Below, in pieces: positions 1 to 64,000 of a DNA stretch of 64,000 bases. The stretch is from Nitrosopumilus sp. (GTDB lineage Archaea > Thermoproteota > Nitrososphaeria > Nitrososphaerales > Nitrosopumilaceae). Location: positions 576,001-640,000 of the forward strand of contig OZ243974.1 of assembly GCA_965214775.1 (NCBI GenBank), given 5' to 3'. The notes under the pieces are model-generated. The model was given only the letters and a program-made list of their open reading frames with translations. It was not told the origin of the DNA and searched no databases. Positions within the stretch are counted from its first letter, which is position 1, and every line of letters begins with the position of its first letter. Position numbers and translations under genes: made by a program.

Positions 1-114
1 CAGTTGAAGTTGTCCAAATTTGTTCCGCAATCGATCCATCTTTTTCCCCAAATACATGAAGTTTCAAACGCAATACGGAAACATTTTTGGGCATTCCGCA
101 GATCCCCAACAGTC

Positions 115-375
115 CAGTCTTCCCAGAAGTACGTGATTCATGACTGTGCAGGTGGCGGCGGGTGAACCTGCAGAGAGGTGATCCGAAATTAGAAACCGGG
201 CGAATTTTTCAAGTAATTTAACAGATAATCTGCATTTTGTTGATGTTTTGAGTCGTTTTATGCAAATTCATTCACAAATAATCAGAGTTTGCTAATTTCG
301 AATCAACTCTCAGGCGTCATAACTTGATTTGTTTCAAATCCGGGGCCGTTTTCTGGGTTACTTCTGGGAAGACTG
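115..375. mobile_element. MITE family A copy 1 (ISH3-like), with nested MITE B
   Basis: 17-bp TIR CAGTCTTCCCAGAAGTA/TACTTCTGGGAAGACTG; 5-bp TSD CAGTC at 110-114 and 376-380; 121 bp after removing the nested element and its duplication. Confidence 0.9.
174..310. mobile_element. MITE family B copy 1 (137 bp), nested in MITE A
   Basis: Imperfect TIR AGAGGTGATCCGAAATTAG/CTAATTTCGAATCAACTCT, flanked by CAG on both sides; homologous to 11058-11194. Confidence 0.85.
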
Positions 376-378
376 CAG

Positions 379-513
379 TCAGAACAACGTAAATAGCAGC
401 ATGGTTTTGAGCCCAAGGATTACATCGTGAACCGAAAGCGTCTTGTTTTTTGTGTCTGGCGCAAACGTGTTCTCAAACACCTTTTGGTCAGGTAGAGGTT
501 CCCGCAGTGTCAT
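379..513 (-). pseudogene. Truncated paralogue of small protein 10604-10825
   Basis: MTLREPLPDQKVFENTFAPDTKNKTLSVHDVILGLKTMLL vs MTLQDSSDKKTFKNTFAPHIKNETLSVHDVIAGLRTTLL; ends at the MITE edge. Confidence 0.55.
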
Positions 514-1152
514 CCCTTATTGTCTCCGACATTGGTTCTGGCCATGCTACCTTTCATAATGTACAACGCCAATCATGACGGCGCCGCATCCATGCCCAGT
601 TCCTTCCGTATCCGCTCGGCCAGAATGGTGATCCGAAATTAGAGACAGTATAAGACATGCATTAGAAGAAAAATTCTCAAATATGCTTGATGCGATTGAC
701 AAGATCAGAACTAAGAATGCTTCATCAGAGTATGTACTTGATGAAATAGGGGACATGCTACGCATGGGTTAATAAAATCTGGATTGTCATGTAATCCCAC
801 TTGTTTGTCATTTGTACATTTTTCTGAATTTTCGCTTCCCTTACACGTAATCCTGCTGGCATCTGTATGATTTTCAGGAGTTCTGATTTAGGCGACATCC
901 TCGGTATCAGGCTTGCCCACAAACTAAACATGCAGAATTGGCATCACCGGCCACACGTCATTACTCCCAACAGTTTCCCTTACTTTTCAGGTACCCTGAA
1001 TCCTGCGGGCATCTTGCACTTCTTTCCCAAAATCCCAAAAGCCACTCTCGATATAATCCAAAAATATCGTCAAAAAATATGACATGATTATTCAGGGCCG
1101 CGGCGATTCTACAAAATTATTTTCATGACTCTAAATCCCTCAAAATCTGACT

Positions 1153-1260
1153 CTGGAAATGGCTTTTCAAATACGAAGATGGATAATCGCGCCGTGCGGC
1201 TTGCCGGTCAGCTTGGACGCGACACTGGAAATGGCTTTTCAAATACGAAGATGGATAATC
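1153..1260. repeat. 36-bp direct repeat / 36-bp GC-rich spacer / 36-bp repeat
   Basis: CTGGAAATGGCTTTTCAAATACGAAGATGGATAATC at 1153-1188 and 1225-1260. Confidence 0.85.
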
Positions 1261-1810
1261 AGGATCAAAAGTGCAATTATAACAGCAAGAAAGTTTTGAC
1301 GCGTTCTAAATTCAATGACGGGGAGAAACACTGGGGGCGTATGATTTATCCTCGAATCTAAAACAAACCGACATGACATAATGTAGTCAGATTATCATCA
1401 GAAGAAATCATGATCATATCAATTAACGTCACATCACAGGGCCCTAGAGAATATTCCCCCCAGATGATATTATGACATCCAATGAGTGACTAGAAATTAC
1501 AGATTTTTGATTGCCAAAAGATTCAAAAGATTCCGGGATGTATGGTATAGCGTGACAGGATAGATAGGGAAATAGCCAATACCCTCAGATTTTGTAAACT
1601 CCGTGTTTTCATGGTCATTTGACTCCTGTCATGTTTTTGATAATTTGAGTCACCGGTGTGTTGAGGAGTCTGAGGGGAGGACTCCCTCAGTTGTGGTGCG
1701 GGGTTTCTGGGACTATAAACATGTCCCAGATCAAGGGGAGGAGGTGCCAGGGGCCCCCGTGGGGAGCCCATTCCGTCGGAATGTTTCGGCCCTCGATCTG
1801 GAATGATAGT

Positions 1811-1966
1811 ATGGAGTCTGAGGAAATTTTTCACTCAGGTAGAATCGAGGGACTGGGACGACTCTGACGTCCCGGAAGGTCGTGGGGATCAGGGACTCCC
1901 GTCAGGGGGCCCGGGCGTTTCCGGTTTCGTTTTTCGTGACTGTGTGGTGTAATGCGAGAGGTTCGG
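1811..1966. other. Conserved hairpin core of ICE origin-like module, copy 1
   Basis: CTGAG..CTCAG, GGGACG..CGTCCC and GC-rich hairpins plus GTAATGCGAG; homologous to 3113, 4088 and 34669. Confidence 0.75.
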
Positions 1967-1993
1967 TGTGTGGGAGTGGAAACCATAGGGCAA

Positions 1994-2236
1994 AAAATAG
2001 TGAAAGTATGGATCTGAAAAGTAGTGAAAATAGTGAAAGTATGGATCTGAAAAGTAGTGAAAATAGTGAAAGTATGGATCTGAAAAGTAGTGAAAATAGT
2101 GAAAGTATGGATCTGAAAAGTAGTGAAAATAGTGAAAGTATGGATCTGAAAAGTAGTGAAAATAGTGAAAGTATGGATCTGAAAAGTAGTGAAAATAGTG
2201 AAAGTATGGATCTGAAAAGTAGTGAAAATAGTGAAA
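1994..2236. repeat. 33-bp tandem repeat x7 (iteron/centromere-like)
   Basis: Unit AAAATAGTGAAAGTATGGATCTGAAAAGTAGTG. Confidence 0.95.
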
Positions 2237-2314
2237 ACAAAGATACAAAAAATTATGAAAATGGCAAGAATCATGAAATTAGACTGGTTTTAAATGAAAA
2301 ACAGATTGAAGGGC

Positions 2315-2587
2315 ATGACAGAAAAAAAGCAGTACAGAAGGGCGTACAGATACGGGAGCAGCACCGTCATTGTCATCCCAAAGAGCATGGTGGATGCCCA
2401 CGGTATCGAAAGCGGCCAGCTCGTCGAATTTGTGAATTTTGAGGATCGGATGGAACTGATCCCCGTACGGACCCAACACACTTCTTCAAAAGAAGGCAGC
2501 AAGACCAAGTACGACAGGGTCCTGGACGACATGATGGAAAAGGCGGATCTGCCTGCAGACAAGCTCAAAAAACTCCACATCAAATGA
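2315..2587 (+). CDS. AbrB/MazE/SpoVT-family DNA-binding protein
   Basis: YRRAYRYGSSTVIVIPKSMVDAHGIESGQLVEF swapped-hairpin pattern; paralogue of 35190-35486. Confidence 0.85.
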   Translation: MTEKKQYRRAYRYGSSTVIVIPKSMVDAHGIESGQLVEFVNFEDRMELIPVRTQHTSSKEGSKTKYDRVLDDMMEKADLPADKLKKLHIK

Positions 2588-2835
2588 CACCAGTCCTGAC
2601 ATCCGTCCCTCTTTTTCATCAAGGCCGGAGAGGATCTCGTGAACCTTTGGGTTCCTTGACCACACGTGACACTGCTCAAAGCCAAGTTTTTCCGCTTTGC
2701 CATGTTGTATCTGACATGCCCGGGACGGCTTTATCCGGAGCTGCGGACTCTGCTTTTAGGGCATCCTGCAACCACAGGCGACAAGGCCCCCGTCCTGTCC
2801 TTGGGAAGATGATCTCCCCGGATGATTCCTGTGAC
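2580..2835 (-). pseudogene. 3' remnant of VirD4-like gene (C-terminal domain)
   Basis: Nucleotide homology to 35479-35750, e.g. TCCTTGACCACACGTGACACTGCTCAAA. Confidence 0.8.
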
Positions 2836-3112
2836 AGTCAATAAGTGATTAAAAATTACAGATTTTTGGCGTGCAAAAGATTCAAAAGATTCCGAGACAC
2901 ATGATGTATCATGACAGGATAGAAAGGGAAATAGCCAATACCCTCAGAATTGATAAACTCTGTTTTTCATGTTCTTGATTCCTATCATGGTTCTTGATAT
3001 TCCTCCGGACATGACACTAATTTTGAAATCAATCATCCGGGGTTAACTGTAATGATTCCAGGTTGGCGGGCATGATTTCATCCTGTCTATCCAAAGACGA
3101 TTGTCTGATTCA

Positions 3113-3256
3113 ATGGGATATGAGGGAATTTTTCACTCAGGTAAAGATAAGGGACTGGGACGGTTCGGCGTCCCAGAAGGTTGTGGGGGATCAGGGGGCC
3201 CTTCAGGGGCCCTTGTGTTCTGGTTTTGTTTTTCGTGTTTTGTGAGGTAATGCGAG
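3113..3256. other. Conserved hairpin core, copy 2
   Basis: CTGGGACG-GTTCGG-CGTCCCAG, GGGCCC hairpin, GTAATGCGAG. Confidence 0.75.
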
Positions 3257-3290
3257 TCGAAAGTCCGTTACTGGCCCTCGGAGATTGGGG

Positions 3291-3432
3291 CCTTTGGCAC
3301 CATTTTTTGGCGCCTTTGGCCCCTGTAAGATAGGTACCAAACGCACCTTTGGCACCATTTTTTGGCGCCTTTGGCCCCTGTAAGATAGGTACCAAACGCA
3401 CCTTTGGCACCATTTTTTGGCGCCTTTGGCAC
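3291..3432. repeat. 55-bp tandem repeat x2.6 with internal TTTGGC motifs
   Basis: Unit CCTTTGGCACCATTTTTTGGCGCCTTTGGCCCCTGTAAGATAGGTACCAAACGCA. Confidence 0.95.
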
Positions 3433-3468
3433 CGAGTCTTAAATGAATATCCAACATTTGCTGACGGC

Positions 3469-3777
3469 ATGGAAAAAATACATGAGCGAAGGCTCCGCAT
3501 CAAGGACAACTCTTCATTTTTTGTGGTCGTTCCGTCCGTGATGGTACAAAGCCTGGGTTTGAGACCAGGCGAGCACATACGGTTCCACGACCTTGGCGGC
3601 AAAGTTGTGCTAACACCCGGTGGAAAGAGCCTGTCAAAAAAGGACCTCACAGACATTGACCGATATGAGCGGGCCTTTGATGAGGCAATGAGGGAAGGCA
3701 GACAAAAGAACGAAGGCTCCCCCGCCGGAGAGGCCGCCCCTAGGACGAGCGCCTTGGAAAAGTTCAGGATCAAATAG
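3469..3777 (+). CDS. AbrB/MazE/SpoVT-family DNA-binding protein
   Basis: RRLRIKDNSSFFVVVPSVMVQSLGLRPGEHIRF; start reassigned to MEKIHE. Confidence 0.85.
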   Translation: MEKIHERRLRIKDNSSFFVVVPSVMVQSLGLRPGEHIRFHDLGGKVVLTPGGKSLSKKDLTDIDRYERAFDEAMREGRQKNEGSPAGEAAPRTSALEKFRIK

Positions 3778-3915
3778 ACATCAGCCTTACGTCTCTTTTC
3801 TCCTCATCCTCAAGGGAGACGTGAACCTGGTGTATATTGGGACTTTTGAACCATATGTGACGCCTGCCAGACCCCGTCTTTTCCCACTTTGTCATGTTGT
3901 ACCTTACGTGCTCCC
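3770..3915 (-). pseudogene. 3' remnant of VirD4-like gene
   Basis: EHVRYNMTKW...HIWFKSPNIHQV matches EHVRYNMTKW...HVWSRSPKIHKI at 35479-35630. Confidence 0.85.
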
Positions 3916-4087
3916 AATGGCTGTTTACAACTCTGTTTCTCATGTTTTGGTTCCTGCCATGTTTTCTGACAGTTTCGGCCCCTTCCCCAGACATGACATA
4001 ATTATGAAATCTTGAGATTAGTCCTCTGATTAATCGTAATGATTTCAGCCAGCGAGGATATCTCGGCCCTCGATCCGGAATGACAGT

Positions 4088-4290
4088 GTGGGGTCTGAGG
4101 AAGTTCTTCACACATGTAAATATAAGGGACGGGACGACTCACGTCCCAGAAGGCTGTGGGGGGTCAGGGGCCTCGTTGAGGGCCCCGGGCATCCTGGTCT
4201 TGTTTTTTGGAAAATCACGTGGTAATGCGAGTCAGCCTGCCACGAATGTCTTTGCAAAGCTTGCAAGGTTTTTTTGCAAAGCTTGCAAAA
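4088..4290. other. Conserved hairpin core, copy 3, with TTTGCAAAGCTTGCAA repeat x2
   Basis: Homology to the other cores; two palindromic repeats at 4251-4290; no AbrB gene follows. Confidence 0.7.
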
Positions 4291-4660
4291 ACGTGCCCTG
4301 AGTTTGTTTCAAGCTCTGAATGCATGTAACTTGTACAAAAAACATGGCCCAGAGTCATCTGCGGGCACAGCAGTGGGGCAGTCGTGTCCAGCGTCCCAAA
4401 GAGACTTGCATACAAGCTGTGGCTTGGAGCATAGAGGGGGGAGGGGTTTCTCCTGGCGGGCGGTGTGGACGGCACGACAATGGCAAAGCCGATGAAGGCA
4501 AGGCTTGCAAAAAAGGATCTCAAGACGGGCGGTGTGGACGGCGCGCCCTCAAAGGCGCGGGACAGGCCCAGACACGACAATTCCTTTGATGATCCCGGCT
4601 TTGATCCGCTCTCAAGGCCGGAGATCAAATGATGATTACACATGCAACGATTGCCAGTAG

Positions 4661-4755
4661 CAGGGAAGAAAAGTTCCCGCTAGTGGGCTACTGTAGTCCA
4701 CTACAGGGAAGAAAAGTTCCCGCTAGTGGGCTACTGTAGTCCACTACAGGGAAGA
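4661..4755. repeat. 43-bp tandem duplication of a double hairpin
   Basis: CAGGGAAGAAAAGTTCCCGCTAGTGGGCTACTGTAGTCCACTA x2. Confidence 0.9.
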
Positions 4756-5000
4756 TTGCGGTGTTGCGTTGCGGTCATCCGGCTCGGCCTATGACGCTTT
4801 AGGAAAATCCCCACCGCTGTCTGCCCGAGGAGAACTCACAGGATAAACGCAGATATCATTGGGAGATAGTCAAGGTAAGAGCTTGCCCCCTCCCCGGGAT
4901 GCGATGTGGGGACATGATCATCAAGACCCCGGCAGGCAGTGCCGCCCGGGGGCAATCTCCCACTATCAGTGATCCTTGGTCCTCTTGGCAGGGGATCCGT

Positions 5001-5078
5001 TAGACTTATGCATATTTGCCAAAAATGACGTAAAAACTGCATGATTTTTTTGATCTGCACTGATTACGCCAATGTCTG
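5001..5078. mobile_element. MITE family C (degenerate copy)
   Basis: Homologous to 30406-30485. Confidence 0.75.
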
Positions 5079-5251
5079 TTAGGCGACAGCCCCGCTGTTG
5101 CCACAAAAATCCCAAAACACCTCTCTGACATCAAAATTGCACCTAACCCTCGCAATCGTGAGTTATCACGCACATTCACATTTTATATGCAATACCACGC
5201 ACAAGCAATCAATGGTATGTTTTCCTATACCTGCACAATTATTCCAACTAT

Positions 5252-6310
5252 GTGATGACGATGAGTGAGACGGTCAGTTTTGATACCTTTGCAGATAGGG
5301 AGTTTGAGCAGGGATTCCTGAACATAATAAGCCATGGCTCAAAAGACAATACATACAAGTTTGCCTTGGCACGATTCCTGCTTGATTACAGCAGAGATAA
5401 AACCGATGCACATGTGGATTTTGCCGATATTGCAAAATACTTTCTAGAGTATTACTGGAATCAGATATGTAAGATGAAGATGAAACATGCCCCTCAGGCA
5501 ACAAAAAAGCCGCAGATTGTAAGGATCATAGAAAAAGAGTTTCCAAAAAAATACTATCCCGATACATTTAGAGAGATATGTAGGAAGGAGGAATATGAAG
5601 AAAACATCCAAAAGTGCGTAAAACGTATTGAAAAATCGTGCTTTCACAACGTTATTTGGAGGTTCCAGAGAATCAAGGTCGGCAGGGCAACAGAGGTCAG
5701 GATGTTCTTTGACTATAGGATCTCCAGGAAGATACATGACAACAAACGGTACGTTGATCTTGACTATGGCATAAACCTGAATCCCGACGCCATTGAATTC
5801 TTCAGACGACATAACGCGGTTCTTCTCAAGGCGGTGATTCTTGAATGGGCAAAGTTCCTAGAAAAACTCAACGTCGGTCTCCCAAAGTTAATCGTAAAAA
5901 CCGAAGGAAAAAACATGAAAAGGGGCAGCCTGACAAGATTTCGAAGGATACTCAATCCGTTCTTCACTGAATGCTTTTATTGTGGAAAGCAGCTGTCAGA
6001 TGGAAGGAAGACGCATGTGGAACATGTCATTCCGTTTGACTATATTGCAGAAGACGACATCTGGAATCTCACACTGGTCTGCCGGCGATGCAACTTGCAA
6101 AAGCTTGGGGCGCTACCGCCCAAAAAGTACATAGACGATCTGGTTAGGCGAAACCAAGATCACAAGGAGCGTATACCACAGTTGAAAAAATCCCTTACCC
6201 GGCTTGACCAGGACTTTGAGAGGGTAGTCAAAAACCATTATGAGAATGCAAAGTCACACGGATACATGATCCTGAAGAGCCTGCCTTTGGAAAAAATCCC
6301 CAATACTTAG
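5252..6310 (+). CDS. HNH endonuclease (McrA-like, putative restriction/defence)
   Basis: N-terminal TYKFAL; CFYCG..HVEHVIP..NLTLVCRRCNLQK. Confidence 0.9.
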   Translation: MMTMSETVSFDTFADREFEQGFLNIISHGSKDNTYKFALARFLLDYSRDKTDAHVDFADIAKYFLEYYWNQICKMKMKHAPQATKKPQIVRIIEKEFPKKYYPDTFREICRKEEYEENIQKCVKRIEKSCFHNVIWRFQRIKVGRATEVRMFFDYRISRKIHDNKRYVDLDYGINLNPDAIEFFRRHNAVLLKAVILEWAKFLEKLNVGLPKLIVKTEGKNMKRGSLTRFRRILNPFFTECFYCGKQLSDGRKTHVEHVIPFDYIAEDDIWNLTLVCRRCNLQKLGALPPKKYIDDLVRRNQDHKERIPQLKKSLTRLDQDFERVVKNHYENAKSHGYMILKSLPLEKIPNT

Positions 6311-6658
6311 TTTGACGTATATAATAATTGCGAGTAACTGATGAGCCTGCCCTGTTTCATGACTGATTCCGGGTCGCTTGGCTCGTCTTTGATGTATATC
6401 CACTTGCCTTCCAGACGTACAAATTGGTCATATACAAATTCGTGCATAGTTGAAGGGGCAGGAGGTGGCCGCATACGTAAAAAGCTCAGACTCAAAACAT
6501 ACTGATCATCAGCCTGTATGGATGCCAGTCAGTCCGAGATCATGCGGTACGCGCACGATGCCAGGTCCCTGTCCGTGTGCCTGTCCAGGTCATCCTTGCA
6601 GACAGGACACCTTTTGTTGCCGTTCATGCACACAAGACGCGGGCACCATAAAAGGGCC

Positions 6659-7915
6659 CTATTTGGCGTCTGGCTCTATCCTTTTTGCAAGCTGCTCCAC
6701 CATGAGGCGCAGGTCGGCAATCTCCGCGCCCTTTTCGTCCTCCAGACTCGCTATCCTCCGGGCCTGCGCGTCGTTTTCCATGCGCAGCCTAGCCGCGTCA
6801 TCCAGTGTGAGGGCCGGCACCACCTGCAGGTACTCCTCGGCAAGCTCCAGCGTGTGGGTCTTGAAGTAGTTGCGGTCAAGCTTTACCAGCCCGGAGTGGC
6901 CCATCATGTACTCCTTTTTGATCAGGCTGGACAGCGGGGACTCCCGGGAGGAGGCCTCCTTGCACGTCTTGTTCCAGAACCGCCTGAATCCGTTGGTCAT
7001 CGGGACGTCGTGCCTGCGCGTTTTGTTGCTTCTGGAGCCGGATCTGTCGCGTAGCCCCGACCTTGTCAGCACGCCGAGTATGTGCTTTTTTATCATGACC
7101 ATCGACAGCCTTCTCGGGAGGCAGCCGGATCCGACAAACAGGGGATCGCCGGGGAGCGGCCTTCGCCCAATCCTGTCGGCACACTCTGCACGATAGTCGC
7201 CTAGCGCCGCATACGCCTCCGGCGTGATGAAGGCAGGATAGCTCTCGCCGGATCCGCGGTATATCTGCAGCTTTGCGCAGACAGGGTTCCCTGCACCGTC
7301 CCGTTCCCTGCCGTCTGCTGCATCCCCCATCTCAAGTGTACCGTCCTGCGTCCTGTATACTGGAACAAGATCCCTCCATTCGAGCCCTTCAAAGCCCCCT
7401 ATCCTGATCCCGGAGCTTGCGGCCACCAGTATGATTGCACGCTCAAGCGGCCCCCGGCAGAACCTGAGCATCTTCTGCACCTCGGCGCGCGTCCATCCGC
7501 GGGAGGCATACGAGGGGCCTGCGTCCTCCGGAAACGTGGCGTATATGCGCTTCCACGGGATCACGACATCGTTCATCTCCAGCAGCTTCTTGACCGGCTT
7601 GAAGTATCCGCCAAACGAGACGGGGTTGAGGTACTCCGGGCTGTCAGGCGCAAGCCTGGTCCGCTCAAGCAGCTTGCGCGAGAGGCTCAGCAGCAGGTCG
7701 CGCACCCACGTCGGATCCTCCCGGCCGTATTGTACCAGCTGCTCCACCCTTCCCTCAAAGTCGCCTTCCAGTATGTCCTCGAGCATGCCGCAGAGCACCT
7801 GGCGCAGCGTGCGGGTGTATTTCTCGCGCGTCTCCTCTGCCTTGATCCCCTGGTTGAACAGGGCAAGCGGGGCGGCCTGCCCCACCCTCTCGAATTCCTC
7901 CATCGCAAGCTTCAT
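6659..7915 (-). CDS. Tyrosine recombinase/integrase
   Basis: SSGIRIG, NGFRRF, MMGH and RNY catalytic motifs; C-terminal coiled coil. Confidence 0.9.
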   Translation of the reverse strand: MKLAMEEFERVGQAAPLALFNQGIKAEETREKYTRTLRQVLCGMLEDILEGDFEGRVEQLVQYGREDPTWVRDLLLSLSRKLLERTRLAPDSPEYLNPVSFGGYFKPVKKLLEMNDVVIPWKRIYATFPEDAGPSYASRGWTRAEVQKMLRFCRGPLERAIILVAASSGIRIGGFEGLEWRDLVPVYRTQDGTLEMGDAADGRERDGAGNPVCAKLQIYRGSGESYPAFITPEAYAALGDYRAECADRIGRRPLPGDPLFVGSGCLPRRLSMVMIKKHILGVLTRSGLRDRSGSRSNKTRRHDVPMTNGFRRFWNKTCKEASSRESPLSSLIKKEYMMGHSGLVKLDRNYFKTHTLELAEEYLQVVPALTLDDAARLRMENDAQARRIASLEDEKGAEIADLRLMVEQLAKRIEPDAK

Positions 7916-7957
7916 CCCATTTCCATATTCCTGGAACGCATAAAAGGTACAATATAG

Positions 7958-7972
7958 TGGTGGACCGGAAGG
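7958..7972 (-). other. Putative att site (tRNA 3'-end fragment)
   Basis: Reverse complement CCTTCCGGTCCACCA ends in CCA and lies directly upstream of the integrase. Confidence 0.5.
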
Positions 7973-8259
7973 TTTTCGCGGTTCTCAAACGATGAAACCC
8001 CGCCAAATTCGGGTCTCATCAAGATGCTCGCTCTGTGTATGGATGCGTCTGTTTAAAATTGTTTTGGATTGCAGTCTTTCCAGAAGTTCCCCACAAGACG
8101 GTTCCACATTCGAAACGGTTCAAGCCAAGCTGCCTGCAAATCCACATGTAGCCGTCGGCACCATCATGGGTCGGATACGTTTGGGAAGACTGGACAAAGA
8201 CGAATCGCTAATAGTTAAAAAGAAGCATGGCCAACTAATGATCTTAGTGGTGTGCAAAA

Positions 8260-8475
8260 ATGGAGAGCCAGACCTTGTCTAAACTGTTCAAGAATCCTGC
8301 GCATAAGAGGGGCTGGAGCAACGAATACACTACTGCAGAAAAACTGGCCACATACTATGATCGCGGTCTCTTCGAGCTTGACGAGCTTGAGCCCGAAGCT
8401 GTTGAACCCGTAAGGCAGGCCATCAAGGAATGGGACGCAAGAGTCGACGCGCACTATGCAGAACATGGCGACTGA
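8260..8475 (+). CDS. Small hypothetical protein
   Basis: Plausible helical 71-aa ORF. Confidence 0.5.
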   Translation: MESQTLSKLFKNPAHKRGWSNEYTTAEKLATYYDRGLFELDELEPEAVEPVRQAIKEWDARVDAHYAEHGD

Positions 8476-8638
8476 GACGGGTCTTGCCGGGGTTGTCGCC
8501 TAATTCGTCAGAATTCGTGAGAACCATCTGGATGCCATATGGCTCAGGCGTGCAGAGGGGCGGAAATCCAGAAGAACGTGCAGGTTGAGTTAAGCAAGTG
8601 GAATTACGCGACAATCTCGGTAGGGACTGGACAGGGCC

Positions 8639-9187
8639 TCAAGGTTTTGTCTGCATGCCCCATGACAGCAGGTCCATGTGGCTTTCAACGTCAAGATACT
8701 TTAGTATTATTCCATCCAAAATACCATGGCATCTTTTGCAAAAATACTCGTGCATCGTTTTGTCAGTCAGTATCATGTATTTTTTGTCGGCCTCTGCCTT
8801 GCTTAGCAGATAGCAATCGCTTAGAACTTCGTGAAATGTACCAAGATTCTTATCATGTGTGCCGGATTTTACCATTCCCAGAATTTCCCTCTTGTCTGGT
8901 TTTCTTGCGTCCAACCCCACATGTTTGGCTGATTCCAACACGGCTTGTAGTTTATCGTCGCATGCAAAGCCGTTTTTCAACTTCCTGGCTTCCAATTGGT
9001 CTTTTTCATATTCGCGTCTGTTGTGACGGGACGCAATGTCAAACTCAAAAGGGCCGGAATATTCCCCGTCTAGGCGTTGCAGCATCACACAATCCTTGAT
9101 CAGTTCAATGGAGTTTTCCCTGCTGCACCAGTTTCTGGCAATGGTTTCCTTTGCATCATGCCTCAGCGTGGCTTTTTCCGGGTTCAA
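8639..9187 (-). CDS. Hypothetical protein, possible PD-(D/E)xK-like fold
   Basis: FEFDIAS...GMVKS..DCYLL..MILTD pattern. Confidence 0.55.
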   Translation of the reverse strand: MNPEKATLRHDAKETIARNWCSRENSIELIKDCVMLQRLDGEYSGPFEFDIASRHNRREYEKDQLEARKLKNGFACDDKLQAVLESAKHVGLDARKPDKREILGMVKSGTHDKNLGTFHEVLSDCYLLSKAEADKKYMILTDKTMHEYFCKRCHGILDGIILKYLDVESHMDLLSWGMQTKP

Positions 9188-9619
9188 TACGGCCGTTTTA
9201 CTCTGCAGTCTACCAGCATAAATGATTATTGCAATTCTGTCGGTATAAGATGATATGGTAAACGCGATGAATAACTGTTTATGTTTGAGGTCTTGGTATC
9301 TCGTTTACTTGGAAGTTGTTCTTGTTCGGAATCTACCCTGATTGATCTGTTTTGGTTTTGAGCCATTTTTGGAGTCATCTGGGAAGACTGATCCTGTGAT
9401 CCAACATTACTGTTGGGCCTGGGGTTGATTTCAACTTGCCGAATCAAAGGATGTATGCTACTGAGACTGCTTGATCCTTGCAAGCCTGCCAAGCTCGTCC
9501 TCTATTGCGTCCTGTACCTCTTCGGGCAGATCCTCGGAGTGGATGAGGGTTGTCCGCAGCCCTGACACTATGACCTGAACGTCCAGCGTCTCGTTTCTTA
9601 TGTGGGGCGCAATACAATG

Positions 9620-9892
9620 TCAGTCCCTGCCGTAGGCCGACTTGTGATCGCACACCCTTAGAAACTCTATCGTGTCACTGTTCCAGTCAACATTGTATAT
9701 TATCCTGTACTTGTTTCCCACATCATATGCAAACACCCTTTTGCTCTGTTTATATCTGCCCAGACGCGCCGGGTTTTCAGACACTCTTAGTTCCTGTATG
9801 GCATGATTTACCCTTTTCCTGATTTGAGGGTCAAGATTTTTGTACTGTCTGAGAAACTTTGTCTTTCTTGTAGCGTCCCAAATGTCTCTCAA
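9620..9892 (-). CDS. RelE/ParE-family toxin
   Basis: KFLRQYKNLDPQIRKRV..NP..YRIIY..IEFLRVCDHKSAY. Confidence 0.9.
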   Translation of the reverse strand: MRDIWDATRKTKFLRQYKNLDPQIRKRVNHAIQELRVSENPARLGRYKQSKRVFAYDVGNKYRIIYNVDWNSDTIEFLRVCDHKSAYGRD

Positions 9893-10023
9893 GACTCTTC
9901 CTTGAGCTCTTTCATGAACTCATCAAAAGGCAATGTCTTCTTGCCTTTGTCATCTGCATAAAACTCGTCGATGTCCCTGACCTCATCGGGGGTTAGATCA
10001 TCAACGTTCCTTGTCTCTGACAT
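9889..10023 (-). CDS. Putative antitoxin (44 aa, acidic)
   Basis: MSETRNVDDLTPDEVRDIDEFYADDKGKKTLPFDEFMKELKEES; its stop overlaps the toxin TTG start; absent from the ORF track. Confidence 0.75.
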   Translation of the reverse strand: MSETRNVDDLTPDEVRDIDEFYADDKGKKTLPFDEFMKELKEES

Positions 10024-10603
10024 GTGGTTTCCTCCATCCTGTTCCTAAAAAGGGTTGTCGTGAGATCATGTTTGCGTCTTTGGAAGACATAAATCAAGAT
10101 GGCAGATGACATTTTTGACATGGTCAGGAATGCGTCTCAACCTGCGGATCTAGCCAAAATGTATGCAAGGCACACTACGGGCAATTGGTACAGGGCCGTT
10201 AAGGCAAGTGATGTTCTGAAGCATTATTACAGCCCGTTCTCACTGTGGGCCGACATGCATGCGGATCCTGCAGGTATGGGGTCACGTCCATCTGCTGGCT
10301 ATGCACGAAAATCATAATCGTACATGCCAATTTGGTGAGGACCCCAAAAAAGTAGGAACGATCTGCAATGCACACTTTTTCCCAATATCATGCATAGATC
10401 TCTTGAATAGATAAATTTCATGTAGCATGAGAAGTACGAGGCCACCAAGATGAGTGATTGTCAAGTACCATGACAGCAGCCTCATGATGCCTCCGCATCT
10501 ATACCCAGCTCCTCCCGTATACGCTTGGCTAGGGTTGCAACACACCTGCTCCTTGAGGAGTCTACCAGGACAAACTGCGGATCCACGTCGCGCATGAACC
10601 GCA

Positions 10604-10825
10604 TTATGTCCGGATAGCAGCATCGTTTGTGTCGTCCTTTCGTGCCTCCTGTCTCCTGAGCTCTGCCGTGACGGCGTCTTGCACCTCGGACGGAAGGTTC
10701 TGGGCATCAAGCAACGTTGTCCTGAGTCCCGCGATTACATCGTGAACCGAAAGGGTCTCGTTTTTGATGTGGGGCGCAAACGTGTTCTTGAATGTCTTTT
10801 TGTCAGATGAGTCTTGGAGAGTCAT
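10604..10825 (-). CDS. Small hypothetical protein
   Basis: 73-aa ORF with a paralogous remnant at 379-513. Confidence 0.55.
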   Translation of the reverse strand: MTLQDSSDKKTFKNTFAPHIKNETLSVHDVIAGLRTTLLDAQNLPSEVQDAVTAELRRQEARKDDTNDAAIRT

Positions 10826-11057
10826 TCTTTTCCATCACCACTGTGCATGCTTGGCCATACTCACGCTTATACTTTGACACCTCCTTAGTTTGTTGGACAC
10901 ATGATAAAAACACCCCCACCGCAGTCATGGCGGCGGATCAACCCCTCGTTATGCATGTGCTTCGCGCACTATTTGTTGAATGGGAATATCCGAGCTGCCG
11001 TGTTCCTGTGCCTTGCGCACTGATGGATGAATGCAGCTTCTGGTCCATCAAGACCAG

Positions 11058-11194
11058 ATAGATGATCCGAAATCAGAAGCCGTACGAATTTTTCAAGTGG
11101 TTTCACAGATAATTTGTGTTCTGTTGATATTTTGAGCTGTTTCATGCAAACTCGTTCGCACATAATCAGAATTTGCTAATTTCGAATCAAGTCT
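11058..11194. mobile_element. MITE family B copy 2 (137 bp)
   Basis: Same length and ends as 174-310; flanks CAG/CTG. Confidence 0.85.
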
Positions 11195-11256
11195 CTGACA
11201 GGTGATATCTTTTTTGTCATGCAATGCAATCCGTGGCTGCGTTACCCATATTGCGA

Positions 11257-13278
11257 TCACCAGCCAAATAGCTTCCAGACAAAGTCCATGAACATCTCGA
11301 AGAGCCCGCGATCCTCTGCCTGCCTTGTGGGCTTGGGCACTGCGGGCTCTGCCGGCATTGTTGGTTCTGGAGACCCTGCCGGCTCTGCCGATATCATGGG
11401 TTTTATTGGCTCTACGGGCACTGTGGGCTCCACGGGCACCGGCTCCACGGGTTCCGGCACGAACGCCGGCGGCATGACAGGATCCGCATCCCTTGCGCCA
11501 CTGTTTGAAGGAACCTGAAGAATGCCGTCATCCTGGGGGATCAGGCCGGCAGGCTCGCGGTACGTGGAAAATGTCTCCTCGCCCACGCATTCCTGTACGG
11601 TTATCCCCTCAGATGCGCTGAGGATGCTCCGGCCCGACATGGCGTGTACCTGCACGCCGAGATACGACTCGTCAGCTGCAATGCCGGATGTAAACACGAT
11701 GCGTCCCTCCAGCATCTCGTCGGATATGGCAGCCTGCTGCATGCCGTATGCCGTTGTTCTGACCTGTGCGGAGACCAGCTCCGGCTCGTCGGGTCCTGCA
11801 ATGATTCGGACCGTGCCGGCGTTGCAGTCCCATGATACGGAGTACAGGTCGACGTATATGTCATCAAGTGATCCAGAGGCCGGATGGCCGCCACCACCGC
11901 CACCACCACCGCCACCGGAGGATGACCTTGACGTCTGGCGGTCGCGTGGCAGTTCGGGCGTTGGCGGCAAGGTCTCGTGCGGGTCAATCGGAATTGGTGG
12001 AATGCTAGGAGGTCCAGGCGGGCCGCTGGGATCCACAGGCGTGTCAGGAGGCACCAGATCCCGGGGCGGTGGGCCGACCGTGATGAAATCTGTAAAGTGG
12101 AATGTCCATACGGTCAGATCCGCATCCACGTCTATCTTGCATTCGCCGGTGCCGTTGAGCTGGACTGATACGGACTCGTGGTCGTTGTGGCTGCAGGTCT
12201 CGTCTATTGATACCGGCTCGTCATCCCCTCCGCCCCGGTGGAAGAGGACGTTCTGTCCTGCCTTTTCCTCAAACGTTACGCGTATGGGTTTGTCAAATGT
12301 CAGCATGTCGTCATACAGGCCCATGTGCAGCGTAGATCTTACGTTTCCAGTGCCTCCGTCAGGGCCCGACACTACCGGTACGTGAACCTCGGTGAATGTG
12401 GGCAGGTTTACTACTCCGTCCCAGTCCGGTGGCCCGGTTATCTCGGTGTCGTTTCTGAGGAGAAGGTCGGCGCTTATGCCCTCAAAGACGACATCCATCT
12501 CAAGGTCGTTGGGAAACGTAGCCGTGCTGTTGCCTCCTGCCTCGCCTGCATCCAACAGCAGGTTCTCAAGGTTGAGTCTAGGCTCGTCGGTCTGCTCCGT
12601 CACTATGATCTTCCTCAGCAACGTCCGGTCACTGTTGATTACCAGCTCGTTGTGCTCCAGCGTATGGTCATAGACGATCTCCAGAGTGTTGTCAGGGATC
12701 CTGTTTTGCTCCAGTATGACGGGCTCGTAGCTGAGGATGTTTCTGGTGCTGTGGGAAGCGTGGACGGTATCGACTATGGGCACGGGCCGCAGCTCCGAGT
12801 CGACGCCCAGATAGCGCTTGGTGCTGTGGGAAGCGTGGACGGTATCGACTATGGGCACGGGCCGCAGCTCCGAGTCGACGCCCAGATAGCGCTTGGTGCT
12901 GTGGGAAGCGTGTGTAAACTTTACATACAGCTCCGGCGGCGTCACCTGCTCTGGCTCGACAGAGATGCTCATGGCCGACGCTGTACCCGTGCCGGCTGCC
13001 GCCTCCGACTGGGATCGAACATCCCGGATCTGGGCCGTGTCGTTGAGGTGCGGCGCTATTCGCACCACAAGGGACGACGGCGGGTCGTGTGACATGCTGT
13101 TCGCCTCCGACACTGACATGACCGGCTTGGGTGCGGCCTGTGAGTCGTGGTGCTCGACACGGACGTCTATGGAACCTGCAGACTCCCCGGTTTGCGCCGC
13201 TGCAAGGGAAACGGCGGCAAGCGCCCCAATCAGGGCGACAGCCATCGTAATACTCCGCATACGCAAAATTTGCATCAC
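11257..13278 (-). CDS. Secreted/cell-surface protein with Pro-rich linkers
   Basis: Signal peptide, TFHFTDF motif, poly-Gly, C-terminal amphipathic FEMFMDFVWKLFGW; in-frame 75-bp tandem repeat at 12744-12912. Confidence 0.8.
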   Translation of the reverse strand: MMQILRMRSITMAVALIGALAAVSLAAAQTGESAGSIDVRVEHHDSQAAPKPVMSVSEANSMSHDPPSSLVVRIAPHLNDTAQIRDVRSQSEAAAGTGTASAMSISVEPEQVTPPELYVKFTHASHSTKRYLGVDSELRPVPIVDTVHASHSTKRYLGVDSELRPVPIVDTVHASHSTRNILSYEPVILEQNRIPDNTLEIVYDHTLEHNELVINSDRTLLRKIIVTEQTDEPRLNLENLLLDAGEAGGNSTATFPNDLEMDVVFEGISADLLLRNDTEITGPPDWDGVVNLPTFTEVHVPVVSGPDGGTGNVRSTLHMGLYDDMLTFDKPIRVTFEEKAGQNVLFHRGGGDDEPVSIDETCSHNDHESVSVQLNGTGECKIDVDADLTVWTFHFTDFITVGPPPRDLVPPDTPVDPSGPPGPPSIPPIPIDPHETLPPTPELPRDRQTSRSSSGGGGGGGGGGHPASGSLDDIYVDLYSVSWDCNAGTVRIIAGPDEPELVSAQVRTTAYGMQQAAISDEMLEGRIVFTSGIAADESYLGVQVHAMSGRSILSASEGITVQECVGEETFSTYREPAGLIPQDDGILQVPSNSGARDADPVMPPAFVPEPVEPVPVEPTVPVEPIKPMISAEPAGSPEPTMPAEPAVPKPTRQAEDRGLFEMFMDFVWKLFGW

Positions 13279-13280
13279 CG

Positions 13281-15862
13281 TCAGTTTATCGCGATGTCAA
13301 ACAAGTAATCAACCAGAGAGTGTCCGGCCAGATCCTCAATGGCATTACTCACATGCAGCGCCGGCGACTTTGCCCATGCGGGTATCGGTTCGCTAAGCGT
13401 AATGGTTATGGTGTCATTGCTTATCGACACTTTGCTGGCCTCTATTACTTCAGCATGCACGGTCACAATGCCCGTCCTCCACGGATGAACCACGCAAAAG
13501 TACGGGTATGTTCCTGGATAATCGAACTCGTTTCTGTATTGCCCTCCGGACATTATGAGACCACTGTCAAAGCCGTTTGGGTAGCTCTCGCCGACTGCGC
13601 TTGCGTCAGCGCCCGGGTCGCCTGCCGTCACGGTATGAGCCGCACCATCGCCGTTGATCCAGGTTATCTCTCCGCCTACACTGATCGTCACCTCGTGCGG
13701 GATGTAGCACTCACTGGTCTCCTCACAGCCCGGAGCCGACGAGCCGAGTCCGAACTGGACTGTGGCAGAGTCTGGGCCGGCCTCATCTTCCAAAGATACA
13801 TACGTATGATCCGGATACGGGGACGTGTGATTTAAGAGGTCTACGCCACCAGGCCACGCCTTCCATCCTTTTCCATAGTCATACTCGAACAAGTCGTGGT
13901 CCATAACCTGCTCTGACACCCTGACTGTGACCATGGTGCCCGTGGCACTGGATAGAGTCACGTCAAGTACGCTCGGGCGGATCCGATCCGTTGTTATGTC
14001 TGCTGCATGCGTTGCGGACTCCGTGGTCAGGCCGCGCCGGTCCGTTGCGGCGCCCTCCCTGACTCCCACCGTTATCGTGCCGTTGTTTGTGATGGGTACA
14101 GTAAAGTCATAGAGAGCACCGTGAGACCTGCCCCATGAATTGACATAACCTCCCAGCCCCGATACCAGAATGTCGTTAGAGTCAAAACCTCTAACATTAC
14201 GGTCATATTCGACGTCATAGTGTAATTCGTTTGATCGGTCTGTCGATGCAAACGTGCCGTGACCTGGATAGTGGTTGAAATTCGTCGTTATGGATGCCTT
14301 GACCGGAACGGCAGGCAGTAGTTTTAATGTTCCCGTCTTATGACCATTGGCATAGTACATAGTATCGTCTGAATCAATCCGATAAGGATGTGGAGCTCCA
14401 GAAAATTTGGTAAATGTGTCAGTGGACGGCACGAACTTGTAAAAAGACCTAGTATCACACCCGCTAAAAAATATGTTTCCCGCGCTATCAGCTATTGTGG
14501 GATGTATGTTATACTCACAAGTGTATGGCAAGGTAATCTCAGTCACTTGGCCCGTAGAGGTATCAAGCTCGATAATATTGGTCGTATGGCGCCCAACATG
14601 ATTTCCAAAATAAATTTTTTCGTCGTGAACAGCAAAGCCATTGGCAAAGTTATTACCCAAGACACCATCCAAATCCCAGCGGGTGAGTGTGCCGCCACCG
14701 TCGTCGTTAGGAACGAATCTCAGGATATCTCCTGCGGCTGTTGGTTCGGTGGCAAACACTCCTGAAGGGCCTACATGACTGATGGAAAATGAGACACGGG
14801 ATGCATTCGTGTAGTAATACGTTACCGTGCTGTCATCTGGATCAAATTTCTGCATAAAGACCACATTTGATCTGTTTGGTTGCTCATAATCTGTTATTTT
14901 GTAGGTCGTTTGTCCTTGCGATACAACCTCAAACCGTAGCACAGCATCCTGAGCCCAGTCCTTCACCCGCACCTCATAAGTTCCCACATCCAGGCCAGAG
15001 GTATCTTTAACAAATGTGGTATAACTTGTAAAGCTCCCATCAGAGCGGGCAATTCCGGTACCGGTGACTGTATGGCCTGATGGAGTCGTGAGTTGGGTGG
15101 TAACATACCCAGATGCGCCACCTACATGAACACTATAACCCGGATCGTGATAAGAAATCTCCTCAATGGTGAGATTGCCAAGTGGGTTCGCCACATATGG
15201 ATAACCAAGCTCACTCCGCACACCTCCATAAATTGCGTCGTCATACGGTACATACCTCTGGCTAGCCATATCATATCCCACATCGGGCCAGCTGGTGAAG
15301 GTTCCGGTTGCAGGATCAAAAGATGCCATACGTTTATCTTGACTGAAGAAAACCCTGGATCCGTCTACAAAGCCGGATCCTGCATAATGTCTATCATGCA
15401 ACCGCCAACCCTCCGGCGCCGTCCAGACGGTCTGCGTCCCGTCGTCCCGGTCAATGCGCGCTATCTTGTATTCACCGAGTCCAAACAGGTCGTCGTCAGG
15501 AGAGTTTGGCACTACGGCTCCAAAATTAACGCCACCATGATTCTGGAACCTCCATTCATTTACCTCGATCTCGTCTAGAATCTGCGCATCTGCCTCCCAA
15601 GAGGGAAGGTCCAGCGGCGAGGCAGAGGCGTCACCTGGCCCGGCATGCACGGCATCTGATTTTACGGTAGCAGTAAACGACAGCACCTCGTAGGTCTCTG
15701 GAACTACGACCCTTGTGGAAGTAGTGGCTGTGCCATTTCCTTCTACGGCTTTGTGCTGTGTTGCTTCATACTGTTCAATGCTACCCCCCCCCCCGTGGTG
15801 GTTACTGCAGTCAGCCCGAGTATTAGTACTGCTACTGCCGGGACGGCCCACAAAAGTCTCAT
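13281..15862 (-). CDS. Surface protein (beta-propeller, Ig-like, cupredoxin), frameshifted at a G11 tract
   Basis: Signal peptide MRLLWAVPAVAVLILGLTAV from ATG 15862 is out of frame with the 856-aa ORF; AAHTVT...YFCVVHPW cupredoxin motif. Confidence 0.8.
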
Positions 15863-16146
15863 GTGTCCTATAATTTGATTCAGGTGTATTTTACGGTTGT
15901 GGGTTGCGGTTCTGTGCAATCTTGGGGATATGGATCTTCTCTGGGAACTAGGAAGTTATCGGTGGGCGATTTCAGCTGGGACACATCGGTAGATCGGACT
16001 GCATCTTGTAAATTAGAACGTAGTCTGCTTTCCCACATGCTTTTTCTCTGGAACAGGGGCCTGCATGACGTAGTGTCTACGTCAAATAATCGATCATAAC
16101 TTTGACACATCGTGCCTATTTTGACACAAAACTGATTGGTTTTCAA

Positions 16147-16228
16147 TAGACTTTATGCGTAATCTACCTGAATGAGGTGAATTTGTTCGTAATAATCCTA
16201 GATCTGAACCGATTACGCATAAAGTCTA
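16147..16228. mobile_element. MITE family C variant
   Basis: TIR TAGACTTTATGCGTAATC/GATTACGCATAAAGTCTA. Confidence 0.8.
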
Positions 16229-16485
16229 ATTATAGATACTACGTTGTTGATCTGGGGCAGGTTTGGAAGCCTCCCGTCAAAATAATCCTTGATTGTGTAA
16301 ATCTGAATCTTTGGATGTTTTGTACCTAGCGGCATCTCGGTCATGCCGCTGGATGCGGCCTCCTTTTTCATTTTGGGTGTTGGCTCCCTCATACATACAA
16401 ATATGCCAAACCTCGCACCTTTGCGCTCCACCATTCCATTGAGGTCACGGACCATTGCAGAACCTATCTGATGTCCTCCCTTCAC
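16213..16485 (-). pseudogene. Fragment of Mrr-like endonuclease domain (methylase-fusion type)
   Basis: VKGG..MVRDLNG..GIFVC..PT..M..EA..PKIQI; lacks its N-terminus and ends in a MITE. Confidence 0.7.
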
Positions 16486-16713
16486 GGGGACTCACTTTCC
16501 CATATTTGGGATAACCCTTGGAATCTGATCCAATATGGATGTATTCCTGCCGTCAGCTAAGTGAAAAGTACCCCAGATCTGACATCATGGTGGGGAGCTT
16601 AGGCTCTGAGATAAACCGCCATGCCCTCCAGAAGTACAGCATGTAAACAGTTAACCGTCCAAACCAGCTCTTTTATCACCACGTTTTTTACCACATGTTG
16701 TGATTGAAAACTA

Positions 16714-17460
16714 ATGGCTGCAGGCAAGGCACTCATCTTTCTTGTGATCATTGTGCTGGTAGGCGCCGGTATCTGGTGGGGTGTCAGTTCATGGTTGGAC
16801 GGGGAAGTCGAACAGGAACGTGTAGAAAAAACACTGTATCCGAACACTCTTGAGATGTTGGATGATGATCTTAGAAAGCTCTCTTGGGAGTCTGGCGAGA
16901 TAGGCATCATAGCGGGGTGGAAGGGTGACATTGAGGCCTGTGTCATGATTGACAGTAAACAGAGTTATAGAGAGATTGTAGGAAAAGCTGATAATTGGCT
17001 GGATAGGGTCGAGGGGTTTGACAGGAGGACGTTAGAGTCTGTACTGGATTTGGAGCATAGGTTTGAGATGCCTGCACATGACTATAACAACCTAAAGGTC
17101 ATGTTTGGTTGGATCAAGGCTTGTATGGATGATAAAACTGCCAAATTTGGCCAGGTTAGAGACGAACAGCCTGTGGAATATTGGAAAGATGGTGAAGAAT
17201 CCGAAGGGGAATTGAATGGCGAGGATTGGATAGAGAAGATGGATGCAAACCTGCAGCTGTGCAAGTCGGCCGGCAATCTGCTGGATTTGCAGTTCCTCCG
17301 TGATGATTTGGATCTGCAGCTGCCTGTAATGTATGCAGAGGCGCCGGGTTTTACCGAGGAGCAGATGGCATCTCTTGAGATGAATGCAGAAGATCTCACC
17401 GCATGTTTCGAAGAAAAGATTACAGAGTATGTGTCAAATACCCCTGATCCATCACCCTGA
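16714..17460 (+). CDS. Membrane-anchored protein with two Cys-pair helical domains
   Basis: N-terminal TM helix; C-terminal domain paralogous to 38925-39257. Confidence 0.8.
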   Translation: MAAGKALIFLVIIVLVGAGIWWGVSSWLDGEVEQERVEKTLYPNTLEMLDDDLRKLSWESGEIGIIAGWKGDIEACVMIDSKQSYREIVGKADNWLDRVEGFDRRTLESVLDLEHRFEMPAHDYNNLKVMFGWIKACMDDKTAKFGQVRDEQPVEYWKDGEESEGELNGEDWIEKMDANLQLCKSAGNLLDLQFLRDDLDLQLPVMYAEAPGFTEEQMASLEMNAEDLTACFEEKITEYVSNTPDPSP

Positions 17461-17529
17461 CTACGGCGGGGGCGTTTTTATCATGTGTTCAGCTGCTGAT
17501 GGAGCGTAAACACTTGCATCCTGTACGGG

Positions 17530-19227
17530 TTATTTCTTGAGACGTTTTTTGATGGCAAATGCCGCTGCCGTGGGGGCCACAATATAAATTCCCAAGTTCA
17601 ACGCAATGACTGAGATACCCAAGCCCATTACCTGCGACTCGGACCCTTCATCAGCTAGTGTCATTATTGTGAGAGTCGACAGCATTGGAGTGATAGTCAG
17701 TTTCACTGCTTCACGAAATGCGGGATTTTCTCTTTCAAGATCAGCTATTGCCGGCGAGAATGAATAGTAAACATGGTTAAATGCGGTCATAAAAGATGCG
17801 CCGGATGCAGTGTTCAATATGGTATTGTCTCTTGTTTCTCTAAGAAGTTGTACCTGTGGTGCTAATTCGGAGCCAAATGCTGCAGTAGCTATTAGACACC
17901 CCCCAGAGCTTTTTGTACTGGTGCTGCTTTGAGGCTGACCGGAAGTGATTGGAGTCTGAGCTTCATCCAGATTGACTGTTACCGTGAATCTTTCTACGCT
18001 TGAACGCCCGGATGAATCCGTTGCAGCGCATGAAACCGTGGTTGTTCCAGGCTCAAAAACCGAACCTGAGGGGGGATTGCAATTTATCTGAACGTTTGAG
18101 TCGGTATCGTCTGTTGCAGTGACTTTGAAACTAACCGGCTTGCCATTGGGGTTTCGGGTTTCAACAGAAATTGGTGACGGGACTGTCAGTTTCGGTGGAA
18201 CGCTGTCGTCTGTGTTGATTACATACAACATGCCGTCTTCATTTCTGACATACAAAGTCTTTGTAACCGAGTTAAAACTCATTCCCCTTGGTTCTGAGGG
18301 GAGTGAAAACTCATCTAGAACCTGCTTTGAATTCGTATCAATGATCTTGACGGATTCTGATTGTTCACTCAAAACATAAAGACGGTTGGTGTCTTCATCA
18401 ATGTCCAGTTCGTAGGCACCTCCGCGAACCTCGATCGCATCGCTTACCTGATTCGTTTTGCCGTCGATTATTGAAATGTAATTGTGGGATCCATGTGAAA
18501 CGTATATGGTATCTGTATTCTCGTTTATGGCCAGATGATAGGCCGGCAGTAGTTTGATTGTGGACTTGGGGGGGATTTCCTTGCCGGTTAGTTGAGAATT
18601 TCCATCTATCACTCCCATAGATCCTGTATAATATGAAATGGTGTACACCTGATTCGTTTTGTCATTAACATCAATATCAGTTGAACCAGTTCCTTTGAGA
18701 ATAGCCTTTAATTCAAAGGTTCTTCCATCCATGAATCCTACCCACGTATCAGAATCATAACTTGCGGGAAAAATTATCAAATTCTTTTGCGAGTTTACCG
18801 CTATCCCACCTGGAAGATAGTCCGCCGTACTTGTGATACTTAGAATATGCTTAGTGCTTGCTTTAAGTAGATTGGTGTTTGGAATTTCTTGAATGATGTT
18901 TGTCGCACCGTCTAACTCGTACAAGGCATGAGGAGCACCATGAAGCAACAGATAGATTTTGTTTGTGTTTGGGTTTATGTCCATTTGGGAAATTTCAAAT
19001 CCCACATTAATTACAGCCTCTAATTTGTTTGAATCGCCATCAATTACTGCAATTTTATGGTCATTAGGGTGACTATAAAGTGAAACATAAATTTTGTTTG
19101 TTTTTTCATTAATGACAATTTCACTAGGTATGCCGCCGTCCAATTCAATCGATTCTTGAGCAAACACGGGAACGGTGAGGAACGGAATTAGGCAGATTAC
19201 GACTAGAATTAGAATCTCAATCCTCAA
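17530..19227 (-). CDS. YVTN/YncE beta-propeller + HYR domain + CFI-box-CTERM surface protein
   Basis: Repeated TNKIYV/IDG..N blades; PP..TVP..TATD..GTTTVSC.ATD; GGCLIATAAFGSELAPQVQLLRE. Confidence 0.9.
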   Translation of the reverse strand: MRIEILILVVICLIPFLTVPVFAQESIELDGGIPSEIVINEKTNKIYVSLYSHPNDHKIAVIDGDSNKLEAVINVGFEISQMDINPNTNKIYLLLHGAPHALYELDGATNIIQEIPNTNLLKASTKHILSITSTADYLPGGIAVNSQKNLIIFPASYDSDTWVGFMDGRTFELKAILKGTGSTDIDVNDKTNQVYTISYYTGSMGVIDGNSQLTGKEIPPKSTIKLLPAYHLAINENTDTIYVSHGSHNYISIIDGKTNQVSDAIEVRGGAYELDIDEDTNRLYVLSEQSESVKIIDTNSKQVLDEFSLPSEPRGMSFNSVTKTLYVRNEDGMLYVINTDDSVPPKLTVPSPISVETRNPNGKPVSFKVTATDDTDSNVQINCNPPSGSVFEPGTTTVSCAATDSSGRSSVERFTVTVNLDEAQTPITSGQPQSSTSTKSSGGCLIATAAFGSELAPQVQLLRETRDNTILNTASGASFMTAFNHVYYSFSPAIADLERENPAFREAVKLTITPMLSTLTIMTLADEGSESQVMGLGISVIALNLGIYIVAPTAAAFAIKKRLKK

Positions 19228-19711
19228 CTAGTACATCAGGGCTGTATGCACTATATGAAAATTGTGTAACTGATCGGACTCTGGAAGTTCAGATATGAAT
19301 TTTGTTACTAATGAATGCCAATCAAATAGAATTTGTGCCTGAAGCCAGAAACGACTTCCAGAACCCGATCAGTTACTTCTGTTCACATCTCGCCTATCTG
19401 CGTTTGGGTTTGTTGATGATGTGTGCACTGCAGCCTATTGATGCTCGCAGGCTTGGCAATTGCATTGACTCCGATATCCTGCGCGGCCTCCGTTCGTCGA
19501 TGCTCCGGTCTGTCGCACACATGATCGACTACGATAAAACCGGTACTTGTTTTTTTTGACATCGGCGGGCCAAACAAACCTGCAAATGCATGTCTAATTA
19601 AACATCCAATTGAGCAAACTTCAGATGTTGTTGCAAAAGCGGCATGTGAGAAATCTGTTGCTGCTGACTGATTTTATTACTTTTTATTGAACATCGACAA
19701 TTTCACTAATC

Positions 19712-20035
19712 ATGAATATGTGGAATGAATTGTATGTTTCTATGGTTTTAAAATATGTGAAAAAACACAAGCCCACTCCCGATGAATTTCAAAAGTATGC
19801 TGATGAGACGTATTATGGTTTTGAATTGGGACGAGAAGATTATGAATCTAAGTACAGAGATAAAGGAATGATAACATCAGGAGAGAATGATGAATTGATA
19901 CTTACGGATTTTGGAAAAACAATTCTGAGCAATGTTCGACTTGAGAAGTTTAAGGATGCAGTTCAGATTTTTGCTCCAATTGTCGCACTACTCATAACTA
20001 CTGCCGCATTAGTCTATTCGATAATATTCATCTAA
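19712..20035 (+). CDS. Hypothetical wHTH-like protein with C-terminal TM helix
   Basis: LILTDFGK motif, hydrophobic tail. Confidence 0.6.
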   Translation: MNMWNELYVSMVLKYVKKHKPTPDEFQKYADETYYGFELGREDYESKYRDKGMITSGENDELILTDFGKTILSNVRLEKFKDAVQIFAPIVALLITTAALVYSIIFI

Positions 20036-20198
20036 GTGAAACGTGCCAAAAAACCAAGTAAAAACAGAAGCTGGGCAAGAAACACGACGCCTCAAATTAT
20101 GCCCACAGGCAAGACAAAAACAGCAATCCACTCACATTTCACTTGGCTGACGTGACCAATGCTTTTTTATTATACTGATTTTCTGATCTTTACTAACA

Positions 20199-20414
20199 AT
20201 GGGAGATCCTAATATCATGGTATACATGTTTGAAGCCGACAGTGCCCAAAAGTTGCAAGAATTGGTTAATGATTTTTTACAGAAGCATTTCATGCAGGCC
20301 AATAGATATGTGATTAATTACAGTCATACCCATACAAATAACCACAAGTTTCATTATTCTTGCATGATCTGTAAAAACTTGGCCCAAAGTGGCAGTGGCG
20401 CAACGTATCCGTAA
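20199..20414 (+). CDS. Small hypothetical protein
   Basis: 71-aa ORF after AT-rich promoter-like sequence. Confidence 0.5.
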   Translation: MGDPNIMVYMFEADSAQKLQELVNDFLQKHFMQANRYVINYSHTHTNNHKFHYSCMICKNLAQSGSGATYP

Positions 20415-20469
20415 ACGGTTTACTGCCAAATCCCAACCCTTTTTACCATATTAAATTTTGGTACAGTCA

Positions 20470-20590
20470 CAGTCTTCCCAGAAGTACCACGGCAAGTTAT
20501 CCCGGGATAGGAACAATTCAAATGAGGGTGCCTGCAGATCCGCTTGCCACCTTCTGCACCACCACGAGTCGGTTACTTCTGGGAAGACTG
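20470..20590. mobile_element. MITE family A copy 2 (121 bp)
   Basis: TIRs plus 5-bp TSD AGTCA. Confidence 0.9.
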
Positions 20591-20816
20591 AGTCATGGCA
20601 ATACCGAAGGGTGAGGGAGCGCAAAAGGTGCAATTCAGTACTTCCTAGGTGTGCTTTTGCAGACCCGCCACGGCATAGCCACTAATTTCGTTTACGCATA
20701 AGGTCTATAGATCAAATCTACGGATCCCTCGCCGATATCGTCTAGAACATCCAGATTGTCACCAAAGCATAGCCTTCCATTATTCGGGGGAGGGACTCGT
20801 GGCTTCGGCGTTCATA

Positions 20817-20993
20817 TCAATCCACCACAATCCTGTTGTTTTTGATTCGGAACGTGATGGACTCTGGTTCACCTAGCATTTCCAGAATGGGTTTCGGTAT
20901 CCTGCATGATGTACTGTTTCTTCCATCAAACGAGAGTTTTACGGAAAACTCGGTTTCATTCTTCTTCCATCGTGTCAATATGTTGTGCACCAT
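20817..20993 (-). CDS. Small AbrB-like regulator divergent from tRNA/transposase
   Basis: MVHNILTRWKKNETEFSVKLSFDGRNSTSCRIPKPILEMLGEPESITFRIKNNRIVVD; absent from the ORF track. Confidence 0.7.
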   Translation of the reverse strand: MVHNILTRWKKNETEFSVKLSFDGRNSTSCRIPKPILEMLGEPESITFRIKNNRIVVD

Positions 20994-21000
20994 GAAGATG

Positions 21001-21060
21001 TATAAAAATCATACGTACGTATAACCGTTAGGTATAAATAAACGTACGTATAATATAGTG
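21001..21060. promoter_or_regulatory. Divergent promoter region with TATA-like boxes and two ACGTACGTATA repeats
   Basis: TATAAATAAA ~30 nt upstream of the tRNA; repeated palindromic ACGTACGT. Confidence 0.55.
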
Positions 21061-21063
21061 CAT

Positions 21064-21149
21064 GGTGGGTTCACTCAGTCGGTTAGAGTGGCAGGCTTAT
21101 GACCTGCAGGGTTTGACAGCCTTCGTGGGTTCGAATCCCACACCCACCG
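21064..21149 (+). tRNA. tRNA with anticodon TAT (Ile-AUA), long variable arm, G73
   Basis: Perfect stems GGTGGGT/ACCCACC, ACTC/GAGT, GCAGG/CCTGC, GTGGG/CCCAC; TTCGAAT T-loop; 17-nt variable region; T-run downstream. Confidence 0.88.
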
Positions 21150-21190
21150 TATCCTTTTTGTTCTATATTAATTTTCGAGGAGGGGTGTGA

Positions 21191-22312
21191 GTGAACGCAA
21201 GATCCCTACGTGCAAGACAGATCATGGAGACTCCCGGACACGCTACACAGATCATCGGTACGAATGATTTCAGGGTCAGATCCCAGTCCGACCCATCCAA
21301 GTTCTATACGGTATCCAGGACGGGCAGCGGGCTGGTCTGCGAGTGTCCGGACCACCGGAACAGAAGGGCAGACTGCAAGCACATCAAGGTCATACTGGAG
21401 TATATGAGAAGGAACGTGTTCGGACACGAGGGATTCAGGATCATGGAACGGAGCAAGCTGAACCTGTGCAAGTTCTGCGACTCGGGCAATATCGTAAAGG
21501 CCGGACTGAAAAGGAACAAAAAGTCCACGGTACAGAGGTTCAAATGTGCAGACTGCAAGAGGAGGTTTACTACAAACTTTGGTTTTGAGAAGAAGCAGTA
21601 TGACAACAGGATTATCACCGGGGCCCTACAGATGTACTATACTGGAATGTCAGTCCGTGATATAGCGGATCATTACGAGATGATGGGAACCGACGTATCG
21701 TTTAGAACCATATACAACTGGGTTGACGAGTACTCCCGGCTCACGTCCAAATACCTCAACGGCATAGTTCCAAGGGTCGGGAACTGGTTCAGGGCAGACG
21801 AGGTATGGATGAAAATCAACGGCATGCAGTGCTATCTTTTTGCCTCAATGGATGATGATACCCGCTACTGGCTGGCCTCCGACCTGGCAACAACCAAGTT
21901 CCAGCACAATGCGGATTCGCTGCTGGACATGACCAAGAAACAGGCCGGAAAGACACCAAGAAACTTCATCACGGACGGCCTGCCAGCCTATGCCAAGTCC
22001 TCAAGGAGGATATTCGGAAAGGGTACGAACCACGTGAAGCACATCCACCTGGCCGGAAAAAGAGACCGCGATAACAACAACAAGATGGAGAGGCTCAACG
22101 GCGAGATCAGGGACCGTGAGAAGGTGTTCAGAGGATTGAAAAAGACGGATACGGCCATACTTGACGGAATGAGGGTCTATTACAACTATACGAAAAAGCA
22201 CGGTGCACTGGACGGCCAGACCCCGGCAGAATCGGCCCTGATAAGCGTGGATGGCACAAACAAGTGGAAGACTATCGTCCAGAATGCCAGTTTAAGCAGT
22301 GCAACGGAATGA
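21191..22312 (+). CDS. IS6-like DDE transposase with SWIM and Zn-ribbon domains
   Basis: CECPD..CKH; CKFC..FKCADC; FRADE, ITDG, NNKMERLNGEIRDR. Confidence 0.9.
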   Translation: MNARSLRARQIMETPGHATQIIGTNDFRVRSQSDPSKFYTVSRTGSGLVCECPDHRNRRADCKHIKVILEYMRRNVFGHEGFRIMERSKLNLCKFCDSGNIVKAGLKRNKKSTVQRFKCADCKRRFTTNFGFEKKQYDNRIITGALQMYYTGMSVRDIADHYEMMGTDVSFRTIYNWVDEYSRLTSKYLNGIVPRVGNWFRADEVWMKINGMQCYLFASMDDDTRYWLASDLATTKFQHNADSLLDMTKKQAGKTPRNFITDGLPAYAKSSRRIFGKGTNHVKHIHLAGKRDRDNNNKMERLNGEIRDREKVFRGLKKTDTAILDGMRVYYNYTKKHGALDGQTPAESALISVDGTNKWKTIVQNASLSSATE

Positions 22313-22360
22313 TTTTTGAGAAGATCCATATCCCCAAGATTGCACAGAACCTGGGTTGCT

Positions 22361-22501
22361 TAGTTTGTTGCATAACTTCCTTTTTCGTCAAAAAACTCCT
22401 GATTTCGATCACAAATAGAGCCGAAATCAACTGTGGTTTTTATCTGGATTTATCATTTAGGGTGAATTCAAGTAAAAAAAATTGAGTTATGCAACAAACT
22501 A
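22361..22501. mobile_element. MITE family E (141 bp)
   Basis: 17-bp TIR TAGTTTGTTGCATAACT; 8-bp TSD GGGTTGCT. Confidence 0.9.
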
Positions 22502-22679
22502 GGGTTGCTCTGCAGGTAACCGTCTAGGTCGCCCCGGTTTTCAGCCACAATCAAAACTCCCTGCAGCAAAATTCGTGCCTGCGCGCTGCTGTAGTATGTA
22601 CAGTTAGAAACCGAATGTTCTCGCGTCAAAATAGGCATGATATGACAGTATCATAATCCGTTATTTGGTGAGCGTACCA

Positions 22680-22700
22680 TAGGCAGGGGCTATCCTATTA
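22680..22700. mobile_element. Single end of MITE family D
   Basis: TAGGCAGGGGCTATCCTATTA, identical to 58031-58051. Confidence 0.7.
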
Positions 22701-22795
22701 CGTTATACCCGTCACAGACCACGCCGTCAAGCAGGATGGGGCAGTTACGGTTGCACCTGCTCGGTATGCCGACATATCTGCCCCAGCCACTCGTC

Positions 22796-23548
22796 TCATA
22801 CCAGCTCCGCTATGAGGGAGTTCACGTATTGGGAGAGCGTCATCTGGCGCCTCTTCGTCTCGCGGTTCAGTGCTGCAAACGAGTCGTCGTCCATGCGTAT
22901 AACGATTATCCGGCCCCTGACCCTTATCCCGTGGATCTCCCCGCCGAGCAGGCCTGACAGCCCCCCTGCAATCCCGCCCGTATCGGAGGCCACGGGATCG
23001 CAGAGCCCCTGATCCAGCGTGCAGCATGCCACGTTGACCACCGTCCTTGCCGGCCTTATCTTGAGGATCCGCTCGATGCACTGCTCCATGGGTATGTCCC
23101 TGCGCTCCCTTCTCAGCCGGACTATCTTTTGTGCCTCCTCCTTTGTTATTCCGCGTTCCAGTGCGGACTGGATTACCATGTCCTGCTCGTGGTGGCTTTC
23201 CAGCTTTGCTATCTCTGCTGCAGTGGAAAAGGCGATTCGTCCCGGATCCGACCTGCCAAATCCCAGCGCCATGCTGCTGCGCGGGGAAAGCCTCAGGAGG
23301 TTCAGAAAGCACCTGAGCTGTGTCGTGTCCTCCCTCCGGTAGGCATCGCCGGTCTTGCCCCTGCCCAGGCCGAGCCGCCGCGCCGTCTCGTGCAGGGGCT
23401 CGTTGTTCTCCCTGATCATTCTTTCAATCTGCCGCGCGACCTCTATCGGGGCCAGGGGCCGGTCTCCCTTGATTGGGCTTCCCTGCACGCCGACGCTCAT
23501 TATCAGATCGGCATACTGGGCGCTGTCATCTACAAGCCTGGACGCCAT
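22796..23548 (-). CDS. DNA-binding protein (ParB-type central HTH, RHH-like C-terminus)
   Basis: LAPIEVA..ETARRLG..LLRL..IAFSTAAEIAKL; start reassigned to MASRLV. Confidence 0.65.
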   Translation of the reverse strand: MASRLVDDSAQYADLIMSVGVQGSPIKGDRPLAPIEVARQIERMIRENNEPLHETARRLGLGRGKTGDAYRREDTTQLRCFLNLLRLSPRSSMALGFGRSDPGRIAFSTAAEIAKLESHHEQDMVIQSALERGITKEEAQKIVRLRRERRDIPMEQCIERILKIRPARTVVNVACCTLDQGLCDPVASDTGGIAGGLSGLLGGEIHGIRVRGRIIVIRMDDDSFAALNRETKRRQMTLSQYVNSLIAELV

Positions 23549-23704
23549 CCCGTTTCCCCTAGGGGTCAGGCCCCCCTGCAACGATGCCCACTGCGGCCTC
23601 CTATCGTGTCTCCCATAAGGGTAATGAGATGTGGCATCTTTTAGAGCTATTGGAGAATCTGATCTCCCGCAATATGAAACGGCACGACGGCAACACTGAA
23701 TAGC

Positions 23705-25015
23705 ATGCAGGATATAGAAGGCGCATTGAGCAGAGTAATCCGACCAGACAACTCGAAGGAGTTTCTCAAAAAGACGATCAGGGAAAACGCGGACAGCTAT
23801 GGCAGCTGCTATGTCAAGCTTGCCATTGTAAAGCAGGACAGGGTAAACTATCTGTACCTGGCAGACATAAGGATCCAGCACGGAAAAGAACCACAAATAA
23901 AAGAAGCAATTTATGACTATCAGGACGCGGTTCTGGCCACCATACCTGTCAAGCTACACGACCTGCAAGGACTAATCGATGAGCTGGAGTCAGGACAGAT
24001 CGTCGTCGGATCCCTGAAAGACATCAAGGCAAAGGGAGGTTTTGAAAACGATATCCACGTGGTCCCTAGCAGGACAAGATACGCGGGTTTTTACGAGGAA
24101 TGGCCCTCGCGGTGTCTCAGGTACTCATTAGACCAAAAAGTAGCTCTCAATAACGTTGCCAGCCATTTAGTAAGGCTTGGACAGCCCTCCTATCCCAGCC
24201 TGCTTGAGGCATGCCGTGTGTTTTTTGGTCACGAGTACAATCCGGCCCAGTACGGTCCAGTGTGCATCAACTTTATGATTCCTGACTTTAGGGCAAGAAT
24301 AAAAACTTTGGAAATCGGGGGAAGGCAGATATCCGTCATTGCCGAACGGCGCGAACAGCCAATGGAAGGCCTCAGAGTCAAGATTTACAGTGCCGGGGGA
24401 GCAGGCAGATTCCACCATTCTGAAGACCTGAATTTGGACTCCTCGGGGTGCGCAAAGATCCATCTGGCATTTGTCCCTGATCAGGTCTACGCCTGGCTGA
24501 TTGATCTGAAAGGCAACGTGCTGGATTGGAAGGAATTCGGGCATCCATACACCAAAAATGACGGCGTGATAGTAAGGACCACCGTCGAGAGCCTTGAGTC
24601 CATGATTGCGGCCGGGGAGGGCCAAAATGTTGAGTTCAAAAGAGATCTGGACGGCAAGACAGACGAGTTTCTCGAATCGGTGGTCTCTTTTGCAAATACT
24701 GACGGCGGCATCATCCTGCTTGGCATAGATGACAGGGGCAGAACAGTCGGGCATTTTGAAGACATTGAGAAGACTGAAAGGAAAATACGGGGGCTGGTCA
24801 GCGGACGCTGTGAGCCAGACATAAACATCAGCATGGAAGAGGTCGGCATGGAAAATAGTCAGGTGGTGATAGTCAGGATAGGGGAGGGGAAAAACAAGCC
24901 GTATTTGCTAAACGGAAAGTCTGCCTACAAGCGAGTGGGGGAAAGAGACCTTGCCTTCAAGCGGCTTGATTTTGATACTGCCTATAATGAAAAACGCGAT
25001 CCCCCAACTAAGTAA
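23705..25015 (+). CDS. Protein with C-terminal AlbA_2/Schlafen domain
   Basis: GEGQNVEFKR..VVSFANTDGGIILLGIDD. Confidence 0.88.
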   Translation: MQDIEGALSRVIRPDNSKEFLKKTIRENADSYGSCYVKLAIVKQDRVNYLYLADIRIQHGKEPQIKEAIYDYQDAVLATIPVKLHDLQGLIDELESGQIVVGSLKDIKAKGGFENDIHVVPSRTRYAGFYEEWPSRCLRYSLDQKVALNNVASHLVRLGQPSYPSLLEACRVFFGHEYNPAQYGPVCINFMIPDFRARIKTLEIGGRQISVIAERREQPMEGLRVKIYSAGGAGRFHHSEDLNLDSSGCAKIHLAFVPDQVYAWLIDLKGNVLDWKEFGHPYTKNDGVIVRTTVESLESMIAAGEGQNVEFKRDLDGKTDEFLESVVSFANTDGGIILLGIDDRGRTVGHFEDIEKTERKIRGLVSGRCEPDINISMEEVGMENSQVVIVRIGEGKNKPYLLNGKSAYKRVGERDLAFKRLDFDTAYNEKRDPPTK

Positions 25016-25020
25016 TTCAT

Positions 25021-25099
25021 AAGACCTTATGTGAATTTGCCAAAAATGACGCAAAAGCTGCATGATTTTTTTGGTCTACACCGATTACGCATAAGGCTA
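25021..25099. mobile_element. MITE family C
   Basis: Homologous to 30406-30485. Confidence 0.8.
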
Positions 25100-25231
25100 C
25101 TGGAAACAAAATGCACTGTTTTATGACCAGAGTGGAAATGTTGGTAAGGGATATCTGATCACATACAATGCATTATTACAATAACACAATAACCTAGATC
25201 CTTATTACTGGCTAGAAGATCCGATCATATC

Positions 25232-26110
25232 ATGTCATTAGATATTCGGATTTGGGATGTCAATCATGGAAATTCTGCTTCTATAAAATTGCCTAATGGA
25301 AAGGTAATAATGATTGATTGCGCAAGAAATCCCGATACTGGTTTTTCTCCCATAATGTTAACTAAGAACATGTGGAGCTGTGAAAGTTTAGATTATCTCA
25401 TAATTAGTCATCCACATATGGATCATATTAGTGATTTTTTAAGAATTGATGAAGTATATCCTGATAAATTTAGGCGTCCTCCCGTTCCGAAAAAAAAGTT
25501 ACTCTATAATGATAAAGGTGAGAAATTAACTGGTACAAAATTAGATATCATAAACAAATACATTGAACTAGATAGCAATTTCACAGAACCTGTAGCATCT
25601 GACGACAAACTTGAAGCTGCTGAGTGGGGTGGAAAAAATGTGAATATTGAGACATTTAGATGGAAGGGGGAACACGATGATCTAAACGATTATAGCTACG
25701 TCACTTTTCTTTCCTACGGTTCATTTCATTATGCTAATGGAGGCGACATAACTTCAACTGGTTGGGAAAAACTGATAGAACAAGAAGGAGCTGCATTCAA
25801 AAAGAAACTTGCTAAAGTGAATTTTTTCGAAGCGTCCCATCATGGGAGAAAAGAGGGATTCAATTCAATTATTTTTGAAGATATGAATCCATATTTGGTA
25901 TTAATTTCTGATAAGAAAGAACAGGATACTAGTGTGACGGATCGTTATTCTAAATATTGTCAGGGTTGGGATATTAACAACGAAAACTCAAATAAAAAAG
26001 AAAAAGGAAGAAAAGTACTTACCACAAGGAATGATGGCAGAATAAGAATTGAAGTTAACGACAAATATGACCATGAAGTAGGAGTTAAAACCTTCAATCG
26101 TTACTTGTAA
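25232..26110 (+). CDS. ComEC/Rec2-type metallo-beta-lactamase-fold hydrolase
   Basis: DVNHGNS, MIDC, SHPHMDH, GGD, ASHHG. Confidence 0.9.
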   Translation: MSLDIRIWDVNHGNSASIKLPNGKVIMIDCARNPDTGFSPIMLTKNMWSCESLDYLIISHPHMDHISDFLRIDEVYPDKFRRPPVPKKKLLYNDKGEKLTGTKLDIINKYIELDSNFTEPVASDDKLEAAEWGGKNVNIETFRWKGEHDDLNDYSYVTFLSYGSFHYANGGDITSTGWEKLIEQEGAAFKKKLAKVNFFEASHHGRKEGFNSIIFEDMNPYLVLISDKKEQDTSVTDRYSKYCQGWDINNENSNKKEKGRKVLTTRNDGRIRIEVNDKYDHEVGVKTFNRYL

Positions 26111-26113
26111 TCC

Positions 26114-26714
26114 ATGTCAAACCCAAATGAAACAAATTGGCTCTCTGATTACTACCATCGAATTCAAACCGACTGTAAAATATCGCTAGATATACGTGGC
26201 CGAGTAACTAATTGGTCTTATGCATTAATTGCTACCGTAATAGCTGCCTATGTAGGTTTTTTTGCTGACGGAAATTTTGTAACTCCTTTAGGACGTTTTG
26301 GTTTAGTGTCGGGAGTTTTGTTCGTTCTAATCAAATTCTTTTTTACGTCTATGGTTGCTTATGGTTATTTTCTACGAGGTAGATATTTTCGAACTAGAAT
26401 AGAACAATACTGGATGAATAATAAACCAACATTGGATGAATAATAAACCAACATCGGATGAGATAAAACAAGACATAGAAAATTTCGATCATGGAAAATC
26501 GATGCCTAAAACAGGAAAAAATCTATTCGTGGGACAAATAAAATCTGGAGTTATTCTAATTTTAGTCATACCTGTAATTCCTCTTGGTATAGAATATCAT
26601 CTAAACTACAATTGGCATTACTATGTTATAGTTGCATCTCTTATAGGATATGTGATTCTTGAATTATTCAACTTCAAAAAATACGATCAAATGCAACCTT
26701 TAAAAAAATCTTAA
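26114..26714 (+). pseudogene. 4-TM membrane protein split by a 22-bp tandem duplication
   Basis: TGGATGAATAATAAACCAACAT x2 at 26411-26454 produces ORFs 26114-26443 and 26436-26714. Confidence 0.8.
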
Positions 26715-26736
26715 ATCTTTTACAACTTACCAATAA

Positions 26737-26816
26737 TAGACCTTATGCGCATTTGCCAAAAATGACGCAAGAGCTGCCTGATTTTTTTGATCTGCGCCGA
26801 TTACACATAAGATCTA
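26737..26816. mobile_element. MITE family C
   Basis: TAGACCTTATGCG...CACATAAGATCTA. Confidence 0.85.
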
Positions 26817-26857
26817 TTACAAAAGATTATAAAAATTGAGGACCAGCCGTATGTGAC

Positions 26858-28726
26858 ATGACGACTGAGGCAAGCAGAACCCTGTTCGGCGAGCAGATCA
26901 AGGACATCTGCGATCAGATGGGGGTGGAAAAGTCCGACGCCTTTCCAAGGTGGATATGCCAGAACATTCTGGGAATCACCGGCGAGGCAAACATAGACGA
27001 GGCAGTGTCAATCGGGGGCAAAAACGACTACGGCGTAGACATATTCTACGCAGACGAGACGGGCGACATCACAGAGCAGTACGTGTGCTGGATCCAGGCA
27101 AAGTTCGGCGAGGATCTGGATCGGACCGCCAAGCGGGAGGATCTGGAGTCCTTTGCAAGCACGCTGGGCCACCTGAGGGACTGCCCCGACTCTGCCAACC
27201 AGACCTTCAAGCAAAAGTCGGCAGAGTTCATCAGGATGGAGGCGCAGTACCCGCACATCAAAAAGAGGATGATCTTTGCGGTGACGGGCAGGCTCAACGA
27301 GCAGTCAAGGGAGATGGTCAGCAATCCGCGGTGGCTGGAAGAGAAGTTCGGTGCGGGGGGAGGACGCGACGCCAACGTCGACTTTGAGGTGCTGGATCTG
27401 GACGAGATCCTCTCGCGCATGACGATCAGGCACACGCCGACGCTGTCGGTCAAGTTTGACGGGGACGTCATAACGCGGACCGATCCGACCACCGGCAAAA
27501 AGTCGGTAATCGGGTACGTGGCAGCCGACGACCTCGTCAGGATGGCAGCAGAGCACAGGGAGACGATATTCCTTGAGAATCCCCAGCAGACGCTCGGAAA
27601 GGGCGTCCCCACCCACAAAGCAATTCTCAATACCCTTGAGGATGCCGACGGGCGAAGAAAGTTCTGGAAGCTCAACAACGGCATAACTGCCATCTGCACG
27701 GGCTTTGAGGCCGCAGATGACGGCACGTGCCGGATAGAGAACTTCAAGGTCGTAAACGGGAGGCAGACGACGTACACGCTGGAGAACCATACGGGCTCCC
27801 GCGACGGCGTGTACCTGCTGATGATAGTGCACGAGGCCGTAGATGACACCGAGCGCAACGAGATCAGCGAGGCCACGAACACGCAGAACCCGATCAAGCC
27901 CGTGGATCTGGTGACCAACTACCCGGAGATGACGGATCTGGTCCTGCAGTGCAGGAACAGCTTTTGCGACTTTTACTTTGAGAGGCAGACAAAGGGCTTC
28001 AAGTCCGCGAAAAAATCCACGCAGAACCGCGTCACGTGGCGGCGCGTGCTGGAGAAGAGCGCGGCCGCGCGGGCGTACTACGCGTACGAGATAGACCCCA
28101 ACGAGGCGATGCTGCCGGACAAGATCCTGTTTTCGGTTGCGGGCAACGGCGGCGGCGGGGGCAGCGGCCACTATGACAGGATATTCAGGAACCGGGACAT
28201 CGCAGACCTGATAATACCGCATATCTTCATGAGCATGCTTGAGGGCCTGCACAGGAGGTGGTGCGCCGAGCTGAAGGGCAGGCAGTCCGGCGAGTTATCA
28301 AGAAGCAAGGGAATCATCAGCAAGGACATCGTAAAGTACTACCTGCTGCACTTTATCTACAAGTCGATGCTGAGCATAGACGAGTCCGAGAGGCAGCGGA
28401 TCAAGGGCAGGCTGATAGGGACATTCCGCAGTCTGGGCAGAAGGGACGGGGATCCGGACGCGTTTCAGAGCATCGCCAAGTTGGCCTATGACATCTTCAT
28501 GCTGTGCTTTGACACCGAAAGGAGGGAGACGTGGCCCCCTGCACTCCTTGAGAAGATAGGCAGCGACAGGTACGAGGCAGACGAGCGCGACGTGCCAACC
28601 CCGTACGACATAATGTACATGCTCAGGCACAACGGCCCGAAGATCATACTGGACCTGCTGCGCGCAAGGGACCACCAGATAAAGCAGGTAGGCGACAACG
28701 TCAGGGCCGAGCTTCTCAAGCTTTGA
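26858..28726 (+). CDS. AIPR family protein
   Basis: DYGVD..IQAKF; FWKLNNGITAIC; VVNGRQTT; ATNTQNPIK. Confidence 0.9.
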   Translation: MTTEASRTLFGEQIKDICDQMGVEKSDAFPRWICQNILGITGEANIDEAVSIGGKNDYGVDIFYADETGDITEQYVCWIQAKFGEDLDRTAKREDLESFASTLGHLRDCPDSANQTFKQKSAEFIRMEAQYPHIKKRMIFAVTGRLNEQSREMVSNPRWLEEKFGAGGGRDANVDFEVLDLDEILSRMTIRHTPTLSVKFDGDVITRTDPTTGKKSVIGYVAADDLVRMAAEHRETIFLENPQQTLGKGVPTHKAILNTLEDADGRRKFWKLNNGITAICTGFEAADDGTCRIENFKVVNGRQTTYTLENHTGSRDGVYLLMIVHEAVDDTERNEISEATNTQNPIKPVDLVTNYPEMTDLVLQCRNSFCDFYFERQTKGFKSAKKSTQNRVTWRRVLEKSAAARAYYAYEIDPNEAMLPDKILFSVAGNGGGGGSGHYDRIFRNRDIADLIIPHIFMSMLEGLHRRWCAELKGRQSGELSRSKGIISKDIVKYYLLHFIYKSMLSIDESERQRIKGRLIGTFRSLGRRDGDPDAFQSIAKLAYDIFMLCFDTERRETWPPALLEKIGSDRYEADERDVPTPYDIMYMLRHNGPKIILDLLRARDHQIKQVGDNVRAELLKL

Positions 28727-28875
28727 GCATAGCGGTTCTACGAAATATCGCCATGATTTTTCCAAAAAACACGGCGAAGCTTGCAGTCATCCTTGCCGTT
28801 ATTTCATCAGGTTGGTTTCAACAATATGGTGTCAGCTAGGAAAAGATAAGCTAACAGAACCTTATGTCGTGACAG

Positions 28876-29082
28876 TCATACCGTGCGCCTATTCGCCTTC
28901 CTTTTCACTGCTTTCTGCGGTGCTGGCTTGTTCTCCTTCCTGCGACGGTCCCCATATGGCGGCTCTTGATGTATTACAGCGTAGCACTTGCGACACTGTA
29001 TTGTGCCCGTCTTTGCCGTTACGATTTCGTGCCCGCACCTGTGACATGAGACAAAGTGCCGCGTGGTGCCTGTTCCTGTCAT
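28876..29082 (-). CDS. Small Zn-ribbon protein
   Basis: CHRC..CRKC. Confidence 0.6.
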   Translation of the reverse strand: MTGTGTTRHFVSCHRCGHEIVTAKTGTIQCRKCYAVIHQEPPYGDRRRKENKPAPQKAVKRKANRRTV

Positions 29083-29235
29083 GCCCTTACATCCCCTTCT
29101 TACACGACGGAAATCGCGTCGAACGGACGTCGCGGTTTGTGCGGCCGCATGTCTCTATCACACAGACTGGCATATCTGCGACACTTTTCATCAGATTATA
29201 CGTTACGTAGCGCGCACAATTCTCGTATCGGGTCA

Positions 29236-29565
29236 TCATTGTGCGATCATTCCTCCTTTCCCTTCCATTGTTTTGTATTCTGCAAGGACTTTGCGCATGT
29301 CGAATTTCTCACGGGCGTAGCGTTTCGAGACTATGTCAAGTGCGATCTTGCACGGCTCATCATCTTTTCGCAGCGCGCAATAATCGCTGAAACTTTTGCG
29401 GGACGCAAAGACGGTGTCTACCATGTCCCATGCCATCTCCCATCCGTTAGCCGCTATCAGTTCCGACATTATGTAGTCGACGTGGCATTCCTCAGGCGTT
29501 ATTTTTTTCTCCACTCCTTCACGACTTTGTTTGTTATTTTTATCTTCGGTACGCAAGTACTGCAT
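29236..29565 (-). CDS. Hypothetical protein (true start may lie downstream)
   Basis: Co-oriented in a tight minus-strand cluster. Confidence 0.55.
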   Translation of the reverse strand: MQYLRTEDKNNKQSREGVEKKITPEECHVDYIMSELIAANGWEMAWDMVDTVFASRKSFSDYCALRKDDEPCKIALDIVSKRYAREKFDMRKVLAEYKTMEGKGGMIAQ

Positions 29566-29978
29566 ACGTCCCAGTCCTCGTTTACTGCGTGATTGTGTAT
29601 TGTTGTTGTTTTGCCGTTCTGTTCTTTACACAACCTGCACTCCCTGTGTCCGGACCATTTTTTATTGCTCCGTATTGTCTTTCTGTGTATTACTTTGCGT
29701 ATGCCCTGCGTCTTGACGTATCGCGAGTACGTTTCCTCATCATATTCTTCTGCGTCCTCTTTTGTGCTGACCGGTGTTATCGTTACACCGGCGTGTTCTA
29801 TCCGGTACTGTCCCTTCATTGCACGGGTGTATATATCGCGCATCCACTCTCTTGCGCCCGTCATGTCCGCATCCACGCTTTTCAGATATACACAGACCTT
29901 CATGTAGCCGGTTTTCATATTCTCCGTTACTACGGCGATCTTTTCCATTCTTCCGCTTTTTGTCTTTGTTGTTTTCAT
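29499..29978 (-). CDS. Hypothetical basic protein with C-terminal Zn finger
   Basis: CRLC..CSTC; abuts the neighbouring ORFs. Confidence 0.6.
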   Translation of the reverse strand: MKTTKTKSGRMEKIAVVTENMKTGYMKVCVYLKSVDADMTGAREWMRDIYTRAMKGQYRIEHAGVTITPVSTKEDAEEYDEETYSRYVKTQGIRKVIHRKTIRSNKKWSGHRECRLCKEQNGKTTTIHNHAVNEDWDVCSTCVPKIKITNKVVKEWRKK

Positions 29979-30274
29979 TTTACTTTTGCAGCCTCCTCAA
30001 GTTTTACGAGCTGTGCAAGACTCCTTTTCTCTTGTTCTTCATGTGTCGGCGGCGGTATCACCACAGATACAGGTTTTACGAGGTCGAGGATTGTTTCTCC
30101 GTATCTTTCGACATAATTCATTTTCCTGCCACATGCAAGGCATTCCAGTCTATACGACAGATTTACCAAATTGCATTTTCGTACGATTCTGACCTGTTCT
30201 ATTTTGCCGCAGTCAATGCAGAAATTGCAAAATGCCAGAGTAGGTTTTTCTACCGAGTTTGGCGTTTTGCTCAT
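29975..30274 (-). CDS. Small Zn-finger protein
   Basis: CIDC..CLAC. Confidence 0.6.
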   Translation of the reverse strand: MSKTPNSVEKPTLAFCNFCIDCGKIEQVRIVRKCNLVNLSYRLECLACGRKMNYVERYGETILDLVKPVSVVIPPPTHEEQEKRSLAQLVKLEEAAKVK

Positions 30275-30405
30275 GTCTTTATCTACATCGTTGTAGTATT
30301 TATATGCTGTAGCAGTTTGGACAGGAATGTTTACGTAGCAGGATAACCCCTGGTTATAATTGCATGTTAAATCAAGCTAATAAAATAAACTGAAAAACAA
30401 TTCTG

Positions 30406-30485
30406 TAGACCTTATGCGTATTTGCCAAAAATGACGCAAAAGCTGCCTGGTTTTTTTGATCTTCGTCGATTACGCATAAGGTCTA
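30406..30485. mobile_element. MITE family C (intact, 80 bp)
   Basis: TIR TAGACCTTATGCGTA/TACGCATAAGGTCTA. Confidence 0.9.
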
Positions 30486-30813
30486 GTGCTTAATCTTCTC
30501 AGACTGCAATACCAAAGCTGGGCGCCATTAAGGGGCACTGTCACCAGTCAAAGTATGATCTCGCAATCTCCGAATATTATGTTACATTTGAGATGATAAA
30601 GTGACGCTGTCTGAGTGCATGAGTGCATCCAATACACAGTTTGACATCATGAGATTCATTCGCAAAGGTTCACTACTCTTCATGGATTTATGATCGGCAA
30701 CATACAACACGTTAGAAAAATCACAAACCAGTAGTAATCAAGTATGGCTTTTGAATGGCTTATGAAACGATACTTAAGTACACGGCAAATTTTTGAAATA
30801 AATAAGATGATGG

Positions 30814-32367
30814 CTACATAAAAAACCTGTAATGATCTTTTTTAGTTTTATTGTCGGGCAATTCTGAAAGAATTTTGCCAACCTCGCTTGCAAATTTTAT
30901 AGTAATCGGCAAAGACGTAGAAAAAGAGGTGGTGTTCCAATTTAGTTTTGTCAGACCTAAAATCTCTCTTGCAATCTCTTGGGAGGTGGAATCACCCTCA
31001 TGATGAATTCTGAGAGGGTTGGGAATGCTATGGCCAGGATAGGTTCGTATGCGCGGTGTGTAGCCAGAAGAATATAACAAAAATTTGTCATCATCTAGAT
31101 GAATTATTGTGCCTCTTAGTGGTGGAAATTTTCCCACCCTCATGAAGTTAACTTCACTGTGATCACTCTTGACTGTCACAAAATCTTTACGATAAGTTTC
31201 ATTTCCCAAAATAGCTTCGTTAAATCCGAGTTTTTCATCTGGCAGAAACTCTGTAGTTTTGTGCACTACAACTCGACCTGGATTTTGACCTACTTTTTCT
31301 CGGTATTTGTTTATTGCACGAGATAAGAGATCTTTAGCTTGCACTTTTTTTAGATATGCCTGCTTAGTATGTTCATCAACATCAACCTCTTTCCCTCTTA
31401 GAACCAAGCCTTCACCCGTATGAGTAAAAATTTGAGCCATTGAAATTTGAATGTCTTTTGTAGGGTGTAATTTGTCTCGGAAAAATGAAACTCCCACATA
31501 GCAAGTATCTTGAGGAAGTTTGGCCAATCTCCAAGGTTTACCGTTAGCTTTGTAAAATAATGCAGTACTCAGATTCCATGCAAAAGCACATGGATCTTGC
31601 ATCACATGCTTTGAAATAGAGTCATACTTTAGCATGTGATCACATGTAGTTTCGTGCAAAATTTGAATTGGAATGTCAAATTGCATAATTTTCCCTTTCA
31701 ATGCATGCCGAAAATCAAATGATTTGTCTTGATCCTCCTCCTCATTAGATAGATTAACTCCCCATTCTGAGAGAAATCTTTGTCCAGCATCTTTCATTTT
31801 TTGTAATTTTATTTCTGCTTCAGTAGCTCTCGCCGTTTTTGCCCCTCTTGTTTTTTCTGATATGCCGCAATAAGTTTCGACAATTTTAGGAAGTGTGCAA
31901 ATTACAACGTTTGGCTTGTCATCGTTTTGGCTAATTTTTTTCATTTTTTCGGCAAAAAGATTTGCACCGTATGCAATTCTTTCATTAGGATTTGCTAACT
32001 CAGTGCTGGTGATCTTATTGAGTTCAAAATCGTCAGAAATCTGTTCTTGCCAGATTTTTGACGTGTGGATATTGCATCGAAAACTAGAATCTTTTGTTAG
32101 ACCTGCATAATCTGGAAAGAGCCATTTATTGCCATCATGGTATGTAGGGATTTTGTTTTTGATTAAATCTAGTATATCTAACGTTAATGATATCCCACTT
32201 CTGTTTCCAATAATGCCTATACGTATGCTTTCTAATGGAAAATCTTCATCTTCATATCTAAATGGCCCATATCTGGATAGTCCAATTTTGGGATCCTGCT
32301 CTTCATTTCTACCACCAAACACTAGCTGCGGTTCTCTTACAAACTCAGTGCTAAACATCGGCCTCAT
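30814..32367 (-). CDS. ago: Short prokaryotic Argonaute (MID-PIWI, catalytically inactive)
   Basis: EPQLVFG..DPKIGL..YGP; AWNLSTALFYKANGKPWRL; CYVGVSF (first catalytic Asp replaced); VVVHK; LRGT; ILGLTKLNWN; LPITI. Confidence 0.95.
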   Translation of the reverse strand: MRPMFSTEFVREPQLVFGGRNEEQDPKIGLSRYGPFRYEDEDFPLESIRIGIIGNRSGISLTLDILDLIKNKIPTYHDGNKWLFPDYAGLTKDSSFRCNIHTSKIWQEQISDDFELNKITSTELANPNERIAYGANLFAEKMKKISQNDDKPNVVICTLPKIVETYCGISEKTRGAKTARATEAEIKLQKMKDAGQRFLSEWGVNLSNEEEDQDKSFDFRHALKGKIMQFDIPIQILHETTCDHMLKYDSISKHVMQDPCAFAWNLSTALFYKANGKPWRLAKLPQDTCYVGVSFFRDKLHPTKDIQISMAQIFTHTGEGLVLRGKEVDVDEHTKQAYLKKVQAKDLLSRAINKYREKVGQNPGRVVVHKTTEFLPDEKLGFNEAILGNETYRKDFVTVKSDHSEVNFMRVGKFPPLRGTIIHLDDDKFLLYSSGYTPRIRTYPGHSIPNPLRIHHEGDSTSQEIAREILGLTKLNWNTTSFSTSLPITIKFASEVGKILSELPDNKTKKDHYRFFM

Positions 32368-33832
32368 CGTTATGTCTCACTTCCAATACATTCGCTTCCA
32401 CTTCTGGTTCATAATTTTCTATCATATTTTTTAGATCTGTTGTAGGTCTGTCCCAAGAAATGCCATATTTTGACTTTGTTTGAATGGGTTCGGATGATAT
32501 CACAAAATCTTCCAAGACATGTATGTCATTCCCATTACTGAGTTTGTTACTCCAAAATAAAATGTTGTTTAGATGTGCATCATTGTACTTGTTGTAGGAT
32601 AATTTTGTGATTATGGTACCTTCTCGTAAACCAGATATCACTCGACGGCCATCAGATGTAATAACAAACGTAGGACTAATTTTAAGATAGAATTTTTTAT
32701 TTATTTCTTCAAAAGATGCTTTGATTGCCGGATGTAATATAATGTCAGATTTTATTTGTGAAGCATGCATTGGATTAGCTACAATTCTACGAGCTGCTCT
32801 AAATTTTGAAGGCCAGGACATAAATCGTTTTTGATTGTCAGAGGAGAAAAATAATTTTTTAGTTTTACCGTTAAACCTCATCCCTTGTTTTATTCCACAA
32901 CCAGCAATCTCTTTGTTCATTAAAGATACAACTATGTTTCTTTTGTCTTTGTCATCTAACCATTGTGATGTTTTTTCAATAGCGATAGTTGATGTGTCTA
33001 CAAGACGTGAATAGGGATTCGTGGAATCTGTCAAGTTTTGTAGTGAAATCAATTTGTTTTCGCGAAGGATGATCAAATCAACGGGATATGTCATGTGTTT
33101 TTTTAACTCATTAGCAATGTCTTCTCTATTAAAAAATTTTGAAGTTCCAAGGAATATTTTTTCAGGAAATTTTTTTATTTCAAATAAATTACTGTATAAT
33201 GTTTCGTCTATTTTATCAGGCTCTCCTGAGATTATTGATATGTTATAGTTTTCATCTTTAACCCTCTGATTTATCCAGTCAATTTCAAATTGTGAGGCAG
33301 GAATGCTTTGAGTTCCACGTCTGATGAAGACTGTTCCTTTCTTAAATGCAGACAATTGCTTGGGGTTATCGTCATACTTGAAAAACCCATCTTTTTTTGG
33401 TATGGCCAGTTCACGTGAAGGTTTTACATAGATTAATCCAAATCGTCGTCGCTCACCATCCACGGTTTTATAAAATTCATCATAGCAGATTTCAAGAATC
33501 GTGTTAGAGTAAGAATCAAGTTTCTGTTGCAGAGTAGCTGGCTCTAAATGAAAATGCGTAGGCAGTCCAGTGGGAAGAAATTTGCCCTTTACCTCTGGAT
33601 CCAAATGTTGGTTTTCAGCCATTCCAAGTAAAACAAAACCCCCACCATAATTTGCAAATGCTAGAGCATCCTTGACAAATTTTGGAAAATCAGAATTTTT
33701 CTCTGTGCTGATAATTCGTTTGTAATCCAGAAACGGGGTTTCTTTTTGTAATGAGAATAGGTAGTTTTTTACAAAATCTCCTGTTGGATCAAATAATTCG
33801 TCATTTATCCTTACTCCCACTTTGTCAGACAT
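32351..33832 (-). CDS. AlbA_2/Schlafen-APAZ fusion (pAgo partner)
   Basis: N-terminal ETPFLDYK..KDALAFANYGGGFVLLG..FIRRGTQS; C-terminal APAZ-like ETLYSNLF..YLKISPTFVITSDG; overlaps the ago start. Confidence 0.88.
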   Translation of the reverse strand: MSDKVGVRINDELFDPTGDFVKNYLFSLQKETPFLDYKRIISTEKNSDFPKFVKDALAFANYGGGFVLLGMAENQHLDPEVKGKFLPTGLPTHFHLEPATLQQKLDSYSNTILEICYDEFYKTVDGERRRFGLIYVKPSRELAIPKKDGFFKYDDNPKQLSAFKKGTVFIRRGTQSIPASQFEIDWINQRVKDENYNISIISGEPDKIDETLYSNLFEIKKFPEKIFLGTSKFFNREDIANELKKHMTYPVDLIILRENKLISLQNLTDSTNPYSRLVDTSTIAIEKTSQWLDDKDKRNIVVSLMNKEIAGCGIKQGMRFNGKTKKLFFSSDNQKRFMSWPSKFRAARRIVANPMHASQIKSDIILHPAIKASFEEINKKFYLKISPTFVITSDGRRVISGLREGTIITKLSYNKYNDAHLNNILFWSNKLSNGNDIHVLEDFVISSEPIQTKSKYGISWDRPTTDLKNMIENYEPEVEANVLEVRHNDEADV

Positions 33833-34668
33833 GTTTATTTTTGGTATTGTTAATTTATTTATTTACCGATTGGCATTTTTTTACAACAGGATCGAGTTTG
33901 TGAAGAATTGGCCCGTGGTTTACTGCCGATCATAAATCATTGAAAAATAACGAGTCTCTGTGGATGAACCCATGATGCAATCTCTATACTGAGTCTCTTG
34001 CACTTTTTGCACAACTCGGAAAGGCATTCCAGTACGGAAAAACACTGAAAATCCAAAAATTCAAAGGCCACTCTCGTTAGAACCCAAAGGACATCATCAA
34101 AAAATATGATGAGATTACTCAAGTTGGATTATCTTTTCATGACTCTAAATCAGAAAATTTGACTCCGGAAACGACTTTTCGTATACGAAGGCGGATAATC
34201 AAACCAAAAGGACAATCAGAACCAAAAGTTTTGGCTCATTTTGAATTCAGGAGTGGGGGAAAGAGACATCAAAAATCGATGAGCTGTCCTCATAATCCAA
34301 AGCAAACCTACATGATATAGTATCCACAAGTTATGTCAGAAAAAATCATGATTGTGTAAATTTGAGAAGATAATCTTCTCAGACGGGCAGACGGGGGTCG
34401 ATGAATAGCTAAAAACTCTAGACTTTTGACGGGCAAAAGACTCAAAAGATTACAAGGTGTATAGTATAATGTGACAGGATAGAAAGGGAAATAGCCAATA
34501 CCCTCAGATTTTGTAAACTCCGTGTTTTCATGCTCATTTGACTCCTGTCACGTTCTTGATATTCCTCCGTGTATAATATTATAATTTCAAAATTGGTTAT
34601 CTGTGATTGATCGTAATAATTTCAGTCCACGAATGATGATTTTATCTCGTCGGTCAGAAAATGTTAGT

Positions 34669-34895
34669 ATGGAGTCTGAGGAAATTTTTCACTCAGGTAA
34701 AGATGAGGGACTGGGGCGACTCTGACGTCCCAGAAGGTTGTGGTGTACAGGGCCCACGTCGGGGGTCCGGGAGTTTTTGGTTTTCAGGACCCGGATGGGG
34801 CCTGATGTGTATGGTGGATAGGAGGCCCGGAAGGGTATTCGTGGGAGATTCAGCTGGTCGTTTTTGTGTCTAGTGAAGTAATGCGAGAGGTTCGG
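34669..34895. other. Conserved hairpin core, copy 4 (resident ICE; putative oriT/origin)
   Basis: Homologous to 1811-1966; upstream homology with 1120-1640 extends back to ~34134. Confidence 0.7.
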
Positions 34896-34954
34896 GTCAA
34901 GTGCCGGCAACGTCAGGTAGGAAAAATAGTGAAAATGTAGCTTTTTGCGATAGT

Positions 34955-35138
34955 CAAAAGTTACACTATGTACATTTTTGGGCGGCCAAAAGTTACACTA
35001 TGTACATTTTTGGGCGGCCAAAAGTTACACTATGTACATTTTGGGGCGGCCAAAAGTTACACTATGTACATTTTGGGGCGGCCAAAAGTTACACTATGTA
35101 CATTTTGGGGCGGCCAAAAGTTACACTATGTACATTTT
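34955..35138. repeat. 32-bp tandem repeat x5.7 (iteron/centromere-like)
   Basis: Unit CAAAAGTTACACTATGTACATTTT(T/G)GGGCGGC. Confidence 0.95.
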
Positions 35139-35189
35139 GTACATTTTGCAAAAAGTTGGCCCTTAAACGTGAAATTACAGATACAGTAC

Positions 35190-35486
35190 ATGCCTGAAAA
35201 AAAATACTATAGAAAGGTGCGCAGGCAGGGCCATAGCCTCGTCATCACGATTCCAAATGCGCTGGTGGAGAATCTCGACATTGACGAGGATCAGATCGTC
35301 GAGTTTGTGAGTTTTGAGGATCGGATGGAATTAGTCCCCATGCGGACCCAGCACACCTCATCAAGCGAAGGCGGCAAGGACAGGTACGATCTTGCGCTTG
35401 ACAGGGCAATGGAGAACTCCAAAAAGCACAGGGAGGAGCCGGATGCCTCCTATGATAAAAAACTGGAAAGGCTGCACCTCAAATGA
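35190..35486 (+). CDS. AbrB/MazE/SpoVT-family DNA-binding protein
   Basis: YYRKVRRQGHSLVITIPNALVENLDI; start reassigned to MPEKK. Confidence 0.88.
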   Translation: MPEKKYYRKVRRQGHSLVITIPNALVENLDIDEDQIVEFVSFEDRMELVPMRTQHTSSSEGGKDRYDLALDRAMENSKKHREEPDASYDKKLERLHLK

Positions 35487-38400
35487 CCAGGGCCGTCACT
35501 CCCTGCCTCTCCCTTTCTTCCAGGGTCTCGAAGATCTTGTGGATCTTCGGGCTCCTTGACCACACGTGACACTGCTCAAACCCCAGTCTTGGCCACTTTG
35601 TCATGTTGTACCTGACATGCTCGGGGTGGCTCTGGACTTCTGCGGCAGACTCTATCTCCACGCTTATCGGCGTCTCGTTATAGTAGTCATAGGCGACAAG
35701 GTCCGTCCTGTCCTGCCCCTTCCTGATCCTCTGGGAGGCCAGGGTTACAAACATCCCCTTCTTCAGATACGTGTCAAATATCTTCCTGGTGACTGCCTCT
35801 ATCTCCTGTGCAGACCCGATCTCTGCAAAATCCAGGTCAAAGTATGTCCTTTTGGAGCTTTCGGTGAGCTCGTACGGGGACAGCCTGTTTTCGGGCTCCG
35901 TCTTTGCCACCAGTTTGCGGGCCACCAGATCCTTGAGGACCTTGAGGACCTCGGACCTGTTTGAGACCCGGAGCCGGGAGGCCATGTCCACCTGCTGCAT
36001 GGGCTTTCCTCCCCCTCCTCCTCCTCCCAGCAGCATCAGCATTATCCTCCACTCCATGTGCGTCGGAAATCTGACGGATATGCTCTCAAGCCACTTGTTC
36101 CTGTTTGCGGCAGTCTGCCTGACAATCGTGTCCTCCACCGTTCCCCTGCCGTACAGGGCAAGCTGCTCGGCGAGAAACTGCCCATACGCGTCTCGCCTGT
36201 CAGGGGCTCGGGGGGCATGTTGAGCCAGAACTGTATCGGGGGCGGCTGTTCCTCGCCCGGAGGCGATTTTTCCCGTATGGTCCAGTGAAAGTATTCCTGG
36301 CTTGCAAACTGCTGCATGAGCTCCTTTTGGAACTGGGGATCCCATATCTGTGATATTCTGGAGGCGTCCTTGCCGTTGACCTTGCCGATCAGCTGGGTTC
36401 CGGAGTTTCCCGTAATCAGTCCCAGCTGCTTGTCGCTGATCTGCTCTGTGGTCTGGTGTGACAGGATCAGCCCCAGTCCCAGGGATCGCGCCTGCTCCAG
36501 CATCAGCTGCAGCACCTGGAGATCCTTGACTATCTGGAACTCGTCCAGGGCAAGGATCACCTGGGTCCTGTTCTTCTCGTCGGGGATCCTGTTTGCGCGC
36601 TCCTGGACGGTAAACCACAGCTTCAGGATGAATGCCTGCATGGCCAGGGGCTGCACGTGGTGGGGCATGTTGAGCGGGGATATCCTGACGACCGTGTACC
36701 TGCCGGACCTTATTATCTCGTTGAAATCGACCGTTCCGTGCCTTACGGAGAACATTCTTTTCAGGACGGGATCCGTGGCAAACTGCTCTATCCTGTTTAG
36801 CAGCGGGGTAAACGCATCCACCTTCAGGGTTGCGATACTCTCAAGGGCCTGCTCCATCTCCGTGTCCGGGGTCCCGAATGTGTCCATTATCTTTGGCAGC
36901 GCGTCGTTCTTGTCGCGCTGCAGCCGCAGTATGATGTCATGGATGTCAAGAAACGTGGGCGCGTCATGCCTCATGTATATGTAAAACAGCAGCGCGCGGA
37001 ATATCCTCTCCATCTGGACAAAGCTGGCAGACTGCTGGTACCACTCCTCGATGGTCTTCATGAAATAGCCCACGTACCTGGACACCACCTCCTCGCGCTC
37101 GCGCGGCCGGTGCGCGGGCAGCTCCAGCGGATTGATTGAGAATCGGGTCTGCTGCGGATCCAGAAAGTGAATCCTGTTGTCGTCCAGGGTGTCGGGCTCA
37201 CACTGCTTGATGAACTTGTGCGAATCATCGCCCTTGGGATCTACATACACGAACGCGTTGGGAAACTCCCCGGAATTGTTCCACATCTCCAGATGCTTTG
37301 CAAGAATCCTGATGAGCGATGTCTTGCCGGAGCCTGATGCGCCCACGGCGTACACGTGGTTTGCAAAGTCGCCGGTGGATATCACTGCAGCATCAATGTC
37401 TTTGGATTTGCTGATCGCCCCCCATAGCGCACTCCAGTCAAACGTCTCGGACGTCCTTGGCTTGAAGAATCCCAAGCTCGAGCCGATCTTCTCGGAAGGC
37501 TTGGCGGGAATCGCGACTCCCCGCGTGGTGCTTATGTTCGGGGTAAACGGGTTTGGCAGGTGTATGAACAGCGGTATCTCCGACAGGTTCAGTATCAGAA
37601 ACGGCAGCGGCGTCCGCTCCCTGTACCCGCCAATCCAGCCCCTCTCAAAGTATCGCGCAAACGCCCCGTCCAGAAACGGTCCCGGGTCGGGCAAAAGCCT
37701 GGACTCGAACATCCTGATTCTCTGATGTTTCTGGGAATCACCGCGGATTCTGATCAGGGGTGCCTTCTTCTTCCTGCCCTCGGAATAGAACTCGCCGTAC
37801 TTGTACCGGAACTTTGTGAGATGCTCGTGTCCGGAGCGGATGTTCTCAAGCGGAAGCGCCTCTATCTCGTCAAAGTGCAGGTCGATGTCCGAGTCGCTCT
37901 GTATCACGCCCCTGATGCTCATCAGCATGTGCGCGCTCTGCATCTTCAGCGTGGCGTGCTTTTGCAGTCCGGTATAGTTGTTGGTAAAGTCGTATCCCAT
38001 CTCAGGGTGGTCGTGCGGCTGCCTGTCGGGATGCATCAGTATCTCCGTGTTGGACAGGTACCTGCCGCGCCTTATCTCGATGTTCTTCTCATCCAGGCGG
38101 GTCACGTGCCTGCGCAAGAACGCGTTAAAGCTGTAGTGCCTGAATGCAAACTGTATCCATGCGTATTTGGACAGCTGGATCGTGTTTGCGATCTGGGTTA
38201 TTATCTGGTGTGACTTTGTCTGGTCAAATACTGCGGTATAGTGGCCGTGATAGGTCCCCACGTCAAACACCTGGTACTCTGACTTTGCGTCAAACCATTC
38301 CGGCGTGATCCTCCTGAGATCCTCGAACGCGGCGTTTGGGTACATGTTTGCAAACGCCTGCTTGAAGCTTGGGAGGTCCTTGGACTCCCCGACCAGGACG

Positions 38401-38624
38401 AACTGGAGCCGCTTTTCCGTGCTGTCCCACCACATCTCAAAGCTTCTGATGCCTGCGCTTACAAGGCCGCCCGCGGACAGCACCGCCTCCTTTTTGTCCA
38501 TGGTGATCGGGATCATTACGGAGCATGCGGCCAGCCTGTTAGGCGCTGCAAGAAATTTCGTTATGCCGTCCAGCTGGCCCTTCTGCTTTTTCGTATTTGC
38601 AAGATGCCATCGCCGCGAGCCCAA
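35479..38624 (-). CDS. VirD4/TrwB-like coupling ATPase with C-terminal wHTH + PD-(D/E)xK-like domain; 1-nt frameshift near 36192
   Basis: HVYAVGASGSGKT, YVDPKGD, SINPL, LALDEFQ, ARSLGLGLILSHQ; reading continues in the other frame as DAYGQFL...RTDLVAYD..ISVEIES. Confidence 0.85.
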
Positions 38625-38924
38625 ACCATGAGAAAATCCCGGTTTGCCATATAAGGAGGTCCAGATGCAGGCGTTTCATTTCACCGCCTGCCTTGAACGA
38701 ATTATCCCGCTCGCCAGAATCTGCTAATTTCGAGTCAGATCTCAGGCCTGATCCGTATCAACTTCATATACAATAAACAAGTGCCTAGCGCCAGAATGAA
38801 AAACAGAGATCATCCTTGCCTTTGGGTCTGACTGTATGAAGTCATTGATCAGGCGCGTGTCGATACCTGGCGAATCTTCACTCCAAGACTTGCCCTTTCA
38901 AACACCAGGGTTTGGTTTCAATGG

Positions 38925-39257
38925 TCATGGTACGTACAATTCAGTCTTTTGTTCCAGGCACGCATCGATCTGGTCGGCGATAGAATTCAACTGCAATACC
39001 TGCTGATCGGTAAACCTGGGCGTCTCCTGATGCAGTACCGGCAGCTCCATATTCAACGACTCATTGAGATCCTGCAAGTCATCCGGACTGCCGACCAACT
39101 GGCACAGCCTTAGATTTGATTCCATGATGCCTATCCAGTCCTCTGCTGACTGTCTTTCTACGGACTGCTGGTCAGATACGCTCGTAATGACTGCAACAAT
39201 GCCCACTGCAACAACTATGCCGGCTATTGCAAGTCCAAGACCTCTTTTTTTATTCAT
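38925..39257 (-). CDS. Small membrane-anchored protein (paralogue of the 16714-17460 C-terminus)
   Basis: N-terminal TM helix; EDWI..NL.LC..LPV..P.FT..AC. Confidence 0.8.
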   Translation of the reverse strand: MNKKRGLGLAIAGIVVAVGIVAVITSVSDQQSVERQSAEDWIGIMESNLRLCQLVGSPDDLQDLNESLNMELPVLHQETPRFTDQQVLQLNSIADQIDACLEQKTELYVP

Positions 39258-39490
39258 TTGGCTTCTGGCCGGCGGGTGGCCATAAAAAAGTTGGGATGGG
39301 ACGGTTAGCCGTCTACGAAAATTAGAAAAACTGGCCGTGTCAAAAACCGTAAATCACTTCGAGTCCGGGCTGTTGCAAACCAAGGCAGAAAAGCACGCTT
39401 CAAACCATGCCCGATAACGGAACAAAAACAATGATCCCTTTCAGATGTCACTGCAAGGGCCCAGAAGATATTAAGAAATATGGAAAAAAA

Positions 39491-40327
39491 TTATGATTTG
39501 GCGGCCATGCTGTAAAGCCCCCTTGCGTTGCTCATTACGGGATCATCCGGAATCACAATCTTGAATTTCTTCAGCCCTTCCAGCAGGGCACTGTTCATCC
39601 CGGGCAGCAGCAGCCCTCCTCCGGACAGTGCTATGGGGTACCTGTTGCCATAGTTTTCGGACATCTCGCAGATCTCGTTGATCAGGTTTTCTGCCATGAT
39701 CTTTGTATAGATCTTGCAGGTATCTGAATTTTCGTAGATCCTTTGAACGTCCAGATGCGCGAACTTGCCAATCTTTTTTGTGACAAAGCTGGACGCCCAT
39801 TGTGAACTCTCGCCATCGATTACCTCGAGTGCGTCTATCACGATGATCTCTGTTGTGCCCTGTCCGATCGACACCACGATGCCGCTTTCCCGTTTGAGAT
39901 CAACCAGGGTTCCGGATGCCTGGGCGACCACGATGCATTTCTCGGCGCCAAGTATCCTTTTTACCGTTCTTGACATCGAATCCCTATAGTCAAACGCGTG
40001 ATATGGCAGGCCCACTGCTATTCTCGTGGGCGTGTCCGTGCCCATGGGAATCTTTGCAAGTCCATAGACCTGAGACATTGATTCTTTTATGATCATCTCT
40101 GCCTGTTTTTGGTATTTTGGATCAGGCCTGCCTTTCCGGATTGGGCTTATTGCGCTGGCCCCCATCGTAGACAGTATTGACTGTGCCTGTGTTCCGACCA
40201 GCTCCGATGTCTTGCTTGTCCAGTTCCCGTGGATTCGCTTTACATAGACGGACGGAAATCTGAAAGAGCCATGGTTTGAGACGCACTTTACGAATCCCGT
40301 TCCGATGTCAAGTCCTATCTTTAGCAT
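39491..40327 (-). CDS. ParM/StbA-like actin ATPase
   Basis: IGLDIGTGFVK..FPSV; VGLP; VSIGQGTT; LSGGG; PVMSNARG; start reassigned to MLKIG. Confidence 0.88.
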   Translation of the reverse strand: MLKIGLDIGTGFVKCVSNHGSFRFPSVYVKRIHGNWTSKTSELVGTQAQSILSTMGASAISPIRKGRPDPKYQKQAEMIIKESMSQVYGLAKIPMGTDTPTRIAVGLPYHAFDYRDSMSRTVKRILGAEKCIVVAQASGTLVDLKRESGIVVSIGQGTTEIIVIDALEVIDGESSQWASSFVTKKIGKFAHLDVQRIYENSDTCKIYTKIMAENLINEICEMSENYGNRYPIALSGGGLLLPGMNSALLEGLKKFKIVIPDDPVMSNARGLYSMAAKS

Positions 40328-40388
40328 ACAATGCAAGGCGTCAGGGCAATTTAAGGGGCAGATGACCTGCGTTTGGGATCCATAGATG

Positions 40389-40415
40389 TGGACGCGGCCG
40401 GGATTTGAATCCGGG
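40389..40415 (-). other. tRNA 3'-half-like sequence (T-arm + acceptor strand)
   Basis: Reverse complement CCCGGATTCAAATCCCGGCCGCGTCCA. Confidence 0.5.
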
Positions 40416-40557
40416 CATCTTTGGGTCTTTTGTAAGCCATTAACGGTACGTAAAGGAATCATACGCGAGGTCAAAGGCATCCTGCGTCTGCTGCTCCTTC
40501 AAACCCCCTCCATGACGTCAGATCTGAGATACTTGGCCGATACAAGGCTCTGTTAAC

Positions 40558-42405
40558 TCAACCGCTTGATTCCATGTGTTTATGTGCCATGGTAATGTAT
40601 CCCAATAGCCCGTCTCTGTCTACTAATCTCACACCTGTGCTATCAGCCAGCGTGCGTGCTGCTTTTGTAAATCCCGAATTCGTGATCACCCATCCTTCAT
40701 CTGCGCCATAATGATTAAGACTTGCATGTACCTCTTGTATTGCCTTGTTGCCTACATTGTTGAAATGTCTTTTGGCTTGTACTGATATCGTTTTACCGTC
40801 TTTTTTCATAAGAAGATCACATCCAAAATCACCTGTTGCACGTGTCATTGTTACTTTGTAACCTAACTCTTCAAATATTTCTTTTAACAATACTTCGAAT
40901 TCATGACCTTCCATCACATCCATTCTCTCTGCGCCAAATCGAATTTGTGCCTCGTGCGCTATACGTTCACCCTCCTTTTTGTCGTGCATGTAAATTCCTA
41001 TTCCAATCACAAGTACGGCGCAGGCAATGCCCCAGATAACAAATCCAAGTGTATCATTAGAGAAAAAAACCACAACAGATAATACCCAAACAACAAATGA
41101 GGCGGCACATATTGCTGTCCCACGGCGTCCGTTCACTTGTTTCATATGGAAATTGGTTCCGCCCCTCATTAGCATCCTTCTCCACTCCTTCTGGATCCTT
41201 TTGTAGCGTTTGATGAACGCAGCTATGACGACAAGCAACAGAAATAAAACCACAATGATGAGAATCTCCGATCCGGTCTGAGGAGGCGGCTGTGCCGGCT
41301 GCGCCTGTGCAGGCTGTTGTACTGGTACACTGCCAGATGATACGGATCTTGCAGGCAAACCAGGTGCCGGCTGCGCCTGTGCAGGCTGTTGTACTGGTGC
41401 AGTTTTTACCGTAACTGTAAACTTTACTGAAGAGGTTTGTATACCATCAGACACAGATACCGTAAAGTCATGCCTGCCCACGTCGTTTGCTTCGGGAGTC
41501 CATTTTATCACTCCGGTGGATTGGTTTATGGTGGCTCTGCGTGGCGCGTTGTCCAAAGCGTATGTAAGTTTGTCACCATCACCATCCGTTGCCTTGACAG
41601 TATGCTCAAATGCATCCTGCGTGGTTATTGTTTGGTCTGCAATTAGGCTTGGTGACGGTGAGTTGTTAGTGGAAGGTGACTGCGTGGGTATGAGAAACTC
41701 AAAATCGGCTTTGGCTACAGTGCTCATGTAGTGTGCCTCCACCGTATAGGTGCCATCCGTCTTCCACAACGGCTTGTCTGTCAGTACATCAATGAGAAAT
41801 TCACCGTTGTCGACAATCAGCTGTTCTACACGAAGCATGCTGTCGTTCGGCGTCCTGATGATGACGGTCACATTGTTGTCATATGAATCGGTATGGGCGG
41901 TGATTACTTTTCCCGATATGGTTATCTGGTCTCCTAGATTGTATTTAGAACTGTCAGTCTCGACCGCCAGTGATATTGCCTGGGCGGGTGTAGGTGACTG
42001 CCTGTTGATGCTTGAGTATGCGGAGGGATCTTGTCTGACCTCAAAGGTAAGCTGACCCATGCTGCCACCGTCCTGATTCCGACCAGATACAATGTAAGTT
42101 CCCAATTGGGAATTGTAGTCAAGTGGCAAGGGGATCTCAAACATCCCATCAGAGCTTGTTGATATTTTATGCCTTTCCACCGAGTCATTCGGCGCCGTAA
42201 TGATGATCTCGACCTCCTGCCTGTAATCAAGATTAGTCCAGCCAGATATTTTTACAACTGTTTCCTTGTATTTCTCTACAAAGTACAGGTGAGGATCAAC
42301 TTCGATCCCGCCGTTTCTGGTTTCGACTACAACGGCAAATACCCCCGGCTGCCAAATACCAATGATGAGCAGGGTCACGCAAGCACAGGAAGTTATGCTA
42401 TACAT
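40558..42405 (-). CDS. Membrane-anchored Mrr-type endonuclease with extracellular Ig-like domains
   Basis: Signal peptide, Ig/cadherin-like ATDGDGDKLTY..TGVIKWTP, 3 TM helices, EFE..GY..GDFGCDL..VQAKR..VITNS.FT..A. Confidence 0.88.
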   Translation of the reverse strand: MYSITSCACVTLLIIGIWQPGVFAVVVETRNGGIEVDPHLYFVEKYKETVVKISGWTNLDYRQEVEIIITAPNDSVERHKISTSSDGMFEIPLPLDYNSQLGTYIVSGRNQDGGSMGQLTFEVRQDPSAYSSINRQSPTPAQAISLAVETDSSKYNLGDQITISGKVITAHTDSYDNNVTVIIRTPNDSMLRVEQLIVDNGEFLIDVLTDKPLWKTDGTYTVEAHYMSTVAKADFEFLIPTQSPSTNNSPSPSLIADQTITTQDAFEHTVKATDGDGDKLTYALDNAPRRATINQSTGVIKWTPEANDVGRHDFTVSVSDGIQTSSVKFTVTVKTAPVQQPAQAQPAPGLPARSVSSGSVPVQQPAQAQPAQPPPQTGSEILIIVVLFLLLVVIAAFIKRYKRIQKEWRRMLMRGGTNFHMKQVNGRRGTAICAASFVVWVLSVVVFFSNDTLGFVIWGIACAVLVIGIGIYMHDKKEGERIAHEAQIRFGAERMDVMEGHEFEVLLKEIFEELGYKVTMTRATGDFGCDLLMKKDGKTISVQAKRHFNNVGNKAIQEVHASLNHYGADEGWVITNSGFTKAARTLADSTGVRLVDRDGLLGYITMAHKHMESSG

Positions 42406-42683
42406 TCATGGTGCAAATCAGCATGTGCATATATCATTTTTTGTATGTCCGGCTAAGTGAAATGCAAATGAGAATTGTTGTTTTTCCCTTGTTATTGAGA
42501 CGTCGTGTCTCCTGCCCAGTTTCTGTTTTTACTCGATTTTTTGGCACATTTCACTTAGATGTAGGGGGTGGCTTCGTACCGTGGTCTTGTTGTTGTCGCT
42601 CTTCCGGACTGCACCCGGGAATCGTGGGCCGCGTTGCCGGAAGACGCAACGGCCAGAAAAACAAAGAAAGGATTTAAGGGAAT

Positions 42684-42833
42684 TCAGACTGTAAACAGGC
42701 CCCGCTTGAACTCCTCCGTATCACGTATCATCCCGCAGTCCCTGCAGCACTGCCAGGAGCGGTGCCTGAGCAGCCTCAGCGGGGCGTCATAGCTTACAGA
42801 ATGCATTGCGCCGCCGCATCTGGGGCATTTCAT
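42684..42833 (-). CDS. Small Zn-ribbon protein (49 aa)
   Basis: MKCPRCGG...CRDCG; absent from the ORF track. Confidence 0.65.
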   Translation of the reverse strand: MKCPRCGGAMHSVSYDAPLRLLRHRSWQCCRDCGMIRDTEEFKRGLFTV

Positions 42834-42892
42834 TGGAATTCTGACTATCACGGTTTCAAACGGGACATACGATAAAAGTCAGGAAAAAGCCA

Positions 42893-43543
42893 TCATGGCA
42901 GCAGCAGCGACGACACTACAACGCCCAAGACCACTGCTGCCGTCATGAACGGGAATGCGGGCATTGCCCATGTCACAAACACGTCGCGGCGCGTCTCGTA
43001 CTCCGAATCCGGGTCAGGCGTTCCAAGGTCGATCATCCTCTGCCCCGACTCTGATTTCTCCGCACAGAACGTGAACCGCTCATGCTGCCGCCTCCTGTGC
43101 ACCGAATAAAACGCCGCGGCCTTGACGTGCCATGGCGCATCGACGCCCGCATAGAGCCTGCGATGATACAGGTCCTCCAGGTTGTACCGCAGGTTGTAAA
43201 ACAGCGCGGCCACGTGCTCCAGTACCAGGCCCCCGAGGAACATTGCGGCGGGATTCATCACCCCGAACGACACGGGACACACCACGCAGCTGGACAGTAT
43301 GGCAAGCACGTCGGCCTCGCCCATCGGGAAGAGCCTCCATGCCAGGAGGGCCAGCGCCCCTCCCACCCCCATCGAGAACAGCACAAAGGAGTCCACCGCA
43401 CTCCAGTCAAGCACGTATAATGCGGCTCCGGCGGCCCCTCCCACTATCCAGATATGGTCCGGGATCTCCCGCGTCCGGACATCGTGATACGAGGCGGCCC
43501 CGAGCATCGCAAGCAGCATGGCAAGGCGCAGCATCTCCAGCAT
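42893..43543 (-). CDS. A24-family prepilin peptidase
   Basis: ASYHDVRTREIPD; MGEAD; WAMPAFPF. Confidence 0.88.
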   Translation of the reverse strand: MLEMLRLAMLLAMLGAASYHDVRTREIPDHIWIVGGAAGAALYVLDWSAVDSFVLFSMGVGGALALLAWRLFPMGEADVLAILSSCVVCPVSFGVMNPAAMFLGGLVLEHVAALFYNLRYNLEDLYHRRLYAGVDAPWHVKAAAFYSVHRRRQHERFTFCAEKSESGQRMIDLGTPDPDSEYETRRDVFVTWAMPAFPFMTAAVVLGVVVSSLLLP

Positions 43544-43626
43544 ACACGCAAGCTGCAGGCGGCATAAAAGCGATCCGTTGCAGGCAGACGGTTTCAGTCC
43601 ATGTGGATCGGCTCCGGCCCGCCGGT

Positions 43627-44175
43627 CTAAAGCCCGGATATGATATCGTGTAGCTCGCGTATCACGACATCATGCCTTTCAAGCCGCTTCATGGTGGGCC
43701 CCCTGAGCGCGATTATCTGCCTGCCGACGTGTGTCGCAAACCCGCTGCGGCACATCCTGCTCGTCGTGTTCCGTATTGACTTTCTGGAGTATATCCTGGC
43801 AAGCTGCTCTACCAGCTCGTATGAGGGGTAGAGCAGCCTCGTCCTGTTCTTGGCCTGGTACGCATTCACCACGTATGCCTCAGTCAGTATGCACATGCAC
43901 AGAAACGAGACGCCTAGGATGCCGCGCAGGACGCATATCCTGCCTGTGCGGGTAAGCTGGTACCGTCTGCCGGGCGTACCGTCTGCCTTTTCCAAAAGGC
44001 CCTTTTTGACCTGCTTTGATACAAAGTCATACATGTTGCTGCCGTCGTCTCCTGGCATGTCGCGCGTGCTGAGCTTTTTGTGCGGATAGAACCTGGCCAG
44101 TAGATCCGTCCTCCTGCTACCTGTCTTTTGCCTGTTTTTTGCCAGGTGCATCAGCCTGCTGCGCGCATCGGTCAT
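43627..44175 (-). CDS. Winged-helix DNA-binding protein
   Basis: KKGLLEK..RYQLTRTG. Confidence 0.65.
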   Translation of the reverse strand: MTDARSRLMHLAKNRQKTGSRRTDLLARFYPHKKLSTRDMPGDDGSNMYDFVSKQVKKGLLEKADGTPGRRYQLTRTGRICVLRGILGVSFLCMCILTEAYVVNAYQAKNRTRLLYPSYELVEQLARIYSRKSIRNTTSRMCRSGFATHVGRQIIALRGPTMKRLERHDVVIRELHDIISGL

Positions 44176-44381
44176 GGCAACAGCCCTACCTTCTGGGCAG
44201 CTTGGCAGACGTCACTATCGCGAACCTGGCCTCCCTCATCTCTGGCCTCTTGAGGGCGGCCCTGAGTTTTTCTACGGAGGAGTACTTGTAGACCGAGAGT
44301 TTCCCGTTTTCGGCGCCCAGAAACTTTGAGACGCCGCGGGGGAGCGCCGATACCGGGGCCCCCTTGTCGCCCACAAGCGAG

Positions 44382-45434
44382 TGTCTTATACAGAAATTAG
44401 GTCCGCCTAAGATAAGGCGTACGATCGCTGACTATTTCAGGCTGTACCGATCAGATAAAGACATGACAAGAAAGATGTCGGACAAAGAGATCAGGTATAT
44501 CGTCAAGGGACGTAATGCCGGAAAGAGCGCCACGTCGCTGGCCCGTGACATGAAGGTGACGCCACGGCACGTGAGGAGGATTTACGCCAGGTACCGCCGG
44601 ACCGGAAAGATGCATGTGCAACAAAAGGCTGGAAGAAAGGCCGCACCGCAGCCCGCGGCAGGCCAGGTGCAGGCAGTCTTGGACATGCACTGTATAGAGC
44701 ACGTGGGCGTGATGCGCACTGCCATGCGCCTGCAGGATGCAGGTCACATTATAAGCTACAACAGCGTATATCGGATAATGAAGGAGCAGGGACTCGTTGC
44801 CGCATCAGATACCAAGTCGGGCCAAAAGAAATGGCTGCGCTATGAGCGCAAGTACTCCAACGCAATGTGGCACGTGGACTGGCACGAAATGAAGGATCCA
44901 CGCCTGAGAGGGCTCAAATTAGTCACGTTTTTGGACGATTCCTCCCGGTGTGTCACGGCGGCACGGACGTTTGCAGATGCCACATCAGAAAACGTGGTGA
45001 TAACACTCAGGGAGGCCATAGGCAGGTTTGGCAAGCCGGCCACCATACTGTCTGACAACGGCAGGTGTTTCAACGGCGGCCGCAGCAAGAAGAACATGCC
45101 ACGCGGGACGTGGACGCCGACTGCCTTTGAGGCCGAGCTGCTGGATCGGGGCATCGGGCTGATAAACTCCAGGCCGTACCATCCGGAGACCAACGGCAAG
45201 TTGGAACGGTTCCACGGCAGCATAGAGGCTGAGATCCGCCACTATGAGAGCTTGGATGCATACATCAAGTATTACAACGAGCGCAGGCTACACTTTGGGC
45301 TGGACATAGCCCACCGCCAGACACCCATCATGGCGTTCTCGGACAAAACTGCCACAGAAGCGATCAGGAAATCCGACCCAAAATGGATGGAGAGGGACAT
45401 CAATGAATAGCGGACATTATTTCCATATAACACA
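44382..45434 (+). mobile_element. IS481-family element
   Basis: TGT..ACA ends, 25-bp imperfect TIR, 15-bp TSD TCGCCCACAAGCGAG. Confidence 0.93.
44463..45410 (+). CDS. IS481-family DDE transposase
   Basis: HTH; MWHVD, LDDSSR, ILSDNG, PETNGKLERFH, YYNERRLH. Confidence 0.93.
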   Translation: MTRKMSDKEIRYIVKGRNAGKSATSLARDMKVTPRHVRRIYARYRRTGKMHVQQKAGRKAAPQPAAGQVQAVLDMHCIEHVGVMRTAMRLQDAGHIISYNSVYRIMKEQGLVAASDTKSGQKKWLRYERKYSNAMWHVDWHEMKDPRLRGLKLVTFLDDSSRCVTAARTFADATSENVVITLREAIGRFGKPATILSDNGRCFNGGRSKKNMPRGTWTPTAFEAELLDRGIGLINSRPYHPETNGKLERFHGSIEAEIRHYESLDAYIKYYNERRLHFGLDIAHRQTPIMAFSDKTATEAIRKSDPKWMERDINE

Positions 45435-46360
45435 TCGCCCACAAGCGAGTACGTCGAGTGCATCTCAGTCGCGTCAAAGAGCCGCCCGGTCTTTTTGTGT
45501 ATGACCATGTCGGAGGTGACGTCCTTTCTGGAGATGAATATCAGGTTCGGATCATCGGCGATGAACCTTTCTGCGTTCCTTACGGTCTCCCTGTCCGGCT
45601 TTTTCTTGTCCTCCCCCTCCTTGGACGCTATGCGCTCCTCGGCGGCAACCGTGTCCTTCTTCCTTTCAAAGTCGATCAGGAGGGTCTCTACTGCATCCGG
45701 CGCGGGCCATGCGGACTTTGCGGCGGACCTTATCTTGGGTACCGTATACGAGGCAATCTCGGCGGCGGCTGCCTCCTGCTCCCCTGGATCTATCCTTGCG
45801 ATCTTTGTGATGTAATACGTGGGAATCACGACGCTGGAAAGGCTGCCCGATACCTGGTCTGCCATGTTCAGGAGTACGCCTTTTGCCCCCTCGCCGATGT
45901 CTGCATGGAGCGCGTCAAGGAGTTCCGGCCGCTTGTCTAGCCACAGGATCCCGTCTATTGCGGCCCTCTTGACTCCGGACTTTTCCATAAAGTCGGCCAC
46001 ATAGTGAAGCCTCAGCGGATCCACGGCCTGGGGGGTAAAGCTCCTGTGGACGTTATCGGTTATCATCTCGACGATGGAGGGGTGGTCGGTTATCACCGCC
46101 CGGATGGCGCGGATCCCGGCCCTCTTCATTGCGGCGACTGACTCAAAGTCGTTCATCACGTACAGCTCCCCGTCCACCCTGCCAAGCAGTACGGGGGGAA
46201 TCTTCCCGGGACTGTTCCTGGCAACGCCCGTCAGGATGTCTGTCAGCTTCCTGGATGTGTTGCGTATGTGTACGGGCATGTCCTTGATCCGGGACAGGCT
46301 GACCTCCTCCTCCTCTGCCATGACCTGATCCGGGCTCTGGACGCTTTGCATGCGCGGCAT

Positions 46361-47071
46361 CTAGCGGACCCCCATCTCGCTCACCGTGAGCCGTACGGCC
46401 TTGACTTCCCTGCTTGTGCTGCCCCCGAGTATGGCAAAGTTCCTCAGTACCCGGTTCTTGAACCTGTCATACCCGTCGGGATCATCCTCGAAGTGCTTGC
46501 GCTTTGATGACATCTCCTGGTTCAGCCGGTACTCCACGGATTGTCCGTCGTTCGTGTCGACTCCAAGCCTCACGGCGTCCTCGTGCATCTCGGATATGAC
46601 GCCGAGCATCTTTGGCGTCTTTTTGACGCACAGGACGACGGATATGGCCTCCCGTATGTCCTTTTCTGGTACGAACTGGCAGGACTCCCTGCATGCGACG
46701 TATATGGCAAAGGCCGCGCACTTTGCCCTGGTATGGTGCGTTCTTGCGTGCAGCGTGTCGTATATATTCCACGCCCTGTGGCGTATGTGCTCCACGAGCC
46801 CCAGCTTGCTGCATATGTTTGAAAAGTCAGACGAGTTCCGCGGGTTGCCGATGTGGATGTTCCGGTTGATCACCTTCATGTCCCCGGGATCCCCGCCGCT
46901 CTCCACCTGGTGGTACAGCATGGGCCTGCTCTCCGATGTCACGCACGACCTGTCCGGAATCCTCTCCTCCAGCACGACGCCGCACCTGCAGACGGACTCG
47001 CCGTCGTACGTAGTCACGATCCTGGAGGGATCGTCGTGGCGGCATGTGATTATGAGGCCGTATCGCTGCAT
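46361..47071 (-). CDS. TFB/TFIIB-like protein (Zn ribbon + one clear cyclin fold)
   Basis: CRH..IVT..GESVC.CGVVLEE; NICSKLGL; AAFAIYVACR. Confidence 0.8.
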   Translation of the reverse strand: MQRYGLIITCRHDDPSRIVTTYDGESVCRCGVVLEERIPDRSCVTSESRPMLYHQVESGGDPGDMKVINRNIHIGNPRNSSDFSNICSKLGLVEHIRHRAWNIYDTLHARTHHTRAKCAAFAIYVACRESCQFVPEKDIREAISVVLCVKKTPKMLGVISEMHEDAVRLGVDTNDGQSVEYRLNQEMSSKRKHFEDDPDGYDRFKNRVLRNFAILGGSTSREVKAVRLTVSEMGVR

Positions 47072-47219
47072 ATCGTACCGTAATTTACGGTACGGATCTA
47101 TTTATCTTGGCTGGAAAGTATGCCGAATGGATCAACCGTTTGGATCAACCGTCATGCCCGGCCGTCCGGCGGCAGGCAGCTGCCGCGGCGGTTTTTAACG
47201 TATGCGGGCATGAAGGGAC

Positions 47220-47480
47220 ATGCCGGAAGGGGCTCCGATCAAGGCAAGGCTGGGAAGAAACGCCTGCATACTGTGTGCGGGGAGCAGCGCCATATCCGTC
47301 GAGTTTGCAAGGCTTCAAAAGTCGCTTGAGATCCCGTACGGGAGCATGCGGTGCGTCCAGACATGGGATGACAGGCTGCTGATCAATGCATTTGACAAAA
47401 GGCCCGTCCTGTACGTGTTCAGGCTTACCGGCGCAAAAAAGATGTACGACACGATTCGGTCAAGGCTTGATGCCGAGTGA
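47220..47480 (+). CDS. Small hypothetical protein (PH-like beta fold?)
   Basis: 86-aa GC-rich ORF convergent with 47460-47759. Confidence 0.55.
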   Translation: MPEGAPIKARLGRNACILCAGSSAISVEFARLQKSLEIPYGSMRCVQTWDDRLLINAFDKRPVLYVFRLTGAKKMYDTIRSRLDAE

Positions 47481-47759
47481 GTCAAGCGTACCGCGAAGCC
47501 TCTTGTAGTGTCTGGTCCGGAACTCGAATGTATGTTCTGACCCGTCCTCCTCCCAGTGCATCCTGCACCGCTCCTCGAAGACTCCCCCCAACGACGCGGT
47601 CTTCTTCAGGGTATATAGTGGCACAAAGTCAAGATAGATTCCGCGCCGGTGCACCTCGTATGCCACTGCCATGTTGGTCACACATAGTGTGCCTGCGCCA
47701 AACTCGGAGCTTGCAGGTATGCGGAGAAGGACCCTCTCTCCCATGTCTCTGCGCGGCAC
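47460..47759 (-). CDS. Small hypothetical protein (PH-like)
   Basis: GTLCVTN..; starts 2 nt after the VirB6-like gene ends. Confidence 0.6.
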   Translation of the reverse strand: MPRRDMGERVLLRIPASSEFGAGTLCVTNMAVAYEVHRRGIYLDFVPLYTLKKTASLGGVFEERCRMHWEEDGSEHTFEFRTRHYKRLRGTLDSLGIKP

Positions 47760-47761
47760 TA

Positions 47762-49585
47762 TCAGGATTCGTCCCCGTCCATGGTCATCCGTCCTGCCCC
47801 GACCGGGTGCCTCCCTATCTGGCGGGTTACCTCGTCGTCAAATTTTTTTCTTGCTTCCGGCGGCGCGCCGTCAAGTCCGGCGTCCCTGCGGGCAGAGTCA
47901 AGAAACCTCTCCCTTGCGTCGGGGTCGTCCGTCATGGACCGTCCGGCATCAAGGGGTCGGGCGTTGTGTATCATGGCGTTGAGCGATTCTCCCGGGTTCA
48001 CCAGCGTATTGTCTTCGAATACGTGCGGGGCCACCGCGCGCTCTGCTGACTCCATCTTTCTGGTGACTTCCCTTGCCGCGCTGCCCGCAAGCGCGTCATA
48101 TGCGGCATTCTGTATGCGCGCGTCGCCGCCGTGGATCATCTGGCCCGATACGCCTGATGCCGCAGATCCCATGCCCATCTGCTGTGTCGCCGACTGGACC
48201 ATTCCGGAGCCAAGCCCGCCGACGAGCCCGGCGGCTCCCGCCATGCCGTACACCTTGATCCTGTCCAGCACGGACATCCTGCCCAGACTGGCGCCGGATG
48301 TGGCAGTCCCGACAGAGGCGGAGCTGAACCCGCTTCCGGCAGAGCCTGCCACCGCCCCCGAGGCCGCCCCGCCCACGATACCCGACACCCCCTGCATGGC
48401 AGCAGAGGCCTGCCCCGCCCCGTGCGTTATCCCGCGCAGCGCCCCCGATCCTGCCACGCTTGCAGACGTCATCGATGAGGATACCATGCTGCCCACCTTT
48501 GTTGAAAGGTTTCCAAGCATCGGGGAGAGCATGACGGGGAAGAATACTGCCAGAAATCCCACGCTCAGCAGCTGAAACCACATGCGCAGCGGCGGCAGCT
48601 CCTGCGAGTCTATGGTGGAGATGCCGACTGAGAGAACCAGTGCGGACATTATCGGGGCCATGGCAAGCCCTACCAGGTTCTGCTGGAACATTGCAGAGAT
48701 CCTGCCCGTGTTTATCCACGGGATCAGGCCTATTGCGGTGACCAGGGGGAAAGCGACTATGATTATCTCGGTGAGCATCACCCGCACCGCGGAGAGCACG
48801 AACATCATGGCAGTCATGAACATCACGGCAAACCCCTTGAAGAGCGACAGTATGACGTTTACAAGCAGATCCTCGCCAAACAGCGGATTCTGGAGAGACT
48901 CGTTCCACGACTCTAGGTCCAGCGTGCCGTCGCGGTCGTACCCGCCGACGTCATCAAATATCCCCACGGGATCCACGGATGTCGTGCCGTCTATGCTGCA
49001 TGCCACCGACCCCATTAAACACCACAGTCTGGCGGTCCTGGAATGCGGGTCGCCGCCGAACGGATCCATCAGGTACAGCGAGGAGGACTCTATGACCAGC
49101 GCGACCGTATCCCACAGGTACGGCAGCACCAGGTATATCGGAATTAAAATGACAAGCTTTGCAAGCATCCCGTATGCCGTGCCGGGCCGGACCAGGTTGA
49201 ACTCCTCAAAAAAGTACGATACGCCTGCAAGCATGATCAGTACCACGAATATCCCCATGGCTATCTTTACCATGAGGCCGTACATCGCAATGGAGGGGAA
49301 CAGCTCCGCAAACTCTTGCTCCGACAGGACTGTAGAGTCGCTGATGGCAAGCTCCCCGGAGTCAAGTATTGGAACGTACTGCGGAACCCTGGTGCCGTCA
49401 TCCGTATAGTGGAATATCGTGGGCATGTCGGCAAGCAGGTCCGGGACCATCGGGCCCCCCACGCCCACGAACAACTGCGATATGGCAATCATCGACGAGA
49501 ATATCAGGATTCCCATGCCTAGCATGAGCGGCATCGTAAAGAGAAAGCCGCGCCGCCTGCGGTGCATCAGGGTGTGGAAGGACAC
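47762..49585 (-). CDS. VirB6/TrbL-like conjugation membrane protein
   Basis: Multiple TM helices followed by a Gly/Ala/Ser-rich tail; ICE context. Confidence 0.75.
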   Translation of the reverse strand: MSFHTLMHRRRRGFLFTMPLMLGMGILIFSSMIAISQLFVGVGGPMVPDLLADMPTIFHYTDDGTRVPQYVPILDSGELAISDSTVLSEQEFAELFPSIAMYGLMVKIAMGIFVVLIMLAGVSYFFEEFNLVRPGTAYGMLAKLVILIPIYLVLPYLWDTVALVIESSSLYLMDPFGGDPHSRTARLWCLMGSVACSIDGTTSVDPVGIFDDVGGYDRDGTLDLESWNESLQNPLFGEDLLVNVILSLFKGFAVMFMTAMMFVLSAVRVMLTEIIIVAFPLVTAIGLIPWINTGRISAMFQQNLVGLAMAPIMSALVLSVGISTIDSQELPPLRMWFQLLSVGFLAVFFPVMLSPMLGNLSTKVGSMVSSSMTSASVAGSGALRGITHGAGQASAAMQGVSGIVGGAASGAVAGSAGSGFSSASVGTATSGASLGRMSVLDRIKVYGMAGAAGLVGGLGSGMVQSATQQMGMGSAASGVSGQMIHGGDARIQNAAYDALAGSAAREVTRKMESAERAVAPHVFEDNTLVNPGESLNAMIHNARPLDAGRSMTDDPDARERFLDSARRDAGLDGAPPEARKKFDDEVTRQIGRHPVGAGRMTMDGDES

Positions 49586-49651
49586 ATACCCATAATCCCG
49601 GCGTCATTTAAGACGCATGTCCGGCTTTTATGACGGACGTGTTTTGACTGT

Positions 49652-50056
49652 ATGAACGAGATAATCGCGGCAGTCATGCTGTTTGGCGTCATAACTGCCG
49701 TCTTTGTGCCGCTTATAGCCGACTCGGGCTCGCAGATATTCTCAAGATCCTCGACCATACGTGATTCCATGGAGGATGCGCGCATGCAGTCGGGCCAGTC
49801 CGCGGTGGCCACCCATGCACAGCAGGTCAACGGGACCATTACCATATTCGTATCCAACATAGGGGTCGAGGATATCCGCATACGCACCGTCCTGGTCGAC
49901 GGATACGAGTCGTCATATACATTGAATGACCAGGACGGTGACAAGACGGACGTGCTTGCAGCAGGCGGCCTGGGCTCGCTGGATGTTGCGGGTACCGGAG
50001 GCAAAGTCCAGATAATCACGACTGCAGGCAAGCTCTTTGATTTTGATGCCGGGTGA
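49652..50056 (+). CDS. Archaeal pilin/flagellin-like protein
   Basis: NEIIAAVMLFGVIT hydrophobic N-terminus; V.N.G..I.I..V.VDG; IITTAGK. Confidence 0.75.
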   Translation: MNEIIAAVMLFGVITAVFVPLIADSGSQIFSRSSTIRDSMEDARMQSGQSAVATHAQQVNGTITIFVSNIGVEDIRIRTVLVDGYESSYTLNDQDGDKTDVLAAGGLGSLDVAGTGGKVQIITTAGKLFDFDAG

Positions 50057-50318
50057 CGTGTTTGAAAGTCAGGGGGTTTTAGCCGGTGACTCCGGCATTG
50101 TCAGACGCTTTATCGCATTGTGTCTCCCCCATGACTTTGATTTTGATGTCCAGTCTTCCCAAAAAGCGTAGGTCATACCCAACATTCTTAAATACAAACT
50201 TTGCATAGATCATGCATGCCTGATTCCAAAAAAATAACGATGGAACTAGAAGACGTCAAGGAGAGCTTGGCCAAAAGAGCCCATGAAGAGTGGAAGGAGT
50301 TAGGCGAAGACTAGAAAA

Positions 50319-51227
50319 TTATTCTGTTTTGTTTGATTTGGGAACACAATAGCGGATAAAGTGCCTGTCGGCCTCCCTGCCGACATATTTGGCAAACCAA
50401 TGCCTCATTAAATTCCACTCTTCTACATCCGTATCATCGGATTCAATACGCAGTCCGATCTTGCTTGCGAGGTTTTTGTCAATTACAAATCCATGCGTGG
50501 GCAGATTAAAAATCAACTCGTCCGTTATTTGTCCAATGCTTTCCTCATCATAGCCTGATTTTCCCAAAATTGTTCTGAGGTATTTTATGTTGGCTTCCCT
50601 TAACCCAAAAAATTCCTCATACATGACAGGATCTATCAATTCGGCCATGTGTCTGTCTGGATATCCTATTTCCCCCTCCTGCTGTTTTTCAAATTTCTTA
50701 TCCAGTCGTTTTTTAGCCCGTGATATGGAATTAACCGAAACAGGCCCCTCGTTTTTGTACTGCCTCTGCGGATCTACGGGGCTTAGTTGACTCATCACAC
50801 CCATTCGGATCTTGTTTCCGGTCAAAGCCAGCATCGTGCCGCCGCTTGCAGCTATATGCGGAACAAACACGGTAATCTCTTCGAATGCGTCTCTGATTGC
50901 CTGTGCGATCTTAAATGACGACGCAACCCCGCCGCCGACAGAGTTGATGAGCAGATACGCGTTTTTCTTTTCTGTGGGTTTTGTTTTCTGGTCAATGTCT
51001 GCAAGTGCATCCTCGATTCCAAATTCATCGACGATGGTTATCGTTGCACTGCCCGATCTTCGTGGATTGTATTTTTTGGGGTTGTAAGAGCCGACGAATG
51101 CCAACAAAATAACATTTTTTTCATCAGATAATTTTTGTAGTTCCTCGTCCTTCTCTTCCTCAGAATCAATGAATTTTCTGATGCCCTCCGGCGTATCCAC
51201 AGCTTCGTTTTTCATATCCGATTCCAT
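50319..51227 (-). CDS. SDH/ClpP-fold serine protease (S49-like)
   Basis: LLINSVGG; VPHIAASGGTMLAL; LSPVDPQ; PTHG. Confidence 0.88.
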   Translation of the reverse strand: MESDMKNEAVDTPEGIRKFIDSEEEKDEELQKLSDEKNVILLAFVGSYNPKKYNPRRSGSATITIVDEFGIEDALADIDQKTKPTEKKNAYLLINSVGGGVASSFKIAQAIRDAFEEITVFVPHIAASGGTMLALTGNKIRMGVMSQLSPVDPQRQYKNEGPVSVNSISRAKKRLDKKFEKQQEGEIGYPDRHMAELIDPVMYEEFFGLREANIKYLRTILGKSGYDEESIGQITDELIFNLPTHGFVIDKNLASKIGLRIESDDTDVEEWNLMRHWFAKYVGREADRHFIRYCVPKSNKTE

Positions 51228-51426
51228 TCAATTTGGCAATGCCGCCTTTTTATGCCTAGCGATAGGCCGCATGATGCGGGCCTGCCACCCATAGTGATGA
51301 TTAAAAGTCTTTGAGGTCAAAAAACCGACGGTGACGCGTTTTGATCGCCGTGTTCCATGCATGACATGGCTGTACCGAATGTCGGGTGGCATGCTTGGTG
51401 GACGGCAGCTGCCGGCCTTTCACATG

Positions 51427-51858
51427 TCACGGATGGTTCTTCCCATACACCACGCTGCATTCCTCCACGGAGCCGTCCTCGGAGGTTATCGTCGCCCTTA
51501 CCATGTGGGCAGGGTCTGCAACCGATGCGGCAAACGTACCCGACGGCTTCCACGAGTCCCCCGGGTCAAGAGCCGTCCCGTTGAGTCCGTGTACGGTACC
51601 GTCGTCATCGAGGAACCACACCGCTGCAGAGTCGACTGTCACGGTTCCCGTGTTGTATATGGACGCGGCAAAGTACGCCCGTCCCGCCCCGGTTTCGTGC
51701 AGCGCGATATCGGATATCTCGCATCCTATGGATCCCGTAAGGTTGCCCACCTGTCCCAGCAGTACAGATGCCACCGCCGCCGCCATGACAGAGGCCAGTC
51801 CTATCAGGAGCGACACCGCGACTAGGCTGTGGATGCCCCGGCGTGTCTTGGTAATCAA
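51427..51858 (-). CDS. Archaeal type IV pilin
   Basis: Class III signal RRG|IHSLVAVSLLIG; NTG. Confidence 0.8.
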   Translation of the reverse strand: MITKTRRGIHSLVAVSLLIGLASVMAAAVASVLLGQVGNLTGSIGCEISDIALHETGAGRAYFAASIYNTGTVTVDSAAVWFLDDDGTVHGLNGTALDPGDSWKPSGTFAASVADPAHMVRATITSEDGSVEECSVVYGKNHP

Positions 51859-53684
51859 GGCCCCTCCCCGGGCGGGGACGTGTCAAACAGCGTTCTTTCC
51901 TCCCCGGATGGCTCGAACCTCACGTGCAGGCGGTACCTCTTTGTGAGCAGTATGGCGTTTCCGGGATCAAATGACTTTATCCGGGAGACCTCGTGCGGCG
52001 ACAGATTGAGTATCTTGGCGGCGCTGTCGGTGGCCTCCTCCTCCATGTTCAGCAAGATCTTGGTCTCCATGTTGTCCACGATGCGGCTCGTCCCGCCCCT
52101 GTCCTGCGCAATGTCGTCTATGTTCTGCGATACGAACAGGAACTTTACGTTGCGCTTTCTTCCCATGCGGACTATCTGCTCTATGTACTTTTGGGCGCCC
52201 TCCATCTTGAAGATCATCCACGCCTCGTCCAATAAAATTATCTTCTGTACGTTCTGCGGCATGGCCTCTATCCTCTTCCATACCCTGCTCAGGGCGAGGA
52301 CCAGCAGCATTATCTCGTGCGGCTTGCCGTCTGCCTTTCTCATCGATATCACGAGCCGGTCCGATATCTTCGGGGTTCCGCGCATCATCCTGGCAAGCGG
52401 CCCGTCCACCAGGTCGTCAAGCCACTTTTGCGAGCCCGGATTGTCCGCAAGGGTATCGTACAGCTCGTCGACGCTGCCCACCCTGTCAGAGAACCTGCGG
52501 AACTGCTTTATCACGTCCTCGGGCGCCCGGGTCACGCCGCCCAGTATGTCGGCCGCATCCGCTGGCTCCAGCAGCTTGAAGGGGTCGAGGCCCAGCTCGG
52601 CGTCCCCGCCGGTTATCTGCATCCGGTCAAGGCCAAGCTCGGGGGCGATGTCGTGGTACTCGCCCATCGGGTCTATGACAAAGCACAGGCTCTCCGGGTA
52701 TTTCTCAAGCAGCCTGCGAAGGATCATCTTTGCCGTAAAGGACTTGCCCGAGCCCGACGTCCCGATTATGGCCATGTTGTAGTTTGTCCTCTTCTGAAAG
52801 TCAAATATCACGGGCGCCCCGCTGTCGGTGTTTATGCCCAGCACCAGGCCGTTTGGGACCTCCAGCATGTCGCCTGACACCATCGAGTAGAGGCACGACA
52901 TGCTTCCCAGGTCGAATGTGAGCGTCCTTCCCCACCCCTCCGCGAGCATGGCCCCCTGCCTTGCCATCTGCGTGCAGAACTCCTCGCCCTGGATGCTGGC
53001 GGCATCGCGCAGCTCCCGGACTGCCGTCCGCAGTCCCCTGAGGTCCGGCGCCACCAGTATGCATACCACCCTGCACCGGAACAGGCCAGAGTGGTTCTGC
53101 CTCATCGACGTCTCTGCGCGCTCTAATTTTTCGTACTCGGCTGCCGCAGACTTTGAGCGCAGCGACGACTCGTAGACCAGCTCCTTTCTCCTGCGTATGC
53201 CCTCAAGCGCGTCCCGGTGCCGTACGGGCTCTATCCAGATGTCCACCTCGTGGCATGCGGGAAATATCCCCGTCGCAATCCACCCCCACGCAATCTCGTA
53301 GGGGAGGCGGCGCAGCGTAAAGCACTTGGCCACAGCCGTCACCCCGTCGCCGATGTCGACGTCCATGTGGCGCCATCCCTCGCGCAGTATCCTTATCTGC
53401 CGGTGCCCGCCGATATCGGCGGTGTACTCGTAGCGCAGCGCGTCAAATATCCGGTTGAGCGGCTCGCCGCTTGAGACGTACAGCTGCAGTATGGGCATCC
53501 CCACCATCTGCCCGTCCACCGGGATTGTCAGCATCTTTCTTGCCAGCCTTATCCGAATCGGCTTGGATATCACGCGCAGCAGGTCAAAGAACTCGCCCAG
53601 CTTCTTGCGCTGCTTTTGCTCGGGAAGCGTGACAAAGTTTGTCGGCGTTACGGTATAGTGGTACGAGAATCTCACATCAGTCAA
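51855..53684 (-). CDS. VirB4-like conjugative ATPase
   Basis: NYNMAIIGTSGSGKSFTAK; VIDPMGEY; LLDEAW; RMGRK..FVSQ. Confidence 0.92.
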   Translation of the reverse strand: MTDVRFSYHYTVTPTNFVTLPEQKQRKKLGEFFDLLRVISKPIRIRLARKMLTIPVDGQMVGMPILQLYVSSGEPLNRIFDALRYEYTADIGGHRQIRILREGWRHMDVDIGDGVTAVAKCFTLRRLPYEIAWGWIATGIFPACHEVDIWIEPVRHRDALEGIRRRKELVYESSLRSKSAAAEYEKLERAETSMRQNHSGLFRCRVVCILVAPDLRGLRTAVRELRDAASIQGEEFCTQMARQGAMLAEGWGRTLTFDLGSMSCLYSMVSGDMLEVPNGLVLGINTDSGAPVIFDFQKRTNYNMAIIGTSGSGKSFTAKMILRRLLEKYPESLCFVIDPMGEYHDIAPELGLDRMQITGGDAELGLDPFKLLEPADAADILGGVTRAPEDVIKQFRRFSDRVGSVDELYDTLADNPGSQKWLDDLVDGPLARMMRGTPKISDRLVISMRKADGKPHEIMLLVLALSRVWKRIEAMPQNVQKIILLDEAWMIFKMEGAQKYIEQIVRMGRKRNVKFLFVSQNIDDIAQDRGGTSRIVDNMETKILLNMEEEATDSAAKILNLSPHEVSRIKSFDPGNAILLTKRYRLHVRFEPSGEERTLFDTSPPGEGP

Positions 53685-53723
53685 GCGGGCCCGGCCTTAA
53701 AAGGGCGGCACCGCTTGACGCGT

Positions 53724-55208
53724 ATGGAGCACCATGCCGGGGAGTTCAGTATCGTGCGGTTTGAGACCGGCGGCCCCGATGAAATAGCAGAGTCATACAA
53801 GGTAAACGGCGCCACGGTTCACATAACGCGCGACGGCAGGTACCTGGTGTCCGAGCCCGGGCTGAGCGACAGGGCGGAGAAGGTGTGGCAGGGCCTCATG
53901 GAGAACCTGTACTATTCGTTTGCGGACACGCACGTGGGGGATGCCGTGCAGGCGGTAAAGGACAGGCTGGAGGAGGAGGCAAGGCAGACGGCGGTGCTCG
54001 ATATATACGGGGCAGAAAAGGAGGCAATCGAGTACTATCTGATACGCGACATTGCCGGATACAGGGAACTTGACGTGCTGATGAGGGATCCGGGGATAGA
54101 GGACATCATATGCACCAGGTTTGACAGGGAGGTGGCAGTCATCCACCGCGATCACCTGGAGGCCGAGATGCTTAAGACCAACATCAGGTTTGCAACGCAG
54201 GAATCCTTTGACGGCCTGCTGCAGATAATGGCCCAGCGCAACGGCACGGCCCCCACGATATCCAAGCCCATATCGTATTGTTCCACCCCGGACAACGACA
54301 GGATAACCATAACGTGGAAGGACGAGGTCTCACGGCCCGGATCCACGCTTGCGATCAGAAAGTTTCCAAGGGAGCCGTATACGATAACGCACCTGCTGGA
54401 GTCCGGCGTACTCAGCCCGCTGATGGCAGCATACGTCTGGGTGATGAACGATGCCAGGTCGTTCTCCTTTATAGTGGGCGAGACCGGCTCGGGCAAGACG
54501 ACCATGATAAACGCCCTTGCCTGCATGATGCACCCCCGGTGGCACGTGCTGACCATAGAGGAGACGCGGGAGCTGAGCATACCGCACTACTGGAACGAGT
54601 ACATGGTGACGCGGACCAGCCCGCACCTTGCCAGGTCGGACTACGACATCGACATAATGGGCCTCGGCATGGCAGCGCTGAGAAAGAAGCCGCACTATGT
54701 CATAGTCGGCGAGGTGCGCGGAAGGGAGGCACAGCAGCTCTTCCAGGTGGCGCTCACCGGGCACGGGTGCGTCTCCAGCATACACGCGCCCGGCGCAGGC
54801 GACCTTATGGTCAGGCTGGGCGGAGACGAGATGGGGATCACGCGGACCCAGCAGGCAAGCATCGACTATCTTATCCAGATACAGAAGGTGAAGACGGGCG
54901 GGGGAACCGTGGCAAGGAGGGTCACGGGTATTACGGAGGTGGCCGGAGGAGCCGTCCCGGAGCTGCACGAGCTGTTCTCGTATGATCCGGCAGCGGAGTC
55001 GTTTCTGCCGGGCGATACAGATGACGTGATATCTAACAGCGTAAAGCTGAAGGATGCCACAAGGTTTCTCGGGATAGACGATATCGGGGAGGACATGGAG
55101 AGGCGCATCTCGCTTCTTGATGAGTGTGTAAGGAGCAGGGCGCACAGCGTGCGCGACGTGTTTGGCATAACCTCCAGGTATTACGGCGTGACATCGCCCG
55201 GCTCCTGA
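53724..55208 (+). CDS. Type II/IV secretion ATPase (FlaI/VirB11/TadA family)
   Basis: DPGIEDI; IRKF; GETGSGKTT; TIEETREL; ALRKKP..VGEVRG; TGH..SSIHA. Confidence 0.93.
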   Translation: MEHHAGEFSIVRFETGGPDEIAESYKVNGATVHITRDGRYLVSEPGLSDRAEKVWQGLMENLYYSFADTHVGDAVQAVKDRLEEEARQTAVLDIYGAEKEAIEYYLIRDIAGYRELDVLMRDPGIEDIICTRFDREVAVIHRDHLEAEMLKTNIRFATQESFDGLLQIMAQRNGTAPTISKPISYCSTPDNDRITITWKDEVSRPGSTLAIRKFPREPYTITHLLESGVLSPLMAAYVWVMNDARSFSFIVGETGSGKTTMINALACMMHPRWHVLTIEETRELSIPHYWNEYMVTRTSPHLARSDYDIDIMGLGMAALRKKPHYVIVGEVRGREAQQLFQVALTGHGCVSSIHAPGAGDLMVRLGGDEMGITRTQQASIDYLIQIQKVKTGGGTVARRVTGITEVAGGAVPELHELFSYDPAAESFLPGDTDDVISNSVKLKDATRFLGIDDIGEDMERRISLLDECVRSRAHSVRDVFGITSRYYGVTSPGS

Positions 55209-55213
55209 GTATG

Positions 55214-55615
55214 TCAGGTACCGTCTGATTCTAGGAACTTCTCGTTTGAGAGTATCGCGGTACCGTGAAGCGTGGCAAACAGGTATGCCACTGCCGTGCT
55301 TGCCGCCGGGTCGAGTCCGTGCATGACTATGACGGGCAGCGATGCAACGCATGCCGTCTCGATTGTTACAGTTATCAGCCAAGAGGCCCTGGCTGAGAAT
55401 CTCCTGTATACAGCGGACAGTATGACGCTCTGCTCGTGTCCTGGTATGCGGGAGCTGTTATCAAAGGTAACGTACAGATCCAGGCACATGGCTGATGCCC
55501 ACATGCCAGCTACAGCCAGTCCCGACAACCAATCCACATCGGGCCTTGTAAAAAAATACAAAAAGAGTATGGAGGCCGAGGATATGATCCCGGCACGGTC
55601 AGGGGCGCGGAACAA
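55214..55615 (-). CDS. Membrane protein
   Basis: Four hydrophobic segments; overlaps the upstream gene. Confidence 0.65.
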   Translation of the reverse strand: MFRAPDRAGIISSASILFLYFFTRPDVDWLSGLAVAGMWASAMCLDLYVTFDNSSRIPGHEQSVILSAVYRRFSARASWLITVTIETACVASLPVIVMHGLDPAASTAVAYLFATLHGTAILSNEKFLESDGT

Positions 55616-55904
55616 ACCTGTACTGGATGCCCTTTATCCCAAAGGCAACTATGATCACCACGGCCCCACCTATCCGTATCGCGTTGAGGGCTATGCTTAT
55701 CAGGCCCGTGACGTCCTCTGAGAATATCGCGTTCTCCTGACACTGCTCGTCCTCGCCTACCGCACAGAACGTGTTGATGTCGACCCCCATGAGGGGCGCG
55801 ACTATCGTGGGTGCGGCAATGATGAATATCATCGCGACAAAGGCCTTCTTTCCGAACCTGACAAGGTCTCCCTTGCTCTTTCCCTCGTCATCGTCTCCGA
55901 ACAT
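55599..55904 (-). CDS. Small 2-TM protein, VirB2/TrbC pilin-like
   Basis: Two hydrophobic helices; IRIGGAVVIIVAFGIKGIQY. Confidence 0.55.
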   Translation of the reverse strand: MFGDDDEGKSKGDLVRFGKKAFVAMIFIIAAPTIVAPLMGVDINTFCAVGEDEQCQENAIFSEDVTGLISIALNAIRIGGAVVIIVAFGIKGIQYRFVPRP

Positions 55905-55988
55905 GGTGTGTATGATGCCGTTTGATTTAAGGGGCAAAAACTAGCGTAGTATGTCAGGTTCCGCTCCTGCAGTCCACGAATCGTGTGT

Positions 55989-57629
55989 TCAGCTTGACCG
56001 GTTGCTTGTAACACTTGCGTTTAGCTTATCAATGGAACGGATAAGACACTTGACAAGGTTTTTGTAGAATTCTATGTGAGTTGCTTTGTCAAGACCGTAT
56101 TTTTGTCGCATTTTTGTGTATTCTTTTCCCTTTCTGTGTGCAACAGACGATGAGCGAATATCCTGAATCTCATCCAGCTGTGATAGTATCTCCTGGTTAA
56201 GGTGTTGATGATCTAGAAACGCCGCAAGCATTCGTATCTTCTTGCCTTTTAACTCCTCAAGTCTTCCAGAATCAAAGTTTTCTAGTTTGAGTTTTTTTTC
56301 TAACTTTCCGATGTCTATCGACTCTGGAAGCAATATTTCAAGATGATTGATCTGAGCTTCAAACTCGGTAACCTCGTCGTTTAATGGAATGTGTATGCTA
56401 CCTTTATGGGAATCATGCGCGCTCAAAGGAGTGAATAGTTTAAAGCCGTAACTCTGTTCAAAATTATTTTGTAGTGTTTCAAGAGACTTGTTAAATCTAG
56501 ATATTACATCTTTTGGATCCTCAAATTCGGCTTTAAAATCTTGTGCAATTCTCTGTGGCGAGATGCCTCCCTCCGGGGGCACGTTGAACTGTCTCCAGTG
56601 TTTCTGTTCTTCATATGGGATGTGGGATAAATCTCCAAGATGCACATGTACCAGATCTTTACGGTTTGTGTCTATATCAATACACCAAAACTCGTTACAT
56701 AGTAAACGGGTTGGCTCTACCGTATACTTGGATGGGCTGTCAGAGTATTTTTTCAGAACATCGCGTCTGAAAAAAACTGGTATTAGAAACGTACTTCTTT
56801 CCTCTCCGGAAGAATTACTCAGTTTTCTCTCTTCACATGTTGACTCTATTTCTTCTCCCTGGTCATCTACGCCAATTATGAAGTCACAGTATTGCTTGGG
56901 CCATCCCAGTAGATCCTTTGGTTTGTCAAGCGGTAGCACAATATCTTTTCCCATTGCAACTGCAATGGATTTAAAGTCAGAGTCGAAACTGCACTGACAA
57001 ACGCATATAGAGAAGTTGCGTGTTTCGTCTTGTATGGATTTTTTGTCTTCGGCAATTCCCAAGTTGTCAAGAGACTGCTTGCTGTTAACGTTATGATGGT
57101 GCTGCCTGATCAGTATTTTGTGTTTTAACGCAAGGTAATTTCTCAAAAATTTTGTCTTGATTTCGATTCTCTTGTCGTTTTGTTCGTTTTTGATCTTAAT
57201 TACACAAACGTCTTGACCTGTGTTAGATACTGCCTTGAAGGCATTTTCTTTGTCATCAAAATACAGGTTGTAAAACAGGATAAAATCCTGAATCAGTTCA
57301 AATTTTGCAGGTTTGTTATCCCATGTTCTGTATAGAACAAACGGCTCTAGTTTGATTCCGTCTATATCTTCTGATGAATTCTCATCATAGCATACCTTGC
57401 CGTCACTCTCCCATACTTCTGGAATTCCAAACCTGTTTGTTGTCACCCATGTGCAATTTTCTATTATGCCTGCAGAAGAATCGGTTTCTGCCAGTATGCT
57501 GGTGGTAAAGAACTCAGACTCTAGCGTTGGTTGTTTGTCTGCATGGCTTTTAGCTACGGTGATCCAATTTTTATCACGGTCTGGATTGTCTAACCAATCC
57601 TTAAAATGCATCATGCTGACGGTATCCAA
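55989..57629 (-). CDS. Hypothetical protein with C-terminal HEPN-like motif
   Basis: IRSSSVAHRKG (R-x5-H); AT-rich cargo. Confidence 0.7.
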   Translation of the reverse strand: MDTVSMMHFKDWLDNPDRDKNWITVAKSHADKQPTLESEFFTTSILAETDSSAGIIENCTWVTTNRFGIPEVWESDGKVCYDENSSEDIDGIKLEPFVLYRTWDNKPAKFELIQDFILFYNLYFDDKENAFKAVSNTGQDVCVIKIKNEQNDKRIEIKTKFLRNYLALKHKILIRQHHHNVNSKQSLDNLGIAEDKKSIQDETRNFSICVCQCSFDSDFKSIAVAMGKDIVLPLDKPKDLLGWPKQYCDFIIGVDDQGEEIESTCEERKLSNSSGEERSTFLIPVFFRRDVLKKYSDSPSKYTVEPTRLLCNEFWCIDIDTNRKDLVHVHLGDLSHIPYEEQKHWRQFNVPPEGGISPQRIAQDFKAEFEDPKDVISRFNKSLETLQNNFEQSYGFKLFTPLSAHDSHKGSIHIPLNDEVTEFEAQINHLEILLPESIDIGKLEKKLKLENFDSGRLEELKGKKIRMLAAFLDHQHLNQEILSQLDEIQDIRSSSVAHRKGKEYTKMRQKYGLDKATHIEFYKNLVKCLIRSIDKLNASVTSNRSS

Positions 57630-57934
57630 ATCCTGTTAACACCTCAAGAGTTAGCCTACAGCCGGATACGGTTTTGTGTCAGGTGCTTTCAGGGCATGAT
57701 TCCTATCACCATCTTTTGTAACGCTAATCCTACGACCTTGCAAAAACTGTTGTTTTTCATGCGGCCCCCTGGCTTTATTCTTGCACCATACTTTTTCAGG
57801 GCAATTGATGCAATCTGTATTGTTTGCCATTCTAATCCCACAACTGATCAATTCCACTAGTGGTATTTAAAAAAAACCGATGTTGAAAAAATTGCAATTT
57901 TTGATCGCATGATCGCAAAAAACAGTTTTGAAGG

Positions 57935-58051
57935 TAATAGGATAGCCCCTGCCTAGGCAGCAATCAGGCACGAATCTGCCTGCAGTTGTGATTTTCATGC
58001 CTGAACAGACGGTGGGTATGACTTCAACTCTAGGCAGGGGCTATCCTATTA
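57935..58051. mobile_element. MITE family D (117 bp)
   Basis: 22-bp perfect TIR TAATAGGATAGCCCCTGCCTAG. Confidence 0.9.
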
Positions 58052-58270
58052 TCTATGTGTCATGTTTATAAGGATTCCACGCGCAACGGTGTTGTGAGGC
58101 ATGGCTTTGGCTGGGGGTCTTTCCTGACAATTCCAAAATGAAGGTCGGACATTTATCTATATCTATGTGTCATGTTTATAAGGATTCCACGCGCAACGGT
58201 GTTGTGAGGCATGGCTTTGGCTGGGGGTCTTTCCTGACAATTCCAAAATGAAGGTCGGACATTTATCTAT
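58051..58270. repeat. 110-bp perfect tandem duplication
   Basis: Copies at 58051-58160 and 58161-58270. Confidence 0.9.
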
Positions 58271-58396
58271 ACGAGGATCTCCCTCAGCACCATTCTTCAT
58301 CCATTTATCAGAACCATTCTGCAGTTACAAAACGAGGATCGCCCTCAACTAGGTTAACGCAGATTAAAGTTCTAACTGTAATGGTAATACTAACAT
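58265..58396 (-). ncRNA. Candidate IS110 bridge/seek RNA region
   Basis: Two TGAGGG(C/A)GATCCTCGT hairpin motifs ~60 nt apart, downstream of the transposase. Confidence 0.45.
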
Positions 58397-59527
58397 TCAT
58401 TTCACACACGCATCTCCTATGCACTGCTTGAAGGTCATCCTCTTCTTTAGCATCCAGTATGATATGCGCAGCATCTTGGATGCGGCAGCCACTGCGGCCT
58501 TGGACGTTCCCCTCTTCTTTGCAACCCTCTTGTAAAAGACAGATATCGGCGAGTCTGACGGCGCATGTCTTACGTGGCTGTGTACTGACTCCACCAGGAG
58601 CCACCTCATCATGGGGCTGCCCCTCTTTGTTATCCTTCCATGGTGGACGGTGTCTGCCGAGTTTCTCACAGACGGCACCATTCCGGCATACGCGCACAGC
58701 TTGTGTGAGTCGGCAAACCTGTCAACGCCGTCTATCTCTGATGCCATGGTCAGCGCGGTGTAGCTGCCAAACCCGGGAATCGTCTGCAGTAAGACTGCAT
58801 CCGGACTGTCGGCAACTGCGCTCTTGATGCGCATGTCAATGCCTACTATCCTGTCGTTTATGGAGTCAATTATGCTTAATTTGTCATTTATCCTAAAGTT
58901 GTCCAGATCTCTCACCCTTGAGATCCACGGTCTGGAGAACGGATCCCCATTTACCTGTATCCTGTTTTGCAGCAGTATTGCGTGTATCTGGTTCTTTAGT
59001 ACGGTCCTTGACTGTATCGTCTTTGCGCGGTGCCTGGTCAGCTGCCTGTTCTGTACCGTCTTGCCGGAGGGAACGTAGCATGCAGATATGTATCCTCCCC
59101 TGAGAAGATCTGCCAGAATCTGCGCGTCGACCTTGTCTGTCTTTTTCTTTGATGTGGCAATGACCTTGGTCTCAAACGGGTTTGAGAGGATCACGTCCCT
59201 TTTGAGACTGTCTGAAATGAACCTGAACAGCCCGTACCATACTGAAGAGGACTCCATGACGCACTTTGCATTCTTTGGAATCCCTGCAAATATCTTCCTT
59301 ATCTCGTCGTCCTTGTTGTCGACTCTTGTGTTACTCAGCACCTTGCCGCCCTTGTTCATCACTGCAACCTGGATGAAATTCTTGTGCACGTCCAGGCCGA
59401 CATACTGCTGCTGTTGTTGTTGTATTTGTACAGTCTTTGATTTCACACGTATCCTCTTTTTTGCGGTAATCTGTTTGTTTGCATTGCCATTTATCTTGGC
59501 ACCATCTGAATTTTGTTTTTGAGACAC
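58397..59527 (-). CDS. IS110-family DEDD recombinase/transposase
   Basis: VGLDVHK, VMES, KTDKVDA, TIPGFG, YAGMVPSVRNSA, ITKRGS. Confidence 0.95.
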   Translation of the reverse strand: MSQKQNSDGAKINGNANKQITAKKRIRVKSKTVQIQQQQQQYVGLDVHKNFIQVAVMNKGGKVLSNTRVDNKDDEIRKIFAGIPKNAKCVMESSSVWYGLFRFISDSLKRDVILSNPFETKVIATSKKKTDKVDAQILADLLRGGYISACYVPSGKTVQNRQLTRHRAKTIQSRTVLKNQIHAILLQNRIQVNGDPFSRPWISRVRDLDNFRINDKLSIIDSINDRIVGIDMRIKSAVADSPDAVLLQTIPGFGSYTALTMASEIDGVDRFADSHKLCAYAGMVPSVRNSADTVHHGRITKRGSPMMRWLLVESVHSHVRHAPSDSPISVFYKRVAKKRGTSKAAVAAASKMLRISYWMLKKRMTFKQCIGDACVK

Positions 59528-59667
59528 ATATGGTTACTTTTGAAGCCACCCTGAGCTAGACTCTCAGATTTTGATCCAATCAGTACACATTTCACTTATC
59601 CACAGTGACGATTGAAGATCTTTGATCATCAAAAAGCATTCTCTTGCACAGTTTATCCCCTATAGGT

Positions 59668-59788
59668 CAGTCTTCCCAGAAGTACACGACTTGTGGCAGT
59701 TGAGACGGCGACATGCGGATTTGCAGGCAGCTTGATTTGAGCTGTTTCAAGATTGGAGCCGCTTTTTGGGTTACTTCTGGGAAGACTG
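59668..59788. mobile_element. MITE family A copy 3 (121 bp)
   Basis: TIRs plus 5-bp TSD TAGGT. Confidence 0.9.
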
Positions 59789-59858
59789 TAGGTTCAAGAA
59801 CTTTTAATCGTCGCCATATACAACCATAAATTAATAGATCTTTCATGTATGTTGTATA

Positions 59859-60818
59859 ATGATAGAATTAAAAATTGATGGTGGCATAGACTCCATAATC
59901 GGGTTTGCGGAAACTAGTGCAAAAAAGGGAGAAGTTGCAAACATCATAACACAGGGTTCTTATTTTTCTAATAGTGATCTAAACGATCCGCATGTACTTT
60001 CAATTAAAAATCAAATTGCTAACATAATGGCATCTCATGTTTTTCCGTTATTCTTAGATCATTTTTCTTCAAAAGATTTGCCAGAGAAATTTTATATCAG
60101 CTCTGTTAGAATAGAATTATTTGCGGATGATTCAAAAAATACTTTCACCTTTAACAAATACACAAAAATTCTTGGCAGTTTCATCTTGGCAAAACCAAAA
60201 ACACTCAAGAAGGGAGATCCTGTTTTTCAAGAAGATATCAAAGGTATTAATTCAATTTATGTTGAAGACAGAGACCCAAACTCTGCACTTATGTTGTTTG
60301 TGTCATTTAATGGTGAATGGTATGGAATTATTGATCTCATTTATAATCGTGCAAATGCCGCAGATAAACATGAAACAGCTCAAGAATATATCGAAACGGC
60401 GATATCTAATTTTAAAAATTCAAAATTTAAACCGTTTTACAATGATCTTTGGACTGCATATGAACTACTTGCAGAATCAATATTACTCTTGCATGGCCAA
60501 CTGAAGCTAAAAGATAGCCATGAAAAAATCTCCAAGATCCTTAAAGAATTTTGTAATACTCATAACCTTCCTTTCTATGACGAGTATAAACAAATTGGAT
60601 CTATACGAACAAGTGTAAGGTATGGGCCTCCACACAAGAAACAACCCAATATGGAGCAAGATGCTCTGAAATACTTAACAGGTCTGATTGAGTTTTCAAA
60701 ACATGTTGAGAGTTTTTTGAAAGAACGTCAAGTTCCAATAAAAATTCCTGATTCAGTCAATAGGCAACTATCAGATATTATAAAAAAGCAACTTGATTTA
60801 CATCAATCGAGTCAATAA
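59859..60818 (+). CDS. Hypothetical protein with C-terminal HEPN-like helical domain
   Basis: AYELLAESILL..SHEKI..IRTSVRYG; AT-rich cargo. Confidence 0.7.
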   Translation: MIELKIDGGIDSIIGFAETSAKKGEVANIITQGSYFSNSDLNDPHVLSIKNQIANIMASHVFPLFLDHFSSKDLPEKFYISSVRIELFADDSKNTFTFNKYTKILGSFILAKPKTLKKGDPVFQEDIKGINSIYVEDRDPNSALMLFVSFNGEWYGIIDLIYNRANAADKHETAQEYIETAISNFKNSKFKPFYNDLWTAYELLAESILLLHGQLKLKDSHEKISKILKEFCNTHNLPFYDEYKQIGSIRTSVRYGPPHKKQPNMEQDALKYLTGLIEFSKHVESFLKERQVPIKIPDSVNRQLSDIIKKQLDLHQSSQ

Positions 60819-61043
60819 TGAATTCTTTGGGATTGTTGGTTTTGCTTATCAAACTAAGTCTAGGCAAATGGGAGTTTTCCTTCCAGTTGGGAATCATCCC
60901 CAACAAATTGATCAGATAGGAAGCGACAATATGATCGTCTCTGGTTACGTGATTTGAACAAATTTCATAATTTTGGGCGCAAATTACAGGCTCTTGGATC
61001 ATCCAAACCGACCCTCTGGCATGACTGTTCACCTCTACTCTGG

Positions 61044-61799
61044 CTATCTGGATCTCCTCACCTCAAGTACCGCGTCCACCGCTGGCCGATCCTGGCCATC
61101 GACCTCGATCCTGAGTCGCTTCTGTCCCTCCGAGCGCGGCACGAACGTCATCCCCATGGTGCCGTCTGCGTCGGTGGTAACCGAGGCCTGGAGCATGTCG
61201 TCAACGTACGCGCGCGCAAGCCTGTTGCGTATGGGGACGCCGTGTATATCATACAGGGTCACCGTGATGCTCTTTGGGACCCCGAGCTCGGTCACCGATA
61301 CGGCATGCGTGCCCTCCCGGCGGGGCAGGGATCCTGCCTCGTAGGGGGATGCAAATCCTGCCAGCCTGCTCTTCGTGCCGCCTGCGGTTTTGCCCTTCCT
61401 GCCTCCTGCCTGATTCTGTCGGGCCGGCCGGGCAGATTTGAGCGACGTACGATATATCATGAACCGTATGATCATTACCACCAGCACGTCCATCGGCACG
61501 AGCTTGGGCCTGCCAAGCCCCAATACGAGGCCGGCGGGGACCGGCAGCAGCGACAGCACCACATCCCACGTGACGTCCATCCCGGTGCTTACGGCATTGA
61601 TTGAGAAGAGGGGATCCGGCATAGCCTGGAGTACGGACGGTGAGGCCCCCGAGTATATTGCCATGGGTACAATTACCGACAGTCCCATGAGGAACCCTAT
61701 CTGCCGGAACGACACCCTGCCTGCCATCGGAAGCGAGATGACGGGCTCGTTTATCGTATCTTCGCCCTCAAAGACCGTAAGTACAGTATAGCTGGACAA
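61044..61799 (-). CDS. PrgI/VirB3-like membrane protein with C-terminal Ig-like domain
   Basis: VSFRQIGFL, two TM helices, P.D..V; TTDADG. Confidence 0.6.
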   Translation of the reverse strand: MSSYTVLTVFEGEDTINEPVISLPMAGRVSFRQIGFLMGLSVIVPMAIYSGASPSVLQAMPDPLFSINAVSTGMDVTWDVVLSLLPVPAGLVLGLGRPKLVPMDVLVVMIIRFMIYRTSLKSARPARQNQAGGRKGKTAGGTKSRLAGFASPYEAGSLPRREGTHAVSVTELGVPKSITVTLYDIHGVPIRNRLARAYVDDMLQASVTTDADGTMGMTFVPRSEGQKRLRIEVDGQDRPAVDAVLEVRRSR

Positions 61800-61836
61800 C
61801 TCACCGGAAATAAAAAAAATGGATAAAAGGGAGTGG

Positions 61837-62310
61837 TCACTGGACGCGTACCGTCGACAGCTCGCTCAGCATGCTGCCGCCCGTCGTGTTGCCGCGCACT
61901 ACGATGGACAGGTCCTGCCCGTAGGTCAGCGCAATGTCGTTGCCGTCCGAATCCACAATCTTCTCGTATCCGGATGCAGTGACGCCGGGCTCCAGCGGGG
62001 AGGGGTCTATGTCCATCACGAACGGCTGAAGTCCCGCCGTGTTGGCGTCCGTATCGACCAGCACGTCGACTGCAACGGAGATGATTGCGCTGGTTCCCAC
62101 GTTTCGTATGCTGGCAGATATGTACGACTCCTCGCCGACCTTCTGCACGAATACCTTGCGCAGCGATATGGAGTCCGCAGTCGTCTGTATCTCGAATATG
62201 TCGCTTGCAAAGGCAAACAGTATCCCGGCAAATATGATTACGATGCCGATTATCATTGCCACCTGCATCAGGCCGCTTATTCCGCGCCTCTTCTTTGATG
62301 ATGTGATCAT
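61837..62310 (-). CDS. Archaeal type IV pilin
   Basis: Class III signal KKRRG|ISGLMQVAMIIG; IRNVG; LEPG. Confidence 0.85.
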   Translation of the reverse strand: MITSSKKRRGISGLMQVAMIIGIVIIFAGILFAFASDIFEIQTTADSISLRKVFVQKVGEESYISASIRNVGTSAIISVAVDVLVDTDANTAGLQPFVMDIDPSPLEPGVTASGYEKIVDSDGNDIALTYGQDLSIVVRGNTTGGSMLSELSTVRVQ

Positions 62311-62387
62311 TGCAGTACAAGGCCCGGCCGCATAAAAGGCCGGTTGCTCCCCCATGTGCGTTTTATGCGCCGGCACCATTGTGTTAC

Positions 62388-64000
62388 ATGCTGGGACACA
62401 GGGGCGCAATCATCATCCCGGTCTCCGCCATGATCCTGGCATCGCTGATTCTCAACAGGCCGTATGTCTTTGCCGCGCTTGCCGGAGTCCTGCTACCGGT
62501 GCTGCTGTGGGATGTGATATGCAGGACAAGGCTCGTGCGGATGCCGGCAGAGCCCATCAGGTTCCGCATACGCGCCAGGGATCTGAGGCCCGACGCGCTG
62601 GCATCGGTGTTCGGGCCCGTCCTTGACTGGGCGCCCGTGCAGAGGGCGCGGGACAGGATGGAGCGGAATCTCAGGCCCCACATCCTGAGATCCGGCTCCG
62701 CCCGGAATCCGCGCATACTGGGAGGCAGGAGCGTCCTGTACCCGCTTGCGGCCGCAGTCGTGACCGTACCTGCGGGGATCGTGCTTGCCGTATACGTTGA
62801 TGTGGCGTTTCTTGCCGTATCCCTTGCGTCGCCCCTCTTTGCAGGCGTGTACTTTGTGACGCTCCGCATAAGGGCCGCAGAGCGGAGCTCCGATACCACC
62901 GAGGAGCTTGCAAGCTTTGCTGTTCTTGCCGGAATCATGGAGTCGGTAAACGTTCCGATGTTCTCGACTATGCTCATGCTTGCAGAATCCCCCTCCGCCG
63001 TCTTTGCCGTGATGAGGAGGGAGGGGCGCAGGATAAGGAACCTCATGGTACTGGGAAGAAGCCCGACAGAGGCGCTGCTGGAACTGTCGGACTCGCATCC
63101 GAACACGGAGTTTCGCGACTTTGTGACGGGGTACGTCTCGGCGTTCAACACGGGGGGATCGGATACGGCAGGATACCTGCACGAGCAGGCAAACAGGTTC
63201 TTCCGCCAGGTTCAGTTCCGCATGACATCGTACGCAAGGCAGGCAGACATCATCTCCCAGGTCGTCCTTACCGTGATGATGCTGCTCCCCATGATGGGGC
63301 TGTCCATGACGTTCTTCTCGTCCGGACACCTGGCAGGTACGATGACGCTTCTGATGATAGCAGTCTTTCCGTTTGCCGCCGCGGTGATGGTGGCGTTCGT
63401 GCACGCCAAGCAGCCCAGAAGCAGGGATCGCATCAGGGTCTCGTGGGTAATATTTCCGGCAGGTGCCTGCTGCGCGGTCATGGTGTATCTTGCAGGGATG
63501 CAGGCCTGGGAGGCGGCAGGCGCGGGCGTCGTGGCATCCTCGCTGCTCAATTACATACTGACAAGGAGGCGGTTTGCGGAGATCTGGGGTATGGACGGGA
63601 CGCTGCCCGAATTCATGCGGCGCCTCACCAGGCTCAGAAACGTGGGCTTTGATATCATACGTGCAATCAGGACCATCCGCGCCGAGGCCGCCGCGCGCGA
63701 AAGGGGGAACGGGGCGTTTTACGCTGTACTAGACGGCATATGCAGGAGGGTCTCGGCGGGGGGCTCCCTCGGGGACGCGGTGGGCAGGGCGGACATCGCA
63801 TCATGGAACGCGCGGCTGGTCTTCTTCATCCTGGGCAGGATCAACGAGTCAGGCGGCGGCACGGCCAAGACTACAAGCGACCTTGCGTACTGGATAGCGC
63901 AGTACCACGAGGCGCGCAGGGAGATGATCTCGTCGCTGCGCTCATCGCTGGTCACGGCGCTCGTGGGCCCCGTGCTGATGGTCATGATGATGACGGTATC
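62388..64000 (+). CDS. TadC/FlaJ-like T2SS-F membrane platform protein (runs off the window)
   Basis: Read manually from MLGHRG; EELASFA..G.SPTEALLELSDSHP..F..Y..GG; multiple TM helices. Confidence 0.85.
   Translation, partial: MLGHRGAIIIPVSAMILASLILNRPYVFAALAGVLLPVLLWDVICRTRLVRMPAEPIRFRIRARDLRPDALASVFGPVLDWAPVQRARDRMERNLRPHILRSGSARNPRILGGRSVLYPLAAAVVTVPAGIVLAVYVDVAFLAVSLASPLFAGVYFVTLRIRAAERSSDTTEELASFAVLAGIMESVNVPMFSTMLMLAESPSAVFAVMRREGRRIRNLMVLGRSPTEALLELSDSHPNTEFRDFVTGYVSAFNTGGSDTAGYLHEQANRFFRQVQFRMTSYARQADIISQVVLTVMMLLPMMGLSMTFFSSGHLAGTMTLLMIAVFPFAAAVMVAFVHAKQPRSRDRIRVSWVIFPAGACCAVMVYLAGMQAWEAAGAGVVASSLLNYILTRRRFAEIWGMDGTLPEFMRRLTRLRNVGFDIIRAIRTIRAEAAARERGNGAFYAVLDGICRRVSAGGSLGDAVGRADIASWNARLVFFILGRINESGGGTAKTTSDLAYWIAQYHEARREMISSLRSSLVTALVGPVLMVMMMTV

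Follow-up and report, generated by a model that had tools for sequence, protein, structure and literature searches.

The window analysed here, a stretch of 64,000 nucleotides from Nitrosopumilus sp. (GCA_965214775.1, OZ243974.1:576001-640000), contains an IS6-family transposon of 6,444 bp (15908-22351) that encloses a small AbrB-like gene, a tRNA gene with the anticodon UAU, designated tRNA(UAU), and a transposase gene. The features of the transposon and its borders are listed below by window position, with the strand where one applies.

15900-15907: target-site duplication, left copy, 8 bp, TGGGTTGC; the same 8 bases stand at both ends of the element.
15908-15941, + strand: left terminal inverted repeat, 34 nt, starting GGTTCTGTGCAA; perfect match to the reverse complement of 22318-22351.
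17530-19227, - strand: cargo gene for a secreted beta-propeller/HYR-domain protein of 565 residues (ORF and Pfam).
19712-20035, + strand: cargo ORF of 107 residues; 0 Pfam families.
20817-20993, - strand: AbrB/MazE-fold gene of 58 residues, a probable repressor (ORF), divergent from the tRNA.
21011-21022: palindrome 1, ATACGTACGTAT, a putative operator on the side of the AbrB gene (sequence; inverted repeat I12).
21033-21040, + strand: TATA-like box TATAAATA, a putative promoter (sequence), centred about 27 nt 5' of tRNA position 1.
21042-21051: palindrome 2, ACGTACGTAT, a putative operator located 3' of the TATA-like box and ahead of the tRNA.
21064-21149, + strand: tRNA(UAU), class II, with G37, a variable arm of 5-6 bp and G73 (ARAGORN, Rfam, covariation).
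21150-21190, + strand: spacer of 41 nt, with a T5 run (21155-21159), TATATTAAT (21164-21172) and GAGGAGGGG (21177-21185).
21191-22312, + strand: IS6-family DDE transposase, 373 residues, GTG start (ORF, Pfam).
22318-22351, - strand: right terminal inverted repeat, 34 nt, pairing with the left repeat.
22352-22359: target-site duplication, right copy, 8 bp, TGGGTTGC, identical to the left copy.

This 6.4-kb IS6-type transposon with its terminal repeats is a unit that the preliminary description of the DNA overlooked, and its 8-bp target duplication shows that it arrived as one unit. Such duplications are found at five elements of this genome, the window element and four more. The IS6-type elements here range from 2.4 to 7.7 kb and carry cargo, and their terminal repeats start with GGTTCTG, which we take to resemble the ends of IS26 and IS257. 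A second tRNA-bearing element, at genome positions 133208-136539, has its own target duplication; the gene for the 565-residue cargo protein (above the Pfam cut-offs for YNCE, at 28.9 bits, and for HYR, at 27.4 bits) lies inside the inverted repeats in the window and is absent from this second copy. The transposase scores 51.6 bits with Pfam DDE_Tnp_IS240 (PF13610), where the cut-off is 27, and among 201 genomes of the family 73 contain homologs. It had previously been labelled a SWIM protein: the CxCx9CxH motif is visible by eye near the N-terminus, within LVCECPDHRNRRADCKH, but no SWIM family in Pfam matched at E<=0.01.

The tRNA gene is the only one called by ARAGORN in the 64-kb window (21063-21150, anticodon tat), and Rfam RF00005 matches 21064-21149 over the full model (60.3 bits, where the gathering score is 29; E 7e-12). 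It is 86 nt long, does not encode CCA and has its discriminator G at 21149. The sequence and the ARAGORN drawing give an acceptor stem of 7 bp, a D stem of 4 bp and an anticodon stem of 5 bp, with a T arm of GTGGG/TTCGAAT/CCCAC. The anticodon loop is the 7-nt CUUAUGA, which fixes U34, A35, U36 and G37, and the 17-nt variable region, AGGGTTTGACAGCCTTC, pairs through A-U, G.U, G-C, G-C and U.G (and U-A). The cloverleaf proposed earlier at these positions, complete with TAT, G37, a pairing 17-nt variable region and G73, is therefore confirmed by both programs and by the sequence, and the window gene is a real tRNA. A diverged copy in the same genome (c[134435-134519]) also has the anticodon UAU; the two copies differ at five positions, each pairing-neutral or inside the variable loop. 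A sequencing error, which had been named as one possible source of the anticodon, is ruled out by the presence of UAU in the two diverged copies and in relatives. The same genome also holds a 5'-truncated remnant of the tRNA at about 2238964-2239060. A reading of the variable arm as a non-canonical intron in a class I tRNA was rejected: it is a plain hairpin that lacks the two 3-nt bulges of a bulge-helix-bulge, its geometry is that of tRNA-Ser in the host lineage, and G37 and G73 would still be odd. Pairing of the target site with the anticodon loop or the variable loop, by analogy with a guide RNA, was likewise rejected; by eye CUUAUGA matches neither target duplication (TGGGTTGC or AGTTCTGT), and most transposase homologs have no tRNA.

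AUA is a common codon in the host (19.5 per 1000 codons). The host genome encodes TiaS (128.3 bits), so that a CAU route to AUA exists, and it contains a candidate CAU tRNA-Ile2 with an acceptor stem closely similar to that of tRNA-Ile(GAU); both of these tRNAs end in A. Canonical tRNA-Ile has a class I body whose variable loop is short, A73 as discriminator, and A37. The features of tRNA(UAU) are otherwise: a 17-nt variable region with a stem, G73, G37 and no core conservation. Genuine archaeal tRNA-Ile(UAU) is a class I tRNA reported for a few archaea without TiaS, whereas tRNA(UAU) belongs to class II, has G37 and G73, and stands in a genome that does encode TiaS. The alternative that this is an ordinary host tRNA conserved in relatives, raised when the locus was first described, is refuted by a 161-nt DNA query, which returned T-arm fragments only and no homolog from 40 relatives, and by a family covariance model, which found members in 7 of the 151 genomes of the genus. 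The host keeps its own AUA system and tRNA(UAU) is not needed for normal decoding; it is best explained as part of the mobilome rather than of the core decoding set.

tRNA(UAU) is a member of a sporadic, mobile family, a point absent from the preliminary description, and scores 91.0 bits with the family model. A class-wide scan found members in 3 of 151 genomes, all within one family. Among viral contigs a 26-letter 3'-end pattern matched 29, mostly at phage tRNA-Ser(GCU), and none of them had the AbrB-like gene or this transposase. Across nine family members 18 of 26 pairs show double-sided changes, all five variable-arm pairs included, and 98.3% of cells are paired; the observed level was matched by 0 of 500 shuffles, and slid controls were 37-49% paired. 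At 18 AbrB-linked loci the anticodons are CAG (five), GAA (four), UAU (three), GAG (three) and GAU (two), with one broken loop. All 17 readable members have A35 and an anticodon for Ile, Phe or Leu, and a Ser anticodon occurs in none; GAA or GAU is found on near-identical tRNA bodies (L064). Read from these sequences, the anticodon of the family is apparently under selection yet independent of the tRNA body. Two members (L016, L092) carry a 14-nt intron at 37/38, which suggests passage through tRNA maturation. G37 mostly accompanies U36, with the exception of one GAU member that has A37, and A37 goes with A36 except in two intron-bearing GAA members; this pattern, opposite to canonical rules, may weaken decoding. 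The family also includes decayed copies (L014, L018, L101 and the remnant described above), and Arg(CCU/UCU) types occur among the non-canonical long-arm tRNAs of relatives. Outside the IS6 setting, members lie upstream of an IS1595-type transposase and of an endonuclease VII gene, and in one island without transposases. Another stands before an ORF identified by eye as glycosyltransferase-like, and in one relative (G464) family tRNAs punctuate an island whose ORFs have methyltransferase-like motifs by eye.

The amino acid that such a tRNA might carry was approached through its body. In a census of 75 distinct long-arm tRNAs from the examined genomes (16 canonical Ser, 11 canonical Leu, 48 non-canonical), G73 was present in every canonical tRNA-Ser and in 47 of the 48 non-canonical tRNAs, and A73 in every canonical tRNA-Leu. 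When two home-made isotype models were compared, tRNA(UAU) scored 64.3 bits as Ser against 50.2 as Leu, and copy B 70.2 against 47.7. The remaining AbrB-linked members preferred the Ser model by 3.9 to 35 bits, those with Leu anticodons included, the margin being small (about 4 bits) in CAG and GAG members. Canonical tRNA-Ser reach 97-103 bits with the Ser model, far more than the 59-79 bits of the family, which is a third class and not plain tRNA-Ser; with the Leu model canonical tRNA-Leu reach 105-113 bits, compared with the 50.2 bits of tRNA(UAU). Applied to host tRNAs, the family model gave 65.8-78.3 bits for four tRNA-Ser and 46.6-59.6 bits for four tRNA-Leu. The variable stem abuts the anticodon stem and is separated from the T stem by a single unpaired C, just like the stem of 11 aligned canonical tRNA-Ser (alignment A3), and it differs from the Leu-type arm of nine canonical tRNA-Leu (alignment A4), which has a 3-bp stem with unpaired bases on both sides. 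The D arm of the family matches Ser and not Leu; tRNA(UAU) and host tRNA-Leu have identical T arms. Both body elements of the Ser identity set, a long variable arm and G73, are present, and the serine anticodon (NGA or GCU) is absent. SerRS is described as depending on the long arm and G73 (PMC7609411). Because the serine identity set lies in the body and SerRS is blind to the anticodon, tRNA(UAU) is most likely charged with serine. A use of AUA as Ser in the linked transposase itself was considered and rejected, since all seven of its AUA codons align with Ile or Val in two paralogs; a tRNA-less copy is among the paralogs aligned.

The TATA-like box, the 41-nt gap to the transposase and the divergent small gene, all claimed at the outset, are borne out by the sequence and the ORFs. 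Paired palindromes with a ACGTACGT core flank the TATA-like region beside the AbrB/MazE-fold gene, and palindrome 1 is kept together with the AbrB type in G021, G179 and G231. In the tRNA-less element of one relative (G021) the same TATA-like box and promoter abut the transposase ATG, and this direct fusion identifies the tRNA as an insert. A GGAGG-like run precedes the start codon in tRNA-bearing versions, whereas the tRNA-less G021 version looks leaderless. Within the spacer the TATATTAAT motif recurs 3' of family tRNAs in other genomes and TTTTCGAGG is also conserved in close relatives; from its sequence we infer that the spacer might be a terminator, a second promoter or a leader.

Homologs of the 58-residue protein are present in 97 of 401 genomes of the class. 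Its original AbrB label finds support in the predicted fold and none in the sequence: AbrB/MazE Pfam models match 0 of 26 family members at E<=1, the window protein likewise has no Pfam match, and a PDB sequence profile search gave 0 matches at E<=10. The AF2 model (pLDDT 77) shows a domain of some 45 residues in the order beta-beta-alpha-beta-beta. When 48,161 chains were searched for this fold without bias, only 12 had Z>=2, the best being SpoVT (Z 3.9, rmsd 1.5 Å over 40 residues), and the ten best rows are, we presume, AbrB-fold entries. A second structural comparison gave Z 4.3 with MazE-DNA (rmsd 1.6 Å over 43 residues). The fold searches returned mostly AbrB/MazE/VapB/SpoVT DNA-binding domains, and in Foldseek every E-value was above 0.4. 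Judged by this modelled fold, the protein probably binds the palindromes and represses the promoter. No toxin-like ORF lies beside the gene, the neighbourhood consisting of repeats and the 107-residue ORF without a family, which sets it apart from type II toxin-antitoxin systems with their adjacent toxin gene. An AbrB-like gene stands next to the transposase in 9 of 29 tRNA-less loci and is not a tRNA-specific regulator; it is primarily the partner of the transposase, a relationship overlooked in the earlier account.

We tentatively favour the view that tRNA(UAU) is a repressor-gated missense tRNA, charged by SerRS and carried by mobile elements, and consider this plausible though somewhat short of probable. 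The tRNA was inserted as cargo between the operator-bearing promoter of the transposon and its transposase gene, and would be transcribed from the TATA-like promoter overlapped by the two ACGTACGT palindromes. With the divergently encoded AbrB/MazE-fold protein probably sitting on these palindromes, its level would probably be low. It would be matured like any other tRNA, most likely serylated by SerRS, and would then place serine, at a low rate, at AUA codons and perhaps through wobble at AUG. Given that sister tRNAs combine the same body with GAU, GAA, CAG or GAG, the family would be a set of missense tRNAs that switch anticodons and target codons for Ile, Phe and Leu, and a family whose anticodon keeps changing may point to deliberate mistranslation of the genetic code. 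The benefit can be guessed at as a gated proteotoxic function, for example addiction or abortive infection, that serves the mobile element. Of the three options offered in the preliminary description (a missense AUA-to-Ser tRNA, a decoy or backup against tRNA nucleases, and a tRNA-shaped transposon RNA), the missense tRNA is, as we infer, the best supported. We think rather unlikely a two-part module of gated mistranslation on archaeal transposons, in which the AbrB/MazE-fold repressor would normally silence a serine-charged tRNA retargeted among Ile, Phe and Leu codons; loss of the repressor through stress, a virus or disturbance of the element would then cause a flood of hydrophobic-to-serine errors and arrest the cell, as in a toxin-antitoxin or abortive-infection system with the tRNA as toxin.

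Against serine charging, codons for Ile, Leu and Phe are abundant and harm is to be expected from serine at them, and the A35-only, all-hydrophobic anticodons would be explained more easily by a hydrophobic attached amino acid, as in the Leu-charged nev-tRNAs. The tRNA could accordingly be a benign extra decoder, charged as its anticodon specifies (Ile here) or with leucine, which adds capacity for the Ile, Phe and Leu codons of mobile-element genes or makes only conservative swaps. tRNA cargo for codon supply is common in phages, and speaks for such a role, as does the fact that all 17 readable AbrB-linked anticodons fit a hydrophobic amino acid. The T arm shared with host tRNA-Leu points the same way, and nev-tRNA-Ile(UAU) is described as leucylated, not serylated (PMC3333845). 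The discriminator census, however, separates the family from every examined canonical tRNA-Leu, the arm geometry and D arm are those of Ser, and the Leu model loses for every AbrB-linked member. By E. coli identity rules, moreover, G37 beside U36, and G73, are poor for IleRS, and one body with switching anticodons argues against synthetases that read the anticodon; we regard extra decoding as improbable. Better placed, though still unlikely, is a role in cis for the tRNA shape, within a single RNA that would run from the promoter through the tRNA to the transposase: cutting by RNase P/RNase Z, or termination of most transcripts at the T run, would set the 5' end of the transposase mRNA and keep its level low, decoding being irrelevant. 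The tRNA lies 40-51 nt before the transposase start in seven loci. In an eighth, with a shorter transposase whose alignment begins at aa 93, it lies 93 nt ahead of that residue, a spacing kept despite transposase identities of 43-100%. An upstream tRNA of varying anticodon, which had been suggested as something to look for at homologous IS6 transposases, is thus sometimes present, with UAU, CAG, GAA or GAG in the same slot (40-93 nt). The conserved TATATTAAT and, in close relatives, TTTTCGAGG motifs, the GGAGG-like run missing from the apparently leaderless G021 version, and the 5'-leader position that the tRNA occupies by comparison with the abutting G021 promoter would all suit such an element. 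But the tRNA is found at 0 of the 29 homologous transposase loci sampled and is therefore unneeded for transposition or transposase expression; the family also precedes the IS1595-type transposase, endonuclease VII and the glycosyltransferase-like ORF and occurs in the transposase-free island, and a processing handle needs no invariant A35, 7-nt loop, G73 or intron.

A decoy or backup against tRNA nucleases had been suggested, with two Schlafen domains noted nearby; in such a role, against nucleases of the Schlafen-domain or PIN/VapC type, the odd body would escape or soak up cleavage. The two domains do exist (SLFN_AlbA_2, 24617-24949 and 33296-33742), and the genes that encode them lie at 2.3 kb and 11 kb from the end of the transposon. 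Long-arm tRNAs are cut by some Schlafens of mammals, host tRNAs lost to cleavage can be replaced by those of phages, and the G464 island with its family tRNAs and methyltransferase-like motifs (by eye) may be counted on the same side. Both genes nevertheless lie outside a transposon that landed as a unit, and a replacement tRNA should have the cognate identity that tRNA(UAU) lacks, so the suggestion is unsupported and we consider it very unlikely. The least probable account, to which we give little weight, is a drifting relic, that is, a duplicated long-arm tRNA with a mutated anticodon that travels as a transposon passenger with no present function. Its sporadic distribution and the decayed members (L014, L018, L101 and the truncated remnant) are what a relic would leave, and yet each of the five helices shows compensatory changes across genomes, the family retains G73, A35, the T loop and an anticodon loop of 7 nt, and the five differences between the in-genome copies all preserve pairing or fall in the variable loop.

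Changes of the genetic code and deliberate mistranslation both draw on natural tRNAs with a mismatch of body and anticodon as their raw material, and the present family offers a clean system for their study: a fixed body, a switching anticodon, mobility between genomes and a small putative DNA-binding partner. If serine charging holds, codon-specific mistranslation could be spread by mobile elements, the family would be a natural test bed for the tolerance of ambiguity by an archaeal proteome, and it could supply anticodon-independent tRNA scaffolds for genetic-code engineering in archaea. If the tRNA serves the transposase transcript instead, IS6 biology would gain an RNA element of a new kind.

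The elements described here share with the IS6/IS26 family a DDE_Tnp_IS240 transposase and 8-bp target duplications. A classic IS6 element has a single gene and a length of about 0.8 kb, whereas these include an AbrB-fold gene in divergent orientation and some of them a tRNA gene as well. Like AbrB/MazE/VapB/SpoVT domains, the 58-residue protein has a predicted beta-beta-alpha-beta-beta order and paired palindromes in its own promoter region; it differs in having no profile match, no adjoining toxin and the transposase and/or the tRNA as partner. In the literature searched we found no description of archaeal tRNAs with a body-anticodon mismatch, or of a tRNA as defined cargo of an insertion sequence. 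The tRNA-Ser(CAG) of the yeast CUG clade has G37 beside its anticodon. It similarly joins a serine-type body to a leucine anticodon, but as described (PMC6041473) it reassigns its codon genome-wide, whereas tRNA(UAU) is accessory and mobile, and the host decoders are kept.

By analogy, and as part of the reading we favour, the tRNA(UAU) family may be, although we stop short of calling it probable, the archaeal counterpart of the nematode nev-tRNAs and the bacterial allo-tRNAs. Nematode nev-tRNA-Ile(UAU) is a class II tRNA (Hamashima et al. 2012, PMC3333845), and the nev-tRNAs of that account resemble the present family in being class II with neither Leu nor Ser anticodons, in having Ile(UAU) as a major type and Arg(CCU/UCU) types besides, and in a low expected activity. 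They are, however, leucylated derivatives of tRNA-Leu and chromosomal genes of eukaryotes (PMC3333845), whereas the archaeal family has G73 and a Ser-type arm geometry and is transposon cargo. The table of a 2014 review lists no non-canonical V-arm tRNA outside nematodes, and none from archaea or bacteria (PMC4033280). Bacterial allo-tRNAs are described as having Ser identity, UAU as their commonest anticodon and genes placed close to toxin-antitoxin systems or transposon-related ORFs (Mukai et al. 2017, PMC5389517). Like the present family they are long-arm tRNAs of serine identity with non-serine anticodons and include some decayed copies; unlike it, they are bacterial and have 8/4 or 9/3 acceptor/T-stem arrangements (PMC5389517), while tRNA(UAU) is archaeal and 7/5, with covariation support for both helices. 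The archaeal tRNA is further set apart from the allo-tRNAs of that paper by its A35-only anticodons and by its place demonstrably inside a transposon, bounded by inverted repeats and a target duplication.

The window contains a single tRNA gene (ARAGORN, all 64 kb), called at 21063-21150 with anticodon tat, and 21064-21149 scored 60.3 bits against the Rfam tRNA model, for which the gathering score is 29. The sequence and the ARAGORN drawing gave stems of 7 bp (acceptor), 4 bp (D) and 5 bp (anticodon), an anticodon loop CUUAUGA (U34 A35 U36 G37), a 17-nt variable region folding into a 5-6-bp stem, and a standard T arm; the discriminator is G and CCA is not encoded. A divergent 58-aa ORF lies upstream, and the GTG of the transposase begins 41 nt downstream. 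ARAGORN, Rfam and the sequence bore out the structural claims of the preliminary description (cloverleaf, TAT, G37, pairing variable region, G73, spacing and divergent ORF).

The genome is a single contig of 2.83 Mb, with the window at 576001-640000, and a whole-genome ARAGORN search located a second tRNA(tat), copy B, at c[134434-134519]. The window locus (20782-22288) is 84% identical to that of copy B, with the small ORF, intergenic region and tRNA far more conserved than this and differing only at scattered positions. Five differences fall within the tRNA, some in the variable loop and the remainder preserving pairing (C13 to U gives G.U; an arm G to A converts G.U to A-U). Some partial copies reach 22351, where the sequence in reverse complement is GGTTCTGTGCAATC, which resembles the ends of IS26/IS257. 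A genome search with this string returned paired sites, and the following elements were delineated.

The window transposon and like elements
Window 15908-22351: window transposon, 6,444 bp; terminal inverted repeats of 34 nt, perfect; flanked on each side by the 8-bp duplication TGGGTTGC
Genome 133208-136539: second tRNA-bearing element (copy B), 3,332 bp; duplication AGTTCTGT
Genome 1032248-1038595: like element without tRNA; own 8-bp duplication
Genome 1293463-1295828: like element without tRNA; own 8-bp duplication
Genome 2289845-2297554: like element without tRNA; own 8-bp duplication

The unit holding the window tRNA is a transposon. Its transposase matched Pfam DDE_Tnp_IS240 (IS6 family) at 51.6 bits. 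The cargo from the left repeat to the small ORF differs between the two tRNA-bearing copies; in the window, several families of short repeats accompany a 107-aa ORF and the gene for a 565-aa beta-propeller/HYR protein.

Four families of short repeats lie inside or beside the transposon (window 20470-20590, 20635-20706, 20028-20150 and 22361-22501), each with dozens of genome copies at 70-97% identity; two of the four end in inverted repeats (17 nt perfect; 25 nt at 88%) and resemble miniature transposable elements. Outside the transposon are SLFN_AlbA_2 genes at window 23705-25015 (+, 86.3 bits) and 33296-33742 (-, 33.1 bits) and a metallo-beta-lactamase-fold gene at 25232-26110, a region that may be a defence-type neighbourhood. 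A tRNA-less transposon copy (genome 1294308-1294512) retains the T-run, TATAT-TTAAT and TTTTCGAGG leader. The sequence before it is faintly like the T arm and acceptor end of a decayed tRNA, in which case this element would have lost its tRNA.

At genome 2472314-2472490 lies a third small-ORF homolog (54% identity), also with a divergent tRNA, of 86 nt, with a long arm, G73 and anticodon CAG. The small protein had matches in 97/401 genomes of the class. Among 29 such loci fetched, six carried a divergent long-arm tRNA by ARAGORN (CAG twice, GAG twice, GAA, GAU), and the covariance model added three more, one intron-bearing and two decayed. In the nine-member alignment (A2) 98.3% of cells are paired, and both-sided changes occur in 18 of 26 pairs, all five variable-arm pairs among them; none of 500 shuffles was as good and slid controls were 37-49% paired. 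This covariation shows that the fold of the tRNA family is under selection.

Members found with the family covariance model, R1, occurred in 7/151 genus genomes (E<=1e-15) and in 3/151 genomes sampled class-wide (2/80 in one family); all three positive genomes of the latter sample came from one family, with 0/70 in other families. A 161-nt DNA query against 40 relatives returned T-arm fragments only and no further homolog. The family is distributed as accessory, mobile DNA would be, and these two results contradict the view that the window tRNA is the host's ordinary conserved tRNA. A sequencing error in the anticodon, another refutation foreseen in the preliminary description, is countered by the second tRNA(tat) in the same genome and by related tRNAs elsewhere.

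The 18 loci pairing a tRNA with the small ORF have anticodons CAG (five), GAA (four), UAU (three), GAG (three) and GAU (two), plus one broken loop, and every one of the 17 readable anticodons has A35. GAA or GAU is found on nearly identical tRNA bodies (L064), and two members (L016, L092) have a 14-nt intron at 37/38. Tallies of small-protein and transposase homologs take in the unpublished genomes G164, G257, G305, G492 and G493; two G164 loci (L040, L176) are counted among the negatives, and the positive claims are independent of both.

Two further occurrences were noted. A 40-kb island in another genome (L126 and L127, G464:C2:186000-225999) holds at least eight family tRNAs (GAA, GAU, CAG), each sharing ~45 nt of upstream and ~30 nt of downstream sequence; they are interspersed with large ORFs, several with motifs judged by eye to be DNA-methyltransferase-like, and adjoin no AbrB-like gene. 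The genome of the window itself has, at ~2238964-2239060, what is left of an intron-bearing GAA-type member that has lost its 5' part; it is followed by the usual downstream motif and abuts a copy of a 121-bp repeat.

An element in a related genome (G021) has its own inverted repeats, an 8-bp duplication CATTGTGT and the double-palindrome promoter seen in the window; its small ORF is 74% identical. The promoter sits directly at the ATG of the transposase, with precisely the tRNA and the 41-nt spacer missing. The tRNA is an insertion into an older element of two genes. Transposase homologs occur in 73/201 genomes of the family. Of 29 such loci fetched, each from a different genome, nine have a divergent small ORF and none has a family tRNA. 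An IS6-type transposase lies downstream in 8 of the 18 tRNA and small-ORF loci (transposases only 43-100% identical), with varying anticodons; the check proposed in the preliminary description is positive, homologous transposases sometimes carrying such an upstream tRNA. Other downstream genes are an IS1595-type transposase, an endonuclease VII gene and, judged by eye from the protein start, a glycosyltransferase-like ORF. The small ORF is therefore primarily the partner of the transposase; the tRNA is a portable insert, preferring the slot just 3' of such promoters. A cis role of the tRNA for the transposase transcript is a live rival explanation because the spacing is conserved: seven of the eight loci have 40-51 nt between tRNA and transposase start; the transposase of the eighth is shorter, and its match begins at residue 93, 93 nt past the tRNA. 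We consider secure that these class II tRNAs form a mobile family under selection, with G73 and anticodons that switch but keep A35, and that the window member is carried within an IS6-type transposon, next to a gene of probable AbrB fold.

On the far side of the AbrB-like gene of the G021 element (L015:1756-1832) is a class I tRNA-like gene of 77 nt; its anticodon is called as CAG, its discriminator is A73 and its CCA is encoded, so these elements also carry a different kind of tRNA cargo.

The AbrB-like character claimed for the small gene finds support in the predicted fold and not in the sequence: neither the protein nor any of its 26 homologs matched a Pfam family at E<=1, and a PDB sequence profile search with the protein gave no match. 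An AlphaFold model from the 26-sequence alignment (pLDDT 77) has beta-beta-alpha-beta-beta order. MazE gave the best Foldseek rows (probability 0.91 but E 0.47), and a second aligner gave Z 4.3 for MazE-DNA (rmsd 1.6 A, 43 residues) and 3.7 for SpoVT. When 48,161 chains were compared without preselection, only 12 reached Z>=2; the 10 best rows were SpoVT, MazE, VapB, AbrB, archaeal plasmid C56 and a 'histone-like protein' entry, all presumably of AbrB fold. These results make an AbrB/MazE fold likely; the scores are low, as they would be for any domain of only 45 residues. Two ACGTACGT palindromes (21011-21022 and 21042-51) flank a TATA-like box at 21033-21040, the second lying between the box and tRNA position 1, and through them the small protein may repress both divergent genes.

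For amino-acid identity, long-arm tRNAs found by R1 or ARAGORN were collected, with duplicates removed, from loci of this genome and its relatives centred on R1 matches, the small ORF or this genome's other odd long-arm tRNAs; discriminators were read via a T-loop anchor, and two canonical tRNA-Ser(CGA) that lack this motif were lost. Among the 75 distinct tRNAs, G73 was found in 16/16 canonical Ser and A73 in 11/11 canonical Leu; non-canonical ones had G73 in 47/48 and A73 in 1/48. R1 scored this genome's four tRNA-Ser (65.8-78.3 bits) above its four tRNA-Leu (46.6-59.6 bits). Models of 11 canonical tRNA-Ser and nine canonical tRNA-Leu from five relatives gave the following.

Scores against the Ser and Leu models (bits)
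Window tRNA: Ser 64.3, Leu 50.2
Copy B: Ser 70.2, Leu 47.7
GAA member L049: Ser 79.1, Leu 44.0
Canonical Ser: Ser 97-103, Leu 55-61
Canonical Leu: Ser 53-62, Leu 105-113

For CAG and GAG members the Ser model led by ~4 bits. These scores point to a distinct third class leaning to Ser. The family's variable stem directly follows the anticodon stem, with a single C left unpaired, as in the Ser and unlike the Leu alignment. Since the long arm and G73 serve in recognition by SerRS (PMC7609411), this geometry together with G73 suggests serylation. The window tRNA may be serylated and act as a gated missense tRNA, a tentative proposal to which we give a little under an even chance.

The host has TiaS (128.3 bits, 439-aa open frame) and a CAU tRNA at c[379103-379178], its acceptor stem one base pair off that of tRNA-Ile(GAU), which is probably tRNA-Ile2. 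AUA makes up 19.5/1000 codons in 1,046 long ORFs, and efficient AUA-to-Ser decoding would be harmful; the window tRNA is dispensable for host decoding. Reading of AUA as Ser in the linked transposase was rejected: its seven AUA codons match Ile/Val codons in two paralogs, one of them from a tRNA-less element. Canonical tRNA-Leu genes for CAA, CAG, UAG and GAG were found with ARAGORN intron search on or off; none for UAA appeared either way, a result that an intron-bearing gene could escape. The only UAA tRNAs among fetched long-arm loci of G183, a relative, have G73.

Five related genomes hold many more long-arm tRNAs with G73 and non-serine anticodons, of other bodies and not beside an AbrB-like gene; some may be class I with a variable-region intron. 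Those with CCU or UCU are one step away from GCU, an anticodon of Ser, and would decode AGR.

Further long-arm tRNAs, by anticodon
UAU: L075, L081
GAU: L071
AUC: L087
CCU: L077, L079, L102
UCU: L078, L089, L124
UAA: L084, L090, L091
GAA: L106, L110, L119, L120, L122, L105:1434-1528

This genome also has a 95-nt UAG long-arm tRNA with G73 and a very long GC-rich arm (c[1744619-1744714]), and a 96-99-nt CAG tRNA with a poor acceptor stem adjoining a transposase fragment ([1015320-1015418]). Bacterial-type serine-like long-arm tRNAs with G73 (GAA, CAG, GAU, CAA) occur on IMG/VR viral contigs (L142, L144, L147, L158), their anticodons serving the same hydrophobic codon families as the archaeal family.

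The literature searched, supplementary tables lying outside it, held no description of archaeal long-arm tRNAs with non-Leu/Ser anticodons, or of a tRNA gene as IS cargo. A thaumarchaeal mobile-element survey treats IS elements as one- or two-gene units and lacks the word 'AbrB' (PMC6563490), the tRNAscan-SE 2.0 paper mentions Thaumarchaeota for introns only, and a 2014 review table places such tRNAs in nematodes only (PMC4033280). Nematode nev-tRNAs are described as class II tRNAs whose major types are Ile(UAU) and Gly(CCC), leucylated and not serylated, and weakly expressed (PMC3333845). Bacterial allo-tRNAs are described as having Ser identity, 8/4 or 9/3 stems and 35 anticodons, UAU being the commonest, and as lying near toxin-antitoxin systems or transposon ORFs (PMC5389517).

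Follow-up and report, generated by a model that had tools for sequence, protein, structure and literature searches.

What kind of defense is mounted by a short prokaryotic Argonaute (pAgo) whose operonic partner carries a Schlafen domain, and is the copy at this archaeal locus an intact member of its family? In the 64-kb stretch of DNA analyzed here (the window), the initial annotation had described an overlapping, AT-rich two-gene operon, and both ORFs are indeed present on the minus strand: a gene for a 493-aa partner protein (32351..33832), which starts with ATG and comes first in the operon, and a gene for a 517-aa short pAgo (30814..32367), which likewise starts with ATG and shares 17 nt (32351-32367) with the former. 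The GC content of the operon is 35.8% as against 49.7% in the window. A TATA-like, AT-rich stretch seen in the sequence 19-33 nt 5′ of the ATG of the partner (33851..33865, minus strand) is a possible archaeal promoter, which would give rise to a near-leaderless operon mRNA. We consider it rather probable that the two genes constitute a short pAgo defense system with a Schlafen-APAZ effector, wherein guide-directed sensing of DNA leads to tRNA cleavage and abortive infection.

The N-terminus of the partner could be verified as a Schlafen (AlbA_2) domain with conserved residues that are predicted to be catalytic. The only Pfam domain in this region is PF04326 (SLFN_AlbA_2), which spans residues 31-179 (33296..33742, minus strand) and profile positions 1-117 of 118 with an E-value of 2.6e-7 and 31.6 bits, above the gathering cut-off of 25.3 bits. 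Searching the PDB with a profile of 66 such N-termini recovered rat SLFN13 (5yd0, E = 1.2e-4) as the best match, along with CbCash (9ylu, E = 4.8e-4), the NMR structure of an AlbA_2 domain (2kyy), SLFN14 and SLFN11. The two motifs on which the initial annotation had based this domain, E-x4-D-x-K and AFAN.GGG, are both found in the translation. The first, the predicted catalytic motif E31-x4-D36-x-K38 (33719..33742, minus strand), is kept in 66/66 relatives and aligns with the E-x4-E-x-K of rat SLFN13 and, residue for residue, with E17/D22/K24 of CbCash. The second belongs to a segment (residues 56-73; 33614..33667, minus strand) that combines the Schlafen box with a GGG core and a putative third acidic residue, E73; here, residues 58-70 read A58-F-A-N61-Y-G63-G-G65-F-V-L-L-G70, with A58, N61, G63-65 and G70 unchanged in all 66 relatives. 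E73 falls opposite the second D in the ‘GVDD’ of SLFN13, the putative third metal ligand; an acidic residue is found here in 59 of the 66 relatives, and Q or K in the other seven, a variability that counts against the tRNase reading. The E17-D22-K24 residues of CbCash form a Mg-binding catalytic triad, mutation of which abolishes tRNA cleavage (Cash paper), and an (S)AFAN box with a Gly/hydrophobic core is a feature of RzAgo and the mammalian SLFNs (Kuzmenko 2026).

An AlbA_2 domain need not be an enzyme, and the pair might use it as a non-catalytic nucleic-acid-binding or regulatory module, with which it would bind or sequester nucleic acids, or recruit other host factors. Such a role has antecedents in the literature: the domain was annotated as DNA-binding in older work, with Ryazansky 2018 placing Schlafen/AlbA_2 among the DNA-binding domains; Schlafen appears as a ‘predicted regulatory ATPase’ in the legend of a 2018 review; and the Cash paper describes several mammalian Schlafens as being without catalytic residues. 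However, the persistence of E31, D36 and K38 in every relative, despite a mean identity of 43% over the whole length of the partner, together with the predominantly acidic third position, makes a non-catalytic module quite improbable in our view and argues for a nuclease.

The C-terminal part of the partner is occupied by an APAZ (N-L1-L2-like) domain (residues 203-458; 32459..33226, minus strand), as the initial annotation had suspected. It matches the APAZ-type PADLOC model Aga_REase-PNTD1-PNTD2 (best E = 7.2e-36), the solved HNH-APAZ chain of SPARHA (9om4_A, residues 206-453 of the partner, E = 5.1e-31) and, with E-values of about 1e-9 (1.5e-9), the DREN-APAZ proteins 9qbp and 9jsb. The PADLOC and PDB matches to SPARHA, SPARDA and SPARTA are confined to this APAZ part, from residue 185 onwards; the effector is not an HNH, DREN or TIR domain, which places the system of the window outside these three types. 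Six of the ten nearest non-Schlafen APAZ relatives sampled from a large protein library carry TIR. The partner further displays an acidic C-terminal tail (residues 467-493; 32354..32434, minus strand) with eight D/E versus two K/R. A net acidic tail is shared by 55 of the 56 homologs of the partner that were aligned, with a median D+E content of 35% as opposed to 14% over the whole protein. In apo TIR-APAZ and DREN-APAZ complexes, the channel for the guide and target is filled by acidic C-tails (SPARTA and SPARDA papers); by analogy, we infer that the tail of the SLFN-APAZ partner may be autoinhibitory.

The second gene encodes a short pAgo with neither an N nor a PAZ domain, in line with the MID-PIWI-only architecture initially assigned to it. 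Residues 6-517 match 2-455 of the 455 positions of the PADLOC pAgo_I model (E = 6e-143), the solved short pAgos of SPARDA, SPARHA and SPARTA match with E-values from 2.7e-63 to 5e-50, and residues 9-516 align with 6-506 of the solved 507-aa SPARTA pAgos. The MID domain features a 5′-phosphate pocket motif of the RK/HK type, R220-K224-Q235-(N265)-K273 (31549..31710, minus strand): K224, Q235, N265 and K273 are present in 18/18 sequences, and position 220 is R in 14, H in three and W in one. This motif was defined as Y/R/H-K-Q-K, with the HK and RK versions being typical of short pAgos (Ryazansky 2018). From its pattern and spacing, we predict that the MID domain forms a canonical 5′-phosphate pocket. 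The PIWI domain (about residues 285-517; 30817..31515, minus strand) is predicted to be catalytically inactive. In an hhalign alignment with TtAgo (95.3% probability), whose catalytic tetrad we take to be numbered D478, E512, D546 and D660, D546 and D660 fall on T371 and S494, both of which are non-acidic, and D478 and E512 lie beyond the ends of the alignment; the PDB molecule name ‘TtAgo (D546N)’ agrees with the numbering of D546. Across the family, position 371 is S in ten, T in five and K in three sequences, and position 494 is variable. The initial annotation had instead pointed to a GVSF in place of the catalytic Asp. The GVSF is present at residues 292-295, with G292 in 18/18 sequences and S (16) or A (2) at position 294; the replacement of the Asp is a motif-level reading.

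A survey of AlbA_2-APAZ/pAgo pairs, as had been suggested at the outset, established that these two proteins belong together. The Schlafen-APAZ architecture of the partner is shared by 152 homologs, more than 80 independent loci carry the two genes together, and the matches exceed by far what chance would give. Of the 21 archaeal genome loci, 19 have the pAgo gene immediately downstream of the partner in the same orientation; the remaining two are truncated by a contig end or represent a fragment, such that the pAgo follows the partner in 19/19 loci with enough contig. Among the metagenome loci, it follows the partner in 65 of 80, or 65/66 where the contig leaves room; 14 of the 15 loci lacking it have at most 157 nt of contig remaining. 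The same pairing was seen in 5/5 further genomes of the class of the host. One-ORF fusions of the partner and the pAgo occur at L014/L082, L017, L018 and L051 and in P0269-P0271, of 995-1020 aa (P0136 and P0146 have lengths of the fused size), and these fused forms occupy four separate positions in the pAgo tree. The distance matrices of the partner and the pAgo are strongly correlated over 60 pairs (Mantel r = 0.94), with 0/999 permutations reaching as high a value. No third conserved gene was found among the 56 loci with flanks, a small upstream ORF with no Pfam match being common only to nine closely related loci; the lack of another gene that could provide the effector is a further argument against a merely binding AlbA_2 domain. 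Thus, SLFN-APAZ and its short pAgo are a self-contained two-gene pair that has been fused into a single gene several times. The fusions, the pairing at 65/66 loci and the matrix correlation also speak indirectly for a predicted heterodimer of the two proteins.

The phyletic distribution of this pair runs counter to the initial annotation, which knew of no characterized example of this effector class and named archaea as the least likely place for one. All 21 full-type matches in species-representative genomes are archaeal, and the family is predominantly archaeal, with hosts including ammonia oxidizers, ANME, Methanoperedens, Bathyarchaeia, DPANN and Asgard lineages. The distribution is patchy: in the class of the host, the full-length type is found in 7 of 401 genomes, and one of these seven copies, from a genome of the same genus (G208), is broken by two stops. 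The module was not found in 40 relatives searched with a single protein, and the IMG/VR viral contigs yielded no relative of the partner with the patterns used. An archaeal short pAgo system acting by abortive infection has, moreover, already been characterized in Sulfolobus islandicus: SiAgo-Aga1-Aga2 differs in having, as reported, three components, with Aga2 as a membrane effector, and no Schlafen domain. Nor is the effector class itself new, as had been assumed. SLFN-APAZ/short-pAgo pairs were previously catalogued, for instance in the Guo 2023 preprint, the introduction of which names Schlafen/Alba-APAZ proteins as partners of short pAgos. The literature that we searched contained no experimental, biochemical or structural study of the split SLFN-APAZ/short-pAgo form. 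To the earlier catalogs, our survey adds that the family is mainly archaeal, paired, repeatedly fused and equipped with an acidic tail that might mimic nucleic acid.

The sensor side of this system can be compared with three short pAgo systems of known output. SPARHA (9om4) is likewise a two-gene short pAgo/APAZ-effector operon; it provides the best solved match for the APAZ domain and matches the pAgo at E = 2.5e-62, and its effector is activated by RNA-guided DNA sensing through filament formation. Unlike the Schlafen partner in the window, this effector is an HNH DNase whose output is DNA degradation, and the system was characterized in bacteria. SPARDA (9qbp, 9jsb) has the best solved match to the pAgo (E = 2.7e-63) and a homologous APAZ, and the negatively charged C-tail of its APAZ protein, which in the apo form lies in the duplex groove, parallels the acidic tail described above; in contrast, its effector is a PD-(D/E)XK-type DREN (DUF4365) nuclease that forms tetramers within filaments and cleaves both DNA and RNA without discrimination. 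SPARTA shows the same architecture and homologous pAgos (E about 1e-52), with autoinhibition by an acidic C-tail and oligomerization driven by target binding, but it deploys a TIR NADase and depletes NAD+.

These relatives raise the alternative of an unchanged sensor logic coupled to a Schlafen domain that serves as a broad collateral nuclease on DNA, rRNA or mRNA rather than as a tRNA-directed RNase. The chassis alone does not point to RNA, the closest characterized pAgo and APAZ relatives, SPARHA and SPARDA, being systems that degrade DNA. On the side of the effector, SLFN13, the best profile match of the N-terminus, cuts rRNA as well as tRNA, and the former annotation of AlbA_2 as DNA-binding would also suit a wider range of substrates. 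Against this stand the prokaryotic Schlafen effectors that were compared, namely CbCash, RzAgo and the bacterial pSlfns, all of which are reported to cleave tRNA, and the alignment of the catalytic triad with that of the tRNase CbCash. We hence regard a broad collateral nuclease as unlikely and prefer a tRNA-directed one; it is plausible that guide-directed DNA sensing switches on Schlafen tRNA cleavage.

Precedents for a Schlafen tRNase under the control of a sensor come from two further systems. RzAgo, a member of the SLFN-pAgo group, places a Schlafen nuclease bearing both the E-x4-(D/E)-x-K motif and the SAFAN box under the control of an Argonaute sensor. Its Schlafen domain is single-lobed and has to pair with another copy; an RNA guide together with a DNA target sets off the cutting of tRNA and an abortive response to infection (Kuzmenko et al. 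2026 preprint). Unlike the pair in the window, the SLFN-pAgos are single polypeptides of 1,071-1,187 aa placed within the long-B clade, with PAZ and GHKL ATPase domains and no APAZ; their hosts are nearly all bacteria and include a single Asgard member, and their Schlafen domains are only distantly related to those of SLFN-APAZ (Kuzmenko 2026 preprint). Whereas RzAgo tetramerizes by means of its GHKL ATPase, the system in the window is split into a short class-I pAgo and an APAZ protein, neither of which has a GHKL (PF13749) or PAZ match in Pfam, and it is accordingly not a member of the SLFN-pAgo group, although the two might operate in a similar manner. Because the ATPase needed by RzAgo is absent from both proteins, the mode of activation must differ. 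The second precedent is Cash (CbCash, 9ylu), a tRNase that is switched on by a sensor and functions in oligomeric or filamentous form; its Schlafen domain is homologous (E = 4.8e-4 with the profile), and its E-D-K triad aligns with that of the partner. In this case, however, the sensor is a Csx15 domain that binds cyclic oligoadenylates downstream of type III CRISPR, and there is no Argonaute.

Drawing on these analogies, we posit that the APAZ domain of the 493-aa partner binds the MID-PIWI pAgo to restore a long-Argonaute-like heterodimer, the RK-type MID pocket of which would load 5′-phosphorylated small RNA guides and the pAgo of which would be unable to cut its targets. At rest, the guide/target channel would be occupied by the partner's acidic C-tail; once the guide has base-paired with invader DNA complementary to it, the tail would be expelled and the pAgo remodeled. 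Target pairing would then drive the oligomerization of heterodimers, bringing together their single-lobe Schlafen domains into an active nuclease that might use E31-D36-K38 along with E73. Cleavage of host tRNAs by this nuclease would stop translation and leave the infected or plasmid-bearing cell arrested or dead, i.e., result in abortive infection. The more specific proposal, that a mostly archaeal, ATPase-free system pairs its single-lobe Schlafens into a tRNase through target-induced oligomerization of the chassis, seems to us evenly poised between right and wrong. We would lend just as much credence as doubt to the idea that oligomerization of the short pAgo/APAZ chassis takes the place of the GHKL ATPase of the bacterial SLFN-pAgos or the helicase domain of the mammalian Schlafens. 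Short pAgos are modular sensor chassis, and the TIR, SIR2, DREN and HNH effectors mounted on them have each revealed a new activation mechanism. The SLFN-APAZ branch dispenses with the ATPase that the only characterized Schlafen-Argonaute requires, and is thus a compact candidate for how a guide/target signal alone could assemble a Schlafen tRNase, and likewise one for abortive-infection biology among archaea of environmental importance that have no genetic systems. If correct, the proposal would make this the first case in archaea of tRNA depletion triggered by an Argonaute, and would mean that Argonaute and Schlafen immune modules have been joined a second time, independently.

The copy in the window is an ordinary, intact SLFN-APAZ/short-pAgo member that we place within an integrated mobile element, in its defense island. 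Its defense and mobile-element neighbors, all of which adjoin a tRNA-Ile, are an AbiU/AIPR protein, a PDC-M48B-like MBL protein, an Mrr nuclease, a second AlbA_2 protein, a TraG/VirD4-like ATPase, a ParM-like protein and two transposases. Rfam matches over the window are limited to this tRNA-Ile, the surroundings of the operon containing no RNA family, and no tRNA-derived att repeat was detected within the window. AT-rich foreign DNA on an element with transposases and host MITE-like insertions could also be a decaying or silent passenger without a current function in this genome, a fate of which the broken G208 copy from the same genus provides an example. Nevertheless, both ORFs are of full length relative to their homologs, every invariant residue is retained and the translationally coupled overlap is intact; we deem a silent passenger very improbable and continue to view the operon as a defense system.

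The modules of the island are bordered by a roughly 80-nt repeat whose ends are inverted. An integron-like cassette organization was considered for it and rejected because the repeat is dispersed across the genome, with at least 40 matches among 198 candidates; its fold is, in addition, no better than those of shuffled sequences (z = -0.8).

The operon lies on the minus strand and comprises the 493-aa partner ORF (32351..33832), which comes first, and the 517-aa pAgo ORF downstream of it (30814..32367). The two share a 17-nt overlap and have a GC content of 35.8% against 49.7% for the window, in line with the overlapping, AT-rich two-gene operon proposed in the initial annotation. An AT-rich, TATA-like stretch 19-33 nt 5' of the operon's first ATG is a candidate promoter. 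The predicted AlbA_2 N-terminus of the partner is recovered as the Pfam SLFN_AlbA_2 domain at residues 31-179 (E = 2.6e-7, exceeding the gathering score), and residues ~203 to 458 form an APAZ-type 'PNTD1-PNTD2' part matched by ten PADLOC Argonaute-associated models (best E = 7.2e-36). PADLOC pAgo_I matches the pAgo end to end (E = 6e-143); no Pfam family matches it, and the NCBIfam long-Argonaute equivalogs give sub-threshold matches only. The motifs read from the DNA are all present in the translations, namely E31-x4-D36-x-K38 and AFANYGGGFVLLG (residues 58-70) in the partner and GVSF (residues 292-295) in the pAgo. By Pfam, the Schlafen part consists of one lobe and is devoid of an ATPase domain.

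Searches of PDB sequences with a profile of 56 partner homologs matched the APAZ half to the HNH-APAZ chain of SPARHA (9om4_A, E = 5.1e-31) and the DREN-APAZ chains of SPARDA (E = 1.5e-9 to 7.5e-8), which settles the identity of the C-terminus first described as APAZ-like. The N-terminal half matched CbCash (a CRISPR-associated Schlafen tRNase), an AlbA_2 NMR structure and mammalian Schlafens. The pAgo, in turn, matched the pAgos of SPARDA (E = 2.7e-63), SPARHA (E = 2.5e-62) and SPARTA (E = 1.8e-52 to 7.5e-50), as expected of a short pAgo, followed by another Piwi-domain protein (8in8_C, E = 1.4e-22) and TtAgo (E = 3.5e-3). Thus, the chassis is a short pAgo/APAZ pair closest to the nuclease-bearing 'S2B' systems, a clade name used in Koopal 2022 and the SPARHA paper. 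Among 1.84 billion representative sequences, the partner profile retrieved 146 proteins with E <= 1e-30; about 38 of the best 150 matches are full-length SLFN-APAZ proteins, and matches weaker than about 1e-40 cover the APAZ part only. Ten such APAZ-only neighbors that we sampled carry TIR (six) or calcineurin-like phosphoesterase (one) domains or are without a Pfam domain (three), which is the known pattern of effectors swapped on a common chassis. The calcineurin-like case, P0236 (693 aa, N-terminal PF00149, E = 1.6e-11), ranks among the nearest APAZ relatives of the SLFN-APAZ family and may constitute another short-pAgo effector type, one that we did not find named in the literature searched.

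This pairing has been catalogued previously. Ryazansky 2018 described an APAZ orthogroup in which SIR2_1 and Schlafen are fused, as well as some long pAgos fused to Schlafen; 'Schlafen/Alba' appears among the domains appended to APAZ in the introduction of Guo 2023; a passage of the Cash paper ties Schlafen 'Cluster 6' to short pAgos; and the SPARHA paper mentions 'additional uncharacterized effectors' in S2B. Neither Argonaute nor APAZ is mentioned in the main text of the Nature Microbiology article devoted to bacterial Schlafens. The initial claim that this effector class has no characterized example stands as regards experiments, none of which we found for the split SLFN-APAZ/short pAgo system in the main texts covered, but the pairing itself had already been catalogued. 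Hence, the window's system joins a known, listed and uncharacterized subtype.

The reading with most support is that of a short pAgo system of abortive defense, with the Schlafen domain as its effector. In an alignment of 66 partner N-termini drawn from the loci, E31, D36, K38, A58, N61, G63-65, G70, Q102, K104, R171 and R172 are invariant, D55 is kept in 64 and position 73 is acidic in 59. In rat SLFN13, the counterpart of the motif stretch is E-x4-E-x-K, and E73 is aligned with the second D of 'GVDD', which we take to be the third acidic ligand. In the HMMER alignment with CbCash, the family's 'kEtaelDfK' pairs with 'rETRKVDLK', so that E31/D36/K38 fall on E17/D22/K24, reported in the Cash paper as the Mg-bound catalytic center whose mutants lose tRNA cleavage. 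This residue-level correspondence of the Schlafen-APAZ and Cash triads was not found stated in the literature searched. The E-x4-(D/E)-x-K motif, SAFAN box and Gly/hydrophobic core are given in the RzAgo preprint as common hallmarks of SLFN-pAgos and mammalian Schlafens. That the Schlafen domain is instead a non-catalytic binding domain is quite improbable in the face of an invariant triad. It could also be a broader collateral nuclease, as the closest relatives of the chassis are DNases; we regard this as unlikely, if less so than a purely binding role.

On the sensor side, an alignment of 18 orthologous pAgos displays a MID motif of the RK/HK type (position 220 being R in 14, H in three and W in one), with K224, Q235, N265 and K273 kept throughout. 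These residues fit the Y/R/H-K-Q-K pocket noted as near-universal among short pAgos in Ryazansky 2018. We compared this alignment by hhalign with the TtAgo sequence from its plasmid record, and family positions 336-489 aligned with TtAgo 515-663 (probability 95.3%). TtAgo D546 stands opposite T371 (S, T and K in ten, five and three members, respectively) and D660 opposite S494, a variable position; consequently, the tetrad, which we take to be numbered D478/E512/D546/D660, is non-acidic at two or more of its four positions, the first two lying outside the alignment. We class the PIWI domain as inactive.

The partner has an acidic C-terminus (its final 27 residues): of 56 homologs, 55 carry a net acidic tail beyond residue 466, where D+E has a median share of 35%, compared with 14% in the protein as a whole. 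We did not encounter a description of this feature of the SLFN-APAZ family in the literature searched. It resembles the C-tails of the SPARTA TIR-APAZ and SPARDA DREN-APAZ proteins: in SPARTA, the acidic tail is reported to block the guide/target channel and its deletion to de-repress the enzyme, and the SPARDA preprint ascribes the same role to a negatively charged tail. By analogy, the Schlafen-APAZ tail probably autoinhibits in the same manner. Extending the comparison to SPARTA, SPARDA and SPARHA, we predict that the partner and pAgo form a heterodimer, that the pAgo is loaded with 5'-P RNA guides and that its targets are DNA, and that target binding leads to tail expulsion and oligomerization. 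The Schlafen domain would then cut tRNA and arrest translation, as suggested by RzAgo, Cash and the bacterial Schlafens. The fused long-B SLFN-pAgo RzAgo is described in its preprint (Kuzmenko 2026) as depending on a GHKL ATPase to join two single-lobe Schlafen domains. Unlike RzAgo, neither the window's partner nor its pAgo has such a domain, and assembly should therefore come from target-induced pAgo-pAgo contacts, as in other short systems.

The survey of such pairs that had been proposed as a check reveals an obligate, near-exclusively archaeal partnership. The partner profile hits 23 loci in species-representative genomes, two of them bacterial with the Schlafen part only and 21 archaeal of the full-length type, from Nitrososphaeria (including Nitrosopumilaceae and Nitrosotenuis), Bathyarchaeia, Methanoperedens, ANME-1, Archaeoglobus, Methanomassiliicoccaceae, Nano- and Woesearchaeota and Thorarchaeota. 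A pAgo lies immediately 3' of the partner in 19 of the 21, the exceptions being a locus that stops within the partner gene (L016) and a 120-aa fragment (L019). Among metagenome loci, a pAgo follows in 65/80; in 14 of the other 15 the remaining contig is at most 157 nt, and the last, L099, has room for a pAgo, yet only a Schlafen-part match. The flanks of 56 loci contain no conserved third gene. Partner and pAgo distance matrices are strongly correlated (Mantel r 0.94, 0/999 permutations as high) across 60 non-redundant pairs, a value that kinship inflates. The two genes form a single continuous ORF in L014 (6085-8841; pAgo identical in L082), L017 (1748-4597), L018 (5941-8919) and L051, the open frame of L014 extending 5' of its first ATG and containing the catalytic motif. 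Three further fused proteins (P0269-P0271) have 995-1020 aa, and two library representatives are of fused size (913 and 981 aa). These natural SLFN-APAZ/short pAgo fusions (919-1020 aa) come from Thorarchaeota, Bathyarchaeota and unclassified archaea and occupy four separate places in the pAgo tree, indicating recurrent fusion or fission. Neither the archaeal distribution nor the recurrent fusions were found stated in the literature searched.

Within the host's class, 7/401 genomes have a full-length partner, counting the window's own and a broken copy, and six more have APAZ-part-only matches; a pAgo adjoins the partner in 5/5 checked. The broken copy, from the window's genus (G208:C1:45483-47078), is split into two matches, has one internal TAG and one internal TAA codon, and represents the system decaying in a close relative. 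When 40 other genomes (24 from the same genus and 16 from the same order) were queried with the single partner protein, none turned up, consistent with an accessory, horizontally moved module.

The window's genome is archaeal: in the Rfam clan competition, its SSU and LSU rRNAs go to the archaeal models. The operon is located to the right of tRNA-Ile(TAT) (21063-21150), among alternating low- and high-GC modules (about 35% vs 58%). The span 21063-45410 covers modules of a mosaic defense island carried by an integrated element that is plasmid- or ICE-like. It features DDE- and rve-type transposases (DDE, 21191-22312; a second, 44364-45410), a prepilin peptidase, a PDC-M48B-like metallo-beta-lactamase-fold protein (25232-26110) and, after it, two small ORFs lacking a family match, an AIPR/AbiU protein (26858-28726), a TraG/VirD4-like coupling ATPase (36042-38624), a ParM/ALP-like actin (39491-40480) and an Ig-Mrr nuclease (40558-42405). 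With both genes of the pair intact, there is very little chance that the module is merely a silent passenger of this element.

A second AlbA_2 protein of the island (23705-25015, plus strand, 436 aa) has a C-terminal AlbA_2 domain (residues 305-415, E = 2.8e-23) with E-x4-E-x-K, SFAN and GIDD motifs; its first ~300 residues are without a Pfam family and its PADLOC PDC-S50 match is weak. It could be another sensor-Schlafen defense protein. The third PF04326 match of the genome is found outside the window, in a 645-aa open frame (G000:C1:884159-884575).

The island modules are separated by an ~80-nt repeat with terminal inverted repeats of ~15 nt (25021-25129, 26737-26845 and 30406-30514, with a half copy at 20688-20707), one copy being about 300 nt 3' of the pAgo. 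We considered and rejected a cassette recombination site, as the repeat is dispersed genome-wide (at least 40 matches listed of 198 candidates) and hence looks like a host MITE-like element. Finally, a 32-bp tandem repeat (34955-35139, 5.8 copies, 99% identity) overlaps the 5' part of an ORF ending in a MazE/AbrB-like domain (34968-35486), beside the TraG/VirD4-like ATPase and ParM-like genes; the repeat may represent iteron-like DNA belonging to the mobile element, and the long start assigned to the ORF would then be spurious.
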